Origin: a virus
Lineage: Duplodnaviria > Heunggongvirae > Uroviricota > Caudoviricetes
Reading direction: 5' to 3' (one strand)
Virus record (IMG/VR): IMGVR_UViG_2778261593_000009
Coordinates: 1-29,312 of that record
Length of the DNA stretch: 29,312 nt
Shown here in pieces: positions 1 through 29,312 of this stretch. A program made the position numbers and the translations under genes. The notes under the pieces were generated by a model. The model made no database searches, was not told the origin of the DNA, and saw only the letters and a program-made list of their open reading frames with translations. Numbering within the stretch: the first letter of the stretch is position 1; each line of letters opens with the position of its first letter.

Positions 1-54
1 GGTATCCGTTCTGCTGAAGTGTCATGGCGTTGATTTTACGGTGACTCTTCGACA

Positions 55-85
55 GTGAAAAGAAAAAAGGCCGCAGAGCGGCCAT
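55..85 (-). terminator. Rho-independent terminator downstream of the minus-strand gene 193-642
   Basis: GC hairpin GGCCGC-aga-GCGGCC (about 69-83) directly preceded on the + strand by an A-run, i.e. followed by a U-run on the - strand. Confidence 0.5.
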
Positions 86-192
86 AACCACAGACAAAAA
101 TCAATAAGTTAGATAATTATCAAATACTTACAGACACGTAAAAACACAACTAACCACAACAAGTAACAGAGATGTGGTCACTTTGTGGATCA

Positions 193-642
193 TCAGCCAA
201 CAAATTTTGCAATGAAATACGTAGCCGCCGCTGTAAAAAGCGAAGTAAAGACGGCTATACACACGGGTATAATGATGCCACTCAACCGCCACTTCGTATT
301 ATCATCAACTTTGTCAAACCGCCGATTCATCTCATCCATAATCTTGTCAAAGCGTTTATCCATCGCTTCGGTAATCTCACCCTTCAGGCTGTTAATGTCT
401 GATTTGATCTGATCTTTCAGGTGAGCTGTATCAGATTTAAGCTCCCCTTTCAGATTCGCAATATCGCATTTAAGATCACCTTTCAGATGTGCTGTGTCTG
501 CTTTGAGCTCACCTTTCACCTCACCAACATCGGCTTTGGTTGAAAGGTTTGTAGTGCGTTCAGCAAGCGTCGCAAGGTCGTTTCTTGTTAGCGATAAATC
601 ACCTTCGAGTCGCTCAATTCGTCTTTCAAGTTTATCTGACAT
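193..642 (-). CDS. Coiled-coil protein with about six 11-residue tandem repeats (LKGELKxDxxx) and a C-terminal hydrophobic membrane anchor; function unknown
   Basis: Track ORF 193-753; start placed at internal ATG (MSDKLERRIE...) because it is immediately preceded by GGAGGTGG. Hendecad periodicity and hydrophobic C-terminus (IIIPVCIAVFTSLFTAAATYFIA) read from the translation. Confidence 0.65.
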   Translation of the reverse strand: MSDKLERRIERLEGDLSLTRNDLATLAERTTNLSTKADVGEVKGELKADTAHLKGDLKCDIANLKGELKSDTAHLKDQIKSDINSLKGEITEAMDKRFDKIMDEMNRRFDKVDDNTKWRLSGIIIPVCIAVFTSLFTAAATYFIAKFVG

Positions 643-753
643 TCCACCTCCACTATTACCGCCTCCTCCACTGAAAGATGGGCCATCATCAAAAGAGTTG
701 CTAATGCCATCACGAATGGGGGTTACGCCATGCCCGCTTTTAGCACACGCCAC

Positions 754-1143
754 TCAGATTCCCTCCCAATCTATATATCCTTTATCTCTTGCCCAACGAA
801 CAACTGTGTGAGCTGTATATGTGGATGTGAAGCCGCAATAAGAACATGACACTTCATACCGGAAATTGTAGATGCTAATGGGGCCGTTCTCCTTACGTAT
901 GGGAGTGACATATTCCCAATCATTTGAATCATCAAGTTCAGGATCAGTGCCGTGAACAACCGTATGTGGAACAAATAGATCTGGGCGTCCACACGAGAGA
1001 CAAGAGGTTTTAGCACCTCTATCTGTGAGAAATTGAATAAATAATTTGGGCGTAATTTTCTGCAAGACCTGCACATGCTCACGTTCCTTATCATTAAGAG
1101 GCCTGCCAAGATATAGAAAATCATCAAATTTAAGAGGCTTCAT
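754..1143 (-). CDS. Hypothetical protein with two CxxC motifs (putative zinc ribbon); function unknown
   Basis: Track ORF 754-1158; start placed at MKPLKFDD, preceded by GGAGAAG; CLSCG and CSYCG motifs; start overlaps the 3' end of int by about 14 nt, suggesting translational coupling. Confidence 0.55.
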   Translation of the reverse strand: MKPLKFDDFLYLGRPLNDKEREHVQVLQKITPKLFIQFLTDRGAKTSCLSCGRPDLFVPHTVVHGTDPELDDSNDWEYVTPIRKENGPISIYNFRYEVSCSYCGFTSTYTAHTVVRWARDKGYIDWEGI

Positions 1144-2122
1144 ATACGGCTTCTCCAAGAGGATTAAATTTCACCGCATCCTGCAAGTAATCCGGCGCAA
1201 GATGGGCATAAATCATCGTTGTCTGAATCTTTGCGTGCCCCAGAATTTTCTGGAGCGTCAGAATATTGCCGCCGTTCATCATGAAATGACTGGCGAAGGT
1301 GTGGCGCAGCGCATGAACAGCCTGGCCATCAGGGACATCAGGTGCGACCGTTTTGATGACATCGCGAACCAATGGATAATCCAGCGTCGGAAACACCAGT
1401 TTCCCGCCCCGTTTTTTGATCTTTTCAAACAGGCTTTCAGAAATAGGAACGGTACGGTTTTTGTTGTTCTTCGTTTTTGAAAAAGTGATTCGACAATGAA
1501 GAACACGGCGCTGCTCCAGTGCCGCTACCTCGCCCCATCGCGCCCCGGTCGACAGAAGGATTTCGACAGCCAGCCGTTCATCGGGATTTTCAGCCAGTGC
1601 ATCCAGCAACTGAACACATTCAGACTTACTCAGATATCCCATTTCGCGCTCGTTAACCTTCATTCCTTTAAGGCCTTGAACGGGGTTATCGTTAAGAAAA
1701 TGGCCGGATGAGATGAGTGCGGTAAACATCGCGCTTAACGCCCCAATCTCTCGATTTATGGTGCTGGGCTGTATCCCCTGCTCTATCCTGGACACACGTA
1801 GCTCGGTGAGCATCGTTGTATTAAGTTTATGCACGCACGGGTCATCCATTGCCTCACTCAAGCGCAGCAATTTAAGGCGCGTGTTATGCCCTGACTTCAT
1901 TAGCTGGCCGTGGTATTTCCACCACAAGTCAATAAGCACTGACAGAGGACGGCGATCAATAGAGTTTCCTTTCCACTCATTGTTATGCTGTTGCGCCAGC
2001 ACCCACCGCTCATATAAAACTGCATCCGATTTCGTTTTAAATTTTTTACGAATGCGTTTGCCTTTTCGCCCCTCCGGGCGCATGTCAAGAAGATACCCTC
2101 CCGGAATTGATTTTATGCTCAT
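1130..2122 (-). CDS. int: Phage integrase, tyrosine recombinase (P2 Int-like)
   Basis: C-terminal catalytic region ALRHTFASHF...LGHAKIQTTMIYAHL (R-H-R-Y family signature); N-terminus MSIKSIPGGYLLDMRPEGRKGKRIRKKF resembles my recollection of P2 Int, so start set at that Met rather than the upstream track start. Confidence 0.9.
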   Translation of the reverse strand: MSIKSIPGGYLLDMRPEGRKGKRIRKKFKTKSDAVLYERWVLAQQHNNEWKGNSIDRRPLSVLIDLWWKYHGQLMKSGHNTRLKLLRLSEAMDDPCVHKLNTTMLTELRVSRIEQGIQPSTINREIGALSAMFTALISSGHFLNDNPVQGLKGMKVNEREMGYLSKSECVQLLDALAENPDERLAVEILLSTGARWGEVAALEQRRVLHCRITFSKTKNNKNRTVPISESLFEKIKKRGGKLVFPTLDYPLVRDVIKTVAPDVPDGQAVHALRHTFASHFMMNGGNILTLQKILGHAKIQTTMIYAHLAPDYLQDAVKFNPLGEAVYEAS

Positions 2123-2171
2123 TCGTGAAACCCCAGCGTTACAAGACCACCATGCCCCCAGCGCTCCATGA

Positions 2172-2480
2172 TTAGCCGGGCTGTGTGCCAGTCTTGCGGG
2201 GTTTTTGAGAAGGCGATGTGCTTTTTGGCCCATCAGGGGAGAGAGACGGACTGATCTGCCCAGCAGCCTCATTTGTTTTTCCCGTCATAAGCCAATTCAT
2301 GTACTTAAAAAAGCGAGGGTGATTAACAATCTTGATAAGCACTTCGCCCCCTATGTTTTCAATCCGCCCCGTTTCATAACGACGCAAAGTGCCGATAGGC
2401 ACATCAATCAGGCCGCAAAATTCTTCGCGCGTTAAATCCTCTGATTCACGAATCACTCTAATTTTTTCACCGATAAGCAT
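2172..2480 (-). CDS. C: Immunity repressor, P2 C-like
   Basis: Position immediately upstream of int on the same strand; HTH region and C-terminal FFKYMNWLMTGKTNEAAGQISPSL resembling recalled P2 C; start taken at MLIGEKIRVI (track ORF begins at an upstream alternative start). Confidence 0.7.
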   Translation of the reverse strand: MLIGEKIRVIRESEDLTREEFCGLIDVPIGTLRRYETGRIENIGGEVLIKIVNHPRFFKYMNWLMTGKTNEAAGQISPSLSPDGPKSTSPSQKPRKTGTQPG

Positions 2481-2576
2481 TGACAGTGTTCCTATAAGTA
2501 CACTAAGCTTGCGCACAAGGTGTACTTATAAGTACACCAAGTCACAAACAACCACAGATAGCACAGGTTATCACAC
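2481..2576. promoter_or_regulatory. Divergent promoter/operator switch region between repressor and early operon
   Basis: 18-bp perfect palindrome GTGTACTTATAAGTACAC (about 2521-2538) plus a second copy of the half-site TATAAGTACAC (about 2494-2504) between two divergently transcribed genes. Confidence 0.6.
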
Positions 2577-2855
2577 ATGGCAAAAGTCCTGAACACACAC
2601 GAACAGGCAGACTTTGAGCGTTTAGCAGCGTTCTATCCCTACCGCGATGAGCATGGGTTATCAGTACTTGAAGAAAGCCTGAAAGATTACGCAAAGCGTA
2701 CCAACCAAGCTGTTAACACAGTGAAAAGACAGGCTGACAGAGGTTCAATTCCCATCAACCAGGATGAAAAGAACTCAAGACGCACAGTAAATCTCTTCGC
2801 TCTTTTCCTGAAAACAATCAGGAGCGCAGAAAAATACGTGCAGATGACAAAATAA
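2577..2855 (+). CDS. First early-operon gene; possible Cox/Apl-like small regulator (positional inference only)
   Basis: 92-aa ORF at the position occupied by cox/apl in P2/186; no sequence similarity to P2 Cox that I can recognise. Confidence 0.5.
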   Translation: MAKVLNTHEQADFERLAAFYPYRDEHGLSVLEESLKDYAKRTNQAVNTVKRQADRGSIPINQDEKNSRRTVNLFALFLKTIRSAEKYVQMTK

Positions 2856-2869
2856 CGAGGTGTCATTTT

Positions 2870-3208
2870 ATGCTGAAGCAACGCCGTAATTTTCGTACCG
2901 GAACAGAACGCCACGCTAACCGTTTCACTACCAGTGCATCACGCAGCAACATCCGCTACAGCCTGAGTGATACACACGCAACGCCGGATGGCTACCCAGT
3001 AAAACAAATCGGCGAGCACGCCTGGCTGATTGAGAAAGCTGGAATCGTGATCCACAAATGCCCACGCAATCCGTTTACCGGAAACCGCATTTTTGCATTG
3101 AGCTGCGGCGACAATCACTTCGGGCAGGATTTCACATTATACGAAGCACTACGCACGGTTGATCGTCTGCTTCGCGGGCAAAGTTTTATTAAACAGGCTG
3201 ATTTATAA
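2870..3208 (+). CDS. Hypothetical early protein
   Basis: ATG start with upstream GAGG; tightly packed in the early operon. Confidence 0.55.
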   Translation: MLKQRRNFRTGTERHANRFTTSASRSNIRYSLSDTHATPDGYPVKQIGEHAWLIEKAGIVIHKCPRNPFTGNRIFALSCGDNHFGQDFTLYEALRTVDRLLRGQSFIKQADL

Positions 3209-3218
3209 CAGGTGCTTT

Positions 3219-3497
3219 ATGACCAAAGAGCATGCACAAGGTGTATTTATCCGTTTTATTGATTTTCGCGGTGAACTGTTATTACGCGCATCAGCCATTG
3301 ACGGAGTTGTTCCATCCGAAAAAAACGCAGCTACTTACGTTTATCTGAACGGTACGTGCCTGACTGTGGAGCTTCCGTACCAGACCGTGCGAGAAATCAT
3401 TAGCGAAGCTGAAAAGGCACGTCAGATTAATAGCGATGAACCATACATCGAAATTATCTGCATGGATTCAGAAGCAGAAATCCAGAAGGCAGATTAA
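3219..3497 (+). CDS. Hypothetical early protein
   Basis: Track ORF 3159-3497 begins at TTG; first in-frame ATG (MTKEHAQG...) chosen. Confidence 0.5.
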   Translation: MTKEHAQGVFIRFIDFRGELLLRASAIDGVVPSEKNAATYVYLNGTCLTVELPYQTVREIISEAEKARQINSDEPYIEIICMDSEAEIQKAD

Positions 3498-3508
3498 AGG
3501 GCGTTGCG

Positions 3509-3751
3509 ATGGATAAAGAATATAAAACTCTCGTCAATAAAGCACTTGAGCGCTTTCATTTTCGCTTAAGCGCATCAGGCACTCATGCTGAACGCGCAGC
3601 TCAAGAGTCATTGACCAGGGCCATCAAGAGTATATACGACACGGCTTTTTACATTGACGATCCGGATGCGCTCGACGAGCTTTCCATACTCGTCTGCGCC
3701 GCAGAAAACGGGGACCACATTGAACCGTATAACCTGGGGAATATCGCATGA
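3509..3751 (+). CDS. Hypothetical early protein
   Basis: 80-aa ORF with ATG start. Confidence 0.55.
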   Translation: MDKEYKTLVNKALERFHFRLSASGTHAERAAQESLTRAIKSIYDTAFYIDDPDALDELSILVCAAENGDHIEPYNLGNIA

Positions 3752-3953
3752 GCATATTTATCTCATGGCTTGTTCTGATTATTTCGGTGGCCTGCGCTAT
3801 TGGGATTATGCGAATTATTCATTCAGTGAAAAAGATTGAGCGTTTTTTCTCTGACGAATAACAGCACAAATAAAACACCACATTAAACAAGAAAACGTGA
3901 AAACAATCCGCACTCGCGGAGGTATTCGCACACACAAATAACGAGGATACAAA

Positions 3954-4367
3954 ATGAACGCTAAAGATACAGTCACCATCACCAAACTGAAAAAAATATC
4001 AGAAATGGAAGATGCATTAGCCAGGCAGGCACTGAGAGAAGGGGTTATTCCCTTTTATGTTCGTTCAATGGCTATAGCAGAAGTCACCGCAAGTGCTGCT
4101 GGACTTATTGAAAGCCTGAACAACGAAATCAGCACTCTCAAAGCTCAATTAGCCGGCACCAACACTTCTTCCCCCAGCATTGGGAAACGGGTCTTTATCA
4201 TCAACAACCCACAACAGGAATACATCATCCTGGCAGACCTGCAGGGGAGCTACATGATTGCTGCGGTTCCAGCAAATGAGAGCGAACCGCTGAGTGATGT
4301 ACACATCATCAGACGCGACCGGATTGCGTTCATCGACATAGCAACCTCTTCCCCATTTAACGCATAA
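3954..4367 (+). CDS. Hypothetical early protein
   Basis: 137-aa ORF; ATG preceded by ACGAGGA. Confidence 0.6.
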   Translation: MNAKDTVTITKLKKISEMEDALARQALREGVIPFYVRSMAIAEVTASAAGLIESLNNEISTLKAQLAGTNTSSPSIGKRVFIINNPQQEYIILADLQGSYMIAAVPANESEPLSDVHIIRRDRIAFIDIATSSPFNA

Positions 4368-4395
4368 CCCCATGAAAAACCAAAGGAGCACAGCG

Positions 4396-4596
4396 ATGAT
4401 CAAATCATTCTTAACCGTACATTTCACATCGGGCGGCATTGAATACGACGTGGAATACAGCCTGATCGATCACGACAGAACAGCCCCCTCCCGCAGCGAG
4501 CCCGGTATTCATCACATCTGGCTTAAGAACGGGAAGCATTACGTGGCTACTAACGTGATGTATGTGCAGGTCCTGCGCAAAAAAGCAGGTAACTGA
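4396..4596 (+). CDS. Hypothetical early protein
   Basis: Start moved to MIKSFLTV because of the strong AAGGAG 7 nt upstream. Confidence 0.5.
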   Translation: MIKSFLTVHFTSGGIEYDVEYSLIDHDRTAPSRSEPGIHHIWLKNGKHYVATNVMYVQVLRKKAGN

Positions 4597-4621
4597 TGAC
4601 TCAGGTACAGGAGCCACGCAG

Positions 4622-4867
4622 ATGACCATTCTGGACTATATCGCCGCCAATCCGGGGTGTAGCGGTGGAGGAATCGCCGCAGCACTGAATACCCCAACCA
4701 CAGCCATTAATGCTGAGTTACGCCGACTCTGGCGCAGCGGTTCAGTCATAAGAAAAGAGCGCAAAACAGGCGGTCACTTTTCTTACCAGATAAACCCGAT
4801 GCCGTTCGGGTGTAGCAATCCACTTACCAACATGTTTAACCAGCTACTGAAGGAAGCCAGAGCATGA
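4622..4867 (+). CDS. Hypothetical early protein, possible winged-helix DNA-binding protein
   Basis: Start at MTILDYIAANPG preceded by AGGAG; HTH-like segment GIAAALNTPTTAINAELRRL. Confidence 0.5.
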   Translation: MTILDYIAANPGCSGGGIAAALNTPTTAINAELRRLWRSGSVIRKERKTGGHFSYQINPMPFGCSNPLTNMFNQLLKEARA

Positions 4868-5163
4868 GCGCCATCAACCACCAGGAATTACGCGAACTGG
4901 CGACTGACCTGCAACGAATGGCAACGCCTCAAAAATTACTGGCGTTTCGCGCAATGCTCTCGCCGTCTGCTGTGCTGGCGCTGCTGGATGAGCTGGAGCA
5001 CGCCAGAACCACACCTCTCGCCATTCGCCTGACACTCCGCCATGAAATCGAGGATTTCTGCGCGACGTTGGAGGCGCCAGGCGAACCGGAAACGCCGGAA
5101 GCAATACAGCAAGAGCTGCTGCAACGCATTGACAAGGTTTTTGATTTTTTTCTGAACCAGTAA
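4864..5163 (+). CDS. Hypothetical early protein
   Basis: 99-aa ORF; ATGA overlap with the upstream gene. Confidence 0.55.
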   Translation: MSAINHQELRELATDLQRMATPQKLLAFRAMLSPSAVLALLDELEHARTTPLAIRLTLRHEIEDFCATLEAPGEPETPEAIQQELLQRIDKVFDFFLNQ

Positions 5164-5285
5164 GAAACCAGAACATGCACACACAAAAAAACCGCTTGCC
5201 ATGCCGCAATCAGTCAGGTTACATTTCTGCTGCACCTCACAAAACGGGTGCCGGGTTTCGCAGCCTGCTGACTACACAAGCGCAC

Positions 5286-5307
5286 AACCGCGCCAGCGGT
5301 TTTTTTG
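5286..5307 (+). terminator. Rho-independent terminator after the early operon
   Basis: Hairpin ACCGC-gcca-GCGGT followed by a run of seven T. Confidence 0.5.
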
Positions 5308-5485
5308 TGCGTACTGTATTGCCACGTTTTTTTCGCGTCAGAATTATGGCGGGGCGTACGGGGCCGACTTCGGTCGGGCCGGGTTCTTGTGTAGCCGGTA
5401 CTGCGAACCTCGTACGTCTCGCCACCCACAGTTTCGCAGCTCTGGATGGTGAGTTTTCACAACTTACTACACAAGGGGCCACACC

Positions 5486-5716
5486 ATGGCAAACCGCAAA
5501 CCACACCGCGCTATCGCGGAGCGTCGTCACATCCAGACTGAAATCAACCGCAGACTTTTCCGCGCATCACGCGTCGCGCAAATCATGCACATCAATATGC
5601 TGCATGAGCGCAGCCACGCACTCTCAAACATTTATTCCGCCTCTGTTTTCAGCTATCTGGCGGATGATCTGCGCGAGCTTCAGCAGCTCATCCAGCAGCA
5701 AAACAAACTCCATTAA
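5486..5716 (+). CDS. Hypothetical protein
   Basis: 76-aa ORF; ATG preceded by AAGGGG. Confidence 0.45.
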   Translation: MANRKPHRAIAERRHIQTEINRRLFRASRVAQIMHINMLHERSHALSNIYSASVFSYLADDLRELQQLIQQQNKLH

Positions 5717-5788
5717 TTCCTGTTCCGGGCCTTTCCTGCACCTTGCGGCGGGAGGCCTTCGCACATCTGTAACAAGAGGATTGCCGCA

Positions 5789-6154
5789 ATGATTCTCGCC
5801 AACGACTTTCTTGAATACCTGCTCAACACAGAGCGTGATCTTGCCGTTCGCGTGCGTGAACGTTATGACATGTACCTGAAATCCCTGCCTGTACCGCAGC
5901 TCGCTGACGGAAAGATTATTATTGATGGTCGTTACATGATTGACAGCCACGAGGGAAATTACAGGCTTTACCGTATTGAAGGTGGCACCCCGTCCGTTAT
6001 TGGCATTTACCAGCGCCCATCCTCTGCGATCGTTGATGTGATTGCCGACAGCATCCGCATCACACATCACTATGCCGACACAGAAGACACCGTGCTGGAA
6101 ATTCAGCGGCTGGCTACCGTCTGCCGCGACACCCTGAATGGCATGACGAAGTAA
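5789..6154 (+). CDS. Hypothetical protein immediately upstream of the replication gene
   Basis: 121-aa ORF; ATG preceded by AGAGGA. Confidence 0.55.
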   Translation: MILANDFLEYLLNTERDLAVRVRERYDMYLKSLPVPQLADGKIIIDGRYMIDSHEGNYRLYRIEGGTPSVIGIYQRPSSAIVDVIADSIRITHHYADTEDTVLEIQRLATVCRDTLNGMTK

Positions 6155-6160
6155 ATCACT

Positions 6161-8983
6161 ATGACGGCAGAGCACATCAGGGACTGGCAACAACCGCGCC
6201 ACGCAGTGGGGCGTGAAGGAACGGGGATCCCCGCTCCTGAATCCGCGCTTTCCTCCTGGCTGGATGCCTACCGGGCAGAGAACGAGCGCCGCAAGGAAAT
6301 GGCTGATGCGGCGTTCTCCGCCACGCCGCTGGGCAACCTGATTAATAAAAGCCTGGACGCACAGGAAAAACAGGACAAAACCATCACACTGGCAGGAGAC
6401 GCCAGAAAACAGGCACGCGGCGCAGTGGATGAAGCCATGGCCTCGCTGCGCCTGCTGCCGTCCTATCTGCGCGATCCGCTTATTCGCCACCTCTCCTTCC
6501 TGCGCAAAAAACAGGAAGCCGATCGCCGGAAAGGCAAAAAGAGCTGGCAGGCGGAACGCTATGCACGCGGAACCCTGCGCAAAATATTCGAACGTCTGGA
6601 CCGCACCGATCACCGCTGGCTGACACCGGGTTATCGCTCCCTTGCCGGACGCGAACGCCTGGACGATTTGCTTTACCTGCCGCAGCTCAACAAACACCAG
6701 ATACAGACGCTGGCCACCATGACGGCGGCGATGTTCAGCAGCACCTTCGAAAAACTCTGCGATGGCTTTGGCGCGACCGATGGCGAGCTGACCATGGATG
6801 TAACGCTGAAGGCGTATCAGATGCTGGCCCGCATGGCGTTACACCTGCACGCCATGCCTCCACATTATGACGCACTGACAACAGACAAAGACCGGAGGAA
6901 CGAACCAGACACGGAGCTGCTGCCGGGCGCAATCCTTCGCCTGACCTGTGCGGAATGGTGGAAACGCAAACTGTGGCTGTTACGTTGCGAGTGGCGGGAA
7001 GAACAACTCCGCGCCGCCTGTCTGGTTTCCAGAAAAACATCACCCTATCTGAGCCAGGACGCGTTAAGCGAGTTTCGCGCACAGCGCGAGAAAACACGCG
7101 ATTTCCTGAAAAGTTTCATGCTGGAAAATGAAGACGGGTTCACGATTGATCTCGAGACGGTGTATTACGCGGGAGTAAGTAACCCGGTTCACCGTAAGGC
7201 AGAAATGATGGCCACCATGAAGGGACTGGAACTTCTGGCCGAAGCCCGTGGCGACAGAGCGGTGTTTCTGACTGTCACCTGCCCGTCAAAATACCACGCA
7301 ACAACGGAGAACGGTCATCCGAACCCCAAATGGAACGGGGCCACCATGCGCGACTCCAGCGATTACCTGGTTAACACATTTTTTGCGGCGGTCCGCAAAA
7401 AACTGAACCGCGACGGTCTGCGCTGGTATGGCATCCGCACGGTGGAGCCTCACCATGACGGCACTGTGCACTGGCATATGATGGTCTTTGCACATCCGGA
7501 CGAGATTGAAACCATCGTGTCCCACGTCTGCGATATTGCCATTCAGGAAGACCGCCACGAGCTGGGCGATGACATAACTCCGCGTTTTAAGGCGGAGTAC
7601 GTAGACGGCTCAAAAGGCACACCAACCAGCTACATCGCCACCTACATCGGAAAGAACCTGGACAGCCGCGCCGTGGATGGCATCGACCCGAAAACGGGCA
7701 AGCCACGCGTTGACCACGAAACCGGAAAATCAATGGCCGAGAGCGTGGAACGCGCCATCGGCTGGGCGCGCCTTCACCGGGTCCGCCAGTTCCAGTTCTT
7801 TGGCATTCCCTCCCGTCAGGTGTGGCGTGAACTCCGCCGCCTTGCCAGCCAGATGGCACGCAACCCGGAAGGCCCGCAACGGCTGAAGGATGACGCAATG
7901 GATGCGGTTCTTGCTGCCGCTGATGCCGGGTGTTTTGCCACCTACATTGAAAAACAGGGTGGCGTACTTGTTCCGCGCAAGGACTACCTGATTCGCACAG
8001 CCTACGACCTCGCAGATGAGCTGAACGATTACGGCGAACAGAGTGTACAGATTTACGGGATCTGGTCGCCACTCATCGGGGAATCCTCCCGTGTGTGCAC
8101 GCACCCGGATAACTGGAAGCTGGTAAGACGTAAACCGGAAGCGGAAGACAGCACCCACGAAAATGGTTTTGACCTTCAGGGCGGCCCTGCCGCCCCTTGG
8201 ACTCGTGGCAATAACTGTCCCCGTGTACAGGAAACAGGCAACAGCGGGACAGAACTGTCGGAAGAGCAACCAACACCGTGGCCGCAGATCCCTGACAGCG
8301 TTGATGTGGATGAATGGATGCGCTCACTGAAACGGCACGAACGCCGGGCGCTGATGCGTTCGCTGCGTGACAAACAGGCAAAAAACAGCAGTGATGAAAT
8401 GCAGAGCTGGACACAGAGCCGCAAACAGCCGCGACCTTTGCCTGATAACCACGAGTTACTCGCTAAAGAATGGCGGGAGTCTGCTGAATCTCTCGGCCTG
8501 CATATTGGTGAACAGCAGATGCAGCACCTGTTACGGGGCGGCAGTCTGTACGTTGACGGCAGCATCATTGCACCGCAGGGATTTGAAATTGTACGCAAAC
8601 CGGATACCCGCCCGGACAGCCGAATCACGCAGCTCTGGCAGCGCCTGAGCCGTAATCACGGCGTAAGCAGCACGGAGATCCGCCATAACCCGGTCGCCAG
8701 TTATCTGGAACAGCTAGGGGCATCAGACCCCGAAGCCGCCGCACGCCTGGCATCCACACTTCAGCAAGACCAGAACACCATGAAAACACCCGTTACCGTG
8801 CTTTCTGACATGCTGCGCGCCATCCGTGACGCAGAGCACGCACAGAGAATCAGTGAAACCACTGAACGCGCCCGCCGCAAAGCAAACCTGCTGCGGGGTG
8901 GCCTGACCAGTGGAAACAAAAAACAGACAGAAACGGGATTCACAAATCCCGTAAATGAGCAAAAAACGCGCCGCGATATATGA
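6161..8983 (+). CDS. A: Rolling-circle replication initiation endonuclease, P2 gpA-like
   Basis: HUH-type motif VEPHHDGTVHWHMMVF and paired tyrosines YIATYIGKNLD, matching the conserved motifs of P2 A protein; 940 aa. Confidence 0.85.
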   Translation: MTAEHIRDWQQPRHAVGREGTGIPAPESALSSWLDAYRAENERRKEMADAAFSATPLGNLINKSLDAQEKQDKTITLAGDARKQARGAVDEAMASLRLLPSYLRDPLIRHLSFLRKKQEADRRKGKKSWQAERYARGTLRKIFERLDRTDHRWLTPGYRSLAGRERLDDLLYLPQLNKHQIQTLATMTAAMFSSTFEKLCDGFGATDGELTMDVTLKAYQMLARMALHLHAMPPHYDALTTDKDRRNEPDTELLPGAILRLTCAEWWKRKLWLLRCEWREEQLRAACLVSRKTSPYLSQDALSEFRAQREKTRDFLKSFMLENEDGFTIDLETVYYAGVSNPVHRKAEMMATMKGLELLAEARGDRAVFLTVTCPSKYHATTENGHPNPKWNGATMRDSSDYLVNTFFAAVRKKLNRDGLRWYGIRTVEPHHDGTVHWHMMVFAHPDEIETIVSHVCDIAIQEDRHELGDDITPRFKAEYVDGSKGTPTSYIATYIGKNLDSRAVDGIDPKTGKPRVDHETGKSMAESVERAIGWARLHRVRQFQFFGIPSRQVWRELRRLASQMARNPEGPQRLKDDAMDAVLAAADAGCFATYIEKQGGVLVPRKDYLIRTAYDLADELNDYGEQSVQIYGIWSPLIGESSRVCTHPDNWKLVRRKPEAEDSTHENGFDLQGGPAAPWTRGNNCPRVQETGNSGTELSEEQPTPWPQIPDSVDVDEWMRSLKRHERRALMRSLRDKQAKNSSDEMQSWTQSRKQPRPLPDNHELLAKEWRESAESLGLHIGEQQMQHLLRGGSLYVDGSIIAPQGFEIVRKPDTRPDSRITQLWQRLSRNHGVSSTEIRHNPVASYLEQLGASDPEAAARLASTLQQDQNTMKTPVTVLSDMLRAIRDAEHAQRISETTERARRKANLLRGGLTSGNKKQTETGFTNPVNEQKTRRDI

Positions 8984-9023
8984 AGCGCGCACAAAACAGG
9001 CGAAAGCGGGAGTTCAGAATCCC
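8935..9023. promoter_or_regulatory. Two copies of an imperfect palindrome flanking the parM promoter region; candidate ParR-binding centromere/operator (parC-like)
   Basis: GGGATTcacaAATCCC (about 8935-8950) and GGGAGTTCAGAATCCC (about 9008-9023), both followed by GTAA. Confidence 0.35.
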
Positions 9024-9058
9024 GTAACCGATTAATTAATCAACATAAGGAAATCGAC

Positions 9059-10018
9059 ATGAAAATTTGTATCGACGACGGCTCCACCAACATCAAGCTG
9101 GCATGGACTGAGAACGGCGAACGCCGCAACGCCATCAGCCCGAACAGCTTCAAGTCGGAATGGTCAGCGCCGTTCGGTGGCACGCAGCCCGCGAACTACA
9201 TGCTTGATGGCGTGCGCTATGGTTTTGATCCGGTCAGCGATCGCTTTGTCCAGACGACCGACACGCAATACCAGTACAGCGATGTGAATGTTATTGCCAT
9301 TCATCATGCGCTGGTCAAATCAGGCATCACACCACAGGAGGTGGATGTGGTTGTCACCCTGCCACTGAGCGAGTATTTCGATACAAACGCACAGCCGGAC
9401 ATGGCCAACATCAGCCGCAAAAAAGCGAACGTTATGCGCCCGGTGGAGTACCAGAACGGCGAAGCATTCACTATCCGTAACGTGCGGGTTATGCCTGAAT
9501 CCATTCCGGCAGGCTTTAAAGCACTGGCTGACATGAGTCCGTTTGAATCCCTGCTGATTGTGGATTTGGGCGGAACCACGCTGGATGTGGCAAAGGTTCA
9601 GGGGCAACTGGCAGGTATCAGCCAGGTGTTTTGCGATCCACACGTAGGCGTTTCTCTGATGGCCGATGCCGTGCTGTCGGTGATGGCCACCAACGGTATG
9701 CGTACCAGTCACCACATCGCTAATACCATTATCGAACATCGCCACGATGAAGCCTGGCTGCGCCAGCACATCCACAATGACGCGCATTACGCCAGCCTGA
9801 TGGCAGTTATTCGTGAAAAGGAGGAAACACTGAAACAACGCGTGATCCGCGCGCTGGCGGGTTTTTCGGGTTACGGGCGGGTGATGGTTGTCGGTGGAGG
9901 GGCGGAGATTGTGGCACCCGCCATCCGCGAAGCCTGCGGAGTTAATGCGACTTTCATCGCGGACGGGGTGCCACAGTTTGCTCTGGTTAATGGGCTGTAC
10001 GCAATGGACAAGGAGTAA
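9059..10018 (+). CDS. parM: Actin-like segregation ATPase ParM (StbA)
   Basis: N-terminus MKICIDDGSTNIKLAW and motifs DVNVIAIHHAL, VMPESIPAG, LIVDLGGTTLD, FSGYGRVMVVGGGAE, LVNGLY closely parallel plasmid R1 ParM as I recall it. Confidence 0.85.
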   Translation: MKICIDDGSTNIKLAWTENGERRNAISPNSFKSEWSAPFGGTQPANYMLDGVRYGFDPVSDRFVQTTDTQYQYSDVNVIAIHHALVKSGITPQEVDVVVTLPLSEYFDTNAQPDMANISRKKANVMRPVEYQNGEAFTIRNVRVMPESIPAGFKALADMSPFESLLIVDLGGTTLDVAKVQGQLAGISQVFCDPHVGVSLMADAVLSVMATNGMRTSHHIANTIIEHRHDEAWLRQHIHNDAHYASLMAVIREKEETLKQRVIRALAGFSGYGRVMVVGGGAEIVAPAIREACGVNATFIADGVPQFALVNGLYAMDKE

Positions 10019-10022
10019 ACCA

Positions 10023-10334
10023 ATGACGACACCAACCAGACGGATAAGTTTCTATCTGAAGCCCGCCGCCGTCAAGAACGAAGGCGAAGCATGCGCCTGG
10101 CTGGACAGCCTTACACCAGAAGCCCGCAAAAGCGGCCAACGCGTGGCTTTTCTGGCCGGGCTGGCACTTCTGAAAATGAATCCGGCAGAGGCTTACCGAC
10201 TGGCTGCATGGGCTGATGATGAAGCGTTATCAGTGACACAGACCAGGACAGAACGCCCCGCATCACAGCCAGTATCAACCGCACAGATAACCAGCCAGAT
10301 GGCCGGGAATATCCAGGCGTTATTTCCTGAATAA
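10023..10334 (+). CDS. parR: ParR-like centromere-binding adaptor
   Basis: Small gene immediately downstream of parM with AGGAG SD; ISFYLKP...AFLAGLALL resembles the R1 ParR N-terminal pattern. Confidence 0.6.
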   Translation: MTTPTRRISFYLKPAAVKNEGEACAWLDSLTPEARKSGQRVAFLAGLALLKMNPAEAYRLAAWADDEALSVTQTRTERPASQPVSTAQITSQMAGNIQALFPE

Positions 10335-10460
10335 CACAACATCAGGGCATATTTGCCCTGATATCCCCTCTCAAACAAGGCAGCAACAAACTGCCCGTTG
10401 AATAACACAAATTACATGTTATGATTAACTCATAAGTAACCCCCGTTTGTGTCTTACGTT

Positions 10461-10835
10461 ATGAATGATCAAGATTATGGGCTTGATACCCTATTGGATA
10501 TGCACGGCTACCAGCACCACATGGATAATGGCTACTGGTGGAAGATTGAAGCCTACCGGGTCAGCCCAAGCCCATTCAGACCCCACGGGATACGTTACAA
10601 TCTGACATTACATGACCAGTACAATTCCCGCATATTTGGGATGGATAATGCTCATGGAATAAAACCACCGAAGAAGGGCCGTTTCACAGGGAAATTAACT
10701 GTTTACGACCATGTGCACCGCACAACATTTGACAAAGGCTATCCCTATGAATTCATTTCTGCGGAACAGCTTTTATCTGACTTCTTCGATAACGTAGATC
10801 GCATCATTGACGAAATCACAAGGGGGAATCAATGA
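10461..10835 (+). CDS. Hypothetical protein, first gene of a coupled two-gene module
   Basis: Track ORF starts at GTG 10449; first ATG at 10461 (MNDQDYGLD...); His/Tyr/Trp-rich; I recognise no family. Confidence 0.55.
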   Translation: MNDQDYGLDTLLDMHGYQHHMDNGYWWKIEAYRVSPSPFRPHGIRYNLTLHDQYNSRIFGMDNAHGIKPPKKGRFTGKLTVYDHVHRTTFDKGYPYEFISAEQLLSDFFDNVDRIIDEITRGNQ

Positions 10836-11209
10836 AAGCCCGTATCGGGATTATCCCTGAAAATATCCTCCGCCAGCGGCTACTGGATGTCGCCAGAGGA
10901 AAACGTAAACCACTGCCAGATGAACCAAAAGTATGGTTTTCTTCACTGCACGCTGTAGGGCAAGCTCTGAGTAACGAAAACATTGCTCTGTTACGTCTGA
11001 TGGATGAAGAAAAACCTCAAACAATGACAGAGTTGGCAGAAATGTCAGGCAGGAAACTGAGCAATCTTTCAGTAACCTTAAAAATGCTGAGCGGCTACGG
11101 TTTTGTCAGCCTGGAAAAGAAAGGCAATACCATTCTCCCGAAAGCATTATTCACCGATTTTGAAATCATCATTGATCCATCTGTCGGAACCACTCATCGG
11201 GCCGCCTGA
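10832..11209 (+). CDS. Putative winged-helix DNA-binding protein, second gene of the module
   Basis: ATGA overlap with the upstream gene; HTH-like segment MTELAEMSGRKLSNLSVTLKMLSGYGFVSLEK. Confidence 0.55.
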   Translation: MKARIGIIPENILRQRLLDVARGKRKPLPDEPKVWFSSLHAVGQALSNENIALLRLMDEEKPQTMTELAEMSGRKLSNLSVTLKMLSGYGFVSLEKKGNTILPKALFTDFEIIIDPSVGTTHRAA

Positions 11210-11384
11210 TCCCCACCAAACCAGGGCGATAATCACGCATCGCCCTGCTGCACAATAGTGCACAAAAAACGCGCTTTTTCTGCGCGCAGGTGACGGGGGA
11301 ACAGTCCGCGCTTCAGGGGTAAATGGCACCTCCTGAAAGATGCCACAGCATCATAATAGAATGAGCGCGTTGTTCACGACACAC

Positions 11385-11442
11385 GCAAAAACAAGAAAAC
11401 CCGGAACGGGTGCGCAAATTCTTTGTGCGCCCGTTCTGGGTT
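11385..11442 (-). terminator. Rho-independent terminator downstream of ogr
   Basis: Long inverted repeat CCGGAACGGGTGCGCA ... TGCGCCCGTTCTGGG preceded on the + strand by an A-rich run (U-run on the - strand). Confidence 0.55.
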
Positions 11443-11462
11443 GGACAAGCGAAGCGCGTCAG

Positions 11463-11720
11463 CTATCCAGCCTGCAACAGCTCCAGCGCCATCTGTTTTT
11501 CTTCCGGGCGCATCCGTTCAATCAACAGCTTTAACACACCGTTATCCAGCCCGCTGGGCACCAGTGTGTGCGAGTAGGTCAGATTCATCACCCAGGTATG
11601 TCCGCACTCGAGACGGGTGCAACGGTAATACACATCAGCAAACTGATCGGTTTTCCAGGCTGTTTTCTCAATCACTGCACGAGCACCACAGCAATGACAC
11701 CGCGCTTTCTGTCTGCGCAT
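11463..11720 (-). CDS. ogr: Ogr/Delta-family zinc-finger late transcription activator
   Basis: CxC(C) ... C-x4-C spacing (RCHCCGARA ... YYRCTRLECGHTW) like P2 Ogr; start at MRRQKA preceded by GGAGGTGG. Confidence 0.75.
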   Translation of the reverse strand: MRRQKARCHCCGARAVIEKTAWKTDQFADVYYRCTRLECGHTWVMNLTYSHTLVPSGLDNGVLKLLIERMRPEEKQMALELLQAG

Positions 11721-11785
11721 TTTCCACCTCCCGGAACAACGTTTTACTGCTGCTGATTTTACCCGCTCCTTCTCCATGTCGCACA

Positions 11786-12820
11786 TCACTCCGTGGCTTC
11801 ATTAAATTCAAGAATAAATTCCACCTGCCCCAGTCGCCTGATATCAGGGTCACTATTGATTCCCTCCATAATCAGGCGGCGCATCGGAATAACCTCATCT
11901 CTGTAATATGCCTCGCGGGATTTCAGCGGATCACCAAGCCCGGCCGTATTTGCGGGAATGATGCCGGCAAGTCCGGGTGGAAAACGGTGCGCAACGAGCT
12001 GATCCTGGGCACTGATGGTTTTTATATTCAGGAACTCATCTTTTGTACCTGAATCCCCGATAGGGATCACCTTAACGCCTTCTTTGTCTCCGCCAGGTAT
12101 ATTGATAAACATGGATTTAAAATTGCCCGCCCCTTTTGACGCCTCTATCTTTTTACGGAATTCCGCCTCGAGCTCGGGATCCATGTCCGGGTCAGTGGAA
12201 TACAGGATATAACCAAGATGTGCGCCGTTCTTGTAATACTTGCGGCGAAAGCGGGTGGCATCCACATTCAGCATGGCAGATTCCATCCCGTGAATATAAT
12301 CCGGGACACCGTAAACCTGCTGTTGTGGGTCATAAATTGCCACGAACACCACTTCGCCTGGCGGGTAAACGAGATCTTCCAGTGCCGCCTGCACAATCAC
12401 CGTGCCACCTTCGTTGTTGCGTCGCAGGTACAGAGAAGGCAACGTATGCAGGCGCACCACCCGCCCGAAGCCATTGCGCACTTTAAGCAGCCCCATATCC
12501 CCGAATATCAGCAGATTGGTCACTGCTGCCGCCATGGCGGCGTGTGTCATACCACCACCACCCCGAAAACCCTGCATGATCATATTCACGCGCGCACGCA
12601 ATACCGCGCCGTGATACGGTGCGATATTGGACAACATGGCGAGATCCATGCGCTCAATGGGCGGCGTGTACCAGCCGTTATAGCCATCCCAGAGCGAGCC
12701 GTAATAACAGCCCCATGCAGCGACCGGTTCCGGGTCACCAAATTCAATAAACGTCATTTTGCTGGCTGTTTTTTTTGCCACGCCATCGTGTAACACGGGG
12801 TATTTTTTCTTTTTACTCAT
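11786..12820 (-). CDS. Q: Portal protein, P2 gpQ-like
   Basis: 344 aa, the size of P2 Q; position upstream-adjacent to terminase on the strand opposite the head genes. Confidence 0.8.
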   Translation of the reverse strand: MSKKKKYPVLHDGVAKKTASKMTFIEFGDPEPVAAWGCYYGSLWDGYNGWYTPPIERMDLAMLSNIAPYHGAVLRARVNMIMQGFRGGGGMTHAAMAAAVTNLLIFGDMGLLKVRNGFGRVVRLHTLPSLYLRRNNEGGTVIVQAALEDLVYPPGEVVFVAIYDPQQQVYGVPDYIHGMESAMLNVDATRFRRKYYKNGAHLGYILYSTDPDMDPELEAEFRKKIEASKGAGNFKSMFINIPGGDKEGVKVIPIGDSGTKDEFLNIKTISAQDQLVAHRFPPGLAGIIPANTAGLGDPLKSREAYYRDEVIPMRRLIMEGINSDPDIRRLGQVEFILEFNEATE

Positions 12821-14600
12821 CTGACAGGATCCATGTTGATTTGCGCTTGTGCTTATAGTTCAGGGGTTCATTACTTGCGGCATGAGCTATGGCAAAGAAG
12901 ATGTCAGCGTGCCCGGTTTCTTCGCTACGTTCGGCGGTGAAAGTGACTTTATTGCCGCTGTTGGTGGATTCCTGACGAATGGCCAGGAATGATGCCGGAA
13001 TATCCGTGGCTTCCTCATCCCACTCAATACGGTTGGCGTAAACCAGATCCAGCATCTTCATCACCAGGCGGTTTTTGGATTCCACGCTGTAATGAATGGC
13101 CACTGTTTCACGGCGGGCAAATCCCTGAACCAGCTCAAAGACACCGTAGCCAAGACCGGTGACGTCGATGCCGATAAACGTCATGTTATAGCGCGCCTTA
13201 ATGCCGCGGATACGCTCTGCCATAAACTGGAATGACATGCTGCGCCAGTGGTGTTTTTCCAGCACGCGGAATCGTTCTGCCGCAACCAGCGGCGGTGCCA
13301 GCACAACAAATGTGGCGTTATCGCCGGAGCGCGCAGGATCAAAGCCGCCCCACACCTCACGGTTACCAAATGGCATGGGCTCTTCCGGGTGAAAATCCTC
13401 CCACGTACTGACATCAACACCACAACGCACAAGATCATCGAATTTAAAGACGCTCTCTTTGTCATCCACAAACACACACATAAACAGCATATTGAACGCT
13501 GTTTCGTTGTATCTCTCGCGCAGCTCGTTGATATCAGCAAGGTTAAAGCCGCCGGCAATGGCATCTTCCAGCGTAACCACATAGCGCCACTGACCATCCG
13601 GACATTCACGCCCACCATCGCGCAGCTCATCAAAGGATGGAAACTCAACCCCTTTTCGTTTCGGATCGCCTTTGCGCCATTCATCGCCAGACCAGAACGG
13701 GTAGCCCTGGTGTGTTTTGGATGACGGCGTGGAGAAATAGGTAATACGCCAGTGTTTATGGGTGGCCATCCCTGATGCCACTTCATTGAGACGGCGAAAA
13801 CCGGGGATCCACAGGTATTCATCAATATACAGGTGGCCGCTGTTTGACTGCGCTGTGTTACTGTTGGTCGCCAGAAAATACAGTTCAGCCAGATTACTTA
13901 ACTTAACCGGATTGCCTTTAATGGGAATGCCAAACTCTGTTTGTGCAATTTTTACAATATAAGTACGGAACACTTCGGCCTGACGTTTTGATGCCGATAA
14001 AAATATCTGTGTGTCGCCGGTTAATACTGCATCTTCAAATGCCTCAAACGCGAAGTAATACGTCGCCCCAATCTGGCGGGATTTAAGCAGGTTGCGTACA
14101 CGGCGGAATTTGTTTTCACGCAGATGCAACTGATAAGCAAACAACTTTTTCGTAAACGGCTCAAAACTTTCAGCAGTCAGTCCGGAAACGTCATTAGTTT
14201 TGCGGGGACGCTCTTTCTTACCTGCACCTTTTTCTCCGCGTTCTTCTTTTCCATAACGGCCAGGCTGGGGAATGTCCACTCCCATTCGCGCAATCTCAGC
14301 CATTCGTTCCGTGTGCTTGTTTCTGACCGACATCAGTTTGACGTGATGACCAATCAGGCGATCAAGCTCATCGTGTTCTTCCTGGGTCTTATGGTCACGT
14401 TCCGCCAGTACAGCGAGACGCCGGGCGATAACATCTTCCACGCCTTCCGTATTGAGCTGCGTGTACCACTCAAACTTTGTCGCCCAGTAATAAACAATTC
14501 GCGGGCTGTTCAGTCCGAGTTTCTTTTGTATTTCTTTTGGTGTGTGCCTTTTCAGATAGAGTGATTTTGCTGCGGCAATAACTTCTTCAGAATAAGCCAT
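12813..14600 (-). CDS. P: Terminase large (ATPase) subunit, P2 gpP-like
   Basis: 595 aa; divergent from the scaffold/capsid operon as in P2; 8-nt overlap with Q. Confidence 0.8.
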   Translation of the reverse strand: MAYSEEVIAAAKSLYLKRHTPKEIQKKLGLNSPRIVYYWATKFEWYTQLNTEGVEDVIARRLAVLAERDHKTQEEHDELDRLIGHHVKLMSVRNKHTERMAEIARMGVDIPQPGRYGKEERGEKGAGKKERPRKTNDVSGLTAESFEPFTKKLFAYQLHLRENKFRRVRNLLKSRQIGATYYFAFEAFEDAVLTGDTQIFLSASKRQAEVFRTYIVKIAQTEFGIPIKGNPVKLSNLAELYFLATNSNTAQSNSGHLYIDEYLWIPGFRRLNEVASGMATHKHWRITYFSTPSSKTHQGYPFWSGDEWRKGDPKRKGVEFPSFDELRDGGRECPDGQWRYVVTLEDAIAGGFNLADINELRERYNETAFNMLFMCVFVDDKESVFKFDDLVRCGVDVSTWEDFHPEEPMPFGNREVWGGFDPARSGDNATFVVLAPPLVAAERFRVLEKHHWRSMSFQFMAERIRGIKARYNMTFIGIDVTGLGYGVFELVQGFARRETVAIHYSVESKNRLVMKMLDLVYANRIEWDEEATDIPASFLAIRQESTNSGNKVTFTAERSEETGHADIFFAIAHAASNEPLNYKHKRKSTWILSDE

Positions 14601-14830
14601 AAACTACCTGTGGAATTTATTTTAATGGGTTTTCATCTTTTTCCGGTTCGTTCCGTAGCGTTCCGTAATATCCCATTATTTGCCGCAGGCATTTTTTTAA
14701 CGATTATCTGTTTTCGGTATTTTTCGGATATATGCGCATATCCGAAAGTACCGGAAATTAATCAGATGACGACGTTTTCATTTCTCCGTTAAATAACGCC
14801 AGTTTAATTTTTATCAGCGGATTAATTCAG
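14601..14830. promoter_or_regulatory. Divergent late promoter region between P and O
   Basis: AT-rich 230-bp intergenic region; inverted repeat TTCGGAT-n10-ATCCGAA (about 14723-14746) containing palindrome ATGCGCAT; direct repeats CGTTCCGTA. Confidence 0.5.
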
Positions 14831-15727
14831 ATGACGAAGCAGAAAACAGACTGGGTTGTGGTTGCCACATCAGGCCCCACCATCGACGGTCGGGAAATTG
14901 ATCCGAAGTGGCTGACGGATGCCGCCGAGGTTTACAACCCGGACGAGCGAGCCGCCATGCTCTGGCCATATCACGCCGATTCCGGATGGCGTGCCTTCAC
15001 CAATAACTACGGCATTGTTGATGCCCTGAAAGTCGAAAAATTTGGTGAAAAGGTGCAGCTTAAAGCACGCCTGATCCCAAATCGCTTCCTGATTGAAGCC
15101 AATAAGGCCGGGCAGAAACTTTTTACCTCCATTGAAGTGCGGGAAAACTATCTGGGCACGGGCAAATTCTTTGTGTCCGGTATCGCCGTGACGGATACCC
15201 CAGCCAGCATTAACACTACACGCCTGCAGTTTTCCATGGGGGAAGCCATCCATATGGGCAACGCAGAGGCGCTGAATTTTACGCTGCAGCCTGATGATGA
15301 GCAGGCCAAGCGCAACTTCTTCTCCCGCTTCTTCTCATCTGACAATCACCAACAGGGAATTTACCAAGCCATGAACGAAGAACAGTTCAGCCAGTTAATG
15401 GGTGCCATTAATAAAACCAGTGAACGCCTGGACGAGCTGGAAAAAAACGTCGCGCAGTTCAGCGCGAAGGATGCCCCGAAAGATACCGGTGATAACAAGC
15501 CGGAAGGCAGCACCGGCGATCAGGGGCAGGACAACGCAGAACAGAACAACAAGGACGACAAAACCTTCACGCTGACCACCGAGCAGGGCGAAAAGCTGTT
15601 CTCCACAGTGAACGCCATCGCGGAGAAGGTTACCAGTATGGAAACCGCATTTGCTGAACTCAGCAAGGACGCCACGAAGCTGCCGGGCAACAATCCGGCC
15701 GGTGGCGAAACTTTTAACCTGGTGTAA
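14831..15727 (+). CDS. O: Capsid scaffolding protein, P2 gpO-like
   Basis: 298 aa with acidic, low-complexity C-terminal half; first gene of the rightward head operon. Confidence 0.75.
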   Translation: MTKQKTDWVVVATSGPTIDGREIDPKWLTDAAEVYNPDERAAMLWPYHADSGWRAFTNNYGIVDALKVEKFGEKVQLKARLIPNRFLIEANKAGQKLFTSIEVRENYLGTGKFFVSGIAVTDTPASINTTRLQFSMGEAIHMGNAEALNFTLQPDDEQAKRNFFSRFFSSDNHQQGIYQAMNEEQFSQLMGAINKTSERLDELEKNVAQFSAKDAPKDTGDNKPEGSTGDQGQDNAEQNNKDDKTFTLTTEQGEKLFSTVNAIAEKVTSMETAFAELSKDATKLPGNNPAGGETFNLV

Positions 15728-15741
15728 CCGGAGAGAGCGCA

Positions 15742-16755
15742 ATGAATTTCACACCAGAAGCACAAAAGCTGGTTAATCGCTATATCAGCGAACTGCAAAA
15801 AACATTCAGTGACTGCGAACGCTCGAGCGATCGTTACTTTTCACTGACCGAACCGCGCAGCATTGCCCTGCGTAAAGCCCTGCTGGAAAGCACGGAGTTT
15901 CTGAGTTTCATCACCTGCATGGACGTTCCGCACCCGCAGGGGCAGGTCGTCACCGTGGGCGAATCCACACTGCGCACCGGTCGCGTGAAAAGCGGTCGTT
16001 TCGCTAAAGGTTCGGGCATCAAAGGCAACGAATTTAAACTCGTTGAAACTGATTCCTGCTGCGTGATCACCTGGGAACAACTCGCCATCTGGGCGAATGC
16101 CGGCAGCCCGCAGGAATTTTTCAACCTGATGAACTCCGCCGCCGTCACCAACTTTGCGCTGGATATGCTGCGCATTGGCTTTAACGGTAAAACAGCAGCG
16201 GAAAACTCTGACCCGGAAAGTCATCCGAACGGCGAAGACGTCAACATCGGCTGGCATGAAATCGCCAAAAAGTGGGGAGAACAGCCCGGCAATACCTCCC
16301 GTATTCTGACAGACGCCGTTACCCTGGGCGAAGGCGGCGATTATGTCGGTCTTGATGCCATGGCCTCAGACCTGATCCGCACTTACATCCCGGCACAGTA
16401 TCACAACGACCCACGACTTACCGTACTGGTCGGCGCAGACCTTGTGGCTGCTGAAGAACTACGCCTCTACAACAAAGAGGATAAGCCTACCGAAAAAGTG
16501 GCCGCACAGTTGCTGACAAAGAACATTGCAGGCCGCAAGGCTATCATTCCGCCGTTTATGCCGGGCAAACGTATGGTGGTGACCATGCTGCCAAACCTGC
16601 AGATCCTGACGCTGAAAGGCTCCCGCCGCCGCAAGGCAGAAGATGTGGGCGATCGCAAACAGTTCGAAAACTCATACTGGCGTTATGAGGGGTACGCCCT
16701 GGGCGATCCGGATTTATATGCTGCCGTGGATGAGTCTGCGGTCACCATCTCCTGA
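15742..16755 (+). CDS. N: Major capsid protein, P2 gpN-like
   Basis: Segments FNGKTAAENSD and GEGGDYVGLDA parallel recalled P2 N; synteny. Confidence 0.8.
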   Translation: MNFTPEAQKLVNRYISELQKTFSDCERSSDRYFSLTEPRSIALRKALLESTEFLSFITCMDVPHPQGQVVTVGESTLRTGRVKSGRFAKGSGIKGNEFKLVETDSCCVITWEQLAIWANAGSPQEFFNLMNSAAVTNFALDMLRIGFNGKTAAENSDPESHPNGEDVNIGWHEIAKKWGEQPGNTSRILTDAVTLGEGGDYVGLDAMASDLIRTYIPAQYHNDPRLTVLVGADLVAAEELRLYNKEDKPTEKVAAQLLTKNIAGRKAIIPPFMPGKRMVVTMLPNLQILTLKGSRRRKAEDVGDRKQFENSYWRYEGYALGDPDLYAAVDESAVTIS

Positions 16756-16772
16756 TAAACGGAGCGCACGGT

Positions 16773-17483
16773 ATGCCAACGCCAATGCAGCGACAACGTG
16801 CCCGACAGATGGATGAGCGCCGTGCGGCGCTCATGACCAGAACAGACGGGCGCGCCGTCAGCACAGAGAGTCAGCACATTAAGCTGCTGGCACTGGATAA
16901 CGATGTCAGACAACTGCACAACATGGAGCTGCTGTCTGACAAGCTGGAATTCAAGCGGAACACGCTGCTGCCCCGCTGGCTGCCACACGCACAGGCTTAT
17001 CTGGAGGGGGAACGCGTCTATCAGAATCCCATTCTGGTGTACTGCATCATCTGGCTGTTCGATACCGGGCAGTTTGAGATGGCGCTGCGGTGGGCTGACA
17101 TTGCCATTGAGCAGGGGCAAAAGACGCCGGAGAACTTCAAAAGCGAGCTGCCAACGTTTGTGGCCCATTTCATTCTTGAATGGGCAGAAGCCGAAGCTGA
17201 ACGCGGGAACAGTATCGCGCCATATTTTCAGCAGGTGTTTGAAAAAATCCGCGACAAATGGCGCGTGAATGAACGCCTTGCTGCCCGCTACTGGCGCTTT
17301 GCAGGCATCCTGCTGCTGCGCGGCGATGACGGCAAGCCACAGGCCAGCGCAATTAACGATCCGGAGAGACTGCAACAGGCCGACCAGTGCCTGGAACGGG
17401 CTGCCTGGCTGCATCCCAAAATTCAGGTGAAAACCCTGCGCCAGCGCATTGCCGCAAGACTGCGCGCGTTGCAGGGCACGTAA
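16773..17483 (+). CDS. M: Terminase small/endonuclease subunit, P2 gpM-like
   Basis: 236 aa; synteny after N; GGAG SD. Confidence 0.7.
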   Translation: MPTPMQRQRARQMDERRAALMTRTDGRAVSTESQHIKLLALDNDVRQLHNMELLSDKLEFKRNTLLPRWLPHAQAYLEGERVYQNPILVYCIIWLFDTGQFEMALRWADIAIEQGQKTPENFKSELPTFVAHFILEWAEAEAERGNSIAPYFQQVFEKIRDKWRVNERLAARYWRFAGILLLRGDDGKPQASAINDPERLQQADQCLERAAWLHPKIQVKTLRQRIAARLRALQGT

Positions 17484-17581
17484 ACGACTCCCAACAACCG
17501 GGCGGGCGCGGTGGAGGTGTGCCGGTAAAAGCCATCAGCACACTGCGGAAACCGGTCAGCCCGCCTTTCCCCGGAGTGAGC

Positions 17582-18076
17582 ATGTTTGACGGGAAAAGCA
17601 TTCACTATCAGCAGGCCATTATTCAGAACGATGGATTCTGGCCGGATATTGATGCCGGCGATTTTGAAAAGAGCCGCAGCATCCCCGCCGTCACGTCACA
17701 CGAAACGGTGCTGACGGCGCTGCTTTGCGCGGTAACAGAAATTAACACTGAACTGGCTGCACGCCGTGAATACTGGCAGGAACAGGGCCACACCCGGGCC
17801 GCCGATATTCCGGGTTACACCGTGTTGCAACCAGAACCGCGCAATACGGATGCACAACCTGAACGGATGCAGAACCACATTACAGCACTGTACACCAAGG
17901 CTGTGTATGCCCGCGCAAAGGCCGATCTTTTGCCGGAATCTGCCAGCGTGGGGCGACGCGAGGCGCAGCCCTCATCAGAAGCCAGCGAGAGCCGCCGGAC
18001 GTTGCTGGCTGAAGCGGCAATGGCGGTGCGAGCGCTGCTGGGCCGACCGCGTGCATCCATCGCGCTGATTGATTAA
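17582..18076 (+). CDS. L: Head completion protein, P2 gpL-like
   Basis: Start at MFDGKSIHYQ preceded by GGAG; 164 aa; synteny. Confidence 0.6.
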   Translation: MFDGKSIHYQQAIIQNDGFWPDIDAGDFEKSRSIPAVTSHETVLTALLCAVTEINTELAARREYWQEQGHTRAADIPGYTVLQPEPRNTDAQPERMQNHITALYTKAVYARAKADLLPESASVGRREAQPSSEASESRRTLLAEAAMAVRALLGRPRASIALID

Positions 18077-18085
18077 GGAAATGGT

Positions 18086-18559
18086 ATGACGCAACTCGCC
18101 AGCCTGACGGCATTCATTGAAAACAATCTGCCGGCACGCGCACACATTCCGTTCACCAGTGACATGGACGACATCACGCTCGTTCCGTTTACGAAGTCGC
18201 TGGGGCACGGGCAGTTATGTACGCAGGTCCGAAAATATACGGCTTTTCTGCGATGGGACGCATGGCCCTATCGTCAGCTCAATCCGGATTTGGTGTTTTC
18301 TCTGGTTGAAGCCTGGCTGGCAGACAACGGCGGCGACCTGCGCCAGCGCCTGGCACCGGATGCGCCAGCCGTTGACGTCGAAGTGGATGATGAAAATGAA
18401 GTTGCATGGCTGGAAATCAGTCTGCCGCTGGTTGATCCCATCACCCTGGTTGAGGACGAAAACGGCCCCATCCCCAGAGGCGGGAAACGTTATCAGCTGG
18501 AAAAGCCTGAAATCTGGGTGGCTCAGGCGCATCAGCTTCACTGTCAGGTGATGCCATGA
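18086..18559 (+). CDS. Tail completion protein, gpR-like
   Basis: 157 aa; synteny; AAGGAAA SD. Confidence 0.45.
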   Translation: MTQLASLTAFIENNLPARAHIPFTSDMDDITLVPFTKSLGHGQLCTQVRKYTAFLRWDAWPYRQLNPDLVFSLVEAWLADNGGDLRQRLAPDAPAVDVEVDDENEVAWLEISLPLVDPITLVEDENGPIPRGGKRYQLEKPEIWVAQAHQLHCQVMP

Positions 18560-19269
18560 CGCGCCCCGTGATTAACGAGTCACAACTCCGGCAGGTTCGC
18601 CGCGCCATCAGAGAGGCAGAGCTTCCGCCGGCAAAGGCCAGAAAGCTGCTGGTTCGCATTGCGAAATACGGCCTGATACCGGCTGCACGACGCAATGTGA
18701 AAGCACAGCGAACACCGGAGGGGGTAGCCTGGGCACCACGAAAAAGACCGGATAAAGCCAGCGGCAGGTATAAAAACAAAATGCTGCTGGGGCTGCCGAA
18801 GCTGCTGGCCATCAGGGTTGACGGCAGCGGGAAAAGTGTCCGCCTTTTCTTCAAAAAAGGGGATTACAACACCGGCTCTCATGGTGGGGCGGTCGCGTGG
18901 GTGCAACAGCACGGCGCAACCATCAAAAGCCGCGCCACAAAACGCCGGGACAGCGAAGCCATGCGCACCCGTCCCGCCACACGACGGCAGGCAGAACGCC
19001 TTCTTTCTCTGGGCTTTCGCGCCCCCGTCGGCGCAGTCAGCAAAAAAACCGGACGCAGAGGACGCAGAAAGCCTTCTCTGAAATGGATTATGGAAAACAT
19101 GAGTATGGCGCAGGCCGGACTGGTGATCAGCATTCTGAAAGGCGAGCAGAAAAAACGTGTATGGGAAATCAAAATCCCCTCCCGCGCATTTCTGGGAGCC
19201 AGCGATGCTGAATTTGCCCGCATTCTGGAAGCGCAGCTGCGCAGCCTGCATTACGGCGGCACGAGATAA
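18556..19269 (+). CDS. Virion morphogenesis / tail completion protein, gpS-like
   Basis: ATGA overlap with the upstream gene; basic C-terminal region; synteny. Confidence 0.45.
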   Translation: MTRPVINESQLRQVRRAIREAELPPAKARKLLVRIAKYGLIPAARRNVKAQRTPEGVAWAPRKRPDKASGRYKNKMLLGLPKLLAIRVDGSGKSVRLFFKKGDYNTGSHGGAVAWVQQHGATIKSRATKRRDSEAMRTRPATRRQAERLLSLGFRAPVGAVSKKTGRRGRRKPSLKWIMENMSMAQAGLVISILKGEQKKRVWEIKIPSRAFLGASDAEFARILEAQLRSLHYGGTR

Positions 19270-19288
19270 CAAAATCAGGAGACAAATT

Positions 19289-20437
19289 ATGACCTGGCCA
19301 TCTGTCACAATTGAACAGTACAACACGTTCAGTAGCTCGCCGGACGGCGTGGAAAATACGCTGCTGTTTGTGGGCAATGCACAAAACAACAAAGGTAAGG
19401 TTCTGCCGGTTAATGCCAACAGCGATCTGGATGAACTGCTGGGAACAAACGCCAGCCCGCTGAAGAACTTCCTTCGGTCTGCGCTGACCAATGCCGGACA
19501 GAATGCCTTTTTCTATGTTGCCGTTCTGCCGGAAGCCGGCAAAGGCAAAGAAGCGACGCCAGCCTGCCAGGTATGGCAGAACGCCATACTGGCGGCTCAG
19601 GAAACTGTTTCAGTTGAAGGCGTGGTGATCACCGAACCGGTCAGCACGAAGGATGACATCAACGCCATACAGGCGTTACGTCAGACCATCATCAATAAAT
19701 ATCAGCGCCGCATCTGGTTCATTCTGACCATTGCCGCCAATAACGGCAGCAAAACCTGGGCAGATTACGTTGCTGAACTGACCACGCTACAGGAAGGCAT
19801 CGCCGCCCCGCAAATCATGCTGGTTCCGGAAATTTTTGGATTTGAACCGGGCGTTCTTGCCGGCCGTCTGTGTAACAGCGCCGTCACCATTGCTGATAGT
19901 CCGGCGCGTGTGGCAACCGGAGCGCTGTCCGCACTGAAGACCACGGAACGCCCGAAAGACAGCGCAGGGCAGGCAATTGATCTCGACACTCTGCAGGCAC
20001 TGGCAACCGCCCGCTACAGCGTGCCCATGTGGTATGCCGACTATGACGGCCTTTACTGGGCTGACGGTGTAACACTTGAGGTGGAAGGCGGGGACTACAA
20101 CGTCATTGAGCATGTCCGCATTGCTGATAAGGTGGCGCGCCGCGTGCGGCTGATGGCCATCCCCAAGATTGCCGACCGCTCGCTGAACAGCACGCCGGGC
20201 AGCATTGCCGCACATGAAACGCTGTTTGCCCGCCCACTGCGTGCCATGGCGAAATCCATGCAAATTAACGGCATCACGTTTCCGGGCGAAGTGAAATCGC
20301 CCCGGAAAGGCGACGTAGTTATCACCTGGCAGGACGAAAAGACGGTCAGCATCAGCATTGTCGTCCGCCCTTACGCCTGCCCTAAAACCATCAAAGTGGG
20401 CATTCAGCTGGATAAATCTCTGGAGGAAAACGCATGA
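19289..20437 (+). CDS. Tail sheath-like structural protein
   Basis: 382 aa from MTWPSVTIEQ (AGGAG SD); followed by an overlapping about 150-aa gene, as in sheath/tube pairs. Confidence 0.45.
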   Translation: MTWPSVTIEQYNTFSSSPDGVENTLLFVGNAQNNKGKVLPVNANSDLDELLGTNASPLKNFLRSALTNAGQNAFFYVAVLPEAGKGKEATPACQVWQNAILAAQETVSVEGVVITEPVSTKDDINAIQALRQTIINKYQRRIWFILTIAANNGSKTWADYVAELTTLQEGIAAPQIMLVPEIFGFEPGVLAGRLCNSAVTIADSPARVATGALSALKTTERPKDSAGQAIDLDTLQALATARYSVPMWYADYDGLYWADGVTLEVEGGDYNVIEHVRIADKVARRVRLMAIPKIADRSLNSTPGSIAAHETLFARPLRAMAKSMQINGITFPGEVKSPRKGDVVITWQDEKTVSISIVVRPYACPKTIKVGIQLDKSLEENA

Positions 20438-20889
20438 CGACCCGCATTAACGGCATGGCGTTTGACACTTTTATCGGTGGAACGGATATCCATGTGAAAA
20501 GCATCTCACTGGACATCAGCGATGAAAGCGCCGTTGCCAAAACCCGTGGCATCCCTGACGGCAAACTGCGCGGCCCTGTCAGTGCCGAAGGTGAAATCGA
20601 AATGAGTACCCGCAGCTTTAACCAGCTCGGGGAAGTGGCTGCTCAGGCGGGATCGTGGCGTGACCTGCCGCCAATGGATTTTGTGTTTTACGCCAATACG
20701 GGAACCGAAGAAATCCGCGTTGAAGCCTTCGGTTGTGAGCTGATGCTTTCCGGCCTGTTAAGCATTGACACCGAGAGCGCAGATCTGACCACGCACAAAA
20801 TCAAGTACGTGGTGGCAAGCCCTGACTTTGTGCGTATCAACGGCGTGCCCGTTCTCTCAGAGAACGACGTGCGCGGACTGATGGGGTGA
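20434..20889 (+). CDS. Tail tube-like structural protein
   Basis: 151 aa; ATGA overlap with the upstream gene. Confidence 0.4.
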   Translation: MTTRINGMAFDTFIGGTDIHVKSISLDISDESAVAKTRGIPDGKLRGPVSAEGEIEMSTRSFNQLGEVAAQAGSWRDLPPMDFVFYANTGTEEIRVEAFGCELMLSGLLSIDTESADLTTHKIKYVVASPDFVRINGVPVLSENDVRGLMG

Positions 20890-20892
20890 ATC

Positions 20893-21189
20893 ATGCAGGA
20901 GCATGAGCGCACCATTATCACTCTGGGCATTCTGGGCGGAATCGCTGCCGCAAGTCGGGTGCTGGCTGGCGCAGAGCCGATTACGTTGCGGTTGTTTGTG
21001 GGCCGAACCCTGCTGGGGAGCGCGCTGGGTGTTTCTGCCGCTGCCCTGCTGGTTCGCTACCCGAACCTTGACCCACTGGCCATTGCCGGCGCAGGCACCG
21101 CAATGGGCGTTGCCGGTTACCAGATTGTTGAAATCTTCCTGCGTCATATGCGCCGGAAGCTGGGCGAGAAAGAGAACAAAGAGGAGTAA
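20893..21189 (+). CDS. Holin
   Basis: 98 aa with three hydrophobic segments and a highly charged C-terminus (RRKLGEKENKEE); lies upstream of the endolysin. Confidence 0.55.
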   Translation: MQEHERTIITLGILGGIAAASRVLAGAEPITLRLFVGRTLLGSALGVSAAALLVRYPNLDPLAIAGAGTAMGVAGYQIVEIFLRHMRRKLGEKENKEE

Positions 21190-21298
21190 CAGCAATGCTG
21201 TCCCGCAGGGAACAAAAAGCTGCCGCCATTGCCTGGAAAATTATCCGGGCACTGTGGCACTGGCTGCACAAACCTCAACAACCCCGTAAGGAGCAAAA

Positions 21299-21640
21299 AT
21301 GAAACTCTCTGATAAACAACAAAAATTTACCGTCATGATCGGAAAACTCATCCAGTTTGCCCATCAGCGCGGTTATGGCCTGACGTTCGGTGAAGCGTAC
21401 CGCACGCCAGAACAGGCAAAACTCAACGCACAAAAGGGATCAGGCATTGCCAACAGCCTGCACTGTCAGCGGCTGGCCGTGGATTTTAACCTGTTTATTA
21501 ACGGTGAATATCAGACCCGCACAGAGGCCTACCGCGAGCTGGGCGAGTACTGGGAATCCCTTGGTGGCGCATGGGGCGGTCGTTTTAAAAACCGCCCGGA
21601 TGGCAATCATTTCAGCCTTGAGCACGACGGCGTGCGCTGA
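21299..21640 (+). CDS. Endolysin, small zinc peptidase of the M15 type
   Basis: Motifs SLHCQRLAVDFNL and GNHFSLEH consistent with the H-x6-D ... H zinc-binding pattern. Confidence 0.6.
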   Translation: MKLSDKQQKFTVMIGKLIQFAHQRGYGLTFGEAYRTPEQAKLNAQKGSGIANSLHCQRLAVDFNLFINGEYQTRTEAYRELGEYWESLGGAWGGRFKNRPDGNHFSLEHDGVR

Positions 21641-21704
21641 TTTTACGCTTAATAAGCCTTCCTGCAGGCTTATTAAGCCCTCTTATTCTTGACTTTAAAA
21701 GGAA

Positions 21705-21998
21705 ATGATGATGAACGATAAAAACACCCAGACTACCGCAGAGAACACCATCACTTTGCAGGTCGGCGAGCATGAACTGACGTTTATCCCGACCGTTAAA
21801 GCCTACAACGATCTGCAGAACGACTTCATGCCGGATAACAAAATCGCGCCGCTGAAAAACTACCTGCGCCGCATCGTGATTAAAGAGCACCGCGATCTGC
21901 TGAACCAGTTGCTGGAAAAACCAGGAATGCCGGCCAGCCTGGCAACAGCCGTGAATAACGAGTTTGTGCCGGAAGTGGAAATCACCGTAAAAAAATAA
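21705..21998 (+). CDS. Tail assembly chaperone (gpE/lambda G-like), short form
   Basis: 97-aa gene directly upstream of the tape measure gene; ends at a slippery A-run. Confidence 0.6.
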   Translation: MMMNDKNTQTTAENTITLQVGEHELTFIPTVKAYNDLQNDFMPDNKIAPLKNYLRRIVIKEHRDLLNQLLEKPGMPASLATAVNNEFVPEVEITVKK

Positions 21999-22186
21999 AA
22001 AGCCATCTGGGGGCCATTGATCGCAATGACCTTACCCGGATGCTGATCCTGCGCCGCCACTGGCTGCCCGGCGAGGATGACTCGCCGCAGTCACTGGCTG
22101 CCGCCGTCTGGCTGGATAACCACTACTGGGAAAATATGAGCATCGCCGTCAATAACGGCATTATCCGTGCTTTTAAGGGATCGTAA
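21705..22186 (+). CDS. Tail assembly chaperone long form, made by a programmed -1 frameshift (gpE+E'/G-T-like)
   Basis: Heptamer A_AAA_AAA at 21989-21995; the -1 frame is open from there to a TAA overlapping the tape measure ATG at 22186 (extension KKIKSHLGAIDR...AFKGS). Confidence 0.55.
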
Positions 22187-24282
22187 TGTCACAACAGCGC
22201 CTTGAATTACTTCTTGAACTGACAGACCGCCTGACAAGGCCGTTGCGTGCAGCCGGGCGACAGGTTCAGGGATTTGCTGCAACAAGTCGGGGAGCCTTTC
22301 GGGACATTGCTACCGGAGGCGCTGCGCTCTGGGGAGTGGGTGCAGCCATTCAGGGGGCACTGATGCCAGCCATTGAAATGGACAGGGCGCTCGGTGAGGT
22401 GAAATCACTGGGCGTCGCAGAGTCCGGATTGCGTAAACTCAGCCGCGCCGCCGTTGATTTCACTATGGAATACGGCGGGGCTGCGCAGGATTTTGTGCGT
22501 GCTTCTTACGACATCCAGTCAGCCATTGCCGGGTTAACTGACGATGAGCTGTCCCGCTTCACCACCGCATCAGCAACGGTGGCAGCAGCAACCAAATCCA
22601 GCAGCCAGACCATTACCGCCTACATGGGCACCATGTACGGCATCTTTAAAGACCAGGCTGATGCCATGGGAAAAAGCAAATGGGTGGAGCAGGTCGCCGG
22701 GCAAACCGCCACCGCCGTGCAAATGTTTAAAACAACCGGCGATAACATGTCAGCAGCGTTCACCACGCTGGGTGCCAGTGCAAAAGCGGCCGGTATTGAT
22801 GCGGCTGAACAGTTCGCCGTGCTGGGACAACTACAGGCCACAATGAGTGGCAGCGAGGCCGGGACAAAATACAAGGCATTTCTTGCCGCAGTAGGCAGCG
22901 CCCAGAAAAAGCTGGGGCTTAATTTCGTGAATAAAGACGGCACGATGAAAAGTGTTGTCGAGATCATGAAACTTATCAGGGGTAAATTTGGTGATCTGTC
23001 AAAAGTGGCTGATTCCGATTTGCTGAAAAGCGCCTTTGGCTCCGATGAAGCTGTGGCCATGATTAAATTACTCAATGCGGACATTGGCGGACTTGAAAAG
23101 AATATCGCCACGCTGGGCAATATCAAAGGTATGGATAAGGCTGTCGAAATGGCGCAGGCCATGGCTGATCCATGGGAACAGGCCGCCGCAATTATTAACG
23201 GCATTCGCATCGAAATCGGCACGCAGTTGCTGCCTGTTCTGTACCCGTTTATCCAGAAAAGCAACGAAGGCGGTAAATCCTTTGTTGCCTGGTTACGTCT
23301 GTATCCCAATATCACACGGGCTATTGGTTTACTGTCTGCCGCCCTGCTGGGCATTGCCGCAGTGGGTGCCGTTGTCAACATTATGGTGGGTGTGGCGAAG
23401 TTTGTCTGGACAGGACTGCGGCTGGTCTGGCTGGCAGCAGTTGCACCCCTGAAGATTCTCATTCTGCTGAAACGCACACTGACGGCTACCATGTGGGCGT
23501 TCACTGTAGTTGCCCGAACGGTCAGGGCGCTGTATCTGGCCATGTCCATTGCTATGGGAACATACAACGTCAAAGCAAAAATTCAGCTGGCGCTGCTGAA
23601 ATTACAGCGCGCCGGACTCTGGCTTTATTCTGTTGCGCTGGGTGCCGCCGGCATAGCAATGAAAATCTACACCGCAGTCACCAGCGGAGCTGCAATTGCA
23701 ACACAGTTACTTTTCAGCCCCATCACATTAATCATCCTGGCACTGGCTGCGCTGGGCGTGGGCATTTATTTCCTGATCACCCGCTGGGATGAGATTAAAG
23801 CCGCGCTGATGGATACCGCCGCCTTTCAGTGGGTGGCTGAAATGGTCGGCAGTATGGGGGCATGGTTCGGCAATGCATGGAACACAATCCAGGACGGCTG
23901 GAATGCACTGGTTAACTATTTTTCCACGCATTCACCTCTGGACGCCCTGAAGGATATCGCCGGCGGCATCCTGAACATTTTCAGTAACCTCTGGGAACTG
24001 GTGAAACAGTCCTTCAGTGATTCATGGGGCTGGATTGTAGGCAAGCTCAACATGATCCCCGGCGTCAATATCGACACACCGGAAAGCACAGGAAGTGGCG
24101 AAGGCTCCGTATTAACCGGCGGCAAAGCCATCAGTGCGGGACCGGGCGGCATTGCGGCAGAGATGCAGAACAACAGCGAAAACCAGACCACCATCGACAA
24201 CTCCCGTCGTGTGGTTAACGTCAATGTGCAGGATCCATCCCCTGCCCGTCTTAACGAGTGGATGGAGCTGCATGCATACTGA
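22186..24282 (+). CDS. Tail tape measure protein
   Basis: 698 aa; helical N-terminal part and a long hydrophobic, Ala/Gly/Leu-rich central region typical of tape measure proteins. Confidence 0.8.
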   Translation: MSQQRLELLLELTDRLTRPLRAAGRQVQGFAATSRGAFRDIATGGAALWGVGAAIQGALMPAIEMDRALGEVKSLGVAESGLRKLSRAAVDFTMEYGGAAQDFVRASYDIQSAIAGLTDDELSRFTTASATVAAATKSSSQTITAYMGTMYGIFKDQADAMGKSKWVEQVAGQTATAVQMFKTTGDNMSAAFTTLGASAKAAGIDAAEQFAVLGQLQATMSGSEAGTKYKAFLAAVGSAQKKLGLNFVNKDGTMKSVVEIMKLIRGKFGDLSKVADSDLLKSAFGSDEAVAMIKLLNADIGGLEKNIATLGNIKGMDKAVEMAQAMADPWEQAAAIINGIRIEIGTQLLPVLYPFIQKSNEGGKSFVAWLRLYPNITRAIGLLSAALLGIAAVGAVVNIMVGVAKFVWTGLRLVWLAAVAPLKILILLKRTLTATMWAFTVVARTVRALYLAMSIAMGTYNVKAKIQLALLKLQRAGLWLYSVALGAAGIAMKIYTAVTSGAAIATQLLFSPITLIILALAALGVGIYFLITRWDEIKAALMDTAAFQWVAEMVGSMGAWFGNAWNTIQDGWNALVNYFSTHSPLDALKDIAGGILNIFSNLWELVKQSFSDSWGWIVGKLNMIPGVNIDTPESTGSGEGSVLTGGKAISAGPGGIAAEMQNNSENQTTIDNSRRVVNVNVQDPSPARLNEWMELHAY

Positions 24283-24622
24283 TAAACCGCTTTACATTGA
24301 TTTGCTCATCACCGGCCGCAATCTCACGCTGAACAGCGCCAGTGAGCCGGTGTTATGCAACAACAGGGAAAGTATTGCCCAGGACTGCCAGCACGCCATC
24401 ATTGAGAGCGGACTGGCAACGCGCCTGCTGGCTGAAAAAAGCCCGACACTTCGTGCTGACATCATGATGCAGATGACGCTGCTGATTGAAGATGATGAGC
24501 GCATCACACCCGGCACGGTCAGTGTGACAGAAGAAACCCCGCTTTCTGGTCGCCTGCTGATTAGCGCCCACACCGAAGATTTTTTTGAACCCCTGACTTT
24601 TACGGTATCTCTTGATGATTAA
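24272..24622 (+). CDS. Putative baseplate wedge protein (gpW/Gp25-like)
   Basis: 116 aa from MHTDKPLYID; sits directly upstream of the J-like gene in the conserved W-J-I-H-G order. Confidence 0.4.
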   Translation: MHTDKPLYIDLLITGRNLTLNSASEPVLCNNRESIAQDCQHAIIESGLATRLLAEKSPTLRADIMMQMTLLIEDDERITPGTVSVTEETPLSGRLLISAHTEDFFEPLTFTVSLDD

Positions 24623-25799
24623 CGGCAAACCCACCGCAGATTACGAGCGCATTCTGGCTGATAACGGCATGCCGGTAACCGAAGAACAGGCACGCGCTGA
24701 ATTTGAAGCCATTGTCAAAGACGAAGGGCTTATCACCAACACATCCCGCATGTCGCCGTTCTGGCGACTGATTACAGCTATCACCACAAAACCCGTGATG
24801 TGGCTGAAAGATGCGCTGGTTAATGTGGTGATGAAAAACCTGTTTCTGGCTGATGCCAGCGGTGTATTCGTTGATGTTTTTGCCTGGGCGGTAAACCTGC
24901 AACGCAAGGCCGCCACGCACGCAGCCGGCGTGATTCGTTTCACCAAAAACGACATTGATCGCGCAGTTACCGTGCCGGCCGGTACGCAGATTCAGACAGA
25001 ACGCATTAACGGCGTGATTTATACGCTGACCGTTGTCAGGGATACCGTTATTCCGGCAGGAACACTCAGCATGAACATCGATGTTTCTGCAGAACAGGCC
25101 GGAGCCGGCTTTAACCTTGCGCCGGGATATTACCGCATCCTTCCGGTGGCGATTGATGGTATTGCCGGTGTTGAGAACGATGAAAACTGGCTGACCACAC
25201 CGGGTGCCAACGAAGAAAGCGATGACGAGCTGCGTGATCGTGTTCGTAATCAGTTTAATCTTGCCGGCGCTTATCACACCGATGCCGTTTACCGGGGATT
25301 AATTGCCGGCGTTGCCGGCATCAGTGCCGACCGCATCTATTTTCTGCATGACGCACCACGCGGCCCCGGCACAGCAAATGCTTACATTCTGCTGGATACC
25401 GGCATCGCATCCGAACCGTTCGTTGATGCAGTAAACGCATTCATTAACGATGAAGGTCATCACGGACACGGTGATGATCTGCGCTGTTTTTCCATGCCTG
25501 AAACACGCCACACCCTGACCGTGACACTCTGGTTATATGCAACGCTGAACCTCAGCGATGAGGAAATTCAGACGTTATTGCGCAATGTGGAAAATCTGGT
25601 TCGCTGTGCATTTCGAGAAAACAGCGATTATGACGTTCAGAAAACATGGCCGTATAGCCGTTTCAGCATGTCCAGACTGGGCGAAGAGATCCACCAGGTA
25701 TTTCCACAGGTGGAGTCGGTTACATTTTCTCTTCCGGATATTCTCAGTGATCTGGCTGTTCCTCGTCTGGAATCCCTTACTGTGGAGGTGAGCGCATGA
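24615..25799 (+). CDS. Baseplate J-like protein
   Basis: 394 aa; synteny upstream of the I-like and tail fibre genes. Confidence 0.7.
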   Translation: MINGKPTADYERILADNGMPVTEEQARAEFEAIVKDEGLITNTSRMSPFWRLITAITTKPVMWLKDALVNVVMKNLFLADASGVFVDVFAWAVNLQRKAATHAAGVIRFTKNDIDRAVTVPAGTQIQTERINGVIYTLTVVRDTVIPAGTLSMNIDVSAEQAGAGFNLAPGYYRILPVAIDGIAGVENDENWLTTPGANEESDDELRDRVRNQFNLAGAYHTDAVYRGLIAGVAGISADRIYFLHDAPRGPGTANAYILLDTGIASEPFVDAVNAFINDEGHHGHGDDLRCFSMPETRHTLTVTLWLYATLNLSDEEIQTLLRNVENLVRCAFRENSDYDVQKTWPYSRFSMSRLGEEIHQVFPQVESVTFSLPDILSDLAVPRLESLTVEVSA

Positions 25800-26431
25800 A
25801 ACTTCCGGAGATCCCTGAATTCCCGCTCCCCACCTGGATGAATAAAGGTGAGCCGTTAACGCTGGCACATTCATCGCATCGCTACTGGGAAAAGGTATAC
25901 AGCTGGCTGACGTGGCCACTACAGCAGATTGATGTCGACACCTGCGCAGAGCCTTTACTTAACCTGCTGGCTTATCAGCGCAATATCACCCGATTTAAAG
26001 GTGAGCCGGTTTCATTATTTCGCTTAAGAGTGAAACACGCGTTTATTAACGCTCAGGACTCTGGCGAACGCGCCGGCTTCGAACGCATCTTTAAGCGTCT
26101 TGGCGTGGGAGACGTTAAAACACTGGAACGGCAACTGCAGCATGACTGGGACGTTATTTTACTGCGCATTAATGACACCCAGTTAAGTGAAAACAACGCG
26201 CTGATGATGCAGCTCGTGCGCCAGTATGGTCGTACCTGCAGGCGCTATTTCTTTCAGGTAATCAATACAACCACTGCCCGGATGACAGCCGGCACATTCG
26301 ATGGCCATTACAGGTATCACACAGCAGAAGCAACGGTGAGAAAGGACACCATCTGGTTAACCGCTTCGCTACAGGCAGGACATTACGGCCTGTCCGTGGA
26401 ACATTACACATTACAGGCAGATGAAGCATGA
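25796..26431 (+). CDS. Tail protein I-like (baseplate)
   Basis: 211 aa; ATGA overlaps with both neighbours; synteny. Confidence 0.6.
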   Translation: MKLPEIPEFPLPTWMNKGEPLTLAHSSHRYWEKVYSWLTWPLQQIDVDTCAEPLLNLLAYQRNITRFKGEPVSLFRLRVKHAFINAQDSGERAGFERIFKRLGVGDVKTLERQLQHDWDVILLRINDTQLSENNALMMQLVRQYGRTCRRYFFQVINTTTARMTAGTFDGHYRYHTAEATVRKDTIWLTASLQAGHYGLSVEHYTLQADEA

Positions 26432-28128
26432 GCACGATTATTACTGAACAGTACGAACACTGGTGCGCAAATCAAATCATCAGCGGAAAAGCTGCGCGCC
26501 CGGATACATTTGTTTTTGCATATATTCCGGGACAGGATGAATCCGCAGAGATCCCCCGCGATGAGATACTCCCTGATGAATCCATGATTCAGTATCGTGC
26601 GCCGGTCACCCAGTACGGCCTCCTGTCGCCGAACGCGACCGCGTTTTCCATCATTCTGGACACGACAGTCGGCGACTTCGAATACAACTGGATCGGTCTG
26701 CTGAACGAAGAAAGCGGCGTGCTCTGCATGATTGCACACACACCTCGTCAGCAAAAAATTAAAACAGCGAACGGCGTGCAGGGAAACAACCTGATCCGCA
26801 CATTTTCCATGGAGTTTGACGGCGCAGCCGCAGCAATGCATATCGATGTCAGCGCTGATGTCTGGCAGATTGATTTCACTGCACGCCTTGCAGGAATGGA
26901 TGAGGCCCGCCGGCTGCTGGCGTTTGATCACTACGGTGAAGCCGCTTTTCTGGGGGATGGTTTTCAGGTCAGCTATCAGGACGGTACCGCTACTGTTGCC
27001 GCCGGCGTGGGGTATGTGGGAGGTCTGCGCGTCAGTCTGCGCGAACCTTACAGCCTGCCGGCTGCGGTCGGGGATACCCTCTGGATTGATGCAAGCTGGC
27101 AGGGATTTGTTACCGGCGAATGGAATACCGTTTTTACGTTCTGCGCCCGCCAGGAACATGCGTCTTATACAGACGGTAACGGCTTCCGACACTTTGTCGC
27201 GCCACTTGCAAAAATGACAGGAGACGGCCCACAGGACCTGCGCCCGGAGACACCCGACGAAGAACAAAGCAATGCACTGGCAGAGCACGAAAAATCCCGC
27301 CATCATCCGGACGCAACACTGAAGGAGAAAGGCTTTGCGCAGTACAGCAACGCCACCGACAGCGACGCAGAAGACCGCGCCGCCACATCAAAGGCAGTAA
27401 AAGCCGCAATGGATAAAGCAAAAGACGCTGTTGAGCGCGACGGCGACACCATGACCGGGGAGCTGAAAATCCGTGGTGTTAATGCACTGAGGATTTTCAA
27501 CGAAGCTTTTGGCCTGATTTTTCGTCGTTCTGAAGAGTGCCTGCATCTTATTCCCACCCGGGAAAATCAGGGCGAAAATGGCGATATTGGTCCCCTGCGT
27601 CCGTTCACTATTAATCTGCGGACGGGTGAAATATCCATGTCGCATAAAGTGTCTGTTGGTGGCGGTTCTCAGGTGAATGGTGCGCTGGGTATCGGCGTTC
27701 AGAACGCGCTGGGTGGAAACTCAATTGCTTTTGGGGATAACGATACCGGCCTGAAACAGAATGGTGATGGCCTGCTGGATGTTTATGCCAATAGCGTGCA
27801 TGTGTTGCGTTTTCAGGCTGGCAGTATCCAGAGTAATAAACCTGTAAACGTTACCGGGCGGGTAACACCGTCAGACTACGGAAACTTTGATGCCCGTTAC
27901 CAGACCAAAACAGGCGGAGTGCAGGATGTGCGTTATGGTTCCGAAATGTATTACAACCCGGGAGGTAACCAGATATCCTGGACATTTCGCTCACCTTCAG
28001 GCCATGGATTATCTGGTATTAATGTGCAGGAAACCGGAAGTGATTCGGCAGATAACATCGGCGGCGTGTATTACCGACCGCTTCAGAAACTGATTAACGG
28101 CACCTGGTATAACGTGGCGAGTGTTTAA
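26428..28128 (+). CDS. Tail fibre protein, P2 gpH-like
   Basis: Segment AEHEKSRHHPDATLKEKGFAQYSNATDSDAEDRAATSKAVKAAMDKA matches the conserved motif of P2 H/Mu S-type fibres. Confidence 0.85.
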   Translation: MSTIITEQYEHWCANQIISGKAARPDTFVFAYIPGQDESAEIPRDEILPDESMIQYRAPVTQYGLLSPNATAFSIILDTTVGDFEYNWIGLLNEESGVLCMIAHTPRQQKIKTANGVQGNNLIRTFSMEFDGAAAAMHIDVSADVWQIDFTARLAGMDEARRLLAFDHYGEAAFLGDGFQVSYQDGTATVAAGVGYVGGLRVSLREPYSLPAAVGDTLWIDASWQGFVTGEWNTVFTFCARQEHASYTDGNGFRHFVAPLAKMTGDGPQDLRPETPDEEQSNALAEHEKSRHHPDATLKEKGFAQYSNATDSDAEDRAATSKAVKAAMDKAKDAVERDGDTMTGELKIRGVNALRIFNEAFGLIFRRSEECLHLIPTRENQGENGDIGPLRPFTINLRTGEISMSHKVSVGGGSQVNGALGIGVQNALGGNSIAFGDNDTGLKQNGDGLLDVYANSVHVLRFQAGSIQSNKPVNVTGRVTPSDYGNFDARYQTKTGGVQDVRYGSEMYYNPGGNQISWTFRSPSGHGLSGINVQETGSDSADNIGGVYYRPLQKLINGTWYNVASV

Positions 28129-28130
28129 CA

Positions 28131-28682
28131 ATGTTGCATTTAAAAAATATTACTGCGGGTAATCCGAAAACCGCGGAACAATATCAGCTGACAAAACAAT
28201 ATGGTGTCACCTGGCTTTTTTCGGAAGACGGCAAAAACTGGTATGAAGAACAGAAGAACTTTGCCAGTGACACCATAAAAATGGTTTACACCGGAGACGG
28301 GCGCGTGGTGTGGGTCGGTAAGGATGTGACAGGTATTGAACCACGTAACGCCAGTGTTATTGAAGTTCCTGATATTACCGCTAACCGCCGCATTACCGCA
28401 CCGGGTTACTGGTTCTACCGCAATGATGAATTTGTTTTTGACTACAAACTTAAAGCGGAAGATGAGCGTGATGCACTGTTAAAACAGGCCAGCATCATGA
28501 CCAGCGAATGGGAAAAAGACCTGCTGCTGGGATTAATCAGCGACGAAGACAGGGAAAAACTGAAAGCCTGCCGTATTTATACAAAAACGTTACGGGAGAT
28601 GACATTCAGCCAGGTTACAGATAAAGCATCGTATGCCGCGATTGTATGGCCAGAATTACCGCAGAACATTAGCGAGAATTAA
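28131..28682 (+). CDS. Tail fibre assembly protein (Tfa, gpG-like)
   Basis: 183 aa directly downstream of the fibre gene; C-terminal AAIVWPELP motif typical of Tfa chaperones. Confidence 0.8.
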   Translation: MLHLKNITAGNPKTAEQYQLTKQYGVTWLFSEDGKNWYEEQKNFASDTIKMVYTGDGRVVWVGKDVTGIEPRNASVIEVPDITANRRITAPGYWFYRNDEFVFDYKLKAEDERDALLKQASIMTSEWEKDLLLGLISDEDREKLKACRIYTKTLREMTFSQVTDKASYAAIVWPELPQNISEN

Positions 28683-28688
28683 GAAGTA

Positions 28689-29312
28689 ATGAGCGCATTA
28701 TTGACGAAAGCATTTGAAAAGTGGGTTGCTGAATGCGCAGCCAGCAATTTACCTGCACGCCCTGACGCTATTATTTTTGCTCTGATGGAGCGGGAACCAA
28801 CGCGCGAAGATAATACCGTTCCGGAAGAAAAAATCACATATGCTGTGAATGAACTGACCTACGGCCAGTTAAGCCCGGACAATATTGTGTGTAGCGCAGT
28901 TGTTCCTGATGACTGTGCATTCAGCTATGACTGGATTTGTCTCATCCATCAGGCCAGCGGAACACTATGCGGCGTAATAAAAACGCCTGTTCGACAAAAA
29001 GTGACAGGCGAGTCACTTATTCGTAATTTCACGATTATATACAGCGGCATTGCTCAGGCTGCGCAAATTACCGTTCCTCCACAGAGCTGGCAGATAGATC
29101 TTTATCCAGAGCTGATATCAATGCTGAAAACCCCTAACCGTTTGTCAGAAATTGCAGCAGAAGGGAAAGAAGCGCAACAGGAATCCCGCGACAATCTGGG
29201 GTTGAAAACTGCTGCAACGATGGATGTACAAACAGACATTTACGACCGTACCGAAGGCCGCCTGGCAATACCCGGTGCATTCGGATACGGAGCTATCTTC
29301 CGCTCAGAAAAA
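28689..29312 (+). CDS. Second tail fibre protein, N-terminal part (truncated by window end)
   Basis: N-terminus MSALLTKAFEKWVAECAASNLPARPDAIIFALME parallels that of the first fibre (MSTIITEQYEHWCANQIISGKAARPDTFVFAYIP); open to the window end. Confidence 0.65.
   Translation, partial: MSALLTKAFEKWVAECAASNLPARPDAIIFALMEREPTREDNTVPEEKITYAVNELTYGQLSPDNIVCSAVVPDDCAFSYDWICLIHQASGTLCGVIKTPVRQKVTGESLIRNFTIIYSGIAQAAQITVPPQSWQIDLYPELISMLKTPNRLSEIAAEGKEAQQESRDNLGLKTAATMDVQTDIYDRTEGRLAIPGAFGYGAIFRSEK

What the first reader, a model, noticed from the sequence alone, without database searches (positions are those of the whole stretch)
21989..22186. Programmed -1 ribosomal frameshift in the tail assembly chaperone gene
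The chaperone ORF ends just after the heptamer A_AAA_AAA (21989-21995). The -1 frame is open from there for about 63 codons and stops at a TAA overlapping the tape measure ATG. This matches the conserved G/GT (lambda) and E/E+E' (P2) arrangement, here with a very clean slippery site.
Basis: partly seen in the sequence, partly recalled or inferred. Interest (0 to 1): 0.45.

Follow-up and report, generated by a model that had tools for sequence, protein, structure and literature searches.

The report
Tail chaperone -1 frameshift, HP1-type prophage
An HP1-like prophage makes two versions of its tail assembly chaperone by letting a fraction of ribosomes slip back one base on a run of seven A's; this trick is well known in tailed phages, but databases miss it in this family and file the slipped-frame part as a separate protein of unknown function (DUF6890).

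Summary
The chaperone ORF (21705/21711-21998, Pfam Phage_TAC_10) ends gtA_AAA_AAA_TAA. The -1 frame is open from the heptamer for 63 further codons. Its TAA (22184-22186) overlaps the tape measure ATG (22186).

- In 210 of 213 distinct related sequences, and in 9 of 9 more distant ones, the extension lies in the -1 frame with a canonical slippery heptamer in register. The heptamers are A_AAA_AAC, A_AAA_AAG or A_AAA_AAA, and once G_GGA_AAG. The overlap can be as short as 13 nt.
- Synonymous sites of the heptamer are frozen.
- The coding phase switches exactly at the heptamer.
- 38 of 136 distinct extensions contain no Met, and the window's ATG 22040 has no Shine-Dalgarno sequence.

The extension is Pfam DUF6890, which NCBI's annotation pipeline calls as a stand-alone gene. 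It is better read as the frameshift extension, the counterpart of lambda T and P2 E'. It shows no detectable sequence similarity to P2 E+E'.

No conserved stimulatory RNA structure was found. A_AAA_AAC and A_AAA_AAA heptamers are always followed directly by the zero-frame stop, which hints at a "shifty stop". No protein data exist.

Verdict: an ordinary new member of a known kind, of low interest, with some value for annotation.

The parts
21705..21998 (+). Tail assembly chaperone gene in the zero frame (97 aa from ATG 21705). The likely true start is the third ATG at 21711 (95 aa), which is the one PGAP uses.
   Evidence: Pfam Phage_TAC_10 E=1.6e-26, 92.7 bits against a 25.7 cutoff. phrog_1214. 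PGAP annotation in E. coli A36. Shine-Dalgarno (SD) sequence AAGGA, duplex dG -5.6 for ATG 21708 and 21711 against +0.3 for 21705.
21989..21995 (+). Slippery heptamer A_AAA_AAA in X_XXY_YYZ register. This is the site of the -1 slip of tRNA-Lys.
   Evidence: A_AAA_AAN is in register in 210 of 213 distinct relatives. In loci with more than 55% G+C, all 127 use AAA for the first Lys and all 119 preceding Val codons are GTA, against backgrounds of 28% and 6%.
21996..21998 (+). Zero-frame stop TAA directly abutting the heptamer. It ends the short product and is a possible 'shifty stop' stimulator.
   Evidence: All 139 A_AAA_AAC and A_AAA_AAA relatives have a stop (TAA 56, TGA 53, TAG 30) right after the heptamer. 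A_AAA_AAG relatives have it 0-12 codons later.
21995..22186 (+). The -1 frame extension: 63 codons plus TAA. It corresponds to Pfam DUF6890 and is the counterpart of lambda T and P2 E'.
   Evidence: Pfam DUF6890 E=4.8e-23 and phrog_7050 E=8e-29. It is conserved from the first residue after the slip. Third-position variability is in -1 phase, including the first 42 nt. The AlphaFold model has pLDDT 94 with helices at residues 2-10, 12-23 and 31-61.
22040..22186 (+). ORF called by PGAP as a stand-alone 48-aa 'DUF6890 family protein'. I judge this a gene-calling artefact: it is the C-terminal three quarters of the extension.
   Evidence: Annotation. No SD sequence (dG +0.7). The ATG is not conserved: 38 of 136 distinct extensions have no Met and 72 of 136 have none in the first 30 residues. 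Database homologues have ragged N-termini and lengths of 28-67 aa.
22001..22044 (+). Predicted bulged hairpin starting 5 nt 3' of the heptamer. It is a possible local stimulator, but the evidence is weak.
   Evidence: The 100-nt fold has z=-2.9. The 60-nt segment has dG -19.5, which is only the 18th percentile of the locus background. RNAalifold finds no structure shared across the family. Variants in close relatives are not compensatory.
21971..21979 (+). SD-like GGAAGTGGA, 9-18 nt upstream of the heptamer. It is a possible dnaX-type upstream stimulator and is specific to this lineage.
   Evidence: Anti-SD duplex dG -7.4, 5th percentile of the locus background. The feature is not conserved in the family (median percentile 0.42).
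22186..24282 (+). Tail tape measure protein gene. Its ATG overlaps the extension's TAA, and the tape measure protein is the presumed binding partner of the chaperone.
   Evidence: Pfam PhageMin_Tail E=7.5e-29. phrog_28. TIGR01760 E=1.4e-20. SD sequence AAGGGA, dG -5.2.
20434..20889 (+). Tail tube gene (HP1 Orf24 family). By analogy with lambda, the tube protein is the presumed partner of the extension. This part is context only.
   Evidence: Pfam Phage_HP1_Orf24 E=1.1e-50 and phrog_1182 'tail protein'.

Best explanation
The window is an HP1-like (Peduoviridae) prophage of Escherichia albertii/E. coli. Most ribosomes translating the tail assembly chaperone gene terminate at TAA 21996-98 and make a protein of about 95 aa. 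A minority slip one base backwards on A_AAA_AAA (21989-95). There the tRNA-Lys re-pairs perfectly, either as a tandem P/A-site slip or as a P-site slip while the stop codon waits in the A site.

The slipped ribosomes read on in the -1 frame (…EITVKK|IKSHLGAIDR…) for 63 codons, up to the TAA that overlaps the tape measure start. The result is a fusion of about 158-160 aa whose C-terminal helical hairpin is what Pfam calls DUF6890.

By analogy with lambda G/GT and P2 E/E+E', the shared N-terminal domain coats the tape measure protein. The rare extension recruits the tube protein to start tail polymerisation, and neither product ends up in the virion.

Shown here: the sequence anatomy, the coding status of both frames, and the conservation of the frame relation and of slipperiness. 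Inferred: that slippage occurs, its rate, and the roles of the two domains.
For: Anatomy:
- Searches give the sequence layout.
- Pfam identifies Phage_TAC_10 in the zero frame and DUF6890 in the -1 frame.
- Gene order is sheath, tube, holin, M15 endolysin, chaperone, tape measure, as in HP1.

Conservation of the arrangement:
- All 18 named phages from more than 12 genera, at 34-55% identity, have the extension in -1 with A_AAA_AAN in register.
- In bulk, 210 of 213 distinct sequences do so, and the overlap is as short as 13 nt.
- The three exceptions are 1-nt length changes exactly at the A run. Two of them create in-frame fusions with the predicted junction.
- Nine more distant relatives found through DUF6890 all keep a Phage_TAC_10 gene upstream, the -1 frame and a canonical heptamer. 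One of them uses G_GGA_AAG, so slipperiness is kept while the peptide changes.

Selection at the nucleotide level:
- Synonymous sites of the heptamer are frozen against codon bias.
- Codon-phase entropy switches from the zero frame to the -1 frame at the heptamer.

No independent start for the extension:
- ATG 22040 has no SD sequence, the ATG is not conserved, and many extensions have no Met.
- The extension folds as one unit that includes the residues upstream of that ATG.

Background from the literature:
- Lambda G/GT and its 30:1 ratio, and the wide conservation of this frameshift (PMC5009743).
- P2 E/E+E' (PMC3091744; record annotation).
Against: - No protein, ribosome-profiling or reporter data exist for this family in anything I could search.
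- A_AAA_AAA shifts at only 0.4% in E. coli reporters without a stimulator. The commonest heptamer of the family, A_AAA_AAC, reaches only 0.16-0.74% (PMC4066793 Table S3).
- I found no conserved RNA stimulator. The window's hairpin and SD-like element are unremarkable or lineage-specific.
- The functions of the two domains rest on analogy. There is no sequence or fold link to lambda or P2 chaperones, and the chaperone model was unusable (pLDDT 50).
Confidence: 0.9

Rival explanations
1. Transcriptional slippage: RNA polymerase adds one extra A on the A7 run. Ordinary translation of the edited mRNA then gives the identical fusion (…VKK IKS…).
For: Inserting one A would give exactly the same protein (reading of the sequence). 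AAAAAAA is under-represented in all three phasings in E. coli, possibly because of transcript indels (PMC4066793). L123 carries a genomic A7 in place of A6, which produces the fused frame and shows the run is prone to length change.
Against: 185 of 210 relatives have only six A's followed by C or G, and one has G_GGA_AAG. From my own knowledge, productive slippage in bacteria usually needs runs of about 9 or more, so six is too short. The conserved feature is a heptamer in ribosomal register, not run length. Slippage may add a small share in this particular A7 variant.
Confidence: 0.05
2. Two separate genes, as PGAP annotates: the chaperone, and a free-standing 48-aa DUF6890 protein initiated at ATG 22040, with no recoding.
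For: RefSeq annotation in 42 E. coli genomes. Several phage records list a small separate ORF. All 43 database representatives are short stand-alone calls.
Against: ATG 22040 has no SD sequence (dG +0.7). The ATG is not conserved and 38 of 136 extensions lack any Met. The 15 codons upstream of it are conserved as protein in the -1 phase and form part of helix 1 in a model with pLDDT 94. The called N-termini are ragged.
Confidence: 0.03
3. A broken gene or sequencing artefact: the true gene is one 160-aa ORF, and the window carries a 1-nt indel in a homopolymer.
For: Homopolymers are prone to indels. Two relatives (L122, L123) do have the two parts in one frame.
Against: The two-frame arrangement is found in 210 of 213 distinct sequences, including independently sequenced reference phages (HP1, HP2, K139, phiO18P, F108, ESSI-2) and 42 complete E. 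coli genomes. The zero-frame stop sits directly after the heptamer, and its identity varies (TAA, TGA, TAG) while its position stays fixed.
Confidence: 0.02

Closest known systems
Phage P2 E / E+E' (the -1 frameshift in the FETUD tail operon)
   Same: Same virus family (Peduoviridae) and a contractile tail. The gene pair lies between the tube gene and the tape measure gene. The product sizes are alike: 91 and 142 aa in P2, 95-97 and 158-160 aa here. In both, the extension ends at or just inside the tape measure start (P2 E' ends 8 nt into T; here TAATG). Neither has a conserved downstream hairpin (PMC3091744).
   Different: The P2 heptamer is T_TTT_TTG, with the zero-frame stop 6 codons later. 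The Pfam families differ: Phage_TAC_7 plus Phage_P2_GpE in P2, Phage_TAC_10 plus DUF6890 here. hhalign gives probability 0.2% and hmmsearch finds nothing. Here holin and endolysin genes sit between the tube gene and the chaperone gene. The P2 frameshift is shown by experiment; this one is not.
Phage lambda G / GT
   Same: [quoted passage not shown] Two products share an N-terminus, and the long product is the minor one (PMC5009743). One distant relative of the window (L338) even uses lambda's heptamer G_GGA_AAG (the lambda heptamer is from my own knowledge).
   Different: Lambda is a siphovirus with no sequence similarity to this system. The 30:1 ratio and the binding partners (tape measure protein gpH for G, tube protein gpV for T) were measured for lambda only.
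HP1 orf26, K139 orf30, phiO18P gp36/gp37, F108 orf31/32, ESSI-2 (direct homologues)
   Same: The same two Pfam families, the same -1 relation, an A_AAA_AAC or A_AAA_AAA heptamer followed directly by a stop, and extensions of 60-64 codons ending at the tape measure gene.
   Different: Protein identity is 34-55%, and most use A_AAA_AAC rather than A_AAA_AAA. None of these GenBank or RefSeq records annotates a frameshift. Xu, Hendrix and Duda (2004, Mol Cell) may already list HP1, but I could not read that paper.
IS1 insAB' (A_AAA_AAC) and dnaX (A_AAA_AAG) bacterial -1 frameshifts
   Same: The same lysine-run type of heptamer, decoded by the single E. coli tRNA-Lys. IS1 works without a known stimulator (PMC4066793).
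   Different: The biology differs (transposase and polymerase subunit). dnaX depends on an upstream SD sequence and a downstream hairpin, neither of which is conserved here.

Membership tests
G/GT-type tail assembly chaperone frameshift (class of Xu, Hendrix and Duda 2004) | Two overlapping ORFs located between the major tail (tube) gene and the tape measure gene | tested here: met
   Tube 20434-20889, chaperone 21705-21998, extension to 22186, tape measure from 22186. Holin and endolysin genes are interposed, as in HP1.
G/GT-type tail assembly chaperone frameshift (class of Xu, Hendrix and Duda 2004) | The second ORF is in the -1 frame and lacks its own translation start signals | tested here: met
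   The frame difference is -1. ATG 22040 has no SD sequence. 38 of 136 homologous extensions have no Met.
G/GT-type tail assembly chaperone frameshift (class of Xu, Hendrix and Duda 2004) | A canonical X_XXY_YYZ slippery heptamer in register within the overlap | tested here: met
   A_AAA_AAA at 21989-95 is the only such heptamer in the 40-nt overlap.
G/GT-type tail assembly chaperone frameshift (class of Xu, Hendrix and Duda 2004) | The arrangement and the slipperiness are conserved in relatives despite sequence divergence | tested here: met
   210 of 213 distinct sequences plus 9 of 9 distant ones. Heptamers are AAC 114, AAG 71 plus 7, AAA 25 plus 1, and G_GGA_AAG 1. Synonymous sites are constrained.
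G/GT-type tail assembly chaperone frameshift (class of Xu, Hendrix and Duda 2004) | A fusion protein is actually made at a low, fixed ratio; both products are needed for tail assembly and are absent from virions | not testable with these tools
   This needs a western blot or mass spectrometry, a reporter assay and genetics. No such data were found in the literature searched.
P2 gpE / gpE+E' protein family (Pfam Phage_TAC_7 + Phage_P2_GpE) | Sequence homology to P2 E and E' | tested here: not met
   P2 E+E' hits PF10109 and PF06528, whereas the window's fusion hits PF10963 and PF21830. hhalign gives probability 0.2%. hmmsearch with filters off scores -1.2 bits.
P2 gpE / gpE+E' protein family (Pfam Phage_TAC_7 + Phage_P2_GpE) | T_TTT_TTG slippery site | tested here: not met
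   The heptamer here is A_AAA_AAA. P2 has GGT TTT TTG.
Pfam Phage_TAC_10 (PF10963) | Score above the gathering threshold over the full model | tested here: met
   92.7 bits against 25.7, covering model positions 1-82 of 82.
Pfam DUF6890 (PF21830) | Score above the gathering threshold over the full model | tested here: met
   81.1 bits against 23.6, covering model positions 1-44 of 44, in the -1 frame translation. The Pfam model covers only the part downstream of the usual false start.
dnaX-type stimulated -1 frameshift | An upstream SD-like element and a downstream stem-loop at fixed spacing, both conserved | tested here: inconclusive
   The window has an SD-like element (dG -7.4, 5th percentile) and a hairpin 5 nt downstream (18th percentile). 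Neither is conserved across the family.
Programmed transcriptional slippage | A long homopolymer (usually about 9 or more A/T; from my own knowledge) conserved as a run | tested here: not met
   The run is 7 A here and only 6 A in 185 of 210 relatives. One relative has no run at all (G_GGA_AAG).

The most novel reading that the evidence does not exclude
In this family the zero-frame stop codon directly 3' of the heptamer may be a selected part of the recoding signal, a 'shifty stop'. The P-site tRNA would slip while the slowly decoded stop waits in the A site. This would compensate for intrinsically weak heptamers and replace an RNA structure.

The evidence is a correlation. All 140 distinct A_AAA_AAC and A_AAA_AAA sites have a stop directly after the heptamer, with its position fixed while its identity varies among TAA, TGA and TAG. 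Sites with the intrinsically strong A_AAA_AAG have the stop 0-12 codons later, adjacent in only 1 of 8 lineages. In reporters, AAC and AAA shift at only 0.16-0.4% without a stimulator. The correlation is confounded by shared ancestry and is untested.

A corollary is that Pfam DUF6890 is not a protein family in its own right. It would be the tube-recruiting extension domain of Phage_TAC_10 chaperones.
Probability: 0.35. Interest if true: 0.35.

Novelty: new member of a known kind. Interest (0 to 1): 0.2.

Why it matters
The main value is for annotation.
- The 48-aa "DUF6890 family protein" that PGAP calls in E. coli, E. albertii and many other genomes, and the unannotated ~190-nt gap in HP1, HP2, K139, ESSI-2 and other reference phages, should become a ribosomal-slippage join giving a chaperone fusion of about 150-160 aa.
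- That would give a function to one Pfam DUF and one PHROG of unknown function.
- It would also correct the gene count of HP1-type Peduoviridae.

Biologically it adds another sequence-unrelated lineage that keeps the two-product chaperone design. It also offers a natural series of heptamers (AAC, AAA, AAG, and G_GGA_AAG), with or without an adjacent stop, for testing how weak slippery sites reach a useful frameshift rate. A phage specialist would not be surprised by any of this.

Tried and rejected
- Locus search with the 18-sequence fusion alignment failed because no conserved 7-10 column block exists. I replaced it with five single-protein scans.
- The genome-contig scan returned only the source organism, E. 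albertii NBRC 107761.
- Near-identity DNA search of phage records found nothing close.
- Word-indexed protein searches reached only close relatives and found no annotated fusions, apart from one deletion variant, P0005.
- RNAalifold on 30 diverse sequences found no consensus structure. Variants in the close subgroup were not compensatory. Rfam had no hit.
- An upstream SD-like stimulator is present in the window but not in the family.
- Homology to P2 E+E' was rejected. The P2-side locus scan gave only 99-100% identical copies, so no better E' profile could be built.
The chaperone domain model was unusable (pLDDT 50), so no fold search was run on it. A fold search of the confident extension model against viral structures gave only E>2 matches, as expected for a helical hairpin.
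- NCBIfam has no model for either part.
- The literature library holds nothing on DUF6890 or on an HP1-type frameshift, and neither Xu 2004 nor Christie 2002 could be read.

Full report
**1. The observation**

The sequence is exactly as described.
- ORF 21705-21998 ends GTA AAA AAA TAA.
- The seven A's occupy 21989-21995, in X_XXY_YYZ register.
- The -1 frame opens at 21959 and closes at TAA 22184-22186. The last base of that TAA is the A of the ATG of the 698-aa ORF 22186-24282.
- A -1 slip on the heptamer adds 63 codons (…EITVKK|IKSHLGAIDRNDLTRMLILRRHWLPGEDD…KGS), giving 160 aa.

The chaperone ORF begins with ATGATGATG. NCBI's annotation pipeline (PGAP) uses the third ATG (21711), and the Shine-Dalgarno (SD) sequence AAGGA is spaced for the second or third ATG. 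The products are therefore more likely 95 and 158 aa.

A run of seven A's is not remarkable in itself, because the window has 12 A/T runs of 7 or more bases. What lifts this above chance is that the -1 translation is a recognised protein family: Pfam DUF6890 at E=4.8e-23 and phrog_7050 at E=8e-29.

**2. Context**

The neighbouring genes are:
- tail sheath (DUF2586, phrog_907)
- tail tube (Phage_HP1_Orf24)
- holin
- M15 endolysin
- the chaperone (Pfam Phage_TAC_10, E=1.6e-26)
- tape measure (PhageMin_Tail, TIGR01760)
- DUF2590, baseplate J, a P2 I-like protein and a tail fibre

This is the Haemophilus phage HP1 layout. The window is 100% identical over the chaperone to Escherichia albertii NBRC 107761. 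The same prophage region occurs in 42 of 5,426 complete E. coli genomes. There PGAP annotates a "putative phage tail assembly chaperone", a separate 48-aa "DUF6890 family protein" starting at the equivalent of ATG 22040, and the tape measure gene. No ribosomal slippage is annotated.

**3. Comparative test**

tblastn of the predicted fusion against 50,697 phage records found 76 records. In every row listed, the match fell into two pieces.

I read 18 of them: HP1, K139, phiO18P, P05B, ESSI-2, ev015, SI7, vB_YenM_324, F108, phi3, UFJF_PfPro, PV94, ValB1MD-2, yong1, 1.202.O, PY3 and SMHB1, plus the E. coli copy. They are 34-55% identical to the window. In all of them the second piece is in the -1 frame and gtA/ctA_AAA_AAN lies in register inside the overlap. 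In three of them the overlap is only 13 nt (GAA GTA AAA AAC TAA), which pins the shift to the heptamer. None of these records annotates a frameshift. The extension is either left as an unannotated gap of about 190 nt or called as a small hypothetical ORF.

Five scans of IMG/VR raised the set to 252 complete loci and 213 distinct sequences.
- 210 of the 213 have the -1 arrangement. The heptamers are A_AAA_AAC (114), A_AAA_AAG (71) and A_AAA_AAA (25).
- The three exceptions are single-base length changes exactly at the A run. L122 and L123 carry one extra base and so are natural in-frame fusions with the predicted junction (VKN-ALGHAE, VKK-VLEHAD). L247 has A5.

Approaching from the other side, phmmer of the 63-aa extension against 1.84 billion representatives gave 43 hits. 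All are orphan ORFs of 28-67 aa with ragged N-termini. I fetched the genomic context of nine of the more distant ones. All nine have a Phage_TAC_10 gene immediately upstream, the extension in -1, and a canonical heptamer in register. Seven use A_AAA_AAG, one uses A_AAA_AAA, and one (L338) uses G_GGA_AAG. In L338 the peptide at the site changes from VKK to VGK while slipperiness is kept.

**4. Selection acts on the nucleotides and on the -1 frame**

- In the 127 distinct loci with more than 55% G+C, the first Lys codon of the heptamer is AAA in all 127, against a background of 28% AAA among Lys codons. The preceding Val codon is GTA in all 119 cases, against a background of 6%.
- Column entropy by codon position is highest at zero-frame third positions upstream of the heptamer (1.61 against 1.05 and 0.80). 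Downstream it is highest at -1-frame third positions (1.68 against 1.08 and 1.00). This holds within the first 42 nt, upstream of the window's ATG 22040.
- The extension aligns without gaps from its first residue (AIExNxLEQ…LRRHxLP…WL).
- 38 of 136 distinct extensions contain no Met at all, and 72 have none in the first 30 residues.
- ATG 22040 has no SD sequence: duplex dG is +0.7, against -5.6 and -5.2 for the chaperone and tape measure starts.
- An AlphaFold model of the extension is confident (pLDDT 94). It is a helical hairpin with helices at residues 2-10, 12-23 and 31-61. Residues encoded upstream of ATG 22040 are part of the fold.

Together these rule out the stand-alone DUF6890 gene as the general reading.

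**5. Mechanism**

The conserved element is a ribosomal slippery heptamer, not a long homopolymer. Most relatives have only six A's and one has none, so ribosomal -1 frameshifting is the family mechanism. Transcriptional slippage could contribute a little in this A7 variant and would give the same protein.

I found no conserved stimulator.
- The window has a bulged hairpin (22001-22044) starting 5 nt after the heptamer. Its energy is only at the 18th percentile of the locus background.
- Across 30 representatives, the downstream 60 nt is on average somewhat more stable than the locus background (mean z -1.3). RNAalifold nevertheless finds no shared structure, and variants in close relatives are not compensatory.
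- An SD-like GGAAGTGGA lies 9-18 nt upstream in the window but is not conserved in the family.

One regularity did emerge. Every A_AAA_AAC or A_AAA_AAA site (140 of 140 distinct sequences) is followed directly by the zero-frame stop. The stop's identity varies (TAA 56, TGA 53, TAG 30) while its position is fixed. A_AAA_AAG sites have the stop 0-12 codons later.

In E. coli reporters, -1 frameshifting without a stimulator, with the IS911 stimulator and with the IS3 pseudoknot was:

| Heptamer | No stimulator | IS911 | IS3 pseudoknot |
|---|---|---|---|
| A_AAA_AAA | 0.405% | 0.819% | 24.8% |
| A_AAA_AAC | 0.163% | 0.189% | 0.739% |
| A_AAA_AAG | 0.291% | 4.26% | 39.0% |

(PMC4066793 Table S3.)

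A stop-assisted P-site slip is therefore an attractive explanation of how the weak heptamers reach a useful rate. The correlation is confounded by phylogeny and untested, so I rate it about 0.35.

**6. Comparison with known systems**

The design matches lambda G/GT. There -1 shifting near the end of the chaperone gene gives a 30:1 ratio; G binds the tape measure protein and T binds the tube protein (PMC5009743). It also matches P2 E/E+E': 91 and 142 aa, T_TTT_TTG, a slippage join annotated in NC_001895, and E' ending 8 nt inside T (PMC3091744).

It is not a sequence homologue of P2 E/E'.
- P2 E+E' belongs to Phage_TAC_7 plus Phage_P2_GpE.
- hhalign of the 18-member fusion alignment against P2 E+E' gives probability 0.2%.
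- An HMM built from 136 extensions does not score P2 E'.
- A fold search of the extension model against viral structures found nothing.

So it works like G/GT and E/E+E', and it belongs to a different protein family, Phage_TAC_10 plus DUF6890. The direct homologues are HP1 orf26 and its counterparts.

**7. Novelty and verdict**

The frameshift class has been known since 1993-2004 and is expected in any long-tailed phage. For this protein family I found no record or paper in the searchable library that annotates or mentions it. I could not read Xu et al. 2004, which may already list HP1.

The practical result is an annotation correction: DUF6890 and phrog_7050 are the frameshift extension of Phage_TAC_10 chaperones.

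Interest is low (0.2). Novelty: new member of a known kind.

Noticed in passing
window 21647-21678: A 13-bp inverted repeat (GCTTAATAAGCC…GGCTTATTAAGC) sits in the 64-nt gap between the endolysin gene and the chaperone gene. It is followed by a weak T-rich tail (CCTCTTATTC) and looks like a terminator or attenuator. It could set the relative expression of the lysis genes and the downstream tail genes.
   Followed up: no
window 21641-21704 (compare L002 692-1181, L003 616-963, L009 707-1205): The window has no Rz/Rz1 spanin genes between the endolysin and the chaperone. Relatives such as vB_YenM_324, HP1, ev015, SI7 and phiO18P carry them exactly there. I did not check whether spanins lie elsewhere in the prophage.
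   Followed up: no
P0005 (Salmonella enterica serovar Montevideo, 96 aa): This database protein joins the first ~54 residues of the chaperone (…NYLRR) in frame to the DUF6890 part (HWLPGEDD…). It appears to be a deletion between the two short LRR-coding repeats (window about 21868-21875 and 22052-22060). It is probably a defective prophage.
   Followed up: partly
L122 1458-1464, L123 1452-1458, L247 1440-1444: These are the only three exceptions to the -1 arrangement, and all are 1-nt length changes at the slippery run. Two are +1 nt, giving genomic in-frame fusions; one is A5. They may be real slippage mutations or homopolymer sequencing errors.
   Followed up: partly
L012 (Vibrio phage K139) 916-1494: The annotated orf30 (192 aa) starts with a lipoprotein-signal-like sequence (…LMLLLSGC), like an o-spanin, and runs in the same frame into the chaperone with no stop between them. 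This is either a mis-set start or a real read-through arrangement.
   Followed up: no
L338 292-298: A distant metagenomic relative has replaced the lysine-run heptamer with G_GGA_AAG, again directly followed by a stop (TAG). From my own knowledge this is the slippery sequence of lambda G/GT.
   Followed up: partly
L345 1446-2541: In this distant relative the chaperone/DUF6890 pair is followed by two small ORFs and a Laminin_G_3 protein. No recognisable tape measure gene lies within the stretch held.
   Followed up: no
window 21705-21713: The chaperone ORF starts with three consecutive ATG codons. The SD spacing favours the second or third, and PGAP uses the third.
   Followed up: partly

What the first reader, a model, noticed from the sequence alone, without database searches (positions are those of the whole stretch)
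26428..29312. Two tandem tail fibre genes with related N-termini, separated by a Tfa gene
The second fibre gene begins 7 nt after the Tfa gene in the same orientation. Its N-terminal region parallels that of the first fibre and then appears to diverge. Two co-oriented fibres, rather than an invertible segment, would give dual receptor specificity; the distal domain lies outside the window.
Basis: seen in the sequence. Interest (0 to 1): 0.4.

Follow-up and report, generated by a model that had tools for sequence, protein, structure and literature searches.

The report
Prophage with two tandem tail fibres
The window ends inside a real, intact second tail-fibre gene of an E. coli P2/HP1-like prophage, so this phage encodes two different host-recognition fibres, each with its own helper protein; this is a tidy but fairly ordinary way for a virus to recognise more than one receptor.

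Summary
Fibre 1 (26428-28128, 566 aa), a Tfa chaperone (28131-28682) and, 6 nt later, fibre 2 (28689 to the window end, 208 codons) lie co-oriented. The two fibres share only their N-terminal PF12571 domain (36% identity over 160 aa, E=1e-25).

Contigs 99.9% identical to the window continue the sequence. Fibre 2 is an intact 416-aa gene, followed by a DUF4376 chaperone-type gene, three baseplate genes, hok, and then the chromosome. There is no invertase and no flanking inverted repeats.

- Fibre 1 has a phage Mu S-like tip.
- Fibre 2 has almost no shaft and a two-domain tip whose best structural neighbours are phage and pyocin receptor-binding proteins. At DNA level, 222 nt of that tip are 95-99% identical to fibres of unrelated prophages.
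- The fibre-2 anchor is under purifying selection (dN/dS 0.10-0.29) and forms a small, discrete paralogue clade.
- The same gene order occurs in Escherichia, Yersinia and Plesiomonas prophages. The described relatives examined in detail (ESSI2_ev239, vB_YenM_324) have one fibre, and no deposited phage shows a second match to this anchor.
- phiP27 has an analogous cassette, but with unrelated anchors.

Two fibres on one virion, giving dual specificity, is the likely reading, but it is inferred and not shown. Interest is modest.

The parts
24612..25799 (+). Baseplate J/gp47-like wedge protein (context: part of the baseplate, the presumed docking platform for the fibres)
   Evidence: PF04865 E=1.1e-31; 99-100% aa identity across the related loci whose fetched stretch includes it
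25796..26431 (+). gpI-like tail/baseplate protein, 211 aa; its stop overlaps the fibre 1 ATG
   Evidence: PF09684 Tail_P2_I E=6.5e-5; phrog_1228 'tail protein' E=6e-82
26428..28128 (+). Fibre 1, 566 aa, complete
   Evidence: ORF; PF12571, PF03406 and gp37_trimer hits; annotated as a tail fibre in relatives
26434..26898 (+). Fibre 1 N-terminal anchor domain (aa 3-157), F1-type PF12571, with 5- and 6-residue segments that fibre 2 lacks
   Evidence: PF12571 E=5e-29; alignment A4; 98-100% conserved across the Escherichia loci
27316..27432 (+). Fibre 1 'phage tail fibre repeat' (aa 297-335), a shaft/junction motif
   Evidence: PF03406 E=7.7e-14
27448..28122 (+). Fibre 1 distal receptor-binding region (aa 341-565), phage Mu S-like
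   Evidence: phmmer against PDB: 5yvq/9ki1 'Tail fiber protein S', E=1.8e-19, chain residues 267-503; 71% identity to phiP27 L54 over a 269-column alignment (fibre 1 aa 298-566)
28131..28682 (+). Tail fibre assembly protein (Tfa, U/gpG-like), 183 aa, cognate chaperone of fibre 1
   Evidence: PF02413 E=2.6e-22; phrog_136 E=2e-59; its identity tracks that of the fibre 1 tip across loci
28683..28688 (+). 6-nt spacer (GAAGTA). With the preceding TAA it reads TAAGAAG, a weak Shine-Dalgarno-like stretch. No + strand terminator-like or promoter-like site lies in or between the fibre and Tfa genes
   Evidence: Sequence; scan
28689..29312 (+). Fibre 2, first 208 of 416 codons; cut by the window end, not by a stop
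   Evidence: Translation; P0088 (416 aa) has these 208 residues at its N-terminus and is encoded on contigs 99.93-99.94% identical to the window
28695..29099 (+). Fibre 2 N-terminal anchor domain (aa 3-137), F2-type PF12571 paralogue
   Evidence: PF12571 E=9.1e-12; 36% identity to fibre 1; dN/dS 0.10-0.29 among 12 alleles; discrete clade
29124..29234 (+). Fibre 2 short linker (aa 146-182, ...NRLSEIAAEGKEAQQESRDNLGLKTAATMDVQT), shared with phiP27 L56
   Evidence: 57% identity to phiP27 L56 from this point on; 75-100% conserved among the loci that carry this fibre 2 type
29235..29312 (+). Start of the fibre 2 distal two-domain module (aa 183-208, the invariant motif YDR..G..A.PGAFG.G); the remaining 208 aa lie beyond the window
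   Evidence: Alignment A2 invariant columns; distal module model and fold matches

Best explanation
The region is the host-recognition end of the late (tail) operon of an integrated P2-head/HP1-tail peduovirus prophage of E. coli. It encodes two complete fibre systems in series: fibre 1 plus a PF02413 Tfa, then fibre 2 plus a DUF4376 chaperone-type gene.

Shown here:
- Both fibres start with a homologous PF12571 domain, in two old paralogous versions.
- Fibre 1 continues with a shaft and a Mu S-like tip.
- Fibre 2 (416 aa in near-identical prophages) has only a ~40-aa linker before a two-domain tip.
- The genes are co-oriented, 2-10 nt apart, with no promoter-like or + strand terminator-like site between or within them, no invertase gene and no flanking inverted repeats.
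- The fibre 2 anchor is under purifying selection, while its tip is swapped freely with other prophages.

Inferred: both genes are transcribed and translated together late in infection. Each trimer is folded by its own downstream chaperone. Each is plugged into the HP1-type baseplate by its PF12571 domain. The virion therefore carries a longer Mu S-type fibre and a short stubby fibre with a different tip. This would give constitutive recognition of two receptors, without a DNA-inversion switch.
For: Gene identities.

Extension:
- L019-L023 are 99.91-99.94% identical to the window over 8.6-10.6 kb. They show fibre 2 (416 aa), DUF4376 (190 aa, starting 10 nt after the stop), a 237-aa protein, HP1_ORF34 (PF25759), a 565-aa baseplate protein, hok, and then chromosomal genes.
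- P0088, the intact 416-aa protein, was read on 11 contigs.

Selection and conservation:
- Purifying selection: dN/dS is 0.10-0.29 for all 66 pairs of 12 alleles of fibre 2 codons 1-140, with dS up to about 2.
- Modularity: gpJ, gpI and the fibre 1 anchor are 98-100% conserved. The fibre 2 anchor is 71-98%. The fibre 2 tip is 32-37% in most loci, but 97% in an unrelated P2-like prophage whose fibre has a PF08400 N-terminus.
- The layout appears fixed. The gpI + fibre 1 anchor segment matches 46 of 5,426 complete E. coli genomes and the fibre 2 start also matches 46. Of the 30 accessions listed for fibre 2, 29 recur in the gpI list.
- The same order occurs in Yersinia enterocolitica, Y. kristensenii, Plesiomonas shigelloides and E. 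albertii.

Paralogy:
- The anchors form two clades. Fibre 2 types are 55-68% identical between genera, fibre 1 types are 74-78%, and across clades the figure is 30-38%. The single fibres of ESSI2_ev239 and vB_YenM_324 group with fibre 1.
- Among 1.84 billion representatives there are only 19 fibre-2-type hits (E<=1e-30), then a gap to E~1e-20. The weaker hits have matched stretches about 12 residues longer, as in fibre 1.

Fibre 2 tip:
- The AF2 model has pLDDT 74.9.

Chaperone and anchor roles from the literature:
- V22 gp27, the tail-fibre chaperone required for host recognition, is listed with a DUF4376 domain (PMC7289586, PMC10579305).
- The DUF4376-bearing putative chaperone of the Campylobacter CJIE1 H-fibre had to be co-expressed for campycin 1 to bind and lyse (PMC11464564).
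- Residues 1-164 of R2 pyocin Prf15 have been fused to foreign fibre tips to retarget pyocins (PMC11464564).

No inversion system.
Against: - Nothing here shows that fibre 2 is in the virion or that the prophage is inducible.
- The docking site cannot be examined. No solved structure is detectably related to either anchor or to gpI, and gpJ has only one marginal hit (E=0.008).
- The full-length fibre 2 model was poor (pLDDT 50).
- A P2/HP1-type baseplate is usually described with one set of six fibres (my own knowledge), so room for a second set is an assumption.
- The fibre 2 anchor diverges faster than the baseplate proteins it is supposed to bind: 71% identity in E. albertii, where gpI and gpJ are 99-100%. 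That is not what tight co-evolution with that partner would predict.
- Fibre 2 is truncated in one decayed prophage remnant (L014) and IS1-clipped in another (L027).
Confidence: 0.7

Rival explanations
1. The two fibres compete for the same six baseplate sockets because their anchors are homologous. Individual virions would then carry random mixtures, or mostly one type, giving a population-level bet-hedge rather than a fixed 6+6 bivalent particle.
For: - Both anchors are PF12571 domains with 21 invariant columns shared across both clades.
- The single-fibre relatives examined have the same baseplate gene set, with no extra gene that could supply a second socket (compared with 72).
Against: - The anchors are only 30-38% identical and differ by two fixed indels that are conserved across three genera. 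That fits specialisation for different sites better than redundancy.
- Fibre 1 and fibre 2 anchors evolve at different rates.
Confidence: 0.25
2. Fibre 2 does not widen host range. It is a short secondary adhesin used in sequence with fibre 1 on the same host: the long fibre makes reversible first contact, and the short fibre then binds irreversibly near the membrane, as with the long and short fibres of T4.
For: - Fibre 2 has practically no shaft: a 145-aa anchor, a ~40-aa linker and a ~230-aa tip. Fibre 1 has a ~170-aa shaft region.
- Both genes are always present together in intact prophages.
Against: - The fibre 2 tip is the most variable and most horizontally exchanged part of the locus (32-37% identity between alleles; also found on PF08400-type fibres of other prophages). 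That is the signature of a primary specificity determinant.
- Variants of 404-683 aa exist, including one with a duplicated tip module, so the length is not fixed.
Confidence: 0.2
3. The second ORF is a decaying remnant of an old fibre duplication or an assembly artefact, and has no function.
For: - PGAP labels the homologous ORF as pseudogene fragments in several genomes.
- Most database homologues are 'partial'.
- L019 has a frameshift, L014 is truncated and L027 is clipped by IS1.
Against: - The ORFs labelled as pseudogenes are in fact uninterrupted (518-683 aa).
- The 'partial' records are at least partly contig ends: the two contigs carrying P0001 both stop inside the gene, and 222 nt of the tip module recur at 95-99% identity in other prophage fibres.
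- The intact 416-aa protein was read on 11 contigs.
- dN/dS is 0.10-0.29.
- The layout is conserved in Yersinia and Plesiomonas.
- The truncated copies sit in visibly decayed prophages.
Confidence: 0.03
4. The two fibres are alternative products of a switch (DNA inversion of the Gin/Cin type, or another programmed choice), so only one is made at a time.
For: Fibre 1 has a Mu S-like tip and a U-like Tfa. In Mu these belong to the invertible G segment (my own knowledge).
Against: - Both genes are complete, each with its own start and anchor, and lie on the same strand.
- No recombinase other than the phage integrase at 1130-2272 is seen among the window ORFs scanned, and none is called in the 99.9%-identical extension up to the prophage end.
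- The inverted repeats are only 16-28 nt at 70-88% complementarity, in positions that do not bracket a cassette.
- No promoter-like site was found in 24000-29312.
Confidence: 0.02

Closest known systems
Stx2e phage phiP27 tail-fibre cassette L54-L55-L56-L57 (NC_003356)
   Same: - Same order: fibre, PF02413-type Tfa, second fibre, small downstream gene.
- Fibre 1 is 71% identical to L54 over a 269-column alignment (fibre 1 aa 298-566); the Tfa is 71% identical to L55.
- The fibre 2 linker and the start of its tip are 57% identical to L56 over 143 aa; the full tip module is 36% identical; the window-lineage DUF4376 protein is 86% identical to L57.
   Different: - In phiP27 the two fibres have unrelated N-termini.
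- The N-terminus of L56 reads as a PF08400 'prophage tail fibre N-terminal' (Stf-type) start by eye; no domain scan was run on L56, and the PF08400 call was made on the related L008 fibre.
- L54 has a different short N-terminus.
- The phiP27 record annotates a different set of baseplate genes (DNA circularization, baseplate hub, wedge subunits).
- Here both fibres carry paralogous PF12571 anchors on an HP1-type baseplate.
Single-fibre HP1/ESSI-2-like peduoviruses (Escherichia phage ESSI2_ev239 = Evevirus; Yersinia phage vB_YenM_324; also HP1 and HP2)
   Same: Same tail module order: sheath, tube, lysis genes, TMP, DUF2590, gpJ, gpI, fibre, Tfa, three trailing baseplate genes. gpJ is 60-64% and the fibre anchor 48-50% identical to fibre 1.
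   Different: - ESSI2_ev239 and vB_YenM_324 have one fibre + Tfa pair; the fibre 2 + DUF4376 pair is absent.
- In 50,697 deposited phage records, no record has a second match to the fibre 2 anchor, and none matches it at more than about 32% identity.
Phage Mu S/U - S'/U' host-range system (invertible G segment) and related P1 and P2-family inversion systems
   Same: A Mu S-like receptor-binding tip (E=1.8e-19 to 5yvq) with a U/gpG-family chaperone. The idea of two alternative tips for one tail.
   Different: No invertase, no crossover repeats, no shared constant N-terminal exon. There are two complete co-oriented genes, so both are presumably made at once. The Mu inversion mechanism itself is cited from my own knowledge.
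R2 pyocin Prf15 and P2 gpH modular fibres
   Same: An N-terminal module kept constant plus an exchangeable C-terminal receptor-binding part that needs a downstream chaperone. Residues 1-164 of Prf15 have been fused to foreign tips to retarget pyocins (PMC11464564). The fibre 2 tip model has weak fold matches to R1/R2 pyocin fibre tips.
   Different: There is one fibre gene per tailocin or phage. Sequence relatedness of Prf15 or gpH to these anchors was not tested here.
Phages with two co-displayed receptor-binding proteins (T4 long and short fibres; T5-like DT57C LtfA/LtfB; K1-5/SP6 dual tailspikes)
   Same: Functional analogy: two adhesins encoded side by side and mounted together, for dual specificity or two-step binding.
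   Different: The proteins and attachment architectures are unrelated. Cited from my own knowledge and not tested here.

Membership tests
PF12571 tail-collar fibre N-terminal domain proteins (P2 gpH / HP1 orf31-type fibres) | N-terminal ~150-aa PF12571 domain above the Pfam gathering score (23 bits) | tested here: met
   Fibre 1 scores 101.7 bits (E=5e-29) and fibre 2 scores 45.6 bits (E=9.1e-12).
PF12571 tail-collar fibre N-terminal domain proteins (P2 gpH / HP1 orf31-type fibres) | Gene sits directly after the gpJ/gpI baseplate genes and is followed by a chaperone gene | tested here: met
   Fibre 1 follows gpI and is followed by a PF02413 Tfa. Fibre 2 is followed by a DUF4376 gene in the 99.9%-identical contigs.
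PF12571 tail-collar fibre N-terminal domain proteins (P2 gpH / HP1 orf31-type fibres) | N-terminal domain physically attaches the trimer to the baseplate | not testable with these tools
   No solved relative of the anchors or of gpI, and only one marginal hit (E=0.008) for gpJ. Inferred by analogy with the Prf15 1-164 fusions (PMC11464564).
Caudo_TAP (lambda gpK / Mu U / P2 gpG) tail fibre assembly proteins | PF02413 domain, small protein, encoded immediately downstream of its fibre | tested here: met
   79.8 bits, E=2.6e-22; 183 aa; starts 2 nt after the fibre 1 stop. Identity tracks that of the fibre 1 tip across loci.
DUF4376 tail-fibre chaperones (Alteromonas V22 gp27, Campylobacter CJIE1 type) | DUF4376 (PF14301) domain protein encoded directly downstream of the fibre it serves | tested here: met
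   Outside the window. L019-L023 have a 190-aa PF14301 gene starting 10 nt after the fibre 2 stop. PF14301 scores E=6.8e-15 in L007.
DUF4376 tail-fibre chaperones (Alteromonas V22 gp27, Campylobacter CJIE1 type) | Required for folding or activity of the fibre | not testable with these tools
   Shown experimentally only for distant members (PMC7289586, PMC11464564).
Invertible host-range switches (Mu Gin/G segment, P1 Cin/C segment and similar) | Serine invertase gene adjacent to the fibre genes | tested here: not met
   No recombinase apart from the tyrosine integrase at 1130-2272 is seen among the window ORFs scanned. None appears among the called genes of L019-L023 up to the chromosomal flank, or in the annotated relatives.
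Invertible host-range switches (Mu Gin/G segment, P1 Cin/C segment and similar) | Inverted crossover repeats bracketing alternative, oppositely oriented tip + chaperone cassettes | tested here: not met
   The best inverted repeats are 16-28 nt at 70-88% complementarity and do not bracket a cassette. All fibre and chaperone genes are on the + strand.
HP1/ESSI-2-like Peduoviridae (P2-type head, HP1-type tail) | Characteristic gene set and order: gpA replication, Q/P portal and terminase divergent from the O-N-M-L head genes, DUF2586 sheath, HP1_Orf24 tube, TMP, DUF2590, gpJ, gpI, fibre, HP1_ORF34, 565-aa baseplate protein | tested here: met
   The nearest deposited phages are only 65-73% nt identical over a third or less of the tail module.
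Functional (not pseudogenised) second fibre | Uninterrupted ORF, purifying selection, conservation of the layout | tested here: met
   The 416-aa ORF was read on 11 contigs. Intact ORFs of 404-683 aa occur in 9 of the 12 complete-genome or E. albertii loci read; the others are the 285-aa variant in L004 and L011 and a truncated copy in the remnant L014. dN/dS is 0.10-0.29. The same order occurs in three genera.
Functional (not pseudogenised) second fibre | Protein present in the virion and contributing to adsorption | not testable with these tools
   Needs induction, proteomics and genetics.

The most novel reading that the evidence does not exclude
The F2-type PF12571 anchor is a specialised paralogue: a tight clade of only 19 representative clusters, marked by two fixed deletions relative to the F1 type. 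On this reading it docks at a second, distinct site of the HP1-type baseplate, or onto fibre 1 itself. These prophages would then build a two-tier, constitutively bivalent P2-family baseplate. One tier would be six longer Mu S-type fibres. The other would be six stubby fibres whose two-domain tips are swapped with Stf-type fibres of other prophages. That architecture has not been described for peduoviruses, and it would replace the DNA-inversion switch used by Mu, P1 and some P2 relatives.
Probability: 0.35. Interest if true: 0.5.

Novelty: new variant of a known kind. Interest (0 to 1): 0.3.

Why it matters
- Phages with two receptor-binding proteins are well known, and phiP27 already shows the same cassette order. 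This is not a new principle.
- What is specific here is that a P2/HP1-family tail is normally described with one fibre set. This lineage carries two fibre genes with paralogous baseplate anchors, and the layout is fixed across Escherichia, Yersinia and Plesiomonas.
- If both fibres are mounted, the lineage offers a natural two-socket scaffold for retargeting peduoviruses or tailocins with two tips at once. It would also be a clean system for asking how a homologous anchor is assigned to a second baseplate site.
- Practical points: the second fibre is mis-annotated in several RefSeq genomes as pseudogene fragments, one of them named 'shikimate transporter'. It is also a point where draft assemblies break, so prophage host-range inventories probably under-count it.

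Tried and rejected
1. Extending the window with a genome-contig scan found only one locus, in E. albertii, at 70% identity. The extension came instead from exact-protein look-ups.
2. No complete E. coli RefSeq genome matches the last 22 nt of the window. The exact allele turned up only in draft assemblies.
3. The full-length fibre 2 AF2 model (P0060, 25-sequence alignment) had pLDDT 50.5 and I did not use it. Only the distal-module model (pLDDT 74.9) went to fold search.
4. Sequence searches of PDB found nothing for full-length fibre 2 (only chance-level Kunitz-domain hits, E>=0.08), for a profile of both anchor clades (0 hits) or for gpI, and one marginal hit for gpJ. The docking site therefore could not be modelled.
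5. I considered whether fibre 2 binds fibre 1 rather than the baseplate, because the cassette seemed shared with phiP27. I set this aside as unsupported: phiP27 L56 has a different N-terminus, so the anchor changes with the tail type. It is not excluded.
6. The invertible-segment idea was rejected.
7. Literature searches found nothing relevant: Peduoviridae + 'two tail fiber' gave 0 papers; P2-like + 'second tail fiber' gave 1 paper, which I did not read; the two 'two tail fiber genes' + prophage hits I opened matched only a cited title (Morita 2002).
8. No tRNA genes occur in the window.
9. The 300-aa minus-strand ORF at 26404-27306, which overlaps fibre 1, was treated as a chance ORF inside a coding region.

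Full report
**1. What is in the window**

ORF listing and translation give three co-oriented genes at the right end of the window:
- Fibre 1: 26428-28128, 566 aa. Its ATG overlaps the TGA of the upstream gene.
- A 183-aa gene: 28131-28682.
- Six nucleotides after its TAA (28680-28682), an ATG at 28689 whose frame stays open for 208 codons to the last base of the window.

Pfam assigns PF12571 ('tail-collar fibre protein, N-terminal') to both long ORFs (E=5e-29 and 9e-12), and PF02413 (Caudo_TAP) to the middle gene (E=2.6e-22). BLASTP between the two fibres gives 36% identity over 160 columns, E=1e-25, limited to fibre 1 aa 1-157 and fibre 2 aa 1-145.

**2. Context**

The window is the left ~29 kb of an integrated prophage, which runs on about 6 kb past the window end:
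- Tyrosine integrase at 1130-2272 (-).
- gpA replication protein at 6161-8983.
- A ParM segregation ATPase at 9059-10018.
- P2-type portal and terminase on the minus strand.
- An HP1-type tail: DUF2586 sheath, HP1_Orf24 tube, holin, M15 peptidase, tape measure at 22186-24282, DUF2590, gpJ at 24612-25799 and a gpI-like gene at 25796-26431.

The nearest deposited phages are ESSI-2-like Evevirus phages and Yersinia phage vB_YenM_324. They are only 65-73% nt identical over a third or less of the tail module. The scan for promoter-like sites found none in 24000-29312. The only + strand terminator-like sites (24857-25487) lie upstream inside the gpJ gene, and none lies in or between the fibre and Tfa genes. 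This fits one late transcript.

**3. Extending the sequence**

No complete E. coli genome matched through the window end. A protein search returned many 'partial' homologues, including a 260-aa one identical to the window fragment; both contigs read for it stop inside this gene. Part of the reason is visible: the 222 nt around and just beyond the window end are 95-99% identical to fibre genes of other prophages. That is a likely assembly breakpoint.

A search with the distal module then found complete proteins. P0088 is 416 aa, its first 208 residues are those of the window, and it was read on 11 contigs. Contigs L020-L023 are 99.93-99.94% identical to window 18689-29312 without gaps. L019 is 99.91% identical, with one extra T in a T-run that frameshifts its copy.

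In these contigs fibre 2 ends at codon 416. Ten nt later comes a 190-aa DUF4376 (PF14301) gene, and then:
- a 237-aa protein;
- HP1_ORF34 'baseplate complex protein' (PF25759, E=2.5e-53 in L001);
- a 565-aa baseplate protein (phrog_2258, E=2e-230);
- hok/gef;
- the chromosome (ihfA-pheT side, or flk side).

The second fibre is full length. It is followed by a chaperone-type gene of a different family from Tfa. No invertase follows.

**4. Anatomy of the two fibres**

*Fibre 1* has three parts: an anchor (aa 3-157); a shaft region with a PF03406 repeat (aa 297-335); and a tip (aa 341-565) homologous to the phage Mu S receptor-binding region (5yvq/9ki1, E=1.8e-19). It is 71% identical to phiP27 L54 over a 269-column alignment covering aa 298-566.

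*Fibre 2* has an anchor (aa 3-137), a ~40-aa linker, and a ~230-aa distal module that opens with the invariant motif YDR..G..A.PGAFG.G.
- The module has no Pfam family and no sequence relative in PDB.
- An AF2 model of a natural 239-aa protein that is 87% identical to the window lineage's module reached pLDDT 74.9. Its confident residues fall in two blocks (about 30-125 and about 150-239) joined by a lower-confidence stretch, and pTM is 0.48; I read this as two domains.
- This supports a receptor-binding role but does not identify a receptor.

**5. Comparative evidence that fibre 2 is functional**

I read thirteen related loci from complete E. coli genomes and E. albertii and extracted ORFs from twelve of them.
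- Nine of those twelve loci carry an uninterrupted fibre 2 ORF of 404-683 aa. This includes ORFs that PGAP annotates as two pseudogene pieces, the second oddly named 'shikimate transporter'.
- Two loci (L004, L011) carry a 285-aa variant, described under side observations.
- The truncated copies sit in decayed remnants: L014, which has lost the baseplate genes, and L027, which is clipped by IS1.
- For codons 1-140, all 66 pairs among 12 alleles give dN/dS of 0.10-0.29, with dS up to about 2.

A segment-by-segment identity table relative to the window lineage shows the classic anchor/tip pattern:

| Segment | aa identity across related loci |
|---|---|
| gpJ, gpI, fibre 1 anchor | 98-100% |
| Fibre 1 tip | 56-98% |
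| Tfa | 42-99%, tracking the fibre 1 tip |
| Fibre 2 anchor | 71-98% |
| Fibre 2 tip | 32-37% in most loci; 97% in an unrelated P2-like prophage |
| DUF4376 protein | 59-100% |

In that unrelated prophage (L008) the fibre starts with PF08400.

The gpI + fibre 1 anchor segment matches 46 of 5,426 complete E. coli genomes, and the fibre 2 start also matches 46. Of the 30 fibre 2 accessions listed, 29 recur in the gpI list. The layout therefore appears fixed in this lineage. The same order (fibre 1, Tfa, fibre 2, DUF4376, three baseplate genes) is found in Yersinia enterocolitica, Y. kristensenii and Plesiomonas shigelloides.

**6. The two anchors are old paralogues**

An alignment of eleven anchors has 21 invariant columns. 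It also shows two segments (5 and 6 residues) that are present in all fibre-1-type sequences and absent from all fibre-2-type ones.
- Identities: 55-68% within the fibre 2 clade between genera; 74-78% within fibre 1 types of the dual-fibre prophages; 30-38% between clades.
- The sole fibres of ESSI2_ev239 and vB_YenM_324 cluster with fibre 1 (45-50%).
- A full HMMER scan of 1.84 billion representatives found 580 relatives at E<=1e-3. Only 19 had E<=1e-30, all with fibre-2-type spacing. After a gap to E~1e-20, the matched stretches become about 12 residues longer, as in the fibre 1 type.
- In 50,697 deposited phage genomes the fibre 2 anchor matches 60 records, none at more than about 32% identity among those listed, and each at one place.

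Fibre 1 is therefore the counterpart of the single fibre of the described relatives. Fibre 2, with its DUF4376 partner, is an added system seen so far only in undescribed prophages. GC falls to 0.44-0.48 over the Tfa gene and fibre 2, against 0.50-0.59 around them. This is compatible with imported cassettes.

**7. Mechanism**

*Shown:*
- There are two complete fibre genes, each followed by a chaperone-type gene.
- All are co-oriented and tightly spaced, with no internal promoter-like or + strand terminator-like site.
- No invertase gene and no bracketing inverted repeats are present.
- The anchors are homologous but long diverged, and the tips are unrelated.
- The second anchor is under purifying selection, while its tip is exchanged rapidly.

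*From the literature:*
- Alteromonas phage V22 requires its chaperone gp27 for host recognition, and gp27 is listed with a DUF4376 domain.
- The DUF4376-bearing putative chaperone of the Campylobacter CJIE1 H-fibre had to be co-expressed for campycin 1 to bind and lyse (PMC7289586, PMC10579305, PMC11464564).
- Residues 1-164 of R2 pyocin Prf15 have been fused to foreign tips to retarget pyocins (PMC11464564).

*Inferred:* both fibres are made together, each is folded by its own chaperone, and both are mounted on the baseplate. The particle would then carry a longer Mu S-type fibre and a stubby fibre with a different tip, and so recognise two receptors without a switch.

Whether the two anchors use separate sites, compete for the same six sockets, or act in sequence on one host cannot be decided here. 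No solved structure is detectably related to the anchors or gpI. I rate the overall account at 0.7. The remnant and inversion rivals are at 0.03 or below.

**8. Relation to what is known**

- The closest published case is phiP27. Its L54-L55-L56-L57 cassette has the same order and homologous distal parts and chaperones, but unrelated N-termini, and its record annotates a different set of baseplate genes. This shows that the distal modules travel as cassettes and are re-fitted with whichever anchor suits the recipient tail.
- Mu, P1 and some P2 relatives obtain two specificities by DNA inversion. The defining features of such systems were tested here and not met.
- ESSI2_ev239 and vB_YenM_324 have a single fibre + Tfa pair at this position.
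- I found no paper describing a peduovirus with two PF12571 fibres. The search covers open-access texts only.

**9. Verdict**

It is a conserved, previously undescribed variant (two paralogous anchors on an HP1-type tail) of a well-known strategy (two receptor-binding proteins). Surprise value is modest. Its main worth lies in engineering bivalent fibres and in correcting annotation. Interest is 0.3.

**10. Side observations**

- The 683-aa fibre 2 variant (L001) contains the tip-module motif twice.
- In E. albertii and some E. coli, fibre 2 is only 285 aa and is followed by a 352-aa protein of unknown function (phrog_8291) instead of a DUF4376 gene.
- The prophage carries ParM.

Noticed in passing
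window 9059-10018 (+): A ParM actin-like plasmid-segregation ATPase (PF06406 + PF21523, E=4e-82 and 1e-68) lies inside a prophage that also has a tyrosine integrase (1130-2272, -) and P2 gpA. In one relative (L014) the ParM gene is followed by a gene annotated 'plasmid partitioning/stability family protein'. Partition genes in an integrating peduovirus are unusual.
   Followed up: no
L001 10262-12313; L002 10262-12307; L012 9262-11301; L018 4001-5557: PGAP annotates these uninterrupted fibre 2 ORFs (518-683 aa) as two pseudogene fragments. In L002, L012 and L018 the second fragment is named 'shikimate transporter'; in L001 it is 'phage tail protein'. The wrong name also appears on many partial nr entries (for example P0040, P0069, P0072, P0172). 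This looks like an annotation artefact.
   Followed up: partly
window 29235-29312 and beyond (L005 10560-10781): Many database homologues of fibre 2 are labelled 'partial'; the two contigs read for one of them stop inside the gene. The 222 nt around and just beyond the window end are 95-99% identical to fibre genes of other prophages (PF08400-type in the one I examined). This is a likely breakpoint for draft assemblies.
   Followed up: partly
L001 10262-12313 (683-aa fibre 2 variant): The YDR..PG.FG.G tip motif occurs twice (around aa 184-300 and again around aa 460-683), separated by a stretch that resembles shaft sequence in the PF08400-type fibre of L008 (by eye). This looks like an internal duplication of a receptor-binding module.
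   Followed up: no
L004 10001-11941 (E. albertii); L011 9262-11202 (E. coli MMC-J-0078): An alternative second-fibre design: a 285-aa protein with the F2-type anchor (about 70% identical to the window's), followed by a 352-aa protein of unknown function (phrog_8291, E=7e-221) instead of a DUF4376 gene. It may be a two-part fibre or an adaptor plus a separate adhesin.
   Followed up: partly
window 28769-28773 (T5 run) = L019 around 8061: Assembly GCA_030346325.1 has one extra T in this homopolymer run. This frameshifts the start of fibre 2 and gives a 408-aa gene call with an aberrant N-terminus (P0056). It is either a sequencing error or a genuine slip site.
   Followed up: partly
L020 9400-11000 (= window about 28100 to beyond the end): GC content drops to 0.44-0.48 across the Tfa gene and fibre 2, against 0.50-0.59 in the surrounding tail genes. 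This is compatible with horizontally imported host-range cassettes.
   Followed up: no
L019/L020 right prophage end; L001 16667-18427; L007 14646-16356: A Hok/Gef toxin gene sits at the right end of every relative that was read to its right end. Some also carry a Com-family regulator plus a DNA methyltransferase, reminiscent of Mu com-mom, before the chromosomal flank. The same prophage type is found next to several different chromosomal neighbourhoods (beside ihfA-pheT, flk, raiA and glsA).
   Followed up: no
L008 2371-5281 (E. coli STEC383): An unrelated P2-like prophage has, directly after its gpD-type 'late control protein' gene, a 773-aa PF08400-type fibre with two YDR..PGAFGYG tip modules. 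The second is 97% identical to the tip of this lineage's fibre 2. It is followed by a DUF4376 gene that is 96% identical. The tip and chaperone therefore appear to have moved together as one cassette between prophage types.
   Followed up: partly
window 26404-27306 (-): A 300-aa ATG ORF lies antisense to fibre 1 and is conserved as an ORF in relatives (L004, L007). I treated it as a by-product of the coding strand's composition rather than a gene.
   Followed up: no
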